From a virus (taxonomy: Duplodnaviria; Caudoviricetes): a DNA stretch of 51,825 nt. The notes below the pieces were generated by a model. The model had not been told where the DNA came from. It searched no databases and worked only from the letters and a program-made list of their open reading frames with translations. Shown in pieces: positions 1 through 51,825 of this stretch (its first letter is position 1; every line of letters begins with the position of its first letter). The position numbers were made by a program, and so were the translations under genes. The DNA lies in IMG/VR virus record IMGVR_UViG_3300043161_000008, positions 1 to 51,825 of that record. One strand, written 5' to 3'.

Positions 1-202
1 GAAGAGGAAAGAATAGCACGCGTTTGGAAACTTGCAGCCTCTTGATCGAAATACTTCTGCGCCATTGGAGATGAGAACGTACCGCGCATCTCATTACGCA
101 TATCAGCAATGTTTTTTAAATGGGCTGGTAATGCATTCTTGGCCTCGATCCCTTGAAGGGAGTCGAAGTCTGCCTGCGCCTGTCCTGCTTTATTGGTGAA
201 GT
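1..202. repeat. Terminal direct overlap, copy 1 (circular assembly overlap)
   Basis: 1-202 matches 51624-51825 except position 77 (A) vs 51700 (G); an ORF reads through the junction. Confidence 0.95.
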
Positions 203-422
203 CGATGACCTTATTCCTCGCCTCGGTCTCATTCGCGAGGTCCTTAAGTGCGATCGCCCGAGAAAAGAGTTCATTCCCAACCTGATCAGTCGTCGTCCCA
301 AGATGCTGTAACGCCGCCCCGATGTTCTCGCCGAAGGCTGCGCCAGGAGTGGAGACGGAGATGCTCTCCCCAGGCGAGGTAGGTTCAGCGGTCGGGAATT
401 TCTGGTAAGGGACGTTTGGCAT
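1..422 (-). CDS. N-terminal part of an internal virion (ejection) protein that continues across the circular junction into 50258..51724 (about 595 aa in total)
   Basis: ATG at 422 (MPNVPYQKFPTAEP...) is 107 codons upstream of, and in frame with, the MRNEMRG start at 101/51724; no stop between; position equals T7 gp15. Confidence 0.75.
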   Translation of the reverse strand, partial: MPNVPYQKFPTAEPTSPGESISVSTPGAAFGENIGAALQHLGTTTDQVGNELFSRAIALKDLANETEARNKVIDFTNKAGQAQADFDSLQGIEAKNALPAHLKNIADMRNEMRGTFSSPMAQKYFDQEAASFQTRAILSS

Positions 423-425
423 CAA

Positions 426-1019
426 CTATCCAGTGTATATGCTTGGGTCTTTGCCACCACCGCCAGTGTCACTTGGGTCACCAGTGCCAAAGCTCTGCCC
501 ATACTGAGCCCACTTCGCTGCAACGTTTCCTGCCCCACCGATCACAGAGCTTACCGCACCAAGAATCCCACTCGTCTTGGAGGTCGAGGCGGCCACATCA
601 AAGGCCCCCGCCTGTGCAGTATCCGCAGCGCCTTTCACGTCAAAACCATAAGCCCGCTTGGCGGTGTTGGCTCGGATGGTGGCCTCGTTCTCTTGGCCAA
701 TTGCTGTCTCGCTAGAGACTACTCTTGCCCCGCTACCGCGCGTGATATCCACATTCCCCGCTGCCATCCCCGCGCGGGTTGCCCCAACCTCGGCCCGCGT
801 CCGCATTCCCGCATTCGTCGCCTCAACCCCTCCCGCCTCAGTGGCGTAAGCCGAGTCCTGCTTCGCGATGGCGGCATTGACCTGCGCCACCCCCGCTTGG
901 TACTTGTACATATTCGACTGGGCCTGCCCTTGAAACAGGTTCCCAATCACGCTCGTAACTCCGCCACCAATGGAAGTACCTAGAGCAAGAGTAGCTGCTG
1001 GCCCTGCGGCTAATGCCAT
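426..1019 (-). CDS. Internal virion protein (T7 gp14-like position)
   Basis: Ala/Gly/Gln-rich, hydrophobic N-terminus, 'RAGMAAGNVDITRGS' segment typical of podovirus ejection proteins; synteny. Confidence 0.65.
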   Translation of the reverse strand: MALAAGPAATLALGTSIGGGVTSVIGNLFQGQAQSNMYKYQAGVAQVNAAIAKQDSAYATEAGGVEATNAGMRTRAEVGATRAGMAAGNVDITRGSGARVVSSETAIGQENEATIRANTAKRAYGFDVKGAADTAQAGAFDVAASTSKTSGILGAVSSVIGGAGNVAAKWAQYGQSFGTGDPSDTGGGGKDPSIYTG

Positions 1020-1020
1020 T

Positions 1021-1437
1021 CTACTTAGCCCTTATCGTAAACGGCGCCCGCCCTGCAACTATCGGTCCGAACTCCCCACCAAGCCAACGTATCCACCGCT
1101 TAGCGGAAGGGTTGTAACCAACGACATCGCCGATGATAGTAGGGTATCTCTTCAAAGCCTCTTCGATGTACCGTTGCGAATGGCGGATAAAAAGGAACTT
1201 ATGCTCGACGATAATATCGGTAGTGAGCAACCAGAGATATGCAGTGTTGCTTAGCACCGTTGGTGGGATCAATCCCCACGCGCAGGCGACCTTACCATCC
1301 ACAAGCCCCTGCCTAATCTCGATCGAGCGCCACATACACTCCCTAAGCACCTCCTCAGCGCCAGGGAGGTCAGCCACCGGCGAGCGCTGGATCAGGTCGC
1401 TGGTGTTAGTAGGAGCCTTGGCTAGGATATCTATCAT
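1021..1437 (-). CDS. T7 gp13-like / GNAT-fold internal virion protein
   Basis: 'ACAWGL...YLWLLTT...NPSAKRWIRWLGGEF' pattern; directly downstream of tail tubular B; start moved to the MIDIL ATG overlapping the upstream stop. Confidence 0.65.
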   Translation of the reverse strand: MIDILAKAPTNTSDLIQRSPVADLPGAEEVLRECMWRSIEIRQGLVDGKVACAWGLIPPTVLSNTAYLWLLTTDIIVEHKFLFIRHSQRYIEEALKRYPTIIGDVVGYNPSAKRWIRWLGGEFGPIVAGRAPFTIRAK

Positions 1438-4400
1438 TTGGTGTCGCCTAAAGATACCTCTGGAAACGCCCCAAGGATCGTAGCGGGGTAGGGGAGGTTC
1501 TGCTGAATGCAATAGTTCCCCGCCTCGTCCCAGGCTGTGTCGATGATAGTCCGACCATCGCCACTTACCAAACCTGTAACCATTGCTGGGCCGGTGGAGG
1601 TGGTAGGAACGTTACCTAAAGTAAAATCTTTCATCGGCTTCGCGCCAGCAAAAGTCCTTCCAATGCTAATCCCCAGAGTGTCAGCCACCCTTACCGTGAT
1701 CCCAGTGATCTTCTTTCGCTTCCCCTGCACCGTTGGCTCACCGAGGTCCAGCGGGAGGGTCTGCAACTGAGGTAAGTACGCAAGACCCAGGGTTATCTTC
1801 GAGGCGGTAAGGCCCAAGGCGACGGAGCCAGTCGCGGAGACGACAAATGGGCCGACTACGACACCGTCGGCGACTCCAACTACAGATTGACCGATCAGTT
1901 GGGTAAGGCCGGACACGCTTGTGACTGGAAGCCATAGGGTCCATTGAGTGGTTACGAAAGGGATGCCGGTGTAGAGGTTGGCAGCGGCTATTGCCTGGGT
2001 GATGTTGACTGTGCAATGCGCCCCATCAGCCACGGCGGTGATAGTCATTACCCCACTGCCAACGCGGATGACGTCGCCGATGTTGCCTGCGGTGAGGCCG
2101 ATGCTTGGGGAGAAGACTACGGGTACGCCAGGGCCAACCGCGCTGCTAGCCACTGCCACAGAGGTACCTGCTGTTGACCCTGCTTGCCCTGTAGCGTAGG
2201 GGGTCGTTTGCAACGCACAGTCCACTGACCAAGCGTCTTCATAGCCATAGGTAAAGTACCGATCCGCCATACGCTCGACGTACTGAACGGTGTTGCCATT
2301 GATGATCCGTTCGACAATGAAGTAGACTGCGTCAACGATGTTGCCGTTTACATTCTCGATAACTGAGCAGACCGACTTGAACTGGCCGTTCGTGTCGTGA
2401 TGACTCCACCCTTCAATCTCGTCCTTCACAAACCCAAGGCTCACCAACTGACCATCCCCGCGGACGCACCAGAGGGTTTTGAAAGGCTCCTCGCTCCAGG
2501 CCCAATCAAGCATGTAGTAGTTGAAGAAGAGATGATTAGAGATGACGCTGATGTCGCGCCCGGTGAAGATTTGAGCGTAGAGGTTGTAGGTCAGGTCGCG
2601 GACGTAGTTGCCCTTGTTAGTAACGTAAAGGGCGTCCATATTAATCTTAATCGGCCGCATATCATTCGCGCCGTTGAAGCCTTGAGGCTGCGCGGTTTGG
2701 TTACTCGGGGTGATCGGGACTTGGGTGGAGATGCCTCCACCGCCGTTGATAAGCCACGCGCCCTTACCAGTAAAGGCAATCATCCCTGTTGGGACGGGGG
2801 TTAGGTTCCGAATGTCGTTAAGTTCTTCGGCGATGATGGTGCCGCTGATAGCGTCATCGTCTTGAGACGGGTTAGAAGTGTCGTAGTTGAAAAATGATCC
2901 TGGCTGAGAAAGGTTATATGACTGCGCTGCGGTGGTTTGGTTTGCCAACATCAAGCGTTGCTGGAGGAACCCAGGCACTCCAGGGTTCCCTCCAGTTGTT
3001 GTAAATAGGGTTGCCGTTGCAGTAGCTGCACCAGAGGAGAAGGAAACTCCTGGAGTGGTGGTGTATCCAGCGCCGGGCATGGTCACACTGAGGGTGTTTA
3101 TGTCCCAAGTTAAATTGGCGGTGATATTATTCGACGGGGTTCCAGGCCGATAGAATGTACCTGGGGAAGGTAAGGCGTTCCCCGCCCCTGTTGCGTTACC
3201 ACCACTAACGATGAATAAAGTTAATGGATTGCCAAAGCCATCAACAGTCCCAACGCCTAGCACAACGCCTAATACTGGTGCGATGGAGGAACTGAGATAG
3301 ACAATATTACCAGCTTGGAATACCCCTTGTGAAGAGACTACGCTCGCTGCACTGACCTGCATCGCTGCAAGGCCCTGAGCAGGGTAGCCACCAGCAGGTG
3401 GGGCAGCGATGATGACTGAGGGGATGGTAGTGTAGTTATCATTCCCGGTCAAGGTTAGTAATTGTACCCCCGCGCCTTGGAAGGGGTTCTGCGGGATCGG
3501 TGGGGTCTGTGAAAAATCGGGGTCAATGCCCGGGAATGCATCAAGAAAGGTGATGTCAGTGCAATTGCCGATAAAGCCATAAGGGGCCCCGGATTGGATC
3601 GCGGTAGTTAACGCCGGAGAGGCCTTATAGACATTATAACTTACCGCCCCTGGTACTGCTGTCCAAGCGATTTTGTTAGTCATCCCAGCGGAGGAGATAA
3701 GCTGAATGTTGGAGATAGTTCCTGGGACTGACGGTGGGCTTTCTTGATTATTAATATCCAAGGCCGTGACGAGGTAGGCATAGTTCCATCCCGCGCCGGT
3801 ACCAGAAGTGGAGGTGATTGTCGGTGTAGCCGGGGTGCCAATCGTCGCGCCGAAGTTGATTACAGACAAGGTCCAATTCGCCGGGGCAACGATGGTTAAG
3901 ATTTGCGGCTGGTAACTTGGATGACAGATAATCATCGAAGTTACATCTTGGACGAATTTGATCCCGGGGTTGCCGGTAAGGGGATTTGGAAATAGATCGG
4001 TAACGGCGTAAGGGGAGGTGATGGTGTAAACGCGTTGAGCGGTGCCGCTGATAAAAGCGCCGAAGGTCGTGGTGTTAATAACATTGCCGTTAAGATCAGT
4101 AAGGGAGTAATGATCAGCGTCGATCTTAACAACAATGTAATAGTTCGCGTTAAGCTGTGCCATCCCCAAGATGAGCAGGAACACCCAATCACCAGTGGCG
4201 TAACCATGTGCTACATCGTGGACCACGCCAGGATTTGCCTGAGTGATCCCAGCGATCGTCGTCGCGGTTTCGAGGATCGGAGAGCCGTTGGAGTAGAACC
4301 GGATGTAGTTCTGACCAAACTCAAGCTCGTAGCTGATCGTGGTTGAGGGCTGGAAAGGGATTAGTCTCGCGCCAAGGGATTTACATTGGTTGATAAACTT

Positions 4401-4559
4401 CGTCCCCTGGCGAGTGGAGGCCCCACCGCCGGAGTAGTCGATATAGAAGTTACGAAGGAGCGCCGCGCCTGAGCGGTACTTCTGCACATCCACGCGCGAG
4501 CGGAGCTTAGGGGCCCACTCGCCAGAAGCAAAGGATGTTTGGATTGCGGGTTGGGCCAT
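1434..4559 (-). CDS. Tail tubular protein B (nozzle), with inserted beta-rich domains
   Basis: N-terminal 'QTSFASGEWAPKLRSRVD...Y...LRNF...GG...RQGT', 'RLIPFQ...YELEFGQNYIRFY', 'GWSHHDTNGQF' typical of podovirus nozzle proteins. Confidence 0.8.
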   Translation of the reverse strand: MAQPAIQTSFASGEWAPKLRSRVDVQKYRSGAALLRNFYIDYSGGGASTRQGTKFINQCKSLGARLIPFQPSTTISYELEFGQNYIRFYSNGSPILETATTIAGITQANPGVVHDVAHGYATGDWVFLLILGMAQLNANYYIVVKIDADHYSLTDLNGNVINTTTFGAFISGTAQRVYTITSPYAVTDLFPNPLTGNPGIKFVQDVTSMIICHPSYQPQILTIVAPANWTLSVINFGATIGTPATPTITSTSGTGAGWNYAYLVTALDINNQESPPSVPGTISNIQLISSAGMTNKIAWTAVPGAVSYNVYKASPALTTAIQSGAPYGFIGNCTDITFLDAFPGIDPDFSQTPPIPQNPFQGAGVQLLTLTGNDNYTTIPSVIIAAPPAGGYPAQGLAAMQVSAASVVSSQGVFQAGNIVYLSSSIAPVLGVVLGVGTVDGFGNPLTLFIVSGGNATGAGNALPSPGTFYRPGTPSNNITANLTWDINTLSVTMPGAGYTTTPGVSFSSGAATATATLFTTTGGNPGVPGFLQQRLMLANQTTAAQSYNLSQPGSFFNYDTSNPSQDDDAISGTIIAEELNDIRNLTPVPTGMIAFTGKGAWLINGGGGISTQVPITPSNQTAQPQGFNGANDMRPIKINMDALYVTNKGNYVRDLTYNLYAQIFTGRDISVISNHLFFNYYMLDWAWSEEPFKTLWCVRGDGQLVSLGFVKDEIEGWSHHDTNGQFKSVCSVIENVNGNIVDAVYFIVERIINGNTVQYVERMADRYFTYGYEDAWSVDCALQTTPYATGQAGSTAGTSVAVASSAVGPGVPVVFSPSIGLTAGNIGDVIRVGSGVMTITAVADGAHCTVNITQAIAAANLYTGIPFVTTQWTLWLPVTSVSGLTQLIGQSVVGVADGVVVGPFVVSATGSVALGLTASKITLGLAYLPQLQTLPLDLGEPTVQGKRKKITGITVRVADTLGISIGRTFAGAKPMKDFTLGNVPTTSTGPAMVTGLVSGDGRTIIDTAWDEAGNYCIQQNLPYPATILGAFPEVSLGDTK

Positions 4560-5689
4560 CAGAATGCGCTGAGAAGCGGCCCCCAATTAAAGCCACCGAT
4601 GGAGGAAGAGTATTCCCAGTTAGGAACGCCGGCCCCTCTAATCCGAAGCCAATCAGGTAGCACATCATTCACCGTCAGCCCTTCATTCCCATCCACCTTC
4701 CGTGCCTCGATCACAGCATTGTTCGCATGCTGGATTTCCATATTCGCCTTTTGCTTATCCCCATGGAGTTGGTAACCGACGTAGGCGGCGAGGCCGTGAC
4801 ACCAAGCGGAGATGAACAACGGGTCCATCACATTCGGATCGGTGACTTGCTTGACATAGGCGAGAGTCGCGAACTCCTGCCCGGTCCAGATCACGCGCTG
4901 ATCAGTCTGAGCAGAGAAAGTGACGATGAACGTGGCGCCTGAGCCCGAGCCAGTGGTAGAGGCTTGGGCCATTGGCGAAGGTTGAATAGCGAAGTATTGA
5001 CCTGAGAGGGGTTCGGTATTCTCAGGCTGGGATTGGGCGAAGGTATTGACTAGAGCGACGCCGGTGATGACACCCCCTGCACCGACGGTGGTCACGAGGA
5101 ATATCGCTGGACCGCCGATCGGTGGATTGTTAGTTGGGATGTTTGATGGTGAGTATAACCCTGGAGCAGCGTAGATTAGATCACCGACTGCGTATCCAAG
5201 GCCGCCCGCGGCAACACCAACGGTGTTAACAGAATAGAATTGGTCAATACCAATCTTGAATGGGGAGGGTGGGGAACCGAAGTTGGTTGGTGCACCCGCC
5301 CCGACGGCGGTGACTGCGGTGGTGATCGGGATGCCACCAGCAAAGCCAGTGTTGAGCCAAGGGACAATCCAACAAGCACGGAGGCAATCACCGGGGTAGG
5401 CATATTCGTAGCTCCAAGGCGGGGCTGGTTGGCCCTTGACCCAAGTTTGAGTTATCTGAGAAGTGTTCTCTGGGGTCCCGGGGGTGGAGGTGATGTAGTT
5501 AAGGTTGTTGAAGTTAAAAGCACAATCCCAAGGAGCCATTCGAAGGAGTTCGTCTCGAAGGGAGTAGATGACGAGGGAGGTCTGGATCGCCTCGTTCGAG
5601 GTCTGGTTAGTGAACTCGCTGGCGGACATGTTGGTGCGAGTGCCCGCCAGCTGTAGGGCTCGATTACCGATATCGACGAGGGCGACCAT
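4559..5689 (-). CDS. Tail tubular protein A (adaptor) with internal insertion
   Basis: 'VDIGNRAL..AG', 'LRDELLRMAPWDCA', 'WSYEYAYPGDCLR', 'MDPLFISA' match T7 gp11-like adaptors. Confidence 0.75.
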   Translation of the reverse strand: MVALVDIGNRALQLAGTRTNMSASEFTNQTSNEAIQTSLVIYSLRDELLRMAPWDCAFNFNNLNYITSTPGTPENTSQITQTWVKGQPAPPWSYEYAYPGDCLRACWIVPWLNTGFAGGIPITTAVTAVGAGAPTNFGSPPSPFKIGIDQFYSVNTVGVAAGGLGYAVGDLIYAAPGLYSPSNIPTNNPPIGGPAIFLVTTVGAGGVITGVALVNTFAQSQPENTEPLSGQYFAIQPSPMAQASTTGSGSGATFIVTFSAQTDQRVIWTGQEFATLAYVKQVTDPNVMDPLFISAWCHGLAAYVGYQLHGDKQKANMEIQHANNAVIEARKVDGNEGLTVNDVLPDWLRIRGAGVPNWEYSSSIGGFNWGPLLSAF

Positions 5690-5878
5690 TTACTTCTGCG
5701 TGCCGCAGTTGCCGTGGTTGGTGCCGTGGAGGCCGGGGCCTTGTTCCATCTGGCCCTTAGGGCCCTTCGGCGGGTCGTAAGGAAGCGGCTTGCATTCCAC
5801 CTGCCCGCTCCCGCTCATGCGAGAGGCTTGGGGCTTGGGAGTATCTGGCCCGAAGCCGGAGAGGATATCTCTTGCCAT
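5690..5878 (-). CDS. Hypothetical protein
   Basis: ORF abutting both neighbours in the late operon. Confidence 0.55.
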   Translation of the reverse strand: MARDILSGFGPDTPKPQASRMSGSGQVECKPLPYDPPKGPKGQMEQGPGLHGTNHGNCGTQK

Positions 5879-6346
5879 TTAATCCACCCTGTTGGTATCG
5901 TATTCATCAGCTGGGATCGCACGACGAACGATCTTAGGCTCCTCACTCCCAGCCGACTCTGCCTCATCAGGCTCGTTCTTTGTCTCATTAGCCTTCTTGG
6001 CTCGAGCCTCAGCAAGGGCTACGTCTTGCTTCGCGCGATCTTCACGATCCTTCGCTACTTGCACGCCAGGAGGGAGCGGAGGCTGTTGCGGTTTGTTGGT
6101 AAGCTCAGCCTTTTTGGCTTCGTCCTCAGCGATCTTCTTTGCCTTTACAGCTTCATCGAGTTTCTTTGCTGCGGCGGCCTTTGCTTGCTCAGCAAGGTAT
6201 TTATCATGTTCGACCTTCGCGTCGCGGTTGTGTTCGAGAAGCTCTTTCATTGCCAAGCCACCCAGGGCGCCTAGCTGGGCAGGGTGCCCTGCGGCCTCTT
6301 TGACGATATGCAGTAGTGCGGCTACACGGTTAATATCCATTGGCAT
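5879..6346 (-). CDS. Hypothetical Lys/Ala/Glu-rich protein
   Basis: Coupled ORF with upstream GGAG; helical low-complexity sequence. Confidence 0.6.
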   Translation of the reverse strand: MPMDINRVAALLHIVKEAAGHPAQLGALGGLAMKELLEHNRDAKVEHDKYLAEQAKAAAAKKLDEAVKAKKIAEDEAKKAELTNKPQQPPLPPGVQVAKDREDRAKQDVALAEARAKKANETKNEPDEAESAGSEEPKIVRRAIPADEYDTNRVD

Positions 6347-6558
6347 TAGTCATGTCTCCTTTGTGATCCGCCGTGGTGGATAGTTCGTCCTTCATCGTGA
6401 GGGGCGGAGAACCCACGACCTTTGTTGAGTGCCTTGGCTCCTCCAGGGAGGGTACCAGGGACATCAGTGGCCTTGTTGCCAAGGGCGAGACCGATTTGCG
6501 AAACCCCTTTCACGCTCATCGCGTGAGGAATGGGTTCGACTTTCTTCGCGTTGCTCAT
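6346..6558 (-). CDS. Hypothetical protein
   Basis: Overlapping start/stop with both neighbours; AAGGAG upstream. Confidence 0.55.
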   Translation of the reverse strand: MSNAKKVEPIPHAMSVKGVSQIGLALGNKATDVPGTLPGGAKALNKGRGFSAPHDEGRTIHHGGSQRRHD

Positions 6559-6953
6559 GCTTGCTCCTTCGGGGGTGAAAGTTGCCGGGTATGATCCCAG
6601 CGGTTGGTTGGGTCCTTTGCCATCTCACGACGGATTTTTTCAAACTCGCCTCCGTCGGTATGTAAGATGTTTAGGAGTTGGCGAAGGCGATCGTCGCAGC
6701 GCTCAGCCTCGCGCTTTACATACTCTGGAGCCTGATGGCCACGACTTTCGTACATGTAGGTGATATCGCTGACGTCATGCATGTAGTCCATGAACCGGCG
6801 CATGTACTCCGGGATTTCTTTCTCTGCCTCGCGTTGGAAGTGAACAGCGCCGGTGAGAAGGACACGAATGGACTTTAGCTCCTGTGCGATGCGGAGGAGA
6901 ATGCCCTTATCGGAAAGGTCGTTGAGATCAACCTCGGGCTTCTCATTGGGCAT
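6555..6953 (-). CDS. Hypothetical protein
   Basis: ORF; probable start MPNEK at 6953 overlapping the end of the upstream gene. Confidence 0.6.
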   Translation of the reverse strand: MPNEKPEVDLNDLSDKGILLRIAQELKSIRVLLTGAVHFQREAEKEIPEYMRRFMDYMHDVSDITYMYESRGHQAPEYVKREAERCDDRLRQLLNILHTDGGEFEKIRREMAKDPTNRWDHTRQLSPPKEQA

Positions 6954-8571
6954 GGACTTGAGCCTTCGCGGTAAGTTGTAGCGCGGTACAGGTCCCACTC
7001 AGCCCCCAAGCGGTGAAGTCCCCTGCGGAGATTTGGGTCGATGACAGGCCAGAGGCGTTGAAGTAGATGCGGCCGCTGGCGGCGAGGGTGATCGCACCGA
7101 TCTGTGTTGGCGAAGCGCAGGTGACTGAGGTCCCACATTCGTAGTAGGTAATCGTCGGGGCGCCTGAGCAGGTGTATTGGAGAGTATCGGTTGCGAGGTT
7201 GTCAACGGTGGAGGAAACGTTCCAGGCAGTGTAGCCGGCCTTGGCGGTGAGGACGGAGTTGATCGGGCCGGTGGAATAGGCGTCGATGGTTTCGGCCCTG
7301 GTGGCGATGCCATTGTTATTGTACATGCCGATGCTAAGGGGCGTCCAACCTGGGTTGCCAGAACCATCCTCAAAAAAGAACTTCTGTACGCCACCAGTGT
7401 TACCAGCGATGGTTTGCCACCAAGAAGCTGAGCCTGCGAGATAGTAGACAATATCACCGTTACGCGTTGCGGTGGGCATTATACTATTAAGAAATGCACC
7501 TGATCCTTGCACATCCCCAGCCAAATCTTGATAACCGTTAAGGAAAGTGCATCCCCCTGAGCCTGGAAGAACAGTAGTGCACTTAGCATTGCTTGCGGTC
7601 AATAGAAGCCCAAGCCCCTGAAAGGTACCTTGTGGGCCAGTGCTTCCAGCAACGCCAGCGCCAGTGACGGACCAGTTGGATAGGTTTACCAGCGCACCGC
7701 TAGCGCCACCAGAACTGATCCAGCCGCCACCAGCCCACGAGACTGCGCTTGGTATATTAGTGGGGCCGCCAGCAAAGTAGTTGGCTGAGCCACTCGTAAT
7801 TAAATGGTAACTAGAAAGAAAGTTTCCAACAATCGTTTCACCAGTGGCGCCTAAGTTGACAAAGCCACCATCGGCGATGCTTATATGCCCACCACGCGTC
7901 CCCCAAGTTCCCCAATACACGTTGTTGTAATCAGCAATCGCTGCTTGCCCTGCGTTTTGGATGCCAATAGAGCCATTGCCTCCAGTGAACTCAAGACAGC
8001 TAATGGAAGTTAGGCCTAAGTCCTTAATCTCAATCCCATTATCACTAGCTGGAACCGCGAGTACGACGTTAGTTGGGGTGGCACAATCACCTATGATAGC
8101 AGTTAGAATAGTGGCACTACCTCCACTATCACCAAAGATACCACACATTTCATTATTGCTATCAACGGCGGTGTAGGTGCCATCAGCAAGGTTAATAGTC
8201 AATGAACCCGAAATAGATTGAAGAAATGTTCCCAGCGCAGTGCGCATTGCACAAGCACCATGCAAGGTACAGGGAGTGCTAGAGTTGGTACAGGTGTTAT
8301 TAGTATCTGAGCCGGTTGGGCTAGCATATAGTTGAGTGCCTTGAGGAAGAAGGTAGAAGCCATTGACTAGATTGGTAGGAGAGGAAAACATCGGAACGTA
8401 GTTGGCAGTTCCGTTTGCCGTAGCAGCCCCGGAGGAGGAAAAGAACCCTGGGACGTTTGGTGAACCAGTTAAGTTCCCGCAGAGGGTATTGGCCGGGGCG
8501 ACGCCGGTGCACTGAGCAAAGGCCGTTGATGGAGCCAACAATAGTGTAAGCGCGAGGAGCCATTTCTTCAT
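6943..8571 (-). CDS. Signal-peptide-bearing tailspike/fibre-like protein (542 aa, 14 Cys)
   Basis: MKKWLLALTLLLAPSTAFA|Q Sec signal; 'LYASPTGSD...TINLADGTY' beta-helix entry motif; Gly/Ser/Thr-rich. Confidence 0.65.
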   Translation of the reverse strand: MKKWLLALTLLLAPSTAFAQCTGVAPANTLCGNLTGSPNVPGFFSSSGAATANGTANYVPMFSSPTNLVNGFYLLPQGTQLYASPTGSDTNNTCTNSSTPCTLHGACAMRTALGTFLQSISGSLTINLADGTYTAVDSNNEMCGIFGDSGGSATILTAIIGDCATPTNVVLAVPASDNGIEIKDLGLTSISCLEFTGGNGSIGIQNAGQAAIADYNNVYWGTWGTRGGHISIADGGFVNLGATGETIVGNFLSSYHLITSGSANYFAGGPTNIPSAVSWAGGGWISSGGASGALVNLSNWSVTGAGVAGSTGPQGTFQGLGLLLTASNAKCTTVLPGSGGCTFLNGYQDLAGDVQGSGAFLNSIMPTATRNGDIVYYLAGSASWWQTIAGNTGGVQKFFFEDGSGNPGWTPLSIGMYNNNGIATRAETIDAYSTGPINSVLTAKAGYTAWNVSSTVDNLATDTLQYTCSGAPTITYYECGTSVTCASPTQIGAITLAASGRIYFNASGLSSTQISAGDFTAWGLSGTCTALQLTAKAQVHAQ

Positions 8572-8993
8572 TGTGCATTACTCCATCCCGCTGCGACGTT
8601 GCTTGGTTGGAGGATGAAGCCTCCATAGTTGGAGGTGATCTTGACAAAGGCTAAACCCATAATCGTCTCAGCGTTTGACTTAGGTTGGATGGTGATGTTA
8701 TGTGCTGCGGCGTTACCACCAATGTCAACAATGGTGACGTTAGCTTTGACGAAGGAGCCGGGAATGGTAACGCCATTAGCCACGTCAAGAGCAGATGGCA
8801 TAATAACCGTCACCGCCCCAGCAACGTTGACTTGGACGAGGTTGGTACTGAGGTCGAGGGTGTAGGTTCCAGCAGCGGTGATTAATAGCACATTCCGCTC
8901 AGGAGTTGAAACCCACCCAATTGAGGGGCCAAGATAGGTCCTAACCCATCGACGACCCGTACCGCCCTGATCGAGGTCCGTCTGCGAAGGCAT
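8568..8993 (-). CDS. Virion-associated fibre/adaptor-like protein, no signal peptide
   Basis: 'VTVIMP...IVDIGGNAAAHNITIQP...ETIMG...I.SNYG...W' module seen in phage fibre/baseplate proteins. Confidence 0.55.
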   Translation of the reverse strand: MPSQTDLDQGGTGRRWVRTYLGPSIGWVSTPERNVLLITAAGTYTLDLSTNLVQVNVAGAVTVIMPSALDVANGVTIPGSFVKANVTIVDIGGNAAAHNITIQPKSNAETIMGLAFVKITSNYGGFILQPSNVAAGWSNAQ

Positions 8994-9559
8994 TACGCGG
9001 CCCGCCGCTCGCCCTTGGTCGATTGCTTCGCCAAGAGGGTGATGATTTCGCTATTCTGTTTCATCATCGCGGTCATTGTGCCGAGGAGTTCGCCGATGCC
9101 TTCGATCTGCGGGGCCTTATGGACCTCGTCCTTGAGGGTATTCATCTGCCCCATCAGGGTGTCGATGACTTGATTAGAGAAGGCCGCTCGCTGAGAGTCG
9201 TCGTCGGTTCCAGGGGTGGGGTTCCAGATACCCTTCGAGCATTCAGCGGTGATGGCCTTGGCCTCGTCATCGAGCGGGAGCATACCAGGGGTGGGTTTGC
9301 CTTCAAAGACTACGTCGCGTTGGTTGACGCCAGGGGCGTCGGTGACGACGATGATGTAATCTTCGATATCCCGAGAGGGGAAGGTCGGGTCCGGCTGGCC
9401 GTGCTTGGTGAGGTCGTCAATCGACTTTGGGTCGAGTTGGAGAGGGACGGAGAAGACTTCCCGCTTCGGTCGCCCGGTTCGACGGTCGATGGAGTTGTAT
9501 TCCCAAGCGGTGCCGGGGACTTTGAGGTAGTGGGCTTCGGTGAGTTTCCATCTAGCCAT
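8993..9559 (-). CDS. Phage hypothetical protein
   Basis: 188-aa ORF with GGAGAG upstream; ends in RRAA. Confidence 0.65.
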   Translation of the reverse strand: MARWKLTEAHYLKVPGTAWEYNSIDRRTGRPKREVFSVPLQLDPKSIDDLTKHGQPDPTFPSRDIEDYIIVVTDAPGVNQRDVVFEGKPTPGMLPLDDEAKAITAECSKGIWNPTPGTDDDSQRAAFSNQVIDTLMGQMNTLKDEVHKAPQIEGIGELLGTMTAMMKQNSEIITLLAKQSTKGERRAA

Positions 9560-9570
9560 AGTTTGCTCTC

Positions 9571-10005
9571 CTATTGAACTATCCAGTTTGAACCGTTACA
9601 AGTAACACCAATTGTTATCGCACCATTTCCAATTACTGTTGCGATCGCAACAGGACTTAGCGCGTCTGAAACGATGTACATTTGCCCCTTAGCGGCCGCG
9701 TTGCAGGTAGGAAGCTGGCTTCCTCCAGAACCGATTGTTGCCGCAGGCCGAGGCATACGAGCGGAAGCTAAGGCACCGGAAGCTATGTTAGCTGCATTTG
9801 TCGTATCGGTCGTCGCACTGGGAGCGAAGCTTACACTGTTAGTCTTTGTACAGGTAACTGTACCACTAGAGGTTGCTGTACAGTCGCCGCCAACTGAACC
9901 AAACACAGCAGCTATAGTAGAGCCGAAACTGTTGATACCATCGGCAACAGCGGCTCCAACCGAGAGGCCAATAAGAAGACCGATAATGCTACTGCGTATC
10001 GACAT
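9571..10005 (-). CDS. Signal-peptide-bearing short fibre-like protein (4 Cys)
   Basis: MSIRSSIIGLLIGLSVGAAVA|D; 'TNAANIASGALASARMP' fibre repeat; C-terminal 'LPTC...G.MYIVSD...CNGSNW' tip module. Confidence 0.6.
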   Translation of the reverse strand: MSIRSSIIGLLIGLSVGAAVADGINSFGSTIAAVFGSVGGDCTATSSGTVTCTKTNSVSFAPSATTDTTNAANIASGALASARMPRPAATIGSGGSQLPTCNAAAKGQMYIVSDALSPVAIATVIGNGAITIGVTCNGSNWIVQ

Positions 10006-10378
10006 AGAGCGTATCCGAGGTTGATGTACAGGTTGCTTGGATCACATCGCTTGGAATAAAAGGCCAATAGCGAGTGTAGCTTGCTCCGGCTATTAGTAGA
10101 ATTGAAGTCCCTTTAGCCGCAATCCCACTCCCAATATAAAGCCAACAGCTATCAGTCGCGTTATTATTCGCTATTGTTAGTGAGTGTCGTGCGGTCGAGT
10201 TAATCGCCGGATTTGTTACTACAGGTAGTACTGTCTGGAAAGTATTGCCAGTAGCGATAACTACAGAAGCATTTGTAGTTGGTGCATTGAATGGCGGCTG
10301 AAATGGTTGAGCGAGGATGGAACTTGGACTTAAAGCAAGTAGGAATAGTAGTACTTTCCACATTCTAATCTTTATCAT
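9989..10378 (-). CDS. Signal-peptide-bearing spike-base/decoration-like protein (2 Cys)
   Basis: MIKIRMWKVLLFLLALSPSSILA|Q; 'RHSLTIANN...WLYIG...GTSILL.AG.SY' small beta-sandwich pattern; AGGAGG RBS. Confidence 0.6.
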   Translation of the reverse strand: MIKIRMWKVLLFLLALSPSSILAQPFQPPFNAPTTNASVVIATGNTFQTVLPVVTNPAINSTARHSLTIANNNATDSCWLYIGSGIAAKGTSILLIAGASYTRYWPFIPSDVIQATCTSTSDTLYVDTQ

Positions 10379-10396
10379 TGTTTAACCTCCTAACTC

Positions 10397-10783
10397 CTAT
10401 ATCTTCGGATTAAACGCCGCCTCGACATCGCTCTGCGTCTTGACGGTACGCCCGATGTTGGCGAGGACGGATTGCTCGGTGGCGAAGGGAGCGGCTACCG
10501 CAGCCTTTGCCGTATCGAATGCTGCTTGGACTTGGGCGAGGGTCATGTCGGGGGTGAGCTTGGGCTGCGCGCCCAAGACCGCAGCATGGCGAAGATCGCG
10601 GGCGGCCTGCGTGCAGGTTTCCGGCATGGCCTTGAAGGCGTCGATCTGCGCTGGCGTGAGATTGGTGTAGGTGCGCCATTGCAGGTCATAAGTGATCGGG
10701 ACGGCCGGGCCAGTGTAGAGCTTCTGAGGCGGCGGGGTTCTTGTTGGCCGCGTCAGCGCCGTTGTGGATTTTAGGTCGATCAT
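10397..10783 (-). CDS. Hypothetical protein (possible fibre chaperone)
   Basis: ORF directly downstream of the fibre gene; probable start MIDLK. Confidence 0.5.
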   Translation of the reverse strand: MIDLKSTTALTRPTRTPPPQKLYTGPAVPITYDLQWRTYTNLTPAQIDAFKAMPETCTQAARDLRHAAVLGAQPKLTPDMTLAQVQAAFDTAKAAVAAPFATEQSVLANIGRTVKTQSDVEAAFNPKI

Positions 10784-10790
10784 TTCTTCC

Positions 10791-11948
10791 TCACCCAATT
10801 CGCCAGTTTGTAGCGTCAGAATAGACGGGCACGGCATTCCCACCAGTGCCCGCAACTATATTTCCGAGACCGGCAGCCAGCGTAGCGTTGCTATCGGTGA
10901 CAAACATTCGCGCGCCAGGGTAACTGGCCGCAGCGAAATTAGAGTTCAACGACGCTACTGTGAGCGGTACTGGACTGCCGTTCCACGATGAAACCGGGTC
11001 GCATGTCCCCGGAGCATCGCCAGGGAGCCCTGCGCCTATACCTGCGGCACCCCCTGTGAGAGCAAATTCCTGTCCAGTAGCAGCGCCGGTAACACTGTTC
11101 GGGAATATGATCGGGAATGACAGATTTCCACTTTGCAGAAATGCCTGCGAATATGCCGGCGTGCCGACCAATGTGTAACTACCGACAACCAACATTTGAG
11201 ACTGAGCAATACAGCTTAGGGCATTTAAAGCATTGCCAGAGAGTGTGACGCTTGCCTCAGCACCGGATAGGCCGTCCTGGAAGTAACCAAAAACGTCTGT
11301 TTGAATAAGACTGATGCCAGGGTTGCCAATCACCGCCATATCTACCGGCGTGCCGATGTTCGTCGGGTCTGCCCAAATAACGGTATTGTACTCAGAGATA
11401 AAAATCGCGGCGTTGTTGCTCGGCACATTGGTGCCATCGAGCGTTAAATTGCCCATGTACCAAGTCGTGCCGGAAGTAGGCTGATGCCACGCAGCGCACT
11501 CTCCGGTATTATAATTCCCGTCGTTCGGGCCGGTCGTGAGAGAAAACGTTGCCGTGCCCGAACCTTTAAAGAAGATATTGCCGCCGCCGACAGTTGGCAG
11601 CGCACCGAAACCCTGGCACGGTCCGCCATCGCCGTTGATTATGATAGTGTAACCGGCAATATCGTATTTTTCCGCGATTAGGTTTACAATTGCTTGGCTT
11701 GTCGCCTTCGGCCCATTCACTCCCCCCGTATAAGTCGCCGACAATCCATTGTAGCTGTCGCTGCCGGCAGAGGCGTTGACGTAGAGGGAGAGGTTGCCGG
11801 TGAGGACGGTGCGGATAGGAGCATCGCCGAGGATGCCATTGTTATCAGTCAGGGCGAAGCCAGACGTGCCATTGTTGACGATAGTTGTGCCAACGGTGAG
11901 GTTACTACTACCTCCGCCGCCACTTCCCTCTATAGAGATGTTACTCAT
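10791..11948 (-). CDS. Cytoplasmic tail fibre/spike-like protein
   Basis: 'RTVLTGNLSLYVNASAGSDS..G...P..T.Q' motif and C-terminal 'TVASL...GARMFVTD...VPVYSDATNWRIG' tip module; no signal peptide. Confidence 0.65.
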   Translation of the reverse strand: MSNISIEGSGGGGSSNLTVGTTIVNNGTSGFALTDNNGILGDAPIRTVLTGNLSLYVNASAGSDSYNGLSATYTGGVNGPKATSQAIVNLIAEKYDIAGYTIIINGDGGPCQGFGALPTVGGGNIFFKGSGTATFSLTTGPNDGNYNTGECAAWHQPTSGTTWYMGNLTLDGTNVPSNNAAIFISEYNTVIWADPTNIGTPVDMAVIGNPGISLIQTDVFGYFQDGLSGAEASVTLSGNALNALSCIAQSQMLVVGSYTLVGTPAYSQAFLQSGNLSFPIIFPNSVTGAATGQEFALTGGAAGIGAGLPGDAPGTCDPVSSWNGSPVPLTVASLNSNFAAASYPGARMFVTDSNATLAAGLGNIVAGTGGNAVPVYSDATNWRIG

Positions 11949-12271
11949 CCTTGCACGTACCAAATGGTACCACCAACTACAACAGCGTTGGAGGAGTTAA
12001 GGATGAAGGGGTCGCCAAGGTTACAAGTCAGGGGAAGTTGGATGAAATCTTGGACCTGAGCGGCGTTGGAACCGAAGTCTAGGGGGCCTGAGATCGGAGA
12101 AGCTCCAGACTTGTAGGTAAGGTTAGTCGCAGCAGCAAGGACAAGGAAGAATTGAAGGACCTTAATCCGTTTCCCCAACACACCAGCAATCACGATATTA
12201 TCCCCTGAGGCCGAGAAGTTAATCGGGGCCTGGACAACTGACGCGCCAACGGTTGCGTCGAAGGTGGTCAC
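11945..12271 (-). CDS. Small beta-rich virion-associated protein
   Basis: 108 aa, 'IVIAGVLGKRIKVLQFFL'; coupled to neighbours. Confidence 0.55.
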   Translation of the reverse strand: MTTFDATVGASVVQAPINFSASGDNIVIAGVLGKRIKVLQFFLVLAAATNLTYKSGASPISGPLDFGSNAAQVQDFIQLPLTCNLGDPFILNSSNAVVVGGTIWYVQG

Positions 12272-12639
12272 GCGAAGTGCTTCTCGCGAATAGAGGTGAG
12301 GGAAGCAAGGATGGCATCGTGTTGATCGCGGGCGGAAGAGACTTGGATGAGGAGGTCGTCGAGTTGAGCCTTCGCGGTGCGGGCCTTTTCAGTCACGTCA
12401 CGGAGTTCGATCTGCTTTTCGTAGATCGCGATATCATGTTCCTTCTGAGCCTTTACCTGCGCTTCGCTAAGGCCAGCGTTGACGGAAACGAGTTCGGCCT
12501 TTTTGACTTCAAGCTCTTCACGTGTTGTGTCAAGATCAGCTGAGGCAGCGCTGTATTGTTCCTTGACATGGTCAAGACTAACATTATGCTCTCGAAGCTC
12601 GGTCAAGACAGAGATAATCTTGTCGATCGTTTCGTTCAC
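12268..12639 (-). CDS. Coiled-coil protein
   Basis: Heptad-like E/K/L/A pattern over about 100 aa. Confidence 0.55.
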   Translation of the reverse strand: MNETIDKIISVLTELREHNVSLDHVKEQYSAASADLDTTREELEVKKAELVSVNAGLSEAQVKAQKEHDIAIYEKQIELRDVTEKARTAKAQLDDLLIQVSSARDQHDAILASLTSIREKHFA

Positions 12640-12670
12640 AGCTTAATCCTTTCCATGATTGATATCCCAA

Positions 12671-13738
12671 CTAAACGGCCACAGCTGAACCGCTGTATCT
12701 CGAGTGATCCATCCTTGATACAGGGCGATGTCGGTGTAGGTCGCTAAGGAACCCAGCCCAACTCCAATCACGAGAGAGGTGACCCGCAACCAGAAGGCCA
12801 GTGAATGCCAAGGGCGGACAATGGAGTGGGAAGGAGAAGAGGGAGCAGATGAGGAAGCCGACGTAGCAGGGCCAAGCGGAGGATCGGATTGAGGTCGCTG
12901 GGAGGAGTAGGATGGCAATAGCGGGTATAGCACCGACCCCGTATTGGTAAGTGAGGTCGAGGAATTCATTATGTGCGTAGGCTGGGGCATAGTAGTTGCC
13001 TTTGAAATGGATCAAGACGGCCTCGATAGAGCCAGCGCCGTGGCCCCAGAAGTTAAGGAAGTGGTAAAGGACTCGCCAGACAAGCCAGCGGAAGTCGTCA
13101 GCGGTGTCGTGCTGTGCAAGGGCGACCCAGGTCATGGGGCAAGCGGCCCAGAGGGAGCCGCGTTGGGGGCGGCAATATTGGAGGGTTAGTCCGACGGCCA
13201 GCGCCAGAATAGCAGCGCGAGATTGGGATAGAACCAAACCAGGAGCAAGAAGGGTGACCAGCCACCAAAAGCGATATGAAAGGCAGAGGAGTATAGTGAG
13301 TGCACAGCCCTCTCCGAGGATTTCGGGGTTGAACGTCAGGCCTGAAGGGCGGCAGGGGACGTATTCGATTATCCAATCAAGGCCCAGCGCCTGCGCTATT
13401 GATACAACGCTGGAAACCCCAAACCCTATTGCTAAACCGATTGTTACCTTACGCAAGTCGGCTAGCTGGGTACCGGCATAGAAGACCCCCGCGAGGATGG
13501 CGTATTGCCAAATGGTTGAGAGGCCAGTCCAGGGGTTGTCAACCCAGTCCAAGGACCAACAAGCGTAAAGGAAGAAGGTCATTCCACAAAGAATAAAAAC
13601 GGGAGAGGACTGCTTCGCCCCCTCCCGCCAAGTTATCACAGGCAAAACGCAGGAGAGGACTGACCATCCAGTCGCGATCGCTGCCCCGGTGATACCGGGG
13701 ATGTAGGCGATGGGGATAAGGAAGGCCAGGAGGAGCAT
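12671..13738 (-). CDS. O-antigen ligase / O-oligosaccharyltransferase-like (Wzy_C) polytopic membrane protein
   Basis: Many hydrophobic segments plus ordered motifs RPSGLTFNPE, LSQSRAA, R-x-x-x-W...GHGAGS, AHNEFLD...YGV and SLFSFPLH. Confidence 0.75.
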   Translation of the reverse strand: MLLLAFLIPIAYIPGITGAAIATGWSVLSCVLPVITWREGAKQSSPVFILCGMTFFLYACWSLDWVDNPWTGLSTIWQYAILAGVFYAGTQLADLRKVTIGLAIGFGVSSVVSIAQALGLDWIIEYVPCRPSGLTFNPEILGEGCALTILLCLSYRFWWLVTLLAPGLVLSQSRAAILALAVGLTLQYCRPQRGSLWAACPMTWVALAQHDTADDFRWLVWRVLYHFLNFWGHGAGSIEAVLIHFKGNYYAPAYAHNEFLDLTYQYGVGAIPAIAILLLPATSIRSSAWPCYVGFLICSLFSFPLHCPPLAFTGLLVAGHLSRDWSWAGFLSDLHRHRPVSRMDHSRYSGSAVAV

Positions 13739-14562
13739 TAACGCACTCGACGACAGGTGGCTGAGCCATAGGCCCAGAGTTGGGAAGTGGCAAAGGTCGC
13801 GCCGTCAACGAGGAAGATAGTGGTGAGGGAGGCGAGGGAGAACCTCGCCGGGCCGAGCTTGAGATCGTTGCCCCCGGAACCAGCCGAGACGGGAACGACT
13901 GACGTGGTTCCGTCGGTGCCTTCGGTGCCTAAAACACCGTCGGTGGTTACAAGCGAGGCCGAGAACTTCGTGGCAGTTGTAGTGTTTGAGAGTTGCTGTA
14001 CAGCTGTAGCACGACAATCCCAATCACCTGCGGTTAGAGGAACTGAGCCGAGGGTGATCGAGGAGTTTGTCGTGATCTGCTTAGCATTAGCGAGAGTGAC
14101 GTTGGTGGTTTGGACCTCGCCAATATTCCCAGTTGCGGCATTGTCATTGGTGGTGGTACCAGGGACCTGACCCGAGGTTACCTCCGACTTAAGGAACCAG
14201 TTGGTCCCTGACATCGGATACATCGTGACCTGAGCGCCAGCGTAGTTGATCACTACCGACGAGGAAGAGCCGTTGATGGTGTCGCCGGACTGGGGAGTGA
14301 TAGTCAGAGTGTTGGTAGACGAGACGGCGTTGCCAACGTCATAGAAGATCACTGCCGTGGTAGTGTTAGTCCCTGCCGCATAGGGAAGGGTTAAAGTTCG
14401 TGGGGCGGTGAAGGTCGCCCCTGAGGAAGTGACAATGCGCTGGTCCGAGTTAAGGACTTGATAGTTCGCATTGGGCATCGGGGTCTGAGGAGAGGTAGTA
14501 GCGAGGGCAATGCCAGACCCAACGAAAGCAGCAAAGCCACAGATTAGAAGGAGCTTTTTCAT
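13738..14562 (-). CDS. Signal-peptide-bearing Thr/Ser-rich fibre-like protein
   Basis: MKKLLLICGFAAFVGSGIALA|T (GGAGG RBS before 14562); 'TLTLP...D.GN...TLTITP.SGDTING...TNW' and 'GTTTNDNAATGNIGE' fibre modules. Confidence 0.65.
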   Translation of the reverse strand: MKKLLLICGFAAFVGSGIALATTSPQTPMPNANYQVLNSDQRIVTSSGATFTAPRTLTLPYAAGTNTTTAVIFYDVGNAVSSTNTLTITPQSGDTINGSSSSVVINYAGAQVTMYPMSGTNWFLKSEVTSGQVPGTTTNDNAATGNIGEVQTTNVTLANAKQITTNSSITLGSVPLTAGDWDCRATAVQQLSNTTTATKFSASLVTTDGVLGTEGTDGTTSVVPVSAGSGGNDLKLGPARFSLASLTTIFLVDGATFATSQLWAYGSATCRRVR

Positions 14563-15212
14563 TGCGCCGCCTCCGTCCAACGGAAGGTTACGTTAGCCAG
14601 TCCAGAAGAAGGAGAGGTGCCGTTTAGGTTGACGCAGATTTGCTCTGTCGTCTTGCGCAAGGTAGGGGCTTCCATATACCGCTGAGGCCCATACTCGAAT
14701 ACGGTATAGGGTTGACCGGAGCCGTTGGTTCCATCTGTCTTACCAAGCACCAAGTTAGCCGCGTCGATCAGACCCGGCGTTGCATCGTTGATGGTTGGGT
14801 TGGCGGTGTAGGCGGTGGTGGTTGCCTTTGGCGCAGCGTCGTTGGAGTCGACCGCATATGGAACGGGTAGCGCTGTTCCAGTGGCAGGCGTTCCAAGGGT
14901 GTTCAAGGAGGCATGCTTTATGATAACCACAGGCACAACAATCTGCGTACCGGCAGTGCCACTCACACGTATCTCTTGAAGGCGGATGGCGAGGTTCGCA
15001 GCACCGGTGATGCAAGCGATATCGGTAGCGGCCGAGGCGGGGACGATGCCGATGCCAGTTGCGGCGTAGGAGTTAACAGCGGGCTCTTGATCACAGGCGA
15101 CGCCGACTTGAGGGACGGAATTGACACCACCTACGCCAATGCAGGGGACCTGGGCCCACGCTGGGGCAGAGAGCCCCAGGAGGAACCCAGCGATGAGGAG
15201 AGCTTTATGCAT
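14559..15212 (-). CDS. Signal-peptide-bearing virion-like beta protein (4 Cys)
   Basis: MHKALLIAGFLLGLSAPAWA|Q; directly follows the capsid cement gene; GAGGGGAG RBS. Confidence 0.65.
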   Translation of the reverse strand: MHKALLIAGFLLGLSAPAWAQVPCIGVGGVNSVPQVGVACDQEPAVNSYAATGIGIVPASAATDIACITGAANLAIRLQEIRVSGTAGTQIVVPVVIIKHASLNTLGTPATGTALPVPYAVDSNDAAPKATTTAYTANPTINDATPGLIDAANLVLGKTDGTNGSGQPYTVFEYGPQRYMEAPTLRKTTEQICVNLNGTSPSSGLANVTFRWTEAAQ

Positions 15213-15224
15213 TGATGGCTCCCC

Positions 15225-15764
15225 TCAATTCGCGACGGTGATGCCGGCTTGGTAGCCAGACATCACGGCGTTGTTGGTGCCGGTGTAAGGTTGGTCCATG
15301 CGATCGATGATAATCATGGCTTCGACGATACCTGCGGTCATAGTGGCTCCGCCGATCACATAAGATAGGCGAAGGAACCGTGGAATGGCGATGCCATCTG
15401 GCGGGCGAGGGAAGTCCATGTCCATAAGGCGAGCGCCCTGAACGAGAGTGGCAAGGGCGTAGGTGGGTGAGGTGTACCACGAGGCAGAGAACGCTGCGGG
15501 GGCGCCAGCGCCATTGTCGATCGCGGATTGGAGGCCGACGGAGAGGGTGCCAGCGCCAGCTGAGGTAAAGGCGGTGGTCACCTGCACCAAGAGCTTCAAG
15601 GTGGGATCGTCACCGATACCAATATCGCGGGCCCCTCCGCCATTGGCGGAAGAGGGGATGCCGGAAGTGATACCGAGGTCGATCACGTTGGTGGAGTTGT
15701 AAGTGCCGATCACCTGAGCGAGGTTGATCGCGGCATCGAACTGGAGGAATGAGTCAAGGATCAT
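15225..15764 (-). CDS. Capsid cement/decoration protein (BPP-1 Bbp16-like)
   Basis: 'MILD..LQF...STNVIDLG...RDIG.G...L.VQVTTAF...RFLRL.Y...TAG' pattern; immediately after the MCP. Confidence 0.75.
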   Translation of the reverse strand: MILDSFLQFDAAINLAQVIGTYNSTNVIDLGITSGIPSSANGGGARDIGIGDDPTLKLLVQVTTAFTSAGAGTLSVGLQSAIDNGAGAPAAFSASWYTSPTYALATLVQGARLMDMDFPRPPDGIAIPRFLRLSYVIGGATMTAGIVEAMIIIDRMDQPYTGTNNAVMSGYQAGITVAN

Positions 15765-15775
15765 TGTGCCGCTCC

Positions 15776-16816
15776 TTAGATAGTGGCTTCGTTGTTGAGG
15801 ATTTGGTCGCAGGTTCGGCAAGGGATACCACGGAAGGTGGTGATGGGTTTGCCATCAAACTCCTCAATCCGGAGCAAGACGTTAGTCTTATTCATGGCTT
15901 GAAGGTCCAGATATGTGCGAATGACCCGGTTGCAGTAGATCACCGTACGACCCATATTGGCCCGAACCTCGGGCGTATCGGAGGTTTGGATAGTGCCTGC
16001 ACTGACAGGCTGGGTTGGGAGTTTGTAGATCGCGCGAACGATGAGGTTGATCAGGTTCGCGGCCGAGACGCCGGTTAGCTGGGTGATGTCGATGTTTGCA
16101 ATGCGAGCGACGTAGCGCCAGTCGCGGAGGACGTAGCCGATTTCCCACTTGAAGTGGTCACGATAGGCTTGGTAGGTATTGCTGCTACTGTCCGTGACCG
16201 GCCATTCACCCATATCTCGATGCTGAAGGCCGGTGATCTTTCCCTTTGGGAAGATGCCATGGGCGGTGTCATCGCCCCAGACATGAACCCAGATGGAGGT
16301 GTTGGTTGAGGCAGCGCCGCCGCCGGAGAGGACATTGTTGGCAGTCTGCGAATTGGCGGTATTGGAGGTGGAGTAGCGCGGGGCAAGTCCGGTGAACCGT
16401 TCCGGGTTCACGAACTGGTTGCCGTAGATTAGGGTACCAGCGACCTGTTGAGACATCCCTTCGAGAAAGGCTTTCGTTTCCGAAAGGCGAAACTCTTGAG
16501 TGTTGCCATTGAGATCGGCGATGTCCTTGTCGATTACGGAGTAGGTTTCGAGGTTGCCGCACGCGTCCACAATCTGCGCGGTGGTGGACTTCGCATTCGG
16601 GACGCCTTGGTTGAGCAAGCGCCAGGTGGCCTGGGGCAAGCCGGTGCGGACAGTGGTCTTGTGCCCGGTGGGTTGGTTGCCTTCGACGACCATCATATCT
16701 TCGAGGACTTCGTTGGTCTGGGAGAGGAGTTCGATGATCCGGGCGACCTTGAACCCGTCTTCTACGCGTTTTGCCCAGTCTGCGTACGTGAGACTGAGGT
16801 TTCCAATGGTTGCCAT
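15776..16816 (-). CDS. Major capsid protein (BPP-1 Bbp17-like, HK97 fold)
   Basis: 'IIELLSQTNE.LEDM...EGN.PTGH.TTVRTGLP..TWR..NQGV', 'F.GLAPRY', 'DWRYVARIANID', 'FRGIP.R..D.I.N.EA'. Confidence 0.9.
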   Translation of the reverse strand: MATIGNLSLTYADWAKRVEDGFKVARIIELLSQTNEVLEDMMVVEGNQPTGHKTTVRTGLPQATWRLLNQGVPNAKSTTAQIVDACGNLETYSVIDKDIADLNGNTQEFRLSETKAFLEGMSQQVAGTLIYGNQFVNPERFTGLAPRYSTSNTANSQTANNVLSGGGAASTNTSIWVHVWGDDTAHGIFPKGKITGLQHRDMGEWPVTDSSSNTYQAYRDHFKWEIGYVLRDWRYVARIANIDITQLTGVSAANLINLIVRAIYKLPTQPVSAGTIQTSDTPEVRANMGRTVIYCNRVIRTYLDLQAMNKTNVLLRIEEFDGKPITTFRGIPCRTCDQILNNEATI

Positions 16817-16837
16817 TATTGGCTCCTAGTTGCAGGG

Positions 16838-17584
16838 TTAGCGGTTGTCACCAGCTGACTTAAGATTGGGCCACATGGCCGCTGCCGCGTTCGGCTGTGA
16901 CGGAGCATTGGGCGCGGATTGACCGTGCTTGCTTGGTCCGTTGCCTGCAACATGCGTACCTTCGGTCAACTGCTTGGCGAAATGGTCCATGACCCGGATG
17001 AAGGCGGGGTGGTTGCCAACTCCGGTGATGTCCATCACCTCGCGGAAGTCCGAGGCCAGCTTCGCGTCGGGGACTCCGTCAAGGAGCTTCCCGATCCGAA
17101 CGTTTACTTCCTGACCTGGGCCGAGTTTGCCTCGCAGGTCGGGATGGTCTTGAGCTTCTTTTAGCCAACCAGCGGTGGTTTCCTGGTAGGCTTTGTAAGG
17201 GGCGGCAGCCGCTTCGGCAGAAAGCTCGCGGTAGGTGTCGACGAGCTTCTGGGCAGCGTCTTGCGAGAGGCCGAGCTCCTTGAAGATGGGAGCGACCTTG
17301 GCGATGGATGCCGGGTCTAGCTTTACACCATCCGGAACTTTGAAGTCTTCGTACTTCTCAGGGGCGCCCTTAACAGGCTCTTCTTTCTTCTCGCCTTCGG
17401 CCTTTTGATTTAGGACGGACTTGCCTTCATTGGACTGTTCGGTCTTCTGCGTTGTCCCTTCCGTCTTCTGCTCGGTCTGGGTCGTCGTCTCTTTCGACTG
17501 CGGCGTCCCCTGATCCGCTATTGTCCCGTCGGTCGTCCGAGCTATCCCATCCGTTCCAGTTGTCGTCGTCTGTTCGTCCGCCAT
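16838..17584 (-). CDS. Capsid scaffolding protein
   Basis: Acidic/Thr-rich N-terminus, 'APEKYEDFKVPDG', 'KELGLSQDAAQKLVD', 'G.GNHP..IR'; directly upstream of the MCP. Confidence 0.75.
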   Translation of the reverse strand: MADEQTTTTGTDGIARTTDGTIADQGTPQSKETTTQTEQKTEGTTQKTEQSNEGKSVLNQKAEGEKKEEPVKGAPEKYEDFKVPDGVKLDPASIAKVAPIFKELGLSQDAAQKLVDTYRELSAEAAAAPYKAYQETTAGWLKEAQDHPDLRGKLGPGQEVNVRIGKLLDGVPDAKLASDFREVMDITGVGNHPAFIRVMDHFAKQLTEGTHVAGNGPSKHGQSAPNAPSQPNAAAAMWPNLKSAGDNR

Positions 17585-17876
17585 CGTTGGCTTCCCTCAT
17601 CATGAAGATAAATTGATCTGGGCAGGCGCGGAGGAGGTCGGCTTCGAGCCGAAGGCCCACGTTCTGCATTCCGCAGTTGAAGTTGGTGGCTTCACTTTCG
17701 CCAGTGAATGGGGTACGGGCAATGCCACACCAAGTGAGTAGGCGCCACATCCAAGCGCGGCCGTTTTGGGTAGACATGACCATGAGCAAGACGCCATCGT
17801 CCATTGCCTGTTCAGTCTTCGACCGCTTCTGAGCGGCCCGGATTTGACGAGTGTCGGAGGCGTTGTACTCACTCAT
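17427..17876 (-). CDS. Bbp19-like protein between portal and scaffold
   Basis: 'VMST.NGRAWMWRLL..CG....F......TNFN.G.QNVGL.L' pattern; synteny. Confidence 0.65.
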   Translation of the reverse strand: MSEYNASDTRQIRAAQKRSKTEQAMDDGVLLMVMSTQNGRAWMWRLLTWCGIARTPFTGESEATNFNCGMQNVGLRLEADLLRACPDQFIFMMREANDGGRTDDDNWNGWDSSDDRRDNSGSGDAAVERDDDPDRAEDGRDNAEDRTVQ

Positions 17877-18051
17877 TTAACCGCCTTACGCACTTAGCAT
17901 GGACATGATACATTGGTTTGTGTAAAACAATTTCACGTGCAAGAACAACATCGCCATCGATTACTTGATAGACCAAAGTCTCTTCTAAAGGCTTGCCATC
18001 ATCTCCAAAGCAGAGACCTTCACAGAGTGTGCACTTTGGACCTTCGCTCAT
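17869..18051 (-). CDS. Small Cys/His protein (AT-rich insert)
   Basis: CxxC...HxxC; overlaps both neighbours. Confidence 0.45.
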   Translation of the reverse strand: MSEGPKCTLCEGLCFGDDGKPLEETLVYQVIDGDVVLAREIVLHKPMYHVHAKCVRRLNE

Positions 18052-19862
18052 GGTGCGGCCCCTGTCAACTTCGTCATCAACGAGCCCTGACCAGGGTTGG
18101 CTTCGCTAAGCGTCTTCGCCCCAGCGGCGAGCTTCTGTGCAGTGTCAGCCTGGGCGGCGATGGCTTGCTGCTGCTGTTGCTGGGCGCGTTGATCACGGAT
18201 TGCTTGAAGTTGCTGTGGTGAACGGATCAGCTTGGGGTCGTTGTTGTAGAGATAGGAGACTTTGTCAAGGCCATAGTCGATGTCAACGTTATCGACAGCG
18301 GCGGGGTCGATACCGGCGAGGGCGCCGATCATGTTGAAAAGGCGTTCGATGCCAGCGGCCTGCGCGCCGTTCTGGGCGAGTTCGATCATCGAGGTGAATT
18401 GGGTGTGGATGTTGGCGCCGGCGATCTCTCTGGGTGCTGCTGGCAATATACCCGCCCGTGAAGCAATGCCGAATATTCGCTCATGCATTGGAGCGAAGGC
18501 TTCGTGATTGAGCCTCTCAAGCACAGGTCCGAGCATGAGCATGGCTTCGGCTCGACGTGCGTCGATTTCAGTGGCAGTGACATTGGACCTCGTTTCAAAT
18601 TGGGAAATGACTTGGAAGAGGTTGTTGTAGAAAGTCTCTTTGATCCGGGAGCGGACATCAACCATCTGCTCCATCATTTCCTTGACCTGGGGATTGACCA
18701 AGTAGGCAGGAGCGAAGCCGGCTTTGCCCGAGACGGTCATGCCGTTGACGTAGGTGACGCCGCCGGGGAGGAGCGAGGCGGGTTGGTTTTTGAGTTGGAT
18801 ATCGCCCACCATGGGCGGGTTGACCATCTTGTCGATGCCCTGGCTCAGGCGCTTGGTCTCGACCTGGAGTTGCTTGATGTCTGGGAGGGCATCCATACCA
18901 GGGGATCGACCGTAGGCGTCATTACTAACCAAGTCCCATCGACACGTAATAGCAGGGTTCTCGTGGTAGCCTCGGCTAGAAAGAAGGCCCCGAATATTAC
19001 CTCCTCCCCCCTGTGGTGAAGCCGAACCTCCCCATTCCCAATAACACTCACGGAAAGGGAAGAGTTCAGGGACACCATACTTACGGCCGTCTTCATTGGG
19101 TTCGACCATGTGAGCGACAACGAGCTCGCGAGTTAGGGAGGTGCCTCCTTCGGTCCAGAGGCGGGCGGTTGAGGGAGAGAGTTGTTCGACTCCAAATCTA
19201 TTCGCGACTTGATCGACGGTATTCGTGAATTCCCTGGCGAAAACGTTTGGACGGTAGTAGCCATCTTGGTCGATGTAATACTCTCCAAAACACGGATTGA
19301 AACATCGAATGACATTTTCATAATCCTCATAAATGAGCATCACCGCCGTGCCGAAGACGACGAGGTCGAAGTAGAAGATAGCGAGGGAGTCGTAGAAGTT
19401 GCTTTGCAAGAGGATGAGATTGATGAGGCGTTCGACCGCGGCGAGCCAGAGGCTAATTGACGAGGTCTGGGTCGAGTCGATGTTGTTGATCTTGTACCGG
19501 AACCAACGCTTGGTCGGGTCGGAGCAGCCCATCATCATCCCAGCAGCGAGGTTCCGTGCGGCAAGCGTACCGGTAGAGTCGAGAATATGTTGGTTGATAG
19601 GGGAGCCACGTTGCTGTTGGTTCGGAGTGATGAGCCATTTGTACCTACGGGGGAGGATGTAGTCGGCGAGTTCACGGCCGTGGGTCCAGAAGGAGTAGCG
19701 ATTGGTGCGGAGGCCGAGGAGACGAGACTCGGCCTTTTGACGGAAGAGTTGTTCTGGGGAGTCGAGCCGGATGTTGGCGCGTATTGTCGCGCGGTTGACC
19801 TTCGCCTGCATTGCGGGGTGGAGGCGCATCATCCCGGTGTTGAAGGCGGACTGTTCAGGCAT
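18048..19862 (-). CDS. Portal (head-tail connector) protein
   Basis: 'I.DSTG..AAR.LAAGMM', 'DLVVFGTA', 'RW......YGRSPGM.ALPD.K.LQ', 'TATEI..R..E....LGPVLERL'. Confidence 0.92.
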   Translation of the reverse strand: MPEQSAFNTGMMRLHPAMQAKVNRATIRANIRLDSPEQLFRQKAESRLLGLRTNRYSFWTHGRELADYILPRRYKWLITPNQQQRGSPINQHILDSTGTLAARNLAAGMMMGCSDPTKRWFRYKINNIDSTQTSSISLWLAAVERLINLILLQSNFYDSLAIFYFDLVVFGTAVMLIYEDYENVIRCFNPCFGEYYIDQDGYYRPNVFAREFTNTVDQVANRFGVEQLSPSTARLWTEGGTSLTRELVVAHMVEPNEDGRKYGVPELFPFRECYWEWGGSASPQGGGGNIRGLLSSRGYHENPAITCRWDLVSNDAYGRSPGMDALPDIKQLQVETKRLSQGIDKMVNPPMVGDIQLKNQPASLLPGGVTYVNGMTVSGKAGFAPAYLVNPQVKEMMEQMVDVRSRIKETFYNNLFQVISQFETRSNVTATEIDARRAEAMLMLGPVLERLNHEAFAPMHERIFGIASRAGILPAAPREIAGANIHTQFTSMIELAQNGAQAAGIERLFNMIGALAGIDPAAVDNVDIDYGLDKVSYLYNNDPKLIRSPQQLQAIRDQRAQQQQQQAIAAQADTAQKLAAGAKTLSEANPGQGSLMTKLTGAAP

Positions 19863-20003
19863 CCTGCGGGGCCTTCGGCGGGGAGGGCTTCGGGATGCGG
19901 CCCATCTGGTGCATGATAGCCAAGGCCATTAACATGTCTGTTTCAGACGGCTGGGTCTGAGCAGGAGTGGTGCTCTTGCTTTGGCCCTTGGGAAAGGGGA
20001 CGA

Positions 20004-20222
20004 TCACGCCGTTGGCTCTTCTACTATATCATAGATAGGAAACTCTTCACCCTGTACCTTTCTTTTGCGAACGATCTTATTGAGAATTTCTATGTAAACA
20101 TTTGTATTACACCTACAAATGTACCTATGTCCCATAGGTAAGGTTGAAGGAAAGCTTCTATCAAACATCATGGGCCATTCACCCATATCTTTCATTTCAA
20201 GATTACATTTAGGACAGTTCAT
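20004..20222 (-). CDS. Small zinc-ribbon-like protein (AT-rich insert)
   Basis: CPKC...CRC; AAGGAG RBS; lower GC than flanks. Confidence 0.55.
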   Translation of the reverse strand: MNCPKCNLEMKDMGEWPMMFDRSFPSTLPMGHRYICRCNTNVYIEILNKIVRKRKVQGEEFPIYDIVEEPTA

Positions 20223-20233
20223 TGATCTACTCC

Positions 20234-20437
20234 TTATGCAAAGTTCGCTCCTGCTCCGCCGATCAAGGACCGACCGCCGGTATTCCCTGAACCCGCAACG
20301 AGGCCCGAGCCGAGGAAGGTGGGTTGAGATGATTTCTGCTGTGGCTTTTGACCAGGGCCCGAAGTGCCAAAGGCGGGTGGGGCCTGAGGGGCCTGAGGAA
20401 GGACGGGTGGTGGAGGGGAAGGGGCATTGAGGCTCAC
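20234..20437 (-). CDS. Small Pro-rich protein upstream of the portal
   Basis: Pro-rich N-terminus, 'G.SLIG' C-terminus; typical small gene between TerL and portal. Confidence 0.55.
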   Translation of the reverse strand: MSLNAPSPPPPVLPQAPQAPPAFGTSGPGQKPQQKSSQPTFLGSGLVAGSGNTGGRSLIGGAGANFA

Positions 20438-21951
20438 GCTGCCCTCACTTCATCTTCGTAACGCTGGAACGGGTCATAGTCACTCTCGACGTTGGACTTA
20501 TGCTGATGCTCGCCCCCGGCGTACTCGTGTGGGGCAAGGGCGTTTGAAAAAGTCAGGGCAAGGGCGTCGATGTCATCCAGCTCAAGGTCAGGGTCGAGCT
20601 TGAGCATGTCCTCTTTGGAGATGAGTTGGATTTGGTCTTTCTTATTGAAGGTGTATTTAATCGCCATGAACTGGCGCTTGAGGTCTGGGTCGTCAGGGAG
20701 GCACCCGGCTTTGGTCCAGGCGCGCAGGGCCCCGTACATGCCGCTTCGCATGTTGGCGTACTGCTCTTGCTCAGAGCCAAAGCTCCTATGCGGAGTCATG
20801 TCCTTCGAACCGAATTGGACTTCGTAGCAGAACAAGGCCTTGTGCCGAATTTGGTCTACGACGCCGCCGCCCACGCCGCCCCCGTCCACCATGATCCCAT
20901 CAGCGTGGAGACGGAAGTTCGTGTCGAAGACCTTCTCTGCTAGTTGTACAGTTGAAAGCCCCTGAAATCGTTCTCTAGGGTAGGTACGAGCGTCCCGTCC
21001 CTTGCGGGGGTAAATGACAGAAGCGTTCTTGCCATATCGTGCCACGTCCACCCCAAGGGCAAGCGGATCGGTAAGGGCGGAGACGGCCTCTCGGGACATT
21101 GCGTCGGAGATTTCGGCAGCATTGAAGAACTCCATCTCGCCAACGCGGGGGAATTGGCCATAGACGCGAATGCGGACGAAGTCGGAGTCGTCGCCGTAGG
21201 CATCGATCCACTTGGCGATTTGATCTTTGTTGGTGAAGTCGATTGAGCGAGAGTCAACGCTTCGCGTCTTCCAATACTTCGCGAACATCCCGCCGGGGAA
21301 ACATTCCTTGAACCGGCCTGAGTTGCGGGTCGGGTTGCCATAGACGAGCCAGAAGATTTGGGTGTCCTTATCAGTGAGGGCGCCTTCGGAGGTTTCCCAG
21401 ATGATATCGTCGATGGCAGAGGCCTCGTCCATGATTAGGAGGATACGCCGGCCCTGGTTGTGGAGGCCAGCGAAGGCCTCAGGGTTGTTTTTGGACCAAG
21501 GGACTTGATCAAGGCGCCAAGTGCGTTCGTACTCGGGGTGATAGTAGGAGGTGGCGGTGAGCTTGAATACGTCTTTGGTGATCGAGGCCGCGTGCCATCG
21601 GCCGAGTTCGGCCCAGGTCTTGCCCTTAAGCTGTGGCTCGGTATTGGCGGTGACGACCCCGCGGGTATCAGGGAGGGTGTCGATGCCCCATTTGCAAATC
21701 CAGGAGACTTCGGCGGACTTGCCTACGCCGTGGCCAGAGGCGGTGGCTTCGAGGATGGGTTGGAGGGCCTCAGTCAGATTCGAAGTGGATTGAAGCCGAT
21801 CCCGGATGCCCTTTAACTGATCCTCTTGCCAATAGTTGGGGCCTTTGAAATTGGCAAGGCGGCCAGGAGAGCCCCATTCCCAAGCGCCAAGGACGTAAGC
21901 GAAGGGGTCCTTCGACACGGAGGCGAGCCAATTGACGAGGCTTTCGTCCAT
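20434..21951 (-). CDS. terL: Terminase large subunit
   Basis: Walker A 'ASGHGVGKS', Walker B 'LLIMDEAS', motif III 'GNPTR', nuclease 'LGVDVARYG' and C-terminal 'DDIDALALTF'. Confidence 0.93.
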   Translation of the reverse strand: MDESLVNWLASVSKDPFAYVLGAWEWGSPGRLANFKGPNYWQEDQLKGIRDRLQSTSNLTEALQPILEATASGHGVGKSAEVSWICKWGIDTLPDTRGVVTANTEPQLKGKTWAELGRWHAASITKDVFKLTATSYYHPEYERTWRLDQVPWSKNNPEAFAGLHNQGRRILLIMDEASAIDDIIWETSEGALTDKDTQIFWLVYGNPTRNSGRFKECFPGGMFAKYWKTRSVDSRSIDFTNKDQIAKWIDAYGDDSDFVRIRVYGQFPRVGEMEFFNAAEISDAMSREAVSALTDPLALGVDVARYGKNASVIYPRKGRDARTYPRERFQGLSTVQLAEKVFDTNFRLHADGIMVDGGGVGGGVVDQIRHKALFCYEVQFGSKDMTPHRSFGSEQEQYANMRSGMYGALRAWTKAGCLPDDPDLKRQFMAIKYTFNKKDQIQLISKEDMLKLDPDLELDDIDALALTFSNALAPHEYAGGEHQHKSNVESDYDPFQRYEDEVRAA

Positions 21952-22077
21952 CCCCAGACCCTAAATCGTTTATGTGGCTTCAACCGCAGACCGTGCGCCA
22001 CATAACCTTTTACCACATCTAGTGTGGACTACCCGGTCGCGTATACCACGGCTTTACGGGAATACGTCGACCCACTC

Positions 22078-22689
22078 TTACGCAACCCTCCGCCGTTTGG
22101 TGGTAAGGATGGCTGCGAATGAGGGGCGGGTCGGGGGTGACACTCGTTGTGGTGTGGTCACTACCCCCGACCCTAAAGCCAACGCAGGGGCTGAGTCCAC
22201 GGTGGCTTCAACGGCGATGGCTTCGATGACTTTCACCTCGCGGGCCTTGCCGCTGCGTTCAATCGCGCGGTCAAGGAGGGCGGCGAAGTCGTGTTTGTGT
22301 TCGACCTGAGAAGTCTTAGGGTAGCCGAAGCGATCGGCGCGGTCTTGCGAAAGGCGGTTGAGGGTAAGGAGGGGGAGCTTCTCTCCGGCTTCATCAGCCT
22401 CTTCGAGTTGATCCGCGATCATCGCCTCGGCTTGGATCATATTCCCCATACCCAGGTCGAGGTATTGATCCACGTTCCGGTTCCAAATCTTCTCCACGTC
22501 GTCGCGATAAAGGGTGACGAGTTCCTTGAAAGAAGGATCGTTGAGCAGAATGGAGATGCGTTTGAAGCTGATCCCCGTCTGGCGGCGGATATGGTCATGG
22601 GTCGCGCCGATGGCAACGAGGCGGGCTACCGCGTGATGGCGCTCACGGTACTGATCGAGGGCCCGTCCCGCGGCGGTCAAGGCCCCCAT
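22078..22689 (-). CDS. Putative terminase small subunit
   Basis: N-terminal HTH-like segment, helical middle, basic tail; directly upstream of TerL. Confidence 0.55.
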   Translation of the reverse strand: MGALTAAGRALDQYRERHHAVARLVAIGATHDHIRRQTGISFKRISILLNDPSFKELVTLYRDDVEKIWNRNVDQYLDLGMGNMIQAEAMIADQLEEADEAGEKLPLLTLNRLSQDRADRFGYPKTSQVEHKHDFAALLDRAIERSGKAREVKVIEAIAVEATVDSAPALALGSGVVTTPQRVSPPTRPSFAAILTTKRRRVA

Positions 22690-23132
22690 TACGCGGCCCT
22701 CCGACGGACAGAGCCAAGAGTATTGCCATGTAATAGCGAAGTCACACGCGGTGCATCAGCAATGAGCTTTGCGACCTTTGGGAGGTCCGATACATCAATA
22801 AAAGTACGGTTCATGAGTGTATTCTTCTCAGGGAGATAGCGTTGAATAAGCTTAATCTCCTCTGCATCCAGTTGCCAAATCGGAACCCACTTGACTTTGA
22901 TTTGATCAAACTCAATTAGCGGAACTTCCTCCTTACCTTTGGATGGACGAAGCCCTTTCTTATGCCTGCGCATACCGCTGATGTGTTGACCGATCCGATG
23001 ATACACATTAAGAGACTTCCCAACGTACAGCACTGTCCCCTTGAAGAGAAGGAGATAAACCCCAGTTCCAGGCTGAGGGTGGCCAAAAGGCTCAAACCCT
23101 TCCCGTTCCGATGCCGCACAATCCTCCATCAT
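22689..23132 (-). CDS. GIY-YIG family endonuclease
   Basis: 'GVYLL...LYVGKS..V..RI..H...E...I.RY.P..N'; start placed at the ATG just downstream of the consensus promoter. Confidence 0.75.
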   Translation of the reverse strand: MMEDCAASEREGFEPFGHPQPGTGVYLLLFKGTVLYVGKSLNVYHRIGQHISGMRRHKKGLRPSKGKEEVPLIEFDQIKVKWVPIWQLDAEEIKLIQRYLPEKNTLMNRTFIDVSDLPKVAKLIADAPRVTSLLHGNTLGSVRRRAA

Positions 23133-23139
23133 GCATTCC

Positions 23140-23168
23140 ATTATACACCTTCCTGCCTCAAATGTCAA
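23140..23168 (-). promoter_or_regulatory. Perfect sigma70 promoter facing the packaging/structural arm
   Basis: Minus strand TTGACA-17 nt-TATAAT with TG immediately upstream of the -10. Confidence 0.85.
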
Positions 23169-23374
23169 GTGAAATCGCTCGGTCAACTCACGCTTCGCAA
23201 TCCGCGCGATGGATATGGGTTGTTCCTCACAACAAAAATTTGCGGGCACACACTGTGGCGCGCCCGTTCGTCGATTTTGGGGGTGGGGGTGGCGAAGATG
23301 TCACACTGTGGCCCAAAGGCAACGTGACATTGCTGCAACTGTGGCGCTGCCGCCACACATGTGCCATAAATGCA

Positions 23375-23419
23375 ACCACGAAAATGTGATTGGACCTGGC
23401 AATCGTGCTGTGGTAGCGT
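23375..23419 (+). promoter_or_regulatory. Rightward promoter candidate with an upstream ACCAC-N6-GTGAT site
   Basis: TGGACC-17-TAGCGT with TGTGG extended -10; same upstream motif as at 24912. Confidence 0.45.
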
Positions 23420-23486
23420 TCGGATAGTGCATCACGCAATCCCGCCGTTGCACTACGAAAGCCCCAAGGGGCAAAGGGAGCAGGTT

Positions 23487-23816
23487 ATGGCTAATGATGA
23501 TTGGAAGCAGGTTGACCACGCGGCGCTAATCAAGGCCGTTGGGCAAGACAAGGCCGACGGATTATGGGCGCTGTACGAGAACAGCAAAGCGGCCTATCGC
23601 GCTTACAAGGCGGAGCGGGACACGTTTCAGGCGGGGATGCAAGCCGACTTCACCGACAAGATGCCAAAGGGCATGGAATTGAAGTTTGGTTATAACTTTG
23701 GCAAGCTCAGCATAGCTGTAGGGCCGGTGACTGAGCGCAAGGCGCAGCCGAAGGCGGAGAGCGAGAGCCTGGGGGATTGGCTGGCGGGGCAGGCGGCGAG
23801 CGGGCGGGGGTGCTGA
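23487..23816 (+). CDS. Early hypothetical protein
   Basis: GGGAG RBS then MANDDW; 109 aa. Confidence 0.65.
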   Translation: MANDDWKQVDHAALIKAVGQDKADGLWALYENSKAAYRAYKAERDTFQAGMQADFTDKMPKGMELKFGYNFGKLSIAVGPVTERKAQPKAESESLGDWLAGQAASGRGC

Positions 23817-24253
23817 TATGCGCGAAGCCGATAGAGCACGCGCAGAGGGTTTAATCAAAGCCTGTGAGCGTGACCTAGGGCGCAAGCTATCGCGCGGGGA
23901 GATGCGCGACCTGCTCACTGATCGGTGGCTTGATTGGACACGCGGGCAGATAGCTCATGTTGTCAGTGAGATATTCCCCGAACGTTGGGAGCAATAGCTC
24001 TGGCCTCTCAGATATGAAATGGGAATAGCGCGGTCATACCCGCGCTTTTTCCATTGCTGGCGCAAGCGTAGCGCGTCAAGCCCCACAGATGGCCGCCAGT
24101 GGGCGCAAATCGGTCGGCTAGGGTAGTAGCGCCCCGCTTCGCGAAATGCCTCAGCGACAATCTATGGCCGATTGCGGGGCGTTGTGGGAACGGGCGAGGG
24201 TGGCGCGGCGCGACTAACACTATGGCCCAGTAGATAGAGGCAAGGAGAGTGCG

Positions 24254-24469
24254 ATGCAAATGCGGTTCACAGCTAAGGTTAAAACCATTCAGGAGTTTAT
24301 GAAAGGAATTAACCTGTTTGCAACTGGCGCTGATGAAATGGCGGTAGTAATCCACAAGAATGATAGGTATTACTCTTATCAATTCAACATGGATGCAAGT
24401 GGTATGATTATCGCCAGTGACTTGATGCGAAAGTTTACAAAGATCACAGAAGAGGAGACAGACTTATGA
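24254..24469 (+). CDS. Hypothetical protein
   Basis: AAGGAG RBS; ORF track. Confidence 0.55.
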   Translation: MQMRFTAKVKTIQEFMKGINLFATGADEMAVVIHKNDRYYSYQFNMDASGMIIASDLMRKFTKITEEETDL

Positions 24470-24572
24470 TGAAACCAATCGAAAGGCTAATGCTACATGA
24501 TTTCATCATCATCGCAGCAACGCTGGCCATACCGGCGGTGTTGTTTGTGATGTTCTGGCGAGGGAGTGGGCA

Positions 24573-24866
24573 ATGACCACTAATCAAGAATTGGAAGTGT
24601 ACAAAATGGCCGTTAAGGACGCTATCAAGAGATCAGGACTGGACCCCGATAAATTCACTGACGAACAGATAACGCAAGCTGCAAAGGAAAGTATAATCGA
24701 AAGAGATTTACCATCACCGTTCAAAACCGCTTACCATATTTGGCACCTGCCTTGGCATCTACTCTACATTGGAGCACTCTACTTAGCGATAAGAATTGTT
24801 TGGATGTACACGTTTCTCTATGTGTCAATTAAAAATCTGTTAAAGAGAAATAACGATAACTGGTAG
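24573..24866 (+). CDS. Hypothetical membrane protein (AT-rich)
   Basis: GGGAG RBS; C-terminal hydrophobic segment. Confidence 0.5.
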   Translation: MTTNQELEVYKMAVKDAIKRSGLDPDKFTDEQITQAAKESIIERDLPSPFKTAYHIWHLPWHLLYIGALYLAIRIVWMYTFLYVSIKNLLKRNNDNW

Positions 24867-24911
24867 GGGCCAATAACGCGATCAACTCGTGTTCACGAAC
24901 TCGTTACCCGG

Positions 24912-24956
24912 ATCACGAGAATGTGATTAGGACGTTACCGCGACCTGTGCTATACT
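24912..24956 (+). promoter_or_regulatory. Rightward promoter candidate with an ATCAC-N6-GTGAT palindrome
   Basis: TGTGC-TATACT extended -10, weak -35, palindrome abutting the -35. Confidence 0.55.
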
Positions 24957-25065
24957 GCGCAGGTTAGTTGATTTGAGAGGCGCGAATGCCTCTCGTTTGT
25001 CCATTTGCTGACGCAAGGATAGCCCAAGGGCAGGGGGCTTAATGACCTGCCCAAGAGGAAAGCCA

Positions 25066-25764
25066 ATGGCTAAAATCCAAATCCCCATCCCTAAGGCTGG
25101 AGTGGGAGTGACCTACGAGGTAGACACGGATACGTTCAACGACGATAAGTTTCCGCTTCCGGTTTACCTGGAGATTATGTTGCAAGGGTGCAAGACCTTG
25201 CTCAATCGAGGGCAGAGCAAGCTCAAGTCGAGCAAAGGGCTAGAGGGAAAGGCTCTTGAAGCTGCACAGAACGCGATCCTGGCGGTAGTCCAGGCGCAAT
25301 ATGAGAGTATGCTGAAAGGCGAGACGCGTATTACCGGAGGCAAGGCGAAGCTGAAGGGCGTGGAACGCGAGGTGAAGGCCGAGGCAATGCGGCTTGCCCG
25401 GCTTGCAGTCCGCGACGCGATCAAGGCGAGCGGTGGGAAGATTTCCCATTACTCGGCGAAGAAGATCACCGAAGCGGCGGAGGAGGTCCTTGCGGATGAA
25501 GAGCGTGGTCCGCAATTCATGGAGATTGCAAAGGCGAACGTCGCCAAGCGTCATGAGCTAGACCAGCCGACAAAGGATGCCGACGAGGCCAAGGCCAAGG
25601 GAGCGGAGTTGATCGAAGCCCTTGGATTGAAGGAAGACCCCAAGCTGAAAGCCAAGGCAGAGAAGACTGCGGCGGATAAGAAAGCTGCCAAGGCACAAAA
25701 GGTCTCCGCTGGGGTGCTGGCACAGGCGAAGCCGCAGGCGGGGCAGAGCCACGCGAAGCATTAA
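25066..25764 (+). CDS. Basic Lys/Ala-rich protein (possible DNA-binding)
   Basis: Long ORF, AAGAGG RBS, high K/A content. Confidence 0.65.
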   Translation: MAKIQIPIPKAGVGVTYEVDTDTFNDDKFPLPVYLEIMLQGCKTLLNRGQSKLKSSKGLEGKALEAAQNAILAVVQAQYESMLKGETRITGGKAKLKGVEREVKAEAMRLARLAVRDAIKASGGKISHYSAKKITEAAEEVLADEERGPQFMEIAKANVAKRHELDQPTKDADEAKAKGAELIEALGLKEDPKLKAKAEKTAADKKAAKAQKVSAGVLAQAKPQAGQSHAKH

Positions 25765-25773
25765 GGCAAAGCC

Positions 25774-26025
25774 ATGAAAGTACATGATTTTGCCTCCAGC
25801 GTTCAACCATTCTATGAACGCAATAAATGGGAATGGGATTACGACGGTCACAAAGCAATCCCATCAGCAGACGATATCAGTGAGACACTAAAAGACCTCA
25901 TTAAGCAAGTTAAAATCGACTTCATCCCACATAGTTCGGGTGGCTTGTTTGCCCAATGGGATGACGAAGCCAAAGCCGTTGAATATGGCTTGATAGTCTC
26001 AGACAAGGAAATATCTGAGGACTAA
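25774..26025 (+). CDS. Hypothetical protein
   Basis: ORF track; operon spacing. Confidence 0.55.
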   Translation: MKVHDFASSVQPFYERNKWEWDYDGHKAIPSADDISETLKDLIKQVKIDFIPHSSGGLFAQWDDEAKAVEYGLIVSDKEISED

Positions 26026-26039
26026 TCCAACGCTTGCGA

Positions 26040-26070
26040 CCCTAGGGGCAATCCCGCCCCTAGGGATTTT
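26040..26070 (+). terminator. Intrinsic terminator-like hairpin
   Basis: CCCTAGGGGC-aatccc-GCCCCTAGGG followed by ATTTT. Confidence 0.6.
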
Positions 26071-26088
26071 GCTTGAAAGGCTGAACCA

Positions 26089-26790
26089 ATGACAGACTAT
26101 CGAGACTGGGATCGGCAGACCCAGGGCTATTATGATAGACCCACAACCCAGGAGATACAGGTGAACGAGAACGAACAGGAGAACCCCGCCGTGAGCAAGC
26201 TGCGAGAGGCGTTCGATACCGCACGGAATGCAATCTTAGAGGGGAGTGCCCTAGCAGTACAAGTGCAGGAGCTTCAAGGCATTGTCAATACCCTTCGCAG
26301 TGAGACTACGTTGCTTCAGCTTGACTTGGAATACATTCGCAACCGGAATAAGGAACTGGATGAGCAGGTTACGGAGGTCAGGCGCCAACGGGACAGTGCA
26401 TTTGGTAATCTATCTATCCAACAGGAGCGAGCGGATAGGGCAGAGGGTCAATGCAACTATCTGCAAAACCAAGTCAATAACATGACGCGGTTGTATGACG
26501 CAGAGGTAACACGATCCACTGACTTGATCCGGGAGCGTGACGATGCGATGGTGATGGCCCTGGAGTACGAGACTAAGTTCAAGGAGGCCACGGCGAAGTT
26601 AGCGAGGGTCGAATTGGTTCTTGGCGATATCTTCAATGCAAGAGTAGTGCCTATCCAAGAGGTCGTGGAAGAGGCCAATCGCCCCAAGCCTCATTACGTT
26701 GATCAGCCTCGGGACGAGGTTGGGAAGTTCCAACCCATCGAAGAGCCGAAGCCACAGACTTATGGTTCCGACTCACAGGGTTCATTCTAA
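26089..26790 (+). CDS. Coiled-coil protein
   Basis: Long heptad-like region; C-terminal 'QPRDEVGKF'. Confidence 0.65.
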   Translation: MTDYRDWDRQTQGYYDRPTTQEIQVNENEQENPAVSKLREAFDTARNAILEGSALAVQVQELQGIVNTLRSETTLLQLDLEYIRNRNKELDEQVTEVRRQRDSAFGNLSIQQERADRAEGQCNYLQNQVNNMTRLYDAEVTRSTDLIRERDDAMVMALEYETKFKEATAKLARVELVLGDIFNARVVPIQEVVEEANRPKPHYVDQPRDEVGKFQPIEEPKPQTYGSDSQGSF

Positions 26791-26857
26791 CCAGGGAGAA
26801 TGGGGAGGGAGGAGATGCCCTCCCCATTGCTATCGCAAATGTCACGGGAGAAAACAG

Positions 26858-27142
26858 ATGCCCGAAAATCCTGATTTCCGATGGCTAATTGAGGCGCCGG
26901 GAACAAAATATCTCGCGGTGCAGCGTCTCACGTCGTCGGCAACCTTTGAGTGGACGACCGATCACAATAAGGCGCTGGCGTTTCGCTCGGAAGCGCAGGC
27001 TGACGATATGATGGCCGCGCTGCGCCAGATGGATCGGCTGCACGATAGCTACGAAAACAACGGCAAACTGAGTTGGGGAAAGCTGTTCGCCTTTGAGCCG
27101 ACGCTTGGCAACGCCAAGGCCGTTGAGCACGGGTGGTCTTGA
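26858..27142 (+). CDS. Hypothetical protein
   Basis: GGGAG RBS before MPENP. Confidence 0.6.
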   Translation: MPENPDFRWLIEAPGTKYLAVQRLTSSATFEWTTDHNKALAFRSEAQADDMMAALRQMDRLHDSYENNGKLSWGKLFAFEPTLGNAKAVEHGWS

Positions 27143-27209
27143 TGACCACAAGATGTAGGGCTGTGTGTTCTAAAGAGGTCCTGATCCAAGATCGATTTGG
27201 AAAAGTGCC

Positions 27210-27437
27210 ATGACGCCTTTCCTTTACGCCATGTGCTTAATATTCCTAATGGCTCTTGTGTTACCACCTTGGCTCACGCTACTTATCTTTGTCATCGAGG
27301 ATATATTTCGTGAACCAACCCCAATGGAACTACGTCTTAAGACTGTACCTCCTAATATGACGATTAGACAGGCTTTAAATACGGGTCTAATAACTGAAGA
27401 AGACAGTAAAATCCTTATGTTCTGGGCGTCAATCTAA
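27210..27437 (+). CDS. Small membrane protein
   Basis: Hydrophobic N-terminal 30 aa. Confidence 0.45.
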   Translation: MTPFLYAMCLIFLMALVLPPWLTLLIFVIEDIFREPTPMELRLKTVPPNMTIRQALNTGLITEEDSKILMFWASI

Positions 27438-27444
27438 AGGAGGA

Positions 27445-27627
27445 ATGACCATGCCCGACACCATGCGCAGCGTGCTAACGCAAGGGGCGAGGAGGTACTT
27501 GGATGGAGAGATGAGCTATGATGAGTTCATCCAGGGACTTGTCTTAGCAATCGCTGAAAGCCCCGATGGTCAAGAGAAACAGAATGATCTAACTTGGCTT
27601 GCAGGTAAAATCTTAATGGGAGAATGA
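27445..27627 (+). CDS. Hypothetical protein
   Basis: AAGGAGG RBS. Confidence 0.55.
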   Translation: MTMPDTMRSVLTQGARRYLDGEMSYDEFIQGLVLAIAESPDGQEKQNDLTWLAGKILMGE

Positions 27628-27787
27628 GCATGGCTGAACGCTACTTACAATCAGAACACTACCAGAAGCTAGCTAAATTTATCAAGGGGGTTCCTAAGCG
27701 GGGGATTGTGAAACCCGCTCATCCCTACATCGAGAAATCCCGGCCTCCCAAGAAGCCTAAAGCGAAAACCTAAGTTTCCCGTGATCT

Positions 27788-27822
27788 GCATATGCCCGGA
27801 GCCACCCCTCCGGGCATATTGC
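27788..27822 (+). terminator. Hairpin at the end of the early operon
   Basis: ATATGCCCGGAG...CTCCGGGCATAT stem; no clean U-tract. Confidence 0.45.
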
Positions 27823-27935
27823 ATTCACCCGCCCGGCGGTTCCCACACCTTACCTGCGCCAAATCGTTGGTTCCCACGCATCGAAATGCGAAATTGCCTC
27901 ACCATCGTCCTTGAGCACCGGCTTCCTGGATCATG

Positions 27936-28160
27936 CACCCTGGAGCACCCTTGAGGATACTCTGGTGATACCCTAGTGATACCCTCATATCGAACCTTTC
28001 AGCCAGGAAGGGCGATGGGGGTATATAGGTAGGTTATTTATTTTTTTTTTTTTTTTTTTTTTTTAACCCTAGACCCCCCATCGCTTCAACCAGCCCAAAG
28101 TCCTGATATGAGAGTAGCTCCAGGGTATCACTAGAGTATCATAAGGGTAGCTCCAGGGTG
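27936..28160. repeat. About 95-bp imperfect inverted repeat with 11-bp tandem units flanking a T24 tract (candidate replication origin)
   Basis: Arms 27936-28030 and 28067-28160; right arm reads agagtagctcc agggtatcact agagtatcata agggtagctcc agggtg; T-run 28041-28064; no credible gene here. Confidence 0.8.
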
Positions 28161-28424
28161 ATTGGCTTCGCCCGACCTGCGCAGGGGCGATGGGTGCAAA
28201 GAGGCTGCGAAAGCGAGATCAGCCTCCCACGTCTTGGCCTTTTTCGCCCACCTTCGGCTCGAGTCTGCGCAGAATTGGCATACCTGCGACTCACCATCAG
28301 GCCCCCGCAGCGTGATTTCATTTCGTGGCAAATCGGACACATATGTGGCGGGGCCTTCGCCATATCCATCCCAGGATCTTCGCCTCGTGAGAATGCGATT
28401 TATCCACTTCGTGCAATTATCTTC

Positions 28425-28453
28425 TTGACTTTGAGGCGGGTTTGTGGTACAAT
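28425..28453 (+). promoter_or_regulatory. sigma70 promoter for the middle/replication operon
   Basis: TTGACT-17 nt-TACAAT with TGTGG extended -10. Confidence 0.75.
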
Positions 28454-28494
28454 GCGAACAATGGGACCTCGTCCCGCTTGAAGGGCTGACCACC

Positions 28495-28980
28495 ATGACC
28501 CTCGATCTCTACACCCTACATTCGACCCCCGTCGAAGGCGAGTTCATCATCCAGAAGTTCGACTCCGACTACAACATCCAATCCGTCTACACTTGCACCC
28601 TCACCACTTGCGCCTGCCCCCAGGGCCATAAGCCCCGCTGTCGCCATCGCACGATGCTTGGCATGTTCCTCGCCCACGGCCACATCGGGGATGGGTGGTT
28701 CTTAGAGTGGAACACCCGAATGTGGCGGAGGCCAGTGGGCGATCTCATTGACATAGGCAAAGGCCTGGAACAAGCATCTATGATCGCCGACGAAACGGTA
28801 ATGGGTACGTCGACATCCACGGCAGAGGACACTGAACCCTCACCTGCCGTGTTGGGGCCTGAGGCGCCCGCCTCGCCCCCTTCGCCACCGGAAGGGGAGC
28901 AGCCTCCCCAAGCAGCCGAAGCCGCTCCAGCCCGCCCGGTGGGGGTTGGGGCCCTTGTTAAGAGGAGGAAGATACCATGA
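28495..28980 (+). CDS. SWIM-type zinc-finger protein
   Basis: 'Y.C....CACP......CRH'; Pro/Ala-rich linker; ends VKRRKIP. Confidence 0.65.
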   Translation: MTLDLYTLHSTPVEGEFIIQKFDSDYNIQSVYTCTLTTCACPQGHKPRCRHRTMLGMFLAHGHIGDGWFLEWNTRMWRRPVGDLIDIGKGLEQASMIADETVMGTSTSTAEDTEPSPAVLGPEAPASPPSPPEGEQPPQAAEAAPARPVGVGALVKRRKIP

Positions 28981-29183
28981 ACAAGGAATACCTTGGCGAT
29001 GGAGTTTACGTATCCTTTGACGGATACCAGCTATGGCTCCATGTTACCAATGACCAATACGGTGGCCAAAGTAGTATCGCACTTGAGCCGATTGTATTTG
29101 CTGCGTTGGTTGATTACGAGAAACGACTGCGGGATTGGTGCACAGGCAAGCGCGTGGTTACAGAGGATCACAACACCCAATGA
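28977..29183 (+). CDS. Phage hypothetical protein
   Basis: 'EYLGDGVYVSFDGYQLWL...IALEP.V'; ATGA-coupled. Confidence 0.65.
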   Translation: MNKEYLGDGVYVSFDGYQLWLHVTNDQYGGQSSIALEPIVFAALVDYEKRLRDWCTGKRVVTEDHNTQ

Positions 29184-29497
29184 CCAAATCCCCTCCCCTC
29201 TCCCCCACCATCTACCGCTCCTATGACACCCTCTATCTCGACTTCGGCTCCATGGCCCTCGCCTTTCCCTTCACCGAAGGCGGGCTTGGCAAGGCCCTGG
29301 CCCATATCCCCAATATCTCCGGGCCAAGGGGCGGCCACCTGACCGGTCGAAGCAACTTTCCCAAAGTCGTCAGCTTGAAAGGCCACATCGCTCGCGTCAC
29401 GCGGTTCCGCGGCCGCCGCCCGATCCTCGACCTGCCAGATGGGATGCGCGAGGCGGCCTTGGCCGTGGTCAAGCGTAGGGGGATGGGGAAGCCATGA
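29180..29497 (+). CDS. Hypothetical protein
   Basis: ATGA-coupled; ends VVKRRGMGKP. Confidence 0.6.
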   Translation: MTKSPPLSPTIYRSYDTLYLDFGSMALAFPFTEGGLGKALAHIPNISGPRGGHLTGRSNFPKVVSLKGHIARVTRFRGRRPILDLPDGMREAALAVVKRRGMGKP

Positions 29498-29691
29498 GCA
29501 TCGCCACCATCGACCCTCAAACCTACGACAACATCCTCACCCGTACCATCGCCCATTTCATCGACTCCGGCATGGATCTCATCGCGGCGAGGCAACTCGC
29601 CAAGGAGCAAATGGCCTCCAGCTTCGTCAAAGGCGACGATCGAGATCGAGATTGGGAACTCGACTACAAGGAGAATGGCATTTATGGCTGA
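29494..29691 (+). CDS. Hypothetical protein
   Basis: ATGA-coupled ORF. Confidence 0.55.
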   Translation: MSIATIDPQTYDNILTRTIAHFIDSGMDLIAARQLAKEQMASSFVKGDDRDRDWELDYKENGIYG

Positions 29692-29974
29692 CATCACCGA
29701 AGACCAAGCCGCCACCGCCGAGGCGATCGTCACCCAAGGCATATCCGCCCTCCTTAGCAATGTCACCGCTTCCCTCGATGCCGACTCTGCCGTCGTCGTC
29801 GCCTATGCCATCAACACCTACATCGAAACCATGGCCCGCATGGGCGGGCGAAACCGCTTCACCTCCGGCGATGTCACCCGCCTCTTCACCATCATCAACC
29901 TCTACCTCGAAGGTGGGGCGGTGCAAGTGCGTAAGGCTGAGGATTTCGCTCCGAAGGGAAAGCCGACGAGATGA
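29684..29974 (+). CDS. Hypothetical protein
   Basis: Coupled ORF with the C-ending codon usage of the operon. Confidence 0.55.
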   Translation: MADITEDQAATAEAIVTQGISALLSNVTASLDADSAVVVAYAINTYIETMARMGGRNRFTSGDVTRLFTIINLYLEGGAVQVRKAEDFAPKGKPTR

Positions 29975-30330
29975 GCGAACCCTTCCTTATCCTCCACAAA
30001 GTCCACGGCGCCCCCGCCTTTGACATCGCCGAGCGCAACGATGATATGGGCACTCCATCCGACCCTGGTCCTTGGTGGATCATTCCTACATCGGGACATA
30101 GGGCATATCCAGTGTGGTGGCTAGAGCTAAGTTACTTCGCGGTGACCGAAGCTATCATCCATACCAGCGGCCTCCTTCCTCCTTTCACCATCGCAGATGA
30201 CATCCCTGACCACTACGCCGCTTCCGCCTCTCGCTCTCGTCTCGCAACCGCCGCAGGCGATCTCCTCTCCATCCTCGGCCTTGGGCGGGCGAAGCCTCAG
30301 GAGCCGGTTAAGCGCCGGGTAATACCATGA
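29971..30330 (+). CDS. Phage hypothetical protein
   Basis: 'PFLILHKV.G.PAFDIA...WWIIPTSGHRAYP.W'; ends LGL...PVKRRVIP. Confidence 0.65.
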   Translation: MSEPFLILHKVHGAPAFDIAERNDDMGTPSDPGPWWIIPTSGHRAYPVWWLELSYFAVTEAIIHTSGLLPPFTIADDIPDHYAASASRSRLATAAGDLLSILGLGRAKPQEPVKRRVIP

Positions 30331-30707
30331 AAATGTGCATCTCCATCATCCACCTCGGCCGATATAGGATCGACATGCTTGATGAGAACAACCAGATCGT
30401 TAGAGGCTACGATTGCGGTCTCGCTGGCGTCCTGGTCGCTCTCAACAATTGGCTCTTCGTCCCAGAGCATCTGGCCTACCAAGGCGATCAGCGGAAGTCG
30501 TCTGATGAACTTGGTAGAGAAGCTATTCTAAAGCTAGCTGCTGACCCTACAGTCAATCCTAGAGGCTTGCCTATCAACGCCAGATATCCAGGGCGTGTCA
30601 CGTCAAGCACCACTGAATGCAAGCATCCCAAATGCCCCTCTCCAGCCAAATGTCGTGACGGTTGTGTAGATCAACAACCAATTACTCTGGCCACTAACCA
30701 TGGCTAA
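30327..30707 (+). CDS. Hypothetical protein with C-terminal Cys cluster
   Basis: ATGA-coupled; C-x4-C-x5-C-x3-C. Confidence 0.5.
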   Translation: MKMCISIIHLGRYRIDMLDENNQIVRGYDCGLAGVLVALNNWLFVPEHLAYQGDQRKSSDELGREAILKLAADPTVNPRGLPINARYPGRVTSSTTECKHPKCPSPAKCRDGCVDQQPITLATNHG

Positions 30708-30963
30708 GCCCCCCGGCAACCGCCTCGATTACCAAACCCTCGGCGGCGACTTCTCCCCCGAGATCACCTTCTCCCAACTGATCGAATTCTGCCGGCTGGC
30801 GCAGGAGGATTGCAAGGCCCTGGCCGATTGGGCCAAAATCCACGAGAGCAAAGTCAAGGCTTGGGCTTGGCTCCAAATGGCAGATAACTTTGAAAAGATC
30901 ATCTCGATCCTGGCCCATCTTGGGAAAGGGAAGACGAAGACGAGTGTGGGGTTTAGGCAATGA
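30700..30963 (+). CDS. Hypothetical protein
   Basis: Coupled ORF; resembles 31231..31458. Confidence 0.6.
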   Translation: MAKPPGNRLDYQTLGGDFSPEITFSQLIEFCRLAQEDCKALADWAKIHESKVKAWAWLQMADNFEKIISILAHLGKGKTKTSVGFRQ

Positions 30964-31230
30964 ACAATGAATGGCCTTTCAATCAAAATGCCAAAGGTTT
31001 TATCATTGGAATTGTAGCAGTAATGCTGGCTTCATTTTTAAACAACATACCCTTCGCGATAGCCGGTGCTTGCATTTGCATTTTATATTGCACCTCACAA
31101 ATTTGTAAGGTTATTATAGAGTCCAAACGATCATGACCCACCCGCCCGAAGGCGACCCTCTCCTCGCCTGCGTCATCCTCGCCTTCATCATCTTCGTCAT
31201 CTACTGCGCTTGGAAAGATAGGAACCGGAC

Positions 31231-31458
31231 ATGAGCAAAGTCCCAGTCAAGACCGAGGCGGATATATTTTCGCGTCTATTAGAACAACTCCGCCTCGCCG
31301 AAGAAGCCTCCTACACCCTCGGCCATTTCTACAAAGCCCAAGACGACTTCGAACATGGGCAGGGATTCCTCGCGGTGGGCGAAATGTTTAAGTATAGCCA
31401 AACAAATATAATCAATATAGCCACCAAGAGTATGAGAATTAAAGCAGGCCTATCATGA
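31231..31458 (+). CDS. Hypothetical protein
   Basis: ORF; resembles 30700..30963. Confidence 0.6.
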   Translation: MSKVPVKTEADIFSRLLEQLRLAEEASYTLGHFYKAQDDFEHGQGFLAVGEMFKYSQTNIINIATKSMRIKAGLS

Positions 31459-31565
31459 AAGAGCTTTCACTTTGCAAATGGTGCTTTAACTAAAGTAATA
31501 GCTGAATTTTATGGAGTCAAAGCTGGCACTATCAGAGCAATCAAGAATGGAGTCACTTGGCAATG
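31455..31565 (+). pseudogene. Frameshifted HTH remnant
   Basis: MKEL then, after a one-base shift, HFANGALTKVIAEFYGVKAGTIRAIKNGVTWQ*, resembling the C-terminal HTH of HNH homing nucleases. Confidence 0.4.
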
Positions 31566-31799
31566 AATACGTTACAGCTCAACGCCACCGCCGATGCTCT
31601 CCTCGACCTGATCAAATCCTCGACCGACTCCCCCCGCGATGGCATCGCCATCCTCGGCCTCGCCCTTTGCAAGCTCTACGACGATGCCTGCGGGGACCAG
31701 GACGCCCTCCCCTTCGCCCGGTTCGCTGGGGACTTTCACATGTCGCTCCTTGAGACGCATAAGAATGTATCTTCCTCTGGACCAGTGACACGACAATGA
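31563..31799 (+). CDS. Hypothetical protein
   Basis: ORF track, coupled to the next gene; start approximate. Confidence 0.5.
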   Translation: MNTLQLNATADALLDLIKSSTDSPRDGIAILGLALCKLYDDACGDQDALPFARFAGDFHMSLLETHKNVSSSGPVTRQ

Positions 31800-32044
31800 C
31801 TCGTAACGCCGTACCGCTATATAAGCAACCGAAACCTATTCTAGCTATGCGAATAGGCAAAAACAAATGCCCAGTTTGTGGAACAGGATTTGATTACACA
31901 ATTAGAAAACCACTTTGTTCTCATGTCCGATATAACAAGAAACTAAAGAAATATGTATTGAAATCTACACAGGGCCTTACACGAGCTGATGATATTCAGG
32001 AACAAAAGTATTCTAAAGTCCCCCTTTGGAGGCGCCCTCGATGA
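31796..32044 (+). CDS. Small basic Cys-containing protein (AT-rich)
   Basis: CPVC...C..H; ATGA overlaps at both ends. Confidence 0.5.
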   Translation: MTRNAVPLYKQPKPILAMRIGKNKCPVCGTGFDYTIRKPLCSHVRYNKKLKKYVLKSTQGLTRADDIQEQKYSKVPLWRRPR

Positions 32045-33486
32045 GAGCCCTTAAGGTCCAGACTTCATTGCCATTGACACCACCCCCCACCGCGGAGCAG
32101 GAGCATATCCTCTCCCTCGTCACCCTCACCACCTCCAACCTCATCATCAACGCCCTTGCTGGCTCTGGAAAGACCACCACCCTGGAGATGATCCAAAATG
32201 CGCTCACACCGCCGGTACTGTGTTTGGCTTTCAATAAACGGATCGCAGAGGTTATGGTCAAGCGGTTCAAGACTACTACTACGGTTCGCACTTTTAATGG
32301 GCTCGGCCACCGCATTTGGAGTACAGCTTGTGCAGGAAGAGTATCCCTCGACCCAAAGAAAGTCCCCGACCTCCTCCGAGAACTGATAAAGGAGCTTTCC
32401 CGTGGCGAAGCAAGCGAAGCTTGGGAAGTCTTTTGGGACATCATTGCCGCCTGTGGCTTGGCGAAATCCCTCGGCTACGTCCCGGACGGGAAGTACCCTA
32501 ATGCAAAACGACTTATTGACCAAACTGCCTTTTACGCAATGCTCCCCGAAGACATCGGCGAACTCGGCCCCTTCCTCCTCGAAGAGGTCCTCCTCCGCTC
32601 AATCAAATCCGCCTACGCCGGCCTCATCGACTATAACGATCAGGTATATATGCCCGCACTGTTCGGTGGTACATACCCGAAGTTTCCGACTGTCCTCATC
32701 GACGAAGCGCAAGACCTTTCCCCCGTCAATCATCAGATGCTCCATCACCTTTCAAAAAGTCGGCTTATTGCAGTTGGGGACCCGTATCAATCAATTTACC
32801 GATTTCGAGGAGCCGAAACTAACGGAATGAGCAAGCTCGCCCAGCGCTTCGCGATGACCCCCGCGAATCTAAGCATCTCATTCCGTTGCCCGAAGGCAAT
32901 AGTTCAAGCGGTCCAATGGCGTGCCCCGCACATGCAATGGCTCAAGGAGGGAGGCCGTGTCGGCGTTCTTAAAAACCCTACGCTCGATAGCTTTACCGAT
33001 GGCTCTGTTATCATCTGTCGGAATAATGCTCCTCTCTTTGCCCTTGCCCTTCGCCTCTTGGCTTCGGGGCGGAGCGTTAGCGTTGCTGGTAGCGATGTGG
33101 GCCCTCGCGTTATTGGGATCATGCGTCGATTAGGGGAAGATAATGACAAGCAAGAGGAAGTCCTTGCCGCTATTAGCAAGTGGGAAGCGGAGAAAGTGGC
33201 CAAAGGATCAACTACCGCCCCAGATATTGCTGGATGCATGCGTGTCTTTGCAAACCACGGTACTACTCTTGGACAAGCAGTGGCTTACGCAGAACATTTA
33301 TTCAAGCAAACCGGAACAATTGCCCTTCTCACTGGACACAAGGCTAAAGGCTTGGAATGGAACACTGTCTATCACCTGGACCCCTACCTCCTCCGCGCCG
33401 ACGAACAAGACCTAAACCTTCGCTACGTCATCACCACCCGCGCGATGGAAACTTATTATGAGATCAACACGGCGGATATCAAATGA
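32041..33486 (+). CDS. Superfamily 1 (UvrD/Rep-like) helicase
   Basis: 'ALAGSGKTT', 'LAFNK', 'LIDEAQD', 'VGDPYQSIYRFRGA', 'SFRCP', 'TGHKAKGLEW', 'YVITTRA'. Confidence 0.92.
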   Translation: MRALKVQTSLPLTPPPTAEQEHILSLVTLTTSNLIINALAGSGKTTTLEMIQNALTPPVLCLAFNKRIAEVMVKRFKTTTTVRTFNGLGHRIWSTACAGRVSLDPKKVPDLLRELIKELSRGEASEAWEVFWDIIAACGLAKSLGYVPDGKYPNAKRLIDQTAFYAMLPEDIGELGPFLLEEVLLRSIKSAYAGLIDYNDQVYMPALFGGTYPKFPTVLIDEAQDLSPVNHQMLHHLSKSRLIAVGDPYQSIYRFRGAETNGMSKLAQRFAMTPANLSISFRCPKAIVQAVQWRAPHMQWLKEGGRVGVLKNPTLDSFTDGSVIICRNNAPLFALALRLLASGRSVSVAGSDVGPRVIGIMRRLGEDNDKQEEVLAAISKWEAEKVAKGSTTAPDIAGCMRVFANHGTTLGQAVAYAEHLFKQTGTIALLTGHKAKGLEWNTVYHLDPYLLRADEQDLNLRYVITTRAMETYYEINTADIK

Positions 33487-33634
33487 ACGACTCCAAATAC
33501 ACTACAGCTATTAAGCGTCTATACAAAGCACTCATCGACACAGCTTTAGAAGAAGACCTTATCATAGAAGGAACTCTTACAGTCAAATTCCCTGACGGTT
33601 GGCAAACGGCAGTTGTTATAAAAAAGGAAGTACA

Positions 33635-34018
33635 GTGACAGTATCGACAAGTCGGGCCGCCTACGAAGACTGCTTCCACCTCCTCGACCGGGCGATGGAC
33701 TCCCCCGCAGGCATCCGCCACTCCTGCCCCACATCCGGCGCCGCCAACCATCTCCGTGTGCGCCTGAACTACGCCCGCGTCCTTTCCCGCAACGAACACA
33801 ACGGCCTCCTCATCGACGACCCCCGCCTTGGCACCTCCCCTTACGACGCCCTCATCATCCAGATGAAAGAAATCTCTGGCAAGTGGTGGGTTTATATCTA
33901 CGCCCGCAAGCTCCCCGGCGAAACCGAAGAACTCCCGATCGAGACCTGTGAGAATATCCATGACCTCTCCCCGATCAACAACTATTCCGAGAACGGCGTG
34001 AAGCGGAGGCGAACGTGA
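33635..34018 (+). CDS. Hypothetical protein
   Basis: GTG start after AAGGAAG; ends GVKRRRT. Confidence 0.6.
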   Translation: MTVSTSRAAYEDCFHLLDRAMDSPAGIRHSCPTSGAANHLRVRLNYARVLSRNEHNGLLIDDPRLGTSPYDALIIQMKEISGKWWVYIYARKLPGETEELPIETCENIHDLSPINNYSENGVKRRRT

Positions 34019-34242
34019 ACAAAAACGGCCGTCCATCCAAGCTAACCGACGCCGATGTCGCCGAAATCATCCGCCGTTGTGATCTCGCCCGCGTTAACTC
34101 CTCCAAACTAATCGGCGCCGACTTTGGCATCTCCCGCGCTTGGGTCAACCGTATCTACAACGAAAGGCCGCTCAGTGCCCACCCCTCCCCTCGAACAGCC
34201 GCACAAGAAGGTCACGCTAAATCTCTGGCAAAAGGACCTTGA
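34015..34242 (+). CDS. Small HTH protein
   Basis: 'GRPSKLTDADV.EI...IGADFGISRAWVNRI'. Confidence 0.6.
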   Translation: MNKNGRPSKLTDADVAEIIRRCDLARVNSSKLIGADFGISRAWVNRIYNERPLSAHPSPRTAAQEGHAKSLAKGP

Positions 34243-34339
34243 GTACCTAAAAGCCAACTACGAGCGTTGGTCGGAGAAGGTCCGGGAGATTGTGCATGAC
34301 TTCGTCAGAAGCGCAAATAGGACTTTTAAAGATGAATGA
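34175..34339 (+). CDS. Possible ribbon-helix-helix protein
   Basis: 'KKVTLNLWQKDLEYLK...WSEKVREIVHDFV'; overlaps the HTH ORF tail. Confidence 0.45.
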   Translation: MPTPPLEQPHKKVTLNLWQKDLEYLKANYERWSEKVREIVHDFVRSANRTFKDE

Positions 34340-34538
34340 CCGCAAAAAGCTTGCTGCATCATTAGCCTATGGTATCCTCCAACGGCTAATAGCCAACTAC
34401 GAGTCGCAACGTGATCAAATCAATGATAGTGATTTGGATAATGAGCAACCGATCGCTATTACATTTCGGGGCACTCTTAACGACATACGAAATGCCAGAG
34501 CGGCCCTTGGCCTATTCAGATCGGAGGGTGTAGCATGA
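34332..34538 (+). CDS. Hypothetical protein
   Basis: Coupled ORF. Confidence 0.5.
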   Translation: MNDRKKLAASLAYGILQRLIANYESQRDQINDSDLDNEQPIAITFRGTLNDIRNARAALGLFRSEGVA

Positions 34539-34783
34539 CCGAAGAACCTGATAAGGACCCCCGCTTTCCCGGCACCGGCAACTACCTCGACTGGCTCATG
34601 TCGATGGACCCACTCGAACTTTCCGCTCGGAACATCGACGAAGTCATCGCCTTTCACCGCCGCAACCGCCAACTGGTCGATGCCGGTGTCAAGCCGAAGA
34701 AGAACGAAGGGCCCAAGGTGGACCTAGCCAAGATTGGGTTGGCCTCGCCCCCGCAGGTGGTGAAGAGGAGGCAGATACCTTGA
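34535..34783 (+). CDS. Hypothetical protein
   Basis: GGAGG RBS; ends IGL...VVKRRQIP. Confidence 0.6.
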   Translation: MTEEPDKDPRFPGTGNYLDWLMSMDPLELSARNIDEVIAFHRRNRQLVDAGVKPKKNEGPKVDLAKIGLASPPQVVKRRQIP

Positions 34784-35832
34784 CCAATGTAGCATTATCA
34801 CGCCGAGGCTTTCTCAAAGGGGCAACCGCAATAGCCTTAGCCTCAACTGCTATGTCCCCTTTCCTTCCAGGTACTAAAATACAGTATGCTTGGGACTCAA
34901 CTAGCCTCGGTTGGCTCAAAGTCTGCCCACGCCTCTACTACTATCAAATGATCGAAGGCTGGTCATCCAACGAAGAGTCTGTCCATCTCCGCTTTGGGCA
35001 GGAGTATCATCATGCGCTCCAGGACTACGACATACTCCGATCTACTGGGATTAAACACAACGATGCGGTTCACGACACTGTTCGAGAGCTCTTGCTTCGG
35101 ACTAGTGATTTTGACCCAGACCACAAGGTCAAGACGCGAACATCGCTTGTGCGCACGGTTATTTGGTACCTTGATCAATTTCAGCGTGAGCAGACCCATA
35201 CCCACATCCTCGCCGATGGAAAGCCAGCGGTAGAGTTGAGCTTCCGGTTTGAGTTGGATTGGGGGCCAAAGACAGAGCGCCTACAAGTAGATGATGACGG
35301 CGATCCAAACGGCACATTTGAACCTACAAAGTACATCCTCTCCGGCCACCTCGACCGGGTCGTCTCCCTCAACGACGACCTCTTCGTCATGGATCGCAAA
35401 ACCACTACTGCCGCTCCCGGCACTTGGTTCTTCTCCCAATTCGAACCCGACAATCAAATGTCCCTCTATTCCTTCGCGGGGCAGGTCGTCCTTGGGACCC
35501 CCGTCCGGGGCGTCATCATCGACGCGGCCCAAATCCTCGAAGACGAGTCCCGCTTTGGCCGGGGCTTCACCTACCGTACCCCGGCACAAACCGCCGAATG
35601 GCTCGCCGACCTCCGCTATTGGCTCACCCTCGCAGAGCAATACGCGGTCAACAACTACTGGCCCATGAACGACAAATCCTGTGGCCACTATCGCTCCGAA
35701 GCCGATGGCCGGACCGGGTGCCCCTTTCGGGAAATCTGTGGGAAGGACCCGAGCGTGAGGGAGACTTTCTTGAAAACGCAGTTCACAAAGTTGGAGGAGA
35801 AGGAAAGATGGAACCCTCTTCGGTCGAGATAA
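34780..35832 (+). CDS. PD-(D/E)XK Cas4/RecB-like exonuclease with an N-terminal Tat-like sequence
   Basis: 'STSL...K.CPR.YYY', 'G...H', 'E', 'GHLDRV', 'VMDRKT', 'Q.SLY', 'C...CPFREIC'; N-terminus SRRGFLK. Confidence 0.85.
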   Translation: MTNVALSRRGFLKGATAIALASTAMSPFLPGTKIQYAWDSTSLGWLKVCPRLYYYQMIEGWSSNEESVHLRFGQEYHHALQDYDILRSTGIKHNDAVHDTVRELLLRTSDFDPDHKVKTRTSLVRTVIWYLDQFQREQTHTHILADGKPAVELSFRFELDWGPKTERLQVDDDGDPNGTFEPTKYILSGHLDRVVSLNDDLFVMDRKTTTAAPGTWFFSQFEPDNQMSLYSFAGQVVLGTPVRGVIIDAAQILEDESRFGRGFTYRTPAQTAEWLADLRYWLTLAEQYAVNNYWPMNDKSCGHYRSEADGRTGCPFREICGKDPSVRETFLKTQFTKLEEKERWNPLRSR

Positions 35833-35929
35833 TAATAGCAGGGCGCCGACCTGAATTAAAAGACATCCCACACAACTGCTACGCTGAGCGCTCAAAGTCC
35901 GTCACTGTAAGACAAGGAAATGGTGAGAT

Positions 35930-36151
35930 ATGGCTGATATTGAAACCCAACCCATCCGCTACAAACTCATCCTTGGCAAGTTCCGCGTCGATAAGATCAA
36001 CGAACTCGGCGCGTCGTTAGAGTTTTCAATCCACCTTCCCGGCCTTGGCCATCTAATCTGCACCGGGCCAAAGGCCGACGTCAAGGAAGGGGACCTGCTC
36101 ACACTCTATACCGAAATCCTATCAGGAAACACAAATGCCAAACCTCAGTGA
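35930..36151 (+). CDS. Hypothetical protein
   Basis: Coupled ORF. Confidence 0.55.
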   Translation: MADIETQPIRYKLILGKFRVDKINELGASLEFSIHLPGLGHLICTGPKADVKEGDLLTLYTEILSGNTNAKPQ

Positions 36152-36956
36152 CCACCAAAGCAACCAATATACGAAACTCTGCTGCATGGGCTCCCCCGGC
36201 ACAGGTAAAACCGGTGCCCTTACCTCTCTCGTCGGCGCAGGATACAAACTCCGCATCCTCGATTTCGACAACGGCCTTGAGTCCCTCAAGAACTTCATCT
36301 ACAAAGACTGCCCAGACCAGATCGGTAATGTCGAATACCTCACCCTTCGCGATCGGCGCAAAGCCTCCGCCATCGGCCCTCAAGTCATCGGCCAGCCCAA
36401 GGCCTTCATCACCGCCCTCAAAATGCTCGACCGATGGAAGTACGACGACGTTGATCTCGGCCCTCCCTCGGAGTGGGGACCTGAGTGCATCCTCGTCCTC
36501 GACACCCTCACCTTCTTGTCCGATGCCGCATACCTCTTCTACGATAGCATGTCCACCAACCCTGACAAACGCTCCGTCTATGGCGATGCCCAAAAGGGCA
36601 TCCTCGCTATGCTCGGTCAGATGTACTCCGACCATTTCGAGACGAACGTCATCGTCAACTCCCATATCGTCTTTCAAGAAACCGATGAGGGCAAGACCAA
36701 GGGCTTCCCAGCCTCGATCGGCTCGGCCATCAACTCCAAGATCAACGCTTACTTCAACACCGTTGCCCTTTTCGAAACCAAAGCAGGAGGCGCTCGCACG
36801 ATCAAAACCGTTCCCACCGCTATCATCGATCTCAAAAACCCCAAACCCTTCGACATGGCAAAGGAGTATCCCATTGAAACAGGCCTAGCATCCATCTTTG
36901 AAGTCCTTCGAGCGAAACCAGAAACCAAAGTCACACCCATCAAACGGAAAGCATAA
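36135..36956 (+). CDS. Sak4-like (AAA_24) P-loop ATPase
   Basis: 'GSPGTGKT', 'ILDFDNG', 'LVLDTLT', 'VIVNSH'; between a Cas4-like nuclease and an SSB-like gene. Confidence 0.75.
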   Translation: MPNLSDHQSNQYTKLCCMGSPGTGKTGALTSLVGAGYKLRILDFDNGLESLKNFIYKDCPDQIGNVEYLTLRDRRKASAIGPQVIGQPKAFITALKMLDRWKYDDVDLGPPSEWGPECILVLDTLTFLSDAAYLFYDSMSTNPDKRSVYGDAQKGILAMLGQMYSDHFETNVIVNSHIVFQETDEGKTKGFPASIGSAINSKINAYFNTVALFETKAGGARTIKTVPTAIIDLKNPKPFDMAKEYPIETGLASIFEVLRAKPETKVTPIKRKA

Positions 36957-36959
36957 TAC

Positions 36960-37469
36960 ATGGCAAAAGCTACAACAGCAACCGCTCCCGCACCCCGTAC
37001 CAGCGCAAGCTCATTCTCCGACATCCTTAAAACCAAAGCCTCCGATGTCGAACGCCCTGCCGCGATGCCAGTCGGCGATTACGTCGTCGTCGTAACCGGC
37101 CAACCCAGGCAGGATAAGTCGGCCAAGAAGCAAACGCCCTTCGTTGAGTTCACTTACAAAGTCCTCGAAGCGATGGACTCCGTGGACACCGACCAACTCG
37201 ACGAGTGGCTGACGAACAAGAAAGGTGAGAAGAAGAAACTGTCCGAGGTCACGATCAAGGACACCTACTATCTCACCGAGAACTCCCTCTGGCGTCTCAC
37301 CGATATGCTCAAGGCCGCAGGTCTTGACACCGAGAGTGACATGTCCCTGGGCCAGTTGATCGAAGAAGCCCCAGGCAACCAGCTTATCGTCACCATGCGA
37401 CACGAGTCGTTCCAAGACGGAACGGGCGTGAGCGCGAAGGTCGGTGGCGTAGCGGCGGTGGAGGAGTAA
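36960..37469 (+). CDS. Putative single-stranded DNA-binding protein (DUF669-like)
   Basis: 'P.GDY.VVV...KS.KK.TPFVEF.YKV...YYLTENSLWRL..ML.A.G'; usual Sak4 partner. Confidence 0.6.
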   Translation: MAKATTATAPAPRTSASSFSDILKTKASDVERPAAMPVGDYVVVVTGQPRQDKSAKKQTPFVEFTYKVLEAMDSVDTDQLDEWLTNKKGEKKKLSEVTIKDTYYLTENSLWRLTDMLKAAGLDTESDMSLGQLIEEAPGNQLIVTMRHESFQDGTGVSAKVGGVAAVEE

Positions 37470-37471
37470 CC

Positions 37472-37837
37472 ATGAAGTGCCCCGGGACTTTACAATGCCC
37501 CAAGTGCCGTATGCCTTGGAATGTTTGTCCCGGGGCATCTAACCATTGTAATCATATGGGAGTATGCCCTATGGACTTGTCCACCCGCGACCCACTCCTC
37601 GTCGAACGTGAAAAGACGCATGGATCGTTCGCCTTGACAGCAATCATAGCTCAAGACTTAAAATCAATCCTCGGCACGGGTCGATGGGGTGAGCTACCAA
37701 AGGCCCAACGCGAAGCTCTTGAAATGATTTGCACTAAAATAGCCCGCATCATCTCTGGAGGTGGTAAGCACAAAGACCATTTCGACGACATCGCCGGCTA
37801 TGCCAAGCTCGGGAGCGAAGCATGCGTAGAGTCTTAA
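37472..37837 (+). CDS. DUF6378-like protein
   Basis: 'ER.KTHG.F...EALEMI..KIARI.SG.....D.F.DIAGYAKL'. Confidence 0.65.
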   Translation: MKCPGTLQCPKCRMPWNVCPGASNHCNHMGVCPMDLSTRDPLLVEREKTHGSFALTAIIAQDLKSILGTGRWGELPKAQREALEMICTKIARIISGGGKHKDHFDDIAGYAKLGSEACVES

Positions 37838-38133
37838 AACAGTGGGGTGATGACAATACAAATTGGAAAGGAGGTACTTCTAGATCGACTGTCAGACGAA
37901 GGGTAAGAGAGTCTTTAGAAGCAGCAGGTAGAGATTTATATACCTGTGAGAGGTGTCATGGACACTACACAACAGAGTTACCAAGACACCACAAAGATAG
38001 GGACCGATCAAACAACGACGCTTCGAATATAGAGGTGCTTTGTTGGACTTGCCACAACCTCGAACATATGCATGAAGCCAAGAGAGATAAGAATGGCCAG
38101 TTCCTGCCGAAACCAAATAGCATTAGTCGGTGA
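37822..38133 (+). CDS. HNH endonuclease
   Basis: 'NWKGG', CERC, 'HHKDRDRSNN..SNIEVLC.TCH..EH'; AT-rich; overlaps both neighbours. Confidence 0.85.
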   Translation: MRRVLKQWGDDNTNWKGGTSRSTVRRRVRESLEAAGRDLYTCERCHGHYTTELPRHHKDRDRSNNDASNIEVLCWTCHNLEHMHEAKRDKNGQFLPKPNSISR

Positions 38134-39124
38134 AAGTTGGGGCGAAGCCGAAGAGAAAGCCTGCTCGCCCTTCGTCGGCTATTCAGGGCAAGAATTAACG
38201 CGTATGTTAGACGACGCGGGTATACACAGGGCAGACTGCCATCTCACCAACGTTTTCAACCTCCATCCCCCCGGCAACCAAGTGGAGTTCTTCTGTGGGA
38301 CAAAAGCCGAAGGCATCGACGGGTATCCAGCACTCGTTAAGAGCAAGTACGTCAGAACCGAGTTCATCCCAGAACTCGAACGACTTGGATCGGAGCTACT
38401 TGAGGCCGATCCAAACATCATTATCGCCCTTGGAAATACAGCGTCTTGGGCGTTACTTGGCCGCACAGCGATTTCAAAGTACCGAGGCACTACTGAACTT
38501 TCTACTCATACCGCGACGGGATACAAAGTCCTCCCCACCTATCACCCCGCTGCTGTCTGCCGCCAATGGGAACTCCGACCAACAACCGTAATGGACCTCA
38601 TGAAGGCCGCTCGCGAGTCCGCCTTCCCCGAAATCCGCCACCCCGCTGTCTCCGTCCATATCCCAGAAACCATCTCCGACCTTGAGGACTTCTATGCCCT
38701 ACACATCCGCAGCTGCGCATCGCTGGCTGTTGACATTGAAACAGCTGGCACACAGATCACCTGCATTGGGTTCGCACCTTCAACCGGAGATGCTCTCGTT
38801 ATTCCAATCTTTGACCGAAGAAGAAAGAACCGAAGCTATTGGCCTGATCAGCGAAGCGAGGGACAAGCTTGGGGCTTTATACGCAAGCTACTCTTGGATA
38901 GAGCTATCCCTAAAACCTTCCAAAACGGCCTCTACGACATCGCGTTCCTCTGGCGGTCCTACGGCCTAAAGGTAATGAACGCCGAACACGACACCATGCT
39001 TCTCCACCACGCGCTCCAGCCCGAGTCGCTCAAGGGCCTTGGCTACCTCGGTTCGATCTACACCGACCACGGCGCCTGGAAGCAAATGCGCGAGAAGGTT
39101 ACTACAATTAAGAGGGACGAATGA
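38093..39124 (+). CDS. Uracil-DNA glycosylase-like domain fused to ExoI/ExoII of a 3'-5' exonuclease (N-terminal half of a split PolA)
   Basis: UDG family-4-like 'VGESWG..E.....PFVG.SG', 'TNV...HPPGN', 'ALGNTA', 'TYHPAA'; then 'VDIET', 'QNGLYDI', 'DTMLLHH'. Confidence 0.85.
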   Translation: MASSCRNQIALVGESWGEAEEKACSPFVGYSGQELTRMLDDAGIHRADCHLTNVFNLHPPGNQVEFFCGTKAEGIDGYPALVKSKYVRTEFIPELERLGSELLEADPNIIIALGNTASWALLGRTAISKYRGTTELSTHTATGYKVLPTYHPAAVCRQWELRPTTVMDLMKAARESAFPEIRHPAVSVHIPETISDLEDFYALHIRSCASLAVDIETAGTQITCIGFAPSTGDALVIPIFDRRRKNRSYWPDQRSEGQAWGFIRKLLLDRAIPKTFQNGLYDIAFLWRSYGLKVMNAEHDTMLLHHALQPESLKGLGYLGSIYTDHGAWKQMREKVTTIKRDE

Positions 39125-39414
39125 AAGTCCAGATTTCACCAAGGCTTCATATTCATAGAGGCGCTGAGGTTGAAATTGGAAATGTTTATTCCAATGATCA
39201 TTCCAGATACTTTCGTATTGTCATCGCCATCGTGACTAGGCGCAATAGTAGAGTGCCTTAGAATAACGTAGTTTGTATTCATATAGATGCTACTGGTGAG
39301 ATAGTGGGGTCGTCTAATCAGCCAATCAGGTATATGAGTGAACACCAAGACCTTATTGGAAAGGTTAACGAGATGCCAAGCATGAAGATTGAATGGTTTA
39401 GAGAGGATGAATGA
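39121..39414 (+). pseudogene. 97-codon ORF interrupted by an in-frame TAG at 39259-39261
   Basis: ATGA overlap with both polymerase halves; frame open on both sides of the single amber (...SRVP*NNVVC...). Confidence 0.6.
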
Positions 39415-40907
39415 AGATCATCCACACAGACTTGGTAGGCCCAGACGATTTGTCAGGCCAAGAAAAAGAGTGGGCATATAATGGTCTCGACTGCGTCATC
39501 ACGCGAGAGGTTTTAGATGTCCTCTATCCTCAACTCGATAATCAAACGTCGGGGACTTATTCCTTCTCCCGCGATCTCCAAGCCCCCATCCTCGAAATGC
39601 GCTGCCGTGGCGTTCTCATTGACCAAGCCCGTCGTGCGGAGGTCATCGACGAATACTTCACCAAGCTTGACCAACTCGAAGAGCAGCTTAATCGCATCGT
39701 TGGCCACGGCCTTGGACTCTGGCAGTTTAACTGGCGATCGAATAAGGATTTACATCTCCTTTTCTACGATCACCTTGGTCTTCCACCCATCCGACGAGGT
39801 GGAAGACCTACGGTCAATCGCGAGGCTCTTGAGAAACTGGAGAGCTATTTCTCTGCGAGATTGATCGTCGCGCATATGCTGGTCATGCGCGATATGAAGA
39901 AGAAAATTGAAATGTTAAAGACGGAGATAGACCCCGATGGACGAATGCGAACTTCATACAACATTGCAGGAACTTCAACGGGTCGTCTTAGCTCTAGTCT
40001 CTCAGAGTTCGGAACCGGAGGCAACTTTCAGAATATTGAAGAGTCTCTGCGAAGCGTCTTTATCTCCGATCCTGGATATAAGTTTGGCAACTTCGATGGG
40101 GCACAAATCCAAAGCCGAGTAGTAGGGGCGGTGGAATGGAACTTATTCGATAACGGTGCCTATCTTGACGCCTGTGAAACGGGCGACTTACACACTATTG
40201 TTGCTAAGCTCTGTTGGCCTGACCTTCCTTGGACAGGGAATTTGAAAAAGGATAAGGCAATTGCTGAGCAAATTTTCTACCGCCATTACACTCATCGCTT
40301 CATGTGCAAGAAGCTGGGGCACGGTTCAAACTTTGATGGTAAGGCAGGAGAGTTATCCAGCCAAACCAAAATCGATAAAATGCTCGTTGAAGAGTTCCAA
40401 GCTAAATACTTCAAGGCCTTCCCAGCCCATACGACATGGAAGGAGTGGACAACGGATGAGTTAAAGGAATTTGGTTTCATCGTAAACTTAACAGGGCGCA
40501 AGCGATGGTTCTTTGGCCGCCGCAATGATCCTGAGACTACTAGACAAGCCCTTGCCTACGAAGGCCAGGCATCCGAAGCCCATATAGTCAACTCTGGAAT
40601 AATAAATATCTGGAAGCATCGAGATGTTATCCTTCTAATGCAAGGGCACGACTCTGTCTTAGTTCAGTACCCCGAAAAGCAAGAAGCCGAAGTCATCCCC
40701 AAGGTAAAAGAGCAACTACGTTATCCAATCGAGTTAGAACACGGCCGTCAATTCATTGTCCCTTTCGATTGCAAGACGGGATGGAACTTCGGCAACTGGA
40801 GCGAAGGAAACCCTGATGGCCTTAAGGAGTGGGAAGGTTCTGACCAACGGAAGCGCACGCCGCCGGTTGCGATCCTGGATCGAAGCCTTCGTAAGTCACA
40901 CCGATAA
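39411..40907 (+). CDS. polA: Family A DNA polymerase, ExoIII plus polymerase domain
   Basis: 'YNGLD' ExoIII, 'TSTGRLSS', 'NFQNI', motif A 'DGAQIQSR', motif B 'RFMCKKLGHGSNF', motif C 'GHDS'. Confidence 0.9.
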   Translation: MKIIHTDLVGPDDLSGQEKEWAYNGLDCVITREVLDVLYPQLDNQTSGTYSFSRDLQAPILEMRCRGVLIDQARRAEVIDEYFTKLDQLEEQLNRIVGHGLGLWQFNWRSNKDLHLLFYDHLGLPPIRRGGRPTVNREALEKLESYFSARLIVAHMLVMRDMKKKIEMLKTEIDPDGRMRTSYNIAGTSTGRLSSSLSEFGTGGNFQNIEESLRSVFISDPGYKFGNFDGAQIQSRVVGAVEWNLFDNGAYLDACETGDLHTIVAKLCWPDLPWTGNLKKDKAIAEQIFYRHYTHRFMCKKLGHGSNFDGKAGELSSQTKIDKMLVEEFQAKYFKAFPAHTTWKEWTTDELKEFGFIVNLTGRKRWFFGRRNDPETTRQALAYEGQASEAHIVNSGIINIWKHRDVILLMQGHDSVLVQYPEKQEAEVIPKVKEQLRYPIELEHGRQFIVPFDCKTGWNFGNWSEGNPDGLKEWEGSDQRKRTPPVAILDRSLRKSHR

Positions 40908-42021
40908 TCTCGGATCATCGGAGCTCTTTCGAAGATGGACAGCAATCAGCACGATAGCAGGGGTGCTAGAGCAAAAGGTTTGGCTGACCACAACCGACCA
41001 AATCTTCCCAAACCTGTATACAATCTTGGTAGCGCCTCCTGGCATTGGAAAGACGCGTACCATTATGTCGGCCCGGAAATTCTTGGCCGAATTACCCGAC
41101 TTCTGTATCGCACCTACTTCGATGACGATGGCAAGCCTTGTGGATTTTCTGTCAAGGTCTTCGAAGAAGCATGTTTTGCCGAAGGGGAAAGGGATATTAG
41201 ACTACCACACCGCGATGATGATAATGGACGAGTGGAGCGCGTTCATGAGCGAATATTCCCATGATATCATTGGAGGGTTGACGACTTTTTACGATGTGAC
41301 CGTACCGTACCGCGAAACAAGAATAACAAAGTCACGTGACACCACCATCGAACGCCCCCAACTTAACATGCTCGCCGGCTCGACCCCTTCGAACCTGATG
41401 AAATTTATGCCAGAGTTCGCGTGGGATCAAGGGTTTACTTCAAGAATTATTCTGGTTTATTCCGATGAACAAAGGCTCACTGATGACTTTGCTGAAATAC
41501 AGCGCGTTCCTAATCCTGATCTTGTCCACGACCTCACCTCCATCTATGGCATCATTGGGGAATTCACCACCACCAAAGAGTGGGAAGAACTTGTCATGGA
41601 ATGGCGCCGAGGAGGAGAGGGGACGAAGCCCTCCCACCCGAAACTTGTGCACTATAATAGCCGTCGTAAGGTGCACCTTTACAAGCTATCAATGATTGCG
41701 GCGATCGACAAGGGCGATGAACTCGTCCTGACCCCCGATTGCTTCACCACCGCCTTGGCGTGGCTCGAAGAGGCGGAAATCAACATGCCCCTCCTCTTCT
41801 CTGCTGGCTCGACCACCCTCGACGGGCGGGCGATGGAAGAGATAGTCGATTTCATCCGCCGAGCGGGGAAGCCGGTGCCTCAATACCGCGTGATCCACTT
41901 CGCCTGTGGGTTGGTTCCCAACCACTCCGTGATTAGGGTTTTGCAATTGATGGAACTCTCCGGCCAGATCGAAGAGGCTGGCGAAGCGAATGGTCAAAAG
42001 CTGTACGCTATCAGCGGCTAG
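40756..42021 (+). CDS. P-loop NTPase, DUF3987-like putative replicative helicase (true start uncertain)
   Basis: 'PNLY.ILVAPPGIGKT', 'IMDEW', 'LAGSTP', 'GFTSR'. Confidence 0.7.
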   Translation: MSLSIARRDGTSATGAKETLMALRSGKVLTNGSARRRLRSWIEAFVSHTDNLGSSELFRRWTAISTIAGVLEQKVWLTTTDQIFPNLYTILVAPPGIGKTRTIMSARKFLAELPDFCIAPTSMTMASLVDFLSRSSKKHVLPKGKGILDYHTAMMIMDEWSAFMSEYSHDIIGGLTTFYDVTVPYRETRITKSRDTTIERPQLNMLAGSTPSNLMKFMPEFAWDQGFTSRIILVYSDEQRLTDDFAEIQRVPNPDLVHDLTSIYGIIGEFTTTKEWEELVMEWRRGGEGTKPSHPKLVHYNSRRKVHLYKLSMIAAIDKGDELVLTPDCFTTALAWLEEAEINMPLLFSAGSTTLDGRAMEEIVDFIRRAGKPVPQYRVIHFACGLVPNHSVIRVLQLMELSGQIEEAGEANGQKLYAISG

Positions 42022-42176
42022 CGCAGCAAATGCTCCACCGACCCAAAGATCAACGACGCCAGATAGAACGCAATCGCCAACCAACCGAAATGCCACCGGC
42101 CATAAACCGGCCCTGGCACGAAGCTGGCGATACAGGCGAACACAAACGCGAAGACGAGTAGGACTGTTCCTAACAT
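42018..42176 (-). CDS. 52-aa two-TM membrane protein (not in ORF track)
   Basis: MLGTVLLVFAFVFACIASFVPGPVYGRWHFGWLAIAFYLASLIFGSVEHLLR; GAGGAG upstream. Confidence 0.55.
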   Translation of the reverse strand: MLGTVLLVFAFVFACIASFVPGPVYGRWHFGWLAIAFYLASLIFGSVEHLLR

Positions 42177-42458
42177 TTACTTCTTCTCCTCTGTTACCGA
42201 TTTCGCTCCTGCCTCAAACAATGCCTTATCCCTGGCCGCCTGCGCTAAGCCCTCTGTGACCCCCGCCGCGTGAGAGGCCTCGCCAGTAGCTTTAACCAGC
42301 GCATCTTTCATTGAGTTCGTTGCCTTCTCAATTACCGCAACATCAGCACGCGTCGCTATTACATTTTGATGCGTTCGATATGCTAAGAACGCGGTTATTA
42401 AATTGAATAATGCTATCAATCCTAAAATCACACCGTTGATGTCGATGTTTGCGACCAT
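42177..42458 (-). CDS. Single-TM protein (lysis accessory candidate)
   Basis: N-terminal TM followed by a helical tail. Confidence 0.55.
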   Translation of the reverse strand: MVANIDINGVILGLIALFNLITAFLAYRTHQNVIATRADVAVIEKATNSMKDALVKATGEASHAAGVTEGLAQAARDKALFEAGAKSVTEEKK

Positions 42459-42475
42459 CCTTATCCCCCGTTTGT

Positions 42476-42502
42476 TAAAAAGTCCGGCGCATTTGCGCGC
42501 CG
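42476..42502 (-). terminator. Intrinsic terminator after the OMP gene
   Basis: Minus strand CGGCGC-gcaaat-GCGCCG-gac-TTTTT. Confidence 0.55.
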
Positions 42503-42545
42503 TAGTTGCCCTGGCTTGGCGTCAACTCCGGCCAGGGAGGGAGGT

Positions 42546-43247
42546 TTAATACTTAAAGCTTACCCCAACCTTAAGCCGCTGCCCAAGCTTCGGGCACATG
42601 CCGGCCCCGATGCACTGGGCGTTGCTCTGGAGTTCGTAGCCGGCGTAGGTGTCGGCTACGATCGGGGTGCCATTGGCGAGCTTAACCGGGATCAACAACC
42701 CAGTACCGATCTCAGGCGAGATGAGCCAGCTACGGCCGGAGTGGAGGCCGAACTGGCTGGAGATATCATCTTCGTTCACCGCCCCGTAGACGTAGTTGAC
42801 CGGAGTTCCCGCAGTTGCACCGGGCGGGAGTAGCGGCCCGATCGGCTGCGTGGTCAAGGTGTTAAGGCTGGTGAAACCAAGGTTTGGCAGGAGTTGCAAG
42901 AGCGGGGTTTGGAAACCCGCTCGTTGTTCGATATGCGCCGGGCCTGAGAGTGAGAACCCCGCGTTCCCCGCGTTGAGGTTTTGGAAGTCAACAATATTCT
43001 CCGCGAAGAACGGGAAGCTCCCAATCGGACAGGCGTAGCCGACGAGGATACCAATATCCCCGCCGACGAGAGTGGTTCCAGGAGGTGCATTTGGCACCAC
43101 CCCCGCTCCACCTTCGGCGTTGATGCCGTAGTAAAGCCCGCACTTGACAGTCGGGTAAGGGCCCGAGACTGCCTTTAACGGTAAGTCCGCTGCCATGGCC
43201 ATCCCCGACCATGCCAACATAGTTGAAGCAAGAAGTAACTTCTTCAT
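42546..43247 (-). CDS. Outer-membrane beta-barrel-like protein (Omp25/RopB-like)
   Basis: Signal MKKLLLASTMLAWSGMAMA|ADLPLKA, 'GLYYGINAEGG', C-terminal 'KVGVSFKY' beta-signal. Confidence 0.7.
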   Translation of the reverse strand: MKKLLLASTMLAWSGMAMAADLPLKAVSGPYPTVKCGLYYGINAEGGAGVVPNAPPGTTLVGGDIGILVGYACPIGSFPFFAENIVDFQNLNAGNAGFSLSGPAHIEQRAGFQTPLLQLLPNLGFTSLNTLTTQPIGPLLPPGATAGTPVNYVYGAVNEDDISSQFGLHSGRSWLISPEIGTGLLIPVKLANGTPIVADTYAGYELQSNAQCIGAGMCPKLGQRLKVGVSFKY

Positions 43248-43248
43248 C

Positions 43249-43452
43249 TTAAGTCCCCTGTGCTGTTAGCATTTTCGCTACCACCTCCACCGTAGCGATG
43301 GCGTCTTTGACCTCAGGGTCCTTTTCAATCGCCTCGATGAGAGAGATCGCTTGAGGAGTCCTGGGGTCATTCATGTATTTCTTGATAACTGCAACGGCCG
43401 CTTCGATATGCGGGAGTTCCGGTTCGAGCTTCATCATGTCGAAGAAGTTCAT
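43249..43452 (-). CDS. Hypothetical protein
   Basis: Coupled ORF in the lysis region. Confidence 0.55.
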   Translation of the reverse strand: MNFFDMMKLEPELPHIEAAVAVIKKYMNDPRTPQAISLIEAIEKDPEVKDAIATVEVVAKMLTAQGT

Positions 43453-43751
43453 GGCTTTGCCACTACCTTGTCAGAGGGTGCCGCATCAGCAATCGGCTTG
43501 GTAGCGATGATTTGCTTCACATCAGGCAACGACGCCGCAGCGTCGATCCGATTTTGAGTAGTCATACCGTAACCGCTTAGGATAGTGGTAAAGCCGGTAC
43601 CAAGGAAGGCGATAAAGCCGGCGTATGCTAAGGCCGCTGGTATCCACCCATCTGGGATCATATGCGTGAGATGCACAGTCCCTTGACTGATACCGACGCA
43701 GACAAAGACCACCAGCTGAATGATAAATCTCGTTTTAGGGCTAAAGCTCAC
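43449..43751 (-). CDS. Putative holin
   Basis: Two TM segments, about 100 aa, directly after the endolysin. Confidence 0.55.
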   Translation of the reverse strand: MSFSPKTRFIIQLVVFVCVGISQGTVHLTHMIPDGWIPAALAYAGFIAFLGTGFTTILSGYGMTTQNRIDAAASLPDVKQIIATKPIADAAPSDKVVAKP

Positions 43752-44314
43752 GTCGTTGCTCCTTGTGTTGGGATCATTGTCAGGGCGGCCGCCCCAATCC
43801 GTTGCGTACGCGCTGTCCAGTCCTTACCAAAGAACTTAAACCCAGCAAGGGCTTGGTAATAAGCGAGCCGATAAGAGGTGAAAGACTTGTTAACTGCGGC
43901 CATGTTTTCAGGCTTAAGACCTTGTACAGCATTCATCGTGAGCGGGCCCCAAGCTCCATCTGAGGTAATGATTAACGCTCGCTGGAGAATTCGAGTAGCG
44001 GCCACAGGACCGGCATTAACAGCCTCATCAAAGAACTGTAAGTCAAGCCCTGGAGGGAGAGTTGGACAATGAGGAAGCCAGTAGCCGTTGTAGTAAATGT
44101 CATGGCCTTCATCTTTCGTGAGAAGCTTCACCGACTGGATCGGTTCCCCCTGCCGTTGCCGATAGCGGTTGTATTCACTTTGAATAATCCCGCACATCGT
44201 CGCCCCACCGGGATCGTTAGGATCGTTGGAGAAGTTGCGCGGGTTACTCCAATCTTCAGGATGAGGACACTCTTCGATCAACGTGTGTGGCCAACAAAGA
44301 TCAAATCTATCCAT
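43748..44314 (-). CDS. Endolysin, glycoside hydrolase family 108 with PG-binding region
   Basis: 'E...NDPNDPGGATMCGI', 'IYY..YW', 'FD.AVNAG...A..LQRAL....DG.WGP.T', 'F.FFGKDW..R'; GGAGG RBS before MDRF. Confidence 0.85.
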   Translation of the reverse strand: MDRFDLCWPHTLIEECPHPEDWSNPRNFSNDPNDPGGATMCGIIQSEYNRYRQRQGEPIQSVKLLTKDEGHDIYYNGYWLPHCPTLPPGLDLQFFDEAVNAGPVAATRILQRALIITSDGAWGPLTMNAVQGLKPENMAAVNKSFTSYRLAYYQALAGFKFFGKDWTARTQRIGAAALTMIPTQGATT

Positions 44315-44316
44315 TC

Positions 44317-47300
44317 CTACCTCCTTGGTGCTTGTTGCGTACCCGTCCTCATCCCTGTCCACAAGTCCCCAAACCCTTTCGGGTGCTCATGACCGGCCAG
44401 GACGTTGATAAGATATTCCCCGAGCTTATCAGTGGACTGGGTGGTGAGGCCGGTGGTGATGGAAAGGACATCCGCTGCGGTTCGAAAGGTCTTACCAGGG
44501 TTGGTCCGGTAGTCGTAGCTCTTGGTAGTCAGAGACTTCTTCACATCCTGAGCCAACGTTCCATAAAGGCCAATCGAAGGATCATGTCCATCAATCAAAT
44601 AATTGGAAACGTCTCGAACCAGCGGAACCTGAGCCGGGTACCCACGCAGGAGTATCTTTGTAATATGTGCACCTTCACTCTCGTCCTGTTTCTTTGGTTG
44701 GCCAGAAACGAGATGCTCAATCAGCCCTACCGCTAACCCAAAAACCGCAACCCCGCCCATGATCGGAAGGATATGTTGAGGCCCCGCCTCAAACTTCTCC
44801 TCCAAGAACCCCGGCATCTCAGGAAGCTCACGGCCTTGCGTAGCGAGCTTGGCCTTCCAGGCGAGTTCGTAGTTCCGTTGAAGGGCATTAGAGAGGAAGG
44901 TGTAGAAGGGCATCAGCAGGCGAACGAATGGAGACTGGGCCCGCTGCACCGCCGAGCGGTTGGTTAGGATCGACGACCCGTGGGTTCTACGCACGGCGGT
45001 GTCCGCAGCGTAGACGAGATCACCATGCGACATATCCGGGTCTTCTTTATTCAACCGCCGGTACTCCGCATCCCACATACTCACTGCAGAGAGCAGGTCA
45101 CCGGCTCCTACAGGCGCATGGCCCCACCAGTTAACCGTATCACGAAAGTTCTCTAACTTCACCCGCGTGGCATCGAAGACCCGGTTCTTCTGGGCCTTGA
45201 AGAGTTCCTTGTTCTGAGCGACGATGGTGTCCTGGACATTGTGAAGTCTGTTCCGGATTTCCTCGCTATTGTCCATCGCAAACTTCCACCGCTCCCGCGA
45301 ACCAGGGAGTTCGTGGATCATATGGAGCATTGACGAGGCCCAATTCCCAAACCCTACCTCCCAAGAGGAGAATATCCCCGCGGTAAGCCCATGCTTCGCC
45401 ACGGTCCCTGGGTTGAACCCGATCATCATCGTGGACATATTCTGAGCGAGGGAGTTGACCCAACGATCGAGGGCCCGCATATTCACCGGTTGCCATTGGC
45501 GGTTCCCAGCAGCGTCCTTCATCCAAGCGTCGAGAGCGGAATGGTACTCGGGGCCGTAGTATTCCTTAAACGCGTTCATGAAAGACTTGTTGTAAACGAT
45601 CTTCGACACTTCCGTGATCGGTATCCTCATCGCGGCGTCGTTGAGGATTTGCTTGAGCTTAAACGCCGCGGACTCGAATGAGAGGTCGAGAGGGTACCGG
45701 GCTCCTGTGCGGGTTTTGGTGTACCCACTCGCTGGTGAGGGTTTCCAAAATCCACTATCCCCCATCATATCATCCACCGTCATCTTCGACGAGTGACGAA
45801 GCGGGTCCGCGATTAGGGGATGGTACCATTCATCGGCATCGCCCCAAGGGGTTCGGACTTTGTAGAGTTCGATCCTTGCCGGTGCGACCCCAGCAGTATG
45901 TACATACGCATGCTCGGCCAGGGTAAAGGCATCGCTGAATACCTTCCCCATCTTCTGAGCCCGCGCAAGGTCCTCAGGCCCCATCCCAGCAACGTTCTTG
46001 AGCCAGTTCCAAACCATCTGCTCGCCGGTGTCTTGATCCTTGGAGATGTTCCAGCCGTCGATGAGCTTTCTTCGCTGGAGGGGATTGCCCATGTTTTGTA
46101 GGACTGCGTAGGCGTGGCCTTTGGTCATCTCCAGGAACCGTCCATCGTCAGTGCGGAAGATGGTGTTGGTGACCGACTTGTTGAAGTCTGGAAACGGCCC
46201 AAGGTCCTTCCACTTCGCTGCGAAGTCACGGTTCAGCTGGCGAAGGTAGTTCTGTCCTTCAGTGATCGGGCGCATGATTAGTTGGTTGAAGGGGCCTTGT
46301 CGGTTCCCGAGGTCAAGCCGGTTGAGCCAAGTCTCGGTATTGAGAAGGAGGGAGCCGATCGTTCTAAACTTACTCTCCTCATGGGCACCGCTGACCGCGG
46401 GCTTGTTATCCACCGCTGCCTTCAATCGCTCTACGAGCCCAGATACCACTTTCGCTAAGTCTTCCTTATTCCCCTTCACCTCATACTTGTTCGCCTCATG
46501 CCCATAGTGATTGATTGACTTAAGGGAGTCATAGACCCCGTTGAACTCTGCAACGCTCAGCCCCTCAAGGTCCTTCCCTGGCCAGTTGGTAGAGAAGAGA
46601 TCAGGTATCACGTTAAGAGTGTGGGTAACAGGCGGGTTGTCTGGGTCAGTAGACGCCGTTCCATTGGCCTTATTCTTGGCCTCGACGTAATCCCTCAGGC
46701 TCGTATATGGCGACGACATCTCCTTCCTTCGCTCCAGGTCCTGCCGTGATGTCTGTATCCCATCCGGCCCCATCACTTGAAGAAGGATTTGATGCATCCA
46801 AACCGCATCCTCCTGCGGTACCCCAGGGGGCTCTCTTCTCCCCCACCTTGGGGCGTCGGTTTCTTGGAACCGTTTAAGAACCTTCTCATGCTTGAGGGCA
46901 AGGTTCGCATAAATCGCCGCGTTGGTTTGCTCCTGCTTCGCCTTAAGCGCCGCGCGATAATCGCCCTTAAGCAGCGCATCCTGCACAGCCTGCCCCGCAC
47001 GCCCTGCGCTGGCCTCGAAGGCCTTGGAGGAGATAGCCCGTAATGGCGAGGCATCGAACACCTGCCTTGCTCCCTTAAGGAGATCATCCTTGGAAATAGG
47101 AAGTTCTGATCCAGCGAGTGAAGCAAGATGAACCGTCTCGTCGGCGAGGATGTCGATCTGCGATTGGGAGAAGACATGCTCCTTCGCCTCCCGTAGAATA
47201 TTCTCTTCCAGGTCCCCATACTGCCTTTGCATCTCATGCTCGGTGGCGACGGAGACGAGCTTGGAGATATGGGCTTGCGGGGTGAGCCCTTCCATCTCCC

Positions 47301-50280
47301 TCTGCTGGGTCAACTGCCCAAGCGCCTGGATCAGAGCATCGCCAGACTGGTAACCAAAAAGCCTACCCATGTCGTCAGGATTAGCCCCAGCGCTACTGTA
47401 ATAGTCAGGAGAAAGAGATCGAAGTTGTTCATCGGTCAAGGACCCTTTATCCAGCTTGAAAGTTTCCCTCGCCTTTCGGCCATCGAGGATGCCGTCTCGG
47501 AGATAGCGATCGGCTGCGATGTCAGGCCGACGGTTGATGCCCTCGCGAACTTCGGAGCGGACGCGCTTCTCGTTCTCCTTCCACTCAGCGGTTTGGTGAC
47601 GGCGTTCGTCCTCCTCAGCCTTGCTGGCGATATGAGCCTGCTCAGCCTCATGTTGCTTCTCGATCAGGCCGAGGTAGCGGCGCATGGCATCCGCGCTAAG
47701 CCCGGTAGCTCCAGGGGTTCGGAACGCGGATCGGCTCTCCATGCGGGTGACGCCGGGCAACTCGGGTTCACGCTCTTGAGCAGGGAGAGCCTCACCTCCT
47801 CGACCTTCCCTCGTTACCTTGTTCGCCTCCTCAAACGCCTCTCCAATCCGCATCATCCCATCAAGGATCGTGGGTGGTAGCCGGGCCCCAGTTAACCGCT
47901 CGATAAGGTTCGCCACAACCTGCTTTACCGCATCCCAAACCGAAGACGACTTCGCATTCAGCCCTAACCGCCCGGCGAGTTCGTTCGAGAGTGGGGTAGT
48001 GGCAAGGACCTCTTGGAATTTAGGGTTGGAGAAAGTCTCAGCGACAAACTCATCCGCGTTCTTGAAAGCGTAGTCGTGAGTCTTACGATCCTCAGGGGCC
48101 TGTTCCCTAAGCCACTTATCGGTCTCACTCATTAGGTTCCCAACCATCTCTTTAATAGCAGGGAACTCTCTCATCTCAGCGTAAGTCGCTGCGTGACCGA
48201 CTTCGTGAATAAGGATATGGGTCGCAACGTCATGGCCGAGAGCACCGCGGGCCGCATCCTCTCGCATTACGATCGCATGAGCATCGGGGTAGTAGAACCC
48301 CGGTGCATTCGGCCGAACCTTAACGGTTTTGTTAAGCTCCCGCATCAAGTTTGGCGAAGCGACCCAGACTTTAGTATCCCCAGCCAACTTATCAAGGCGG
48401 TTGTGGAAGAACTCTGCAAGGGCACGAGGGACACCGGTTAATTGCTCTTTATCAACAAGGGCCATCGCCTCTCGGGCGGGGAAGGACTTGACGGTGTGGT
48501 CGCCGCTGTCGGTTGTGAGGATAGAGTCCTCAGCGGTTTCGGGGATGAGGGACTTGGCTTCGGCTTTTGGGGCAAAGATCGGCTCTAAGCCTGCGGCGGA
48601 GCGGATGGAGGACATTGCCAAGGTGTGTGGGTCAGAGTATAATGGCTTGAGTTTCGAATTGTCTAAGGATACAACTATGCTATGTCCATTATCCTGTTTG
48701 AACCTAACACTATCATATCCTTGCTGGCGTAATTGATCAAAGTAAACACCTTGAGCTTTCTTATAGTTAGTTGCCTCTTTAAGCTCCTTCGGCAATTCAT
48801 TTAATTCAAGCGTGTTTTCGAACGTGTGTCTCATTGGCATGACACGTGGCATGCGATTTGTAGCTACTGGTTTACCATCCTCCCAACGATAACCCATGCT
48901 ATCATTTTCAATAGCGTATTGTGACGCCTCAGCGGGGTCAGTTGTAAACCAAGTACCGTTGCGTGCGTCTTTTAATTTAGTGAATGGTCTATCCTTGGAT
49001 GTGCCATGATAAAGAACTTCATCTTCTGGCTTAGGCTCTTCCACTTCCTCCGCAGCCAGCCCCTGTTCCCTCTCCTTCGCCAACTCCCCCTCAGCCTTCG
49101 TCACCCCGCCAGGCAAGGTCGCATACTCCTGAAGGAACTTCGCCTCCTCTGGGTTCTTATTCGCGAACAGGAGCCAATCCGCCAGGGGCACCTGCACGTG
49201 GCCATTATGGCGTTCCGCCAGCGCGAGTTCCTCGTTAAAGCCAGGGATATCCCCGAACTTCCCATCCCCTGGCGTGGCCGCCTCTTCACCAAGGAGGGAT
49301 CGAACCGCGTCGGCTTGGAGTTCGATGTGGCCGGGGTTGTGTTGGTTGACAAAGGCCTTAAACGACTCCGGGTCGCGCTCGATGGTGTTAGTGGCGTTCG
49401 CTGCCTGCTCTTGCTCCTTAAGCGACTTCAAGAACTCCTTGTTCTCATCTTGTCGAGCGTCGTCAATGATCTGGCTCACGCCGGGTGGTGGGACTTCCCC
49501 GGCCTTGATATAGGGCGCGGCCTTCCGGAGTTCCTCACGCATACGGAGGCCAGCGCCAAGGACCTCGGCCCCCTCAGCGGCCAAAGGCCCGAGGGTCGCC
49601 ATCGCCCCTGGATCAGAGATCGCTTGGAGGAATTGGTTCGCTTCATCCTCCCCTGACTTCCCAGTGATCGCCTCGTACTTCCGCCGGAGGTACTGGGTCC
49701 CGGCGTTGATGACGCCACCAGGGAGGCGCATACCGAGGTCGGGCAGGGCCCCCACCACACTCGCCGCGCCCAGGACCGCTGCCCAGCCGGGGTGGGCGTA
49801 GACATCTTCAAGCTTTGGCTCATCCATTCCAAATAGGCCGATGGGCTTATCAAGTGCCATGCCCTCGGCGAAGTCTTTAGCGGCGTCCTTGAGGGTGGTT
49901 ACGCCAGTGGCCTGTTGGAGGGTCTGTGATAGCTTATCCAGCTGCCCCCAATCGTCATTGGAAATCTTCGACCCGAGCGGGTGGGTTTGGATATAGTCTC
50001 GGATGTAGGGGTTGTTGTCGAGGATGTTGGAAGTCAGCGCGGCCTTATGCTGCTGCTCGAAGTTTTCCAAGTTGCCATAGACGGTAGCCGGCCCGGCCCC
50101 AGTAGCCCGAGCCAACTGAGCGGCCTTAGCAGCGTCGTCAGGGCTTGCTTCAAGGTCATTGATCGCGCCAACGGCCGCCCTTCGGCGTTGGTTCAGAACG
50201 AACGCAGCCGGTGATATCGAGAGGACGTTGTCCCCTCCGTCGTTCAGGTCGTCCTGCTCAGGGCTGTCCGGTTGTGCCAC
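44317..50280 (-). CDS. Large internal virion/ejection polyvalent protein (1987 aa) with ART-like and zincin metallopeptidase domains
   Basis: T7 gp16 position; 'LYHGT...WFTTD...A..YA...GYDSV' ART-like; 'HEVGH...DEFVAE' HExxH. Confidence 0.8.
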   Translation of the reverse strand: MAQPDSPEQDDLNDGGDNVLSISPAAFVLNQRRRAAVGAINDLEASPDDAAKAAQLARATGAGPATVYGNLENFEQQHKAALTSNILDNNPYIRDYIQTHPLGSKISNDDWGQLDKLSQTLQQATGVTTLKDAAKDFAEGMALDKPIGLFGMDEPKLEDVYAHPGWAAVLGAASVVGALPDLGMRLPGGVINAGTQYLRRKYEAITGKSGEDEANQFLQAISDPGAMATLGPLAAEGAEVLGAGLRMREELRKAAPYIKAGEVPPPGVSQIIDDARQDENKEFLKSLKEQEQAANATNTIERDPESFKAFVNQHNPGHIELQADAVRSLLGEEAATPGDGKFGDIPGFNEELALAERHNGHVQVPLADWLLFANKNPEEAKFLQEYATLPGGVTKAEGELAKEREQGLAAEEVEEPKPEDEVLYHGTSKDRPFTKLKDARNGTWFTTDPAEASQYAIENDSMGYRWEDGKPVATNRMPRVMPMRHTFENTLELNELPKELKEATNYKKAQGVYFDQLRQQGYDSVRFKQDNGHSIVVSLDNSKLKPLYSDPHTLAMSSIRSAAGLEPIFAPKAEAKSLIPETAEDSILTTDSGDHTVKSFPAREAMALVDKEQLTGVPRALAEFFHNRLDKLAGDTKVWVASPNLMRELNKTVKVRPNAPGFYYPDAHAIVMREDAARGALGHDVATHILIHEVGHAATYAEMREFPAIKEMVGNLMSETDKWLREQAPEDRKTHDYAFKNADEFVAETFSNPKFQEVLATTPLSNELAGRLGLNAKSSSVWDAVKQVVANLIERLTGARLPPTILDGMMRIGEAFEEANKVTREGRGGEALPAQEREPELPGVTRMESRSAFRTPGATGLSADAMRRYLGLIEKQHEAEQAHIASKAEEDERRHQTAEWKENEKRVRSEVREGINRRPDIAADRYLRDGILDGRKARETFKLDKGSLTDEQLRSLSPDYYSSAGANPDDMGRLFGYQSGDALIQALGQLTQQREMEGLTPQAHISKLVSVATEHEMQRQYGDLEENILREAKEHVFSQSQIDILADETVHLASLAGSELPISKDDLLKGARQVFDASPLRAISSKAFEASAGRAGQAVQDALLKGDYRAALKAKQEQTNAAIYANLALKHEKVLKRFQETDAPRWGRREPPGVPQEDAVWMHQILLQVMGPDGIQTSRQDLERRKEMSSPYTSLRDYVEAKNKANGTASTDPDNPPVTHTLNVIPDLFSTNWPGKDLEGLSVAEFNGVYDSLKSINHYGHEANKYEVKGNKEDLAKVVSGLVERLKAAVDNKPAVSGAHEESKFRTIGSLLLNTETWLNRLDLGNRQGPFNQLIMRPITEGQNYLRQLNRDFAAKWKDLGPFPDFNKSVTNTIFRTDDGRFLEMTKGHAYAVLQNMGNPLQRRKLIDGWNISKDQDTGEQMVWNWLKNVAGMGPEDLARAQKMGKVFSDAFTLAEHAYVHTAGVAPARIELYKVRTPWGDADEWYHPLIADPLRHSSKMTVDDMMGDSGFWKPSPASGYTKTRTGARYPLDLSFESAAFKLKQILNDAAMRIPITEVSKIVYNKSFMNAFKEYYGPEYHSALDAWMKDAAGNRQWQPVNMRALDRWVNSLAQNMSTMMIGFNPGTVAKHGLTAGIFSSWEVGFGNWASSMLHMIHELPGSRERWKFAMDNSEEIRNRLHNVQDTIVAQNKELFKAQKNRVFDATRVKLENFRDTVNWWGHAPVGAGDLLSAVSMWDAEYRRLNKEDPDMSHGDLVYAADTAVRRTHGSSILTNRSAVQRAQSPFVRLLMPFYTFLSNALQRNYELAWKAKLATQGRELPEMPGFLEEKFEAGPQHILPIMGGVAVFGLAVGLIEHLVSGQPKKQDESEGAHITKILLRGYPAQVPLVRDVSNYLIDGHDPSIGLYGTLAQDVKKSLTTKSYDYRTNPGKTFRTAADVLSITTGLTTQSTDKLGEYLINVLAGHEHPKGFGDLWTGMRTGTQQAPRR

Positions 50281-51825
50281 TAGACTTTGCCTTCTTGTAG
50301 AATTCGTCCCACTGCTTCCGGACTATATACATTCGGATTTCGTTATCACTTGGCTGGTAGTCAGCGCCCATATCATTCTTGAGGGCCTCGTCCATGAGCG
50401 CCCCGCGGGCCTCATTCATCACCGGTTCGGGGACCGACTTCTCAAACTCTGGTTGGTTGTTCTTCCCAAACATCCCAAGGCCAAGGAAGGTTCCTTCGTT
50501 CGTGGGATGGGTCATAAGCAAGGGCTTCGCAATCTTCTCTTCAAACTCCTGCGGCGACGGTGGACGGCCGTTGGTCTGCTGAAAGGAGTCCACCGCCTGC
50601 GCGAGGGAGCCGACATACATGTTGTAGTTCTTCACCCGATCACTAGAAGGGACCTCGCTACGCGAAGGGGCGAACCGAACGCCAAGCTCCCCAAGCTCTT
50701 GACCGTGGAGTTTGATCATCCAACTGATCGCGCGTTGGACTTGAGGATTGGCATTTTCGTTCTTCTGGATTTCCTTCCGCATCCCGATTAGGACCCCACG
50801 ATCGCCTGCGGCTAGAGGAAGGTTCTTGTCGTAGAGGTTGACATCCATGAACCCAGCGGGGTTGGATTGACGAAGGCCGTAGAGTTGGGTAAAGGTATCA
50901 GCCTGCTTATCCGCATCGTGCTTGTCCCAATGCTGCTTGAGCATCTCAGGGATTTTGTCTTGGTCTTTTGATGGAAGGGCCTTAATCGCCGCACCGATAT
51001 CAGGATCAGCGAGAAGCTCTTGAGTGGTATGGTACTTGTCAGAATGGATCGCATCATAAAGAGTAGTCGTGTTCGTCCGGTTCTGATCGGTGGTGATCGA
51101 CTTATCATAGATCGCCTTCGATCTGATCGCCGTCTTGAGATCCTTCTCAAACATCGGATCGCCGAGGGTGATGGATTTGTCCTGGGCCTTATCGTGGGCC
51201 TCAGCATCCATCTCTGATAAGGACTTCTTCGGATCAAAGATCGCAGAGGCTTGGTTCTGTGTCCCGATCGCACGGTTGTGGACGTAGATGCTATCAAGGG
51301 CGCGATCGCCGGAGGCTTGGTCTATCTCACCGGCCTTGATCGACGACTGGAGAGTGTCATAGGCCTTGATCGGGTTCACCAGCGCCTGTTGTTCGATCTG
51401 ACCTAGGCGGTTCTTACTTTGCTGCGTAAGGACGTAAGCCTGCCGTTCGTCCTCGCTCCAACCGCGAAGTCCTGCAATGGTATGAGACTCTTCTTCAATA
51501 ACTCCATTCTTATGGGCACGTTCATCTTCACTGAACGGATCAATATATGCTTTTGTAGTATTGTCAACTCTAGCTTGTGCTGTACCAACGGCATAGTCCT
51601 TAAACTGCGCACCCGCACGAGTGGAAGAGGAAAGAATAGCACGCGTTTGGAAACTTGCAGCCTCTTGATCGAAATACTTCTGCGCCATTGGAGATGAGAG
51701 CGTACCGCGCATCTCATTACGCATATCAGCAATGTTTTTTAAATGGGCTGGTAATGCATTCTTGGCCTCGATCCCTTGAAGGGAGTCGAAGTCTGCCTGC
51801 GCCTGTCCTGCTTTATTGGTGAAGT
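50258..51825 (-). CDS. Internal virion (ejection) protein, main part; starts at 422 across the junction
   Basis: Frame is open to the window end and joins 1..422 through the overlap. Confidence 0.75.
   Translation of the reverse strand, partial: FTNKAGQAQADFDSLQGIEAKNALPAHLKNIADMRNEMRGTLSSPMAQKYFDQEAASFQTRAILSSSTRAGAQFKDYAVGTAQARVDNTTKAYIDPFSEDERAHKNGVIEEESHTIAGLRGWSEDERQAYVLTQQSKNRLGQIEQQALVNPIKAYDTLQSSIKAGEIDQASGDRALDSIYVHNRAIGTQNQASAIFDPKKSLSEMDAEAHDKAQDKSITLGDPMFEKDLKTAIRSKAIYDKSITTDQNRTNTTTLYDAIHSDKYHTTQELLADPDIGAAIKALPSKDQDKIPEMLKQHWDKHDADKQADTFTQLYGLRQSNPAGFMDVNLYDKNLPLAAGDRGVLIGMRKEIQKNENANPQVQRAISWMIKLHGQELGELGVRFAPSRSEVPSSDRVKNYNMYVGSLAQAVDSFQQTNGRPPSPQEFEEKIAKPLLMTHPTNEGTFLGLGMFGKNNQPEFEKSVPEPVMNEARGALMDEALKNDMGADYQPSDNEIRMYIVRKQWDEFYKKAKSSGTTGQP
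51624..51825. repeat. Terminal direct overlap, copy 2
   Basis: Matches 1-202 with one mismatch. Confidence 0.95.

Follow-up and report, generated by a model that had tools for sequence, protein, structure and literature searches.

Tailspike- and fibre-like proteins with predicted Sec leaders and paired cysteines are, on sequence evidence, a clade-wide trait of the podophages related to the one analyzed here, an uncultured epsilon15/BPP-1-like soil phage whose complete 51.8-kb genome constitutes the window (the whole stretch of DNA analyzed). The combination of secretion signals and paired cysteines indicates that these parts probably fold outside the cytoplasm, where the remainder of the particle is assembled. 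In the window, 5 of the 16 ORFs located between the genes for the capsid cement protein and tail tubular protein A have Sec-type leaders (Table 1). The six ORFs on which the original prediction was built, five for exported proteins and one for a membrane protein, are all present with the same boundaries on the minus strand, and so are the neighbors it named, cement (Bbp16) on one side and tail tubular A (phrog_394) on the other.

Table 1. Genes of the cassette and its borders
Feature	Coordinates	Strand	Basis
Capsid cement protein, Bbp16 family; upstream cassette border	15225..15821	-	Pfam PF21190 E 1.6e-12; phrog_427
sp217, exported (predicted), 4 mature Cys	14559..15212	-	leader and Cys count; tblastn relatives
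sp274, exported (predicted): leader, spike-anchor-like domain, C-terminal domain	13738..14562	-	BLASTP, hhalign, tblastn, family alignment
355-aa polytopic membrane protein, WaaL (O-antigen ligase) fold	12671..13738	-	model, VIA, Foldseek
123-aa leaderless protein	12268..12639	-	ORF; weak OmpH-like Pfam match E 0.0077, below cut-off
108-aa ORF	11945..12271	-	ORF; relatives in L046, L117, L120
f390, Gly-rich leaderless fibre-like protein	10791..11963	-	ORF; 48% relative in L117
152-aa ORF	10397..10855	-	ORF; relative in L117
sp129, small exported (predicted), 2 mature Cys	9989..10378	-	leader, Cys count
sp144, small exported (predicted), 4 mature Cys	9571..10005	-	leader; BLASTP to relative
o188, leaderless clade core protein	8993..9559	-	tblastn relatives in most loci reaching this far
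o141, leaderless, Cys-free; proposed virion-side anchor	8568..8993	-	homology to tailspike N-terminal domain
sp542, exported (predicted) tailspike-like protein, 14 Cys	6943..8571	-	leader, homologues, model, VIA
Four small leaderless core ORFs (6555-6998, 6346-6558, 5879-6346, 5690-5878)	5690..6998	-	conserved beside tubular A in relatives
Tail tubular protein A; downstream cassette border	4559..5689	-	phrog_394 E 4.6e-25

The leaders were called with a home-made heuristic score, not SignalP, and the gene starts were taken from the longest ORF. The five N-termini, MHKALLIAGFLLGLSAPAWA (followed by Q at the predicted cleavage site), MKKLLLICGFAAFVGSGIALA (T), MIKIRMWKVLLFLLALSPSSILA (Q), MSIRSSIIGLLIGLSVGAAVA (D) and MKKWLLALTLLLAPSTAFA (Q), share a tripartite design, with a K/R n-region, 8-15 hydrophobic residues and an AxA-type site, and rank 1st, 2nd, 4th, 5th and 6th in the heuristic scan of the 361 six-frame ORFs of the window, in agreement with the Sec leaders originally assigned to them; in sp217 and sp129, the residue at +1 is Gln. 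The mature Cys counts of 4, 2, 2, 4 and 14 (sp217, sp274, sp129, sp144 and sp542, respectively) are also as claimed, with a third Cys of sp274 lying within its leader. Ser and Thr together account for 17-29%, and Gly for 5-15%, of the five mature parts, compared to 16% and 7.5% in the capsid protein. The proposed resemblance to fibre modules is borne out for sp542, a beta-helix protein, and for sp274, which has two domains in common with a leaderless spike, and partly for sp144, but not for sp217 or sp129.

Across the related loci, a leader ORF starts 0.3-2.5 kb after the capsid gene in 46 of 47 cases, against 1 of 37 for the equal upstream window, and leader-like ORFs of at least 100 aa make up 145 of 442 downstream of the capsid gene vs 7 of 348 upstream. 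An even, non-zero number of mature Cys is found in 105 of the 115 distinct leader proteins (zero in 4, odd in 6) and in 72 of the 249 other proteins (71 zero, 106 odd), although the loci are kin, so that these counts are not independent; when counted by cluster, leader proteins are even in 35, odd in 5 and zero in 1 (n=41), and non-leader proteins are even in 32, odd in 45, tied in 5 and zero in 16 (n=98). The residue after the predicted site is Gln for 59 of the 107 distinct leaders. The in silico evidence for the predicted export and oxidative folding is strong, leaders and even Cys counts being associated throughout the clade. Among the large leader proteins of the relatives, 5 of 32 match PHROG tail families, and Pfam matches were obtained for 8 of 109 leader proteins, including Pect-lyase (2), BNR_4 and ArabFuran-catal.

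The sp542 protein begins with the leader and a conserved Cys-loop N-module, continues as a right-handed beta-helix (residues about 77-360) and ends in a C-terminal domain; its homologues keep the leader and the N-module and differ in the middle parts. The structural model is confident over residues 80-350, and its VIA matches are lyases, hydrolases and phage tailspikes (Z 15-18.7); judged by this model, sp542 is a beta-helix, depolymerase-type spike. The stop codon of the preceding gene, o141, overlaps the sp542 start (ATGA), and its product is 48% identical (E 9e-27) to residues 1-140 of the leaderless 803-aa spike P0215; the same domain also heads the leaderless P0220 (Beta_helix, PF13229) and P0221 (Pect-lyase, PF12708). 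Given this match to the N-terminal domain of the leaderless beta-helix spikes of relatives, the o141-sp542 pair looks like a split spike. The fused leaderless spikes have no hydrophobic N-terminal segment. An o141 gene followed, with an overlapping start, by a gene for a leader protein with a mature QC.G start was identified in 7 further distinct loci, and in an eighth via L114. The podophage tailspike depolymerases P22 gp9, Fri1 gp49 of Acinetobacter, Klebsiella KP32gp38 and CBA120 TSP2 have a beta-helix like that of sp542 (Z 15-16), as well as distal parts that swap on a conserved N-module and a gene in the structural operon. However, known spikes are leaderless and fold in the cytoplasm, whereas here the N-terminal anchor domain has a leaderless gene to itself, and it is the body that carries a Sec leader and 14 Cys.

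In the sp274 protein, the leader is followed by a spike-anchor-like domain that spans residues about 45-120 and by a C-terminal domain that holds two invariant cysteines, C183 and C270; its family ends in the motif CRR.R. Both domains are shared with P0215 (BLASTP: residues 53-116, E 2e-6; residues 135-274, E 2e-10), and the family aligns with that of o141 (hhalign probability 90%, E 1.6e-6); in P0215, the one leaderless homologue of the sp274 family, the two invariant Cys are aligned to Val and Ala. A tblastn search of sp274 matched the N-terminal part of the 'tail spike protein' of Pam5, and a T4 gp9/10-like match below the Pfam cut-off was obtained for 1 of 7 sp274 relatives and 0 of 11 o141 relatives. 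The commonest leader protein of the clade is sp217, for which tblastn found relatives at E 1e-5 or better in 31 of the 80 related loci; its nearest Atlas clusters are viral hypothetical proteins. The C-terminal 47 aa of sp144 are shared with a 541-aa leader protein (L039:3457-5082; BLASTP E 2e-7); sp129 had no relatives among the related loci compared.

The relative G005, whose 44,082-bp genome is complete and has terminal repeats, encodes only two fibre-sized proteins outside the core, both of them leader-bearing and none leaderless; in G004, five fibre-sized proteins lack a leader, and the leader proteins number just two, both small. In none of the 18 locus rows that cover the cassette from end to end does the T7-type leaderless fibre (3 rows) occur together with the pair of o141 and a QC.G protein (9 rows). 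In L033, L053 and L056, large leader proteins are encoded beside a canonical T7-type leaderless fibre, and in these relatives the leader proteins need not be the sole receptor-binding protein.

The gene for sp274 is coupled to that for the 355-aa membrane protein, as originally noted, through a stop/start overlap (TAATG). The model of this enzyme (pLDDT 90.3) matches the WaaL of Cupriavidus metallidurans over the whole protein (VIA, 7tpj_B: Z 20.7 and rmsd 4.0 A over 295 aligned residues, next row Z 9.7; Foldseek, 7tpg_B: E 1.6e-6), although WaaL is 403 aa long and the window enzyme is phage-borne and coupled to an exported phage protein. The designation 'Wzy_C-type' holds at the level of the fold and of the family, 38 of 80 homologues matching Pfam Wzy_C, but the window protein itself falls below the Pfam threshold (E 0.01, 16.1 bits; cut-off 31.7); a sequence profile matched none of the PDB chains at E 1 or better. 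R217 and H256 are invariant in the family and R174 is present in at least 90% of its members. The enzyme belongs to a phage-borne subfamily of the Wzy_C superfamily; as for the proposed choice between WaaL and PglL/TfpO, it is the WaaL fold that was matched, with ligase, polymerase and protein O-transferase being indistinguishable by this comparison. By tblastn, it is found in 7 of 80 related loci, although leader proteins are near-universal; 7 phage records retain the sp217-sp274-enzyme trio, and in L019 and L032 the enzyme gene is preceded by a different gene. Dedicated protein O-oligosaccharyltransferases can be encoded right after their substrate, as in the Pseudomonas pilA-tfpO and the Acinetobacter comP-pglL types, and the window arrangement is similar, with a Wzy_C-superfamily membrane enzyme encoded immediately after an exported Ser/Thr-rich protein to whose gene its own is coupled, but differs in having no pilin, known sequon or C-terminal Ser. 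O-glycosylation of the exported proteins by the WaaL-like enzyme is purely conjectural.

A parallel to the proposed exported particle proteins comes from the cultured podophage phi18:3 of Cellulophaga (NC_021794.1), a marine member of the Bacteroidota, in which three consecutive genes (gp085-087) encode large proteins with Sec-like N-termini and Gln after the site, annotated in GenBank as structural or tail proteins with the note 'experimental MS/MS proteomics'. Unlike the window clade, these proteins follow no pairing rule (0, 1 and 3 Cys). No sequence relationship between them and the window was detected: in tblastn searches of the phage collection, sp542 had no match and sp274 matched only Pam5. 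We found no paper discussing the phi18:3 leaders in the literature searched. The MS/MS annotations could stem from co-purifying proteins. Exported 'moron' or exclusion proteins, namely Lom and Bor of lambda, Llp of T5 and Cor of phi80, are likewise leader-bearing and encoded inside tail-gene regions, but each is a lone, small outer-membrane protein or lipoprotein that lacks virion-type domains, whereas the window has five exported proteins, some of them large and composed of spike modules, and shows no sign of promoters or terminators dedicated to them.

In our estimate, it is about as likely as not that the spike and fibre bodies undergo oxidative folding in the periplasm and attach to the particle at lysis. 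The region would then be the host-recognition cassette of a probably virulent podophage clade, its tailspike and fibre modules having come to lie behind leaders for Sec and signal peptidase I. No integrase or repressor was found, and the genes are tightly packed with overlapping starts, which suggests late co-expression with the particle genes. The five leader proteins would cross the inner membrane and acquire disulfides, with an N-terminal Gln exposed on three of them that could cyclise to pyroglutamate. On the cytoplasm-built tail, o141 would serve as the detached spike anchor domain to which the sp542 body docks at lysis or once the holin has opened the inner membrane; sp274 would perhaps dock likewise via its own anchor-like domain. 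The WaaL-fold enzyme may act at the periplasmic face on undecaprenyl-pyrophosphate-linked glycan, with either an exported phage protein (in the pilin-TfpO style) or the cell's own lipopolysaccharide as the acceptor, and the small 4-Cys leader proteins encoded after the cement gene in almost all relatives may have a separate, envelope-directed role. The predicted addition of fibre subunits to virions at lysis is supported indirectly, through the detached anchor gene, G005 and the analogy with the phi18:3 MS/MS annotations. Points against it are the large leader proteins beside canonical fibres in L033, L053 and L056, the five leaderless fibre-sized proteins of G004, and f390, a leaderless fibre candidate in the window itself; in the literature searched, we found no description of a tailed phage adding periplasmic proteins to its particles.

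The main alternative, less likely, is that the exported proteins stay off the virion and that the cassette remodels the envelope glycans of the infected cell at a late stage. Through its periplasmic depolymerases and lectin-like binders, the cassette would cut or cover O-antigen, capsule or EPS as these are being made, and the WaaL-fold enzyme would redirect Und-PP-linked glycan, so that superinfection is stopped, or progeny are kept off debris or freed from the matrix. Such a role is compatible with the Pect-lyase, BNR_4 and ArabFuran-catal matches among the relatives' large leader proteins, with the coexistence of leader proteins and canonical leaderless fibres in L033, L053 and L056, with the near-universal presence of small 4-Cys leader proteins regardless of the fibre type, and with the WaaL fold family by definition acting on envelope glycans. 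The beta-helix fold of sp542 also matches bacterial periplasmic or secreted enzymes, such as Salmonella VexL and Pantoea WceF, described in one report as exported and acting on envelope polysaccharide (PMC7949094); WceF, however, has a Tat signal and is encoded in a chromosomal EPS cluster, in contrast to the Sec-type leader of sp542 and its position in a phage particle operon after a detached spike anchor. Phage genes with Q-rule leaders in P. gingivalis have been proposed, in another report, to modify the outer membrane (PMC10367356). Left unaccounted for by envelope remodeling are the spike anchor domain kept as a coupled gene right before the exported body and the anchor-like domain retained in sp274, and G005, L019, L002 and L038 would have no recognisable receptor-binding protein. 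The mature N-modules, furthermore, are conserved while the distal parts are swapped, the pattern of docked virion proteins.

A lysogenic-conversion module of the epsilon15/D3 kind, that is, an O-antigen polymerase with small exported inhibitors of host enzymes expressed from a prophage, appears improbable. It would be in line with the epsilon15/phiV10-like capsid (50-52% identity to Salmonella, Enterobacter and Escherichia phage capsid proteins, phiV10 included), with the Wzy-type genes that adjoin tailspike genes in epsilon15 and D3, and with the Wzy_C matches in the enzyme family. However, no integrase, repressor or excisionase was found among the window ORFs scanned, and the phage encodes its own DNA polymerase, primase and helicase; close homologues of the enzyme come only from phage-sized contigs of up to about 52 kb, with none detected by a pattern scan of 185,579 species genomes. 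Promoter and terminator sites are not in excess, and the nearest solved fold is that of the ligase WaaL, although, with no Wzy structure among the fold matches, a polymerase is still compatible with this result. It is highly unlikely that the hydrophobic N-termini are structural elements, for example, buried tail anchors, with the cysteines oxidized only after release: virions are extracellular and disulfides could form after lysis, but the tripartite leader with its AxA-type site is all that the five mature proteins, otherwise unrelated, have in common, the preference for Gln after the predicted site would be unexplained, the even-Cys bias is absent from leaderless virion proteins, and the fused leaderless spikes lack such a segment.

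Among the remaining genes of the cassette, the 123-aa protein reads, from its sequence only, as a coiled-coil, and its relatives are encoded after the membrane gene in L117 and L120. The only leaderless candidate receptor-binding protein of the window is f390, for which Pfam and PHROG searches gave no match; its true start is probably an ATG 15 nt inside the ORF.

The window is an entire viral record of 51,825 bp, with a CheckV completeness of 100% and no end repeats, in which the late operon runs on the minus strand from the terminase through the portal, scaffold, major capsid and cement genes to a cassette of 16 ORFs, followed by tail tubular proteins A and B and the internal virion proteins (see the table). 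The capsid protein shares 50-52% identity with its counterparts in Salmonella, Enterobacter and Escherichia phages, among them the epsilon15 relative phiV10. Because phiV10 has just two small genes between its Bbp16-like gene and the tail genes, the ~9.5-kb cassette is an insertion. The remaining genes encode a family A DNA polymerase, primase, helicase, nuclease and GH108 endolysin. No integrase or repressor was detected among the window ORFs scanned with Pfam and PHROGs, so that this phage is likely to be virulent.

Features of the window discussed in the text
Feature	Position	Strand	Match or description
Terminase	20434-21951	-
Portal		-	PF12236
Scaffold		-
Major capsid protein		-	PF20911, E 1.1e-132
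Cement	15225-15821	-	Bbp16, PF21190
sp217	14559-15212	-	leader-bearing
sp274	13738-14562	-	leader-bearing
Membrane enzyme	12671-13738	-	355 aa
f390	10791-11963	-	leaderless, fibre-like
sp129	9989-10378	-	leader-bearing
sp144	9571-10005	-	leader-bearing
o188	8993-9559	-	leaderless
o141	8568-8993	-	leaderless
sp542	6943-8571	-	leader-bearing
Tail tubular A	4559-5689	-	phrog_394
Tail tubular B		-	phrog_376
Internal virion proteins		-
ORF running past both record ends	3-425 + 50258-51823	-	~660-aa gene
1987-aa protein	44317-50280	-	PF18834, PF18760
Endolysin	43748-44362		GH108
Sixth leader protein	42546-43247	-	233 aa
GIY-YIG nuclease-domain protein	22689-23249	-
Intervening ORF	22078-22689		203 aa
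DNA polymerase, first ORF	38072-39124	+
DNA polymerase, second ORF	39411-40907	+

The five leader-bearing ORFs of the cassette and the membrane-protein ORF are present as originally described, and the observation is not only confirmed but generalised to a clade of related phages. All five N-termini are of the Sec/SPI type, with a basic n-region, an uncharged h-region of 8-15 residues and small residues at positions -3 and -1, as judged by a home-made heuristic score applied to our own ORF calls. GGAG-type ribosome sites precede sp217, sp274 and sp129, and start and stop codons overlap between sp274 and the membrane-protein gene (TAATG) and between o141 and sp542 (ATGA). Lipoproteins processed by signal peptidase II were considered and rejected: the leader Cys of sp274 comes after Leu-Ile and is not conserved in six relatives, and in sp542 the Cys is preceded by Gln, with no lipobox. 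None of the 14 cassette proteins scanned had a PHROG match or a Pfam match over threshold.

A capsid-based scan of viral contigs yielded 591 relatives, from which we retained the 80 best loci, with capsid identities of 82-100%. Across these loci, the block between the cement and tubular A genes is hypervariable, with a small conserved core detected by tblastn (o188, o141, o147, o70 and o62). Among ORFs of at least 100 aa, the heuristic marks 145 of 442 downstream of the capsid gene as leader-like, compared to 7 of 348 same-strand ORFs upstream of it; furthermore, a leader ORF starts 0.3-2.5 kb after the capsid gene in 46 of the 47 loci with enough sequence, compared to 1 of 37 for an equal control window. 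Judging from these sequence comparisons, the leaders are a trait of the clade rather than a chance cluster. The cassette block is absent from relatives with capsid identity of 65% or less, including prophages of Acetobacteraceae isolates and Gastranaerophilales MAG contigs. Just after the cement gene, most relatives (loci L002-L081) encode small four-Cys leader proteins, two or three in number and ~120-150 residues long when mature, which probably form a near-core exported set independent of the fibre type.

Mature cysteine counts of 4, 2, 2, 4 and 14 in sp217, sp274, sp129, sp144 and sp542, respectively, agree with the counts given originally, and the preference for even numbers holds for the clade. 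The 115 distinct leader proteins include 105 with an even, non-zero number of mature Cys, 4 with none and 6 with an odd number, mostly artefacts caused by truncated ORFs or internal starts, compared to 72, 71 and 106, respectively, among the 249 other cassette proteins. At the level of clusters, 35 of the 41 leader families are even, 5 odd and 1 devoid of Cys, and the 98 other families comprise 32 even, 45 odd, 5 tied and 16 without Cys. The contrast is conservative because the latter set still includes missed leader proteins. Indeed, in a systematic search for pairs of leader-bearing and leaderless homologues, the apparently leaderless set mostly contained leader proteins hidden by long ORF starts, and the sole true pair family joined sp274 with P0215, a leaderless 803-aa spike of relatives. 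The C-terminal domain of the sp274 family contains two invariant Cys, which are replaced by Val and Ala in P0215, a natural control. That proteins which are exported and oxidised tend to have even numbers of Cys is reportedly an established argument, attributed to Dutton et al. in 2008. The parity contrast is an indirect sign of translocation and cleavage in the host, and export with oxidative folding of the leader proteins appears very likely.

The mature parts of these proteins had been read as fibre- or spike-like, and for the two largest the reading gains support. The model of sp542 is confident for residues 80-350 only; in VIA comparisons, residues 77-360 are predicted to form a right-handed parallel beta-helix (Z 15-18.7, rmsd ~3-4 A over 215-250 residues) resembling glycoside hydrolases, pectate/alginate lyases and phage tailspikes as well as the bacterial periplasmic or secreted proteins VexL and WceF. 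The fold assignment comes from VIA as a second look since Foldseek with the whole model returned no row at E <= 0.001. No sp542 matches were found in cultured phage records or species genomes. In its homologues, the leader and the mature N-module QC.G..P.N..CGN are kept while the central parts differ (Pect-lyase in one, a tail-collar domain in another), and some have only the last ~120 residues in common with sp542. The public gene call for sp542 (P0001, 434 aa) starts at an internal Met, so that the leader and the N-module, which homologues of 525-537 aa keep, are lost; automatic annotation therefore hides such leaders. In the case of sp274, the resemblance to spikes is seen in two domains shared with P0215, N-terminal (E 2e-6) and C-terminal (E 2e-10), and this protein also matches the N-terminal part of the 'tail spike protein' of the cultured Pseudanabaena phage Pam5. 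Similarity to a T4 gp9/gp10-like adaptor (PF07880) is no more than a lead: sp274 scored 23.1 bits, below the threshold of 25, and at E <= 0.05 this family matched one of the seven sp274 relatives and none of the 11 relatives of o141.

Like podophage tailspikes, which are beta-helix depolymerases, sp542 has a beta-helix body, but the particle-binding N-domain that tailspikes carry on the same chain is missing, and the homologous domain is a separate protein, the leaderless, Cys-free o141. This protein aligns with residues 1-140 of P0215 at 48% identity (E 9e-27) and shows homology to the N-domain of sp274 (hhalign probability 90%, E 1.6e-6), and its domain forms the N-terminus of two further leaderless spikes of relatives, the 1131-aa P0220, with a Beta_helix match, and the 779-aa P0221, with a Pect-lyase match; the o141-family profile had no match in the PDB. 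In the window and in L002, L004, L005, L008, L019/L021, L038 and L013/L114, the o141 gene is followed by one for a leader protein whose mature end starts with QC.G, the two overlapping by 3-21 nt. In L077, the o141 domain is fused to a spike, and in L032, a distant o141-like gene lies upstream of a canonical T7-type leaderless fibre. Among the 18 rows spanning the whole cassette, a small number of related phages, three have the canonical fibre and nine the pair of o141 and a QC.G protein, and none has both. This pattern of fusion and fission is the main reason to propose that o141 and sp542 make up one functional spike, the halves of which would come from different compartments.

The profile of the T7-type tail fibre N-terminal anchor (phrog_1640/13893) matches no window protein, and in relatives it matches 6 of 31 large leaderless proteins compared to 0 of 32 large leader proteins. 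Five of the latter match PHROG tail families, and 8 of 109 large leader proteins of relatives match Pfam families, including Pect-lyase (2), BNR_4, ArabFuran-catal, Big_7 and the StcE beta-sandwich (2). The only window candidate for receptor binding without a leader is f390, which has no family match. A C-terminal tip common to f390 and sp144 was dropped (BLASTP E 0.24; E 0.19 for f390 with the 541-aa protein of locus L039). The last 47 residues of sp144, including both Cys, do recur in that 541-aa leader protein, which is encoded by G005, a complete relative of 44,082 bp with direct terminal repeats. In this genome, two leader-bearing proteins (129 and 541 aa) are encoded outside the usual cassette, flanked by the small-terminase-side genes on one side and the large terminase on the other (L039:3059-5082). 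Matches to sp217 in Atlas are limited to viral hypothetical clusters.

The membrane protein had been assigned to the Wzy_C type. Its polytopic WaaL fold bears this out, but the protein itself misses the PF04932 threshold (16.1 vs 31.7 bits); among 80 aligned homologues, 38 match this family at E <= 0.001 (best 9e-12). The model (pLDDT 90.3) aligns with WaaL 7tpj_B over 295 residues (VIA, Z 20.7, rmsd 4.0 A; Foldseek E 1.6e-6 with 7tpg_B), followed by SEDS proteins at Z 8-10 (next row 9.7). Catalysis by WaaL-type enzymes requires conserved Arg and His residues in a periplasmic loop. In the 80-sequence alignment, G101, R217, G232, H256 and G267 are invariant and R174 is present in at least 90%, making R217, H256 and R174 candidate equivalents of the catalytic residues. 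The family profile had no match in the PDB, and NCBIfam gave no relevant family, protein O-oligosaccharyltransferases (PglL, TfpO, PglS) included. A phmmer search of 1.84 billion representatives gave 1091 matches at E <= 0.001, those of at least 53% identity lying on contigs no longer than 52,258 bp, often of 50-52 kb. There was no tblastn match in 50,697 phage records and none in a pattern scan of species genomes and genome contigs; in viral contigs, the pattern scan found 0 loci with the single protein and 5 with an alignment.

The suggested co-occurrence of the enzyme with leader proteins holds in part. A trio of sp217-like, sp274-like and enzyme genes is found in seven phage records (the window, L002, L003, L004, L038, L117 and L120), and in L019/L021 and L032 the enzyme is preceded by other leader proteins, but only 7 of the 80 capsid-derived loci encode it (tblastn). 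The enzyme is therefore not required for fibre export. In pilA-tfpO and comP-pglL, the enzyme gene is placed right after that of its exported substrate; the window enzyme likewise comes right after, and is coupled to, the exported Ser/Thr-rich sp274, a likeness of gene order. Glycosylation of phage proteins by the WaaL-fold enzyme may occur but is rather unlikely.

Assembly of tailed phages is, by the textbook, entirely cytoplasmic, and literature searches turned up no paper that describes tail fibres with leaders as such. A tentative model, which we consider somewhat less probable than its alternatives combined, is that the capsid, tail and small spike anchor o141 would be built in the cytoplasm, whereas the spike bodies and fibres would be secreted via Sec, oxidised and perhaps glycosylated in the periplasm by the phage's own enzyme, and would snap onto the particle once the holin breaches the inner membrane. 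Canonical holins open large inner-membrane lesions before the outer membrane goes, and therefore particles could meet a concentrated periplasmic pool. Attachment of the exported proteins to virions, taken by itself, is the best, if unproven, reading, with roughly even chances. It is favoured by G005, in which the fibre-sized proteins besides the portal, capsid, tubular and internal proteins (646 aa, with 16 Cys, and 541 aa) are both leader-bearing, and by the cassettes of L002, L019 and L038, in which all large proteins have leaders. Conversely, the relative G004 encodes five leaderless fibre-sized proteins, and phages with canonical fibres also possess large leader proteins. In Cellulophaga phage phi18:3, gp085-087 are structural by MS/MS according to the GenBank notes, and we confirmed that their N-termini are leader-like; in P. 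gingivalis phages, genes that have Q-rule leaders but no known function were suggested to modify the outer membrane (PMC10367356). A seroconversion module of the kind found in the temperate phages epsilon15 and D3 is disfavoured by the lack of integrase and repressor genes among the scanned ORFs, which include some but not all of the small ones. As morons have a promoter and a terminator of their own around the gene, such sites were counted: 6 promoter-like and 15 terminator-like ones, compared to 7.4 and 13.3 expected.

If virion attachment holds, a large soil clade with 591 capsid relatives in one viral collection would route its host-recognition proteins through the periplasm, and the particle could be completed only with the Sec, signal peptidase and disulfide machinery of the host, creating new points of host dependency and resistance. 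Disulfides, and possibly glycans, could then stabilise or modify the receptor-binding proteins for harsh soils; such genes would be given wrong starts or labels by gene callers and annotation pipelines, and heterologous production of the depolymerases would require periplasmic expression. If, instead, the proteins are not part of the virion, the clade would possess late-expressed exported spike paralogues, and a phage devoid of lysogeny genes would carry its own WaaL-like enzyme, together an undescribed mode of handling the host envelope.

With regard to the host, 59 of the 107 distinct leaders have Gln at +1 of the predicted cleavage site, which recalls the Q-rule of Bacteroidetes (PMC5837995). 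The MAGs into which capsid relatives of 81-85% identity have been binned represent five unrelated genera. In a small, ambiguous sample of TonB-receptor N-termini (L133-L158; G009, G010), two Acidobacteriota MAGs with related phage contigs often have Gln near the predicted site, and those of Telmatospirillum and Scandinavium mostly lack it.

The sixth leader protein of the window, with Ala after the predicted cleavage site and no Pfam or PHROG match, is encoded outside the cassette, just downstream of the endolysin and a pair of small membrane-like ORFs; a role in lysis or in the outer membrane is possible. Because one ORF runs past both ends, the record probably represents a permuted circle that was opened within a ~660-aa gene; when the ends are directly abutted, four bases separate the two pieces, so that the frames do not join, and the lengths of sister contigs (51,863 and 51,877 bp) suggest that some bases are absent from this record. 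The 1987-aa protein at the internal-virion position contains LPD22 and a polyvalent-protein ADP-ribosyltransferase domain. Upstream of the large terminase and co-directional with it, separated by the 203-aa ORF, is the GIY-YIG protein, which may be a homing endonuclease. The DNA polymerase is encoded in two ORFs, the first of which fuses a uracil-DNA-glycosylase-superfamily domain to the 3'-5' exonuclease. Finally, tail tubular protein A has roughly double its usual length, owing to an extra middle part (residues ~135-266) that matches a PHROG annotated as 'virion structural protein' and may be exposed towards the host as a domain.
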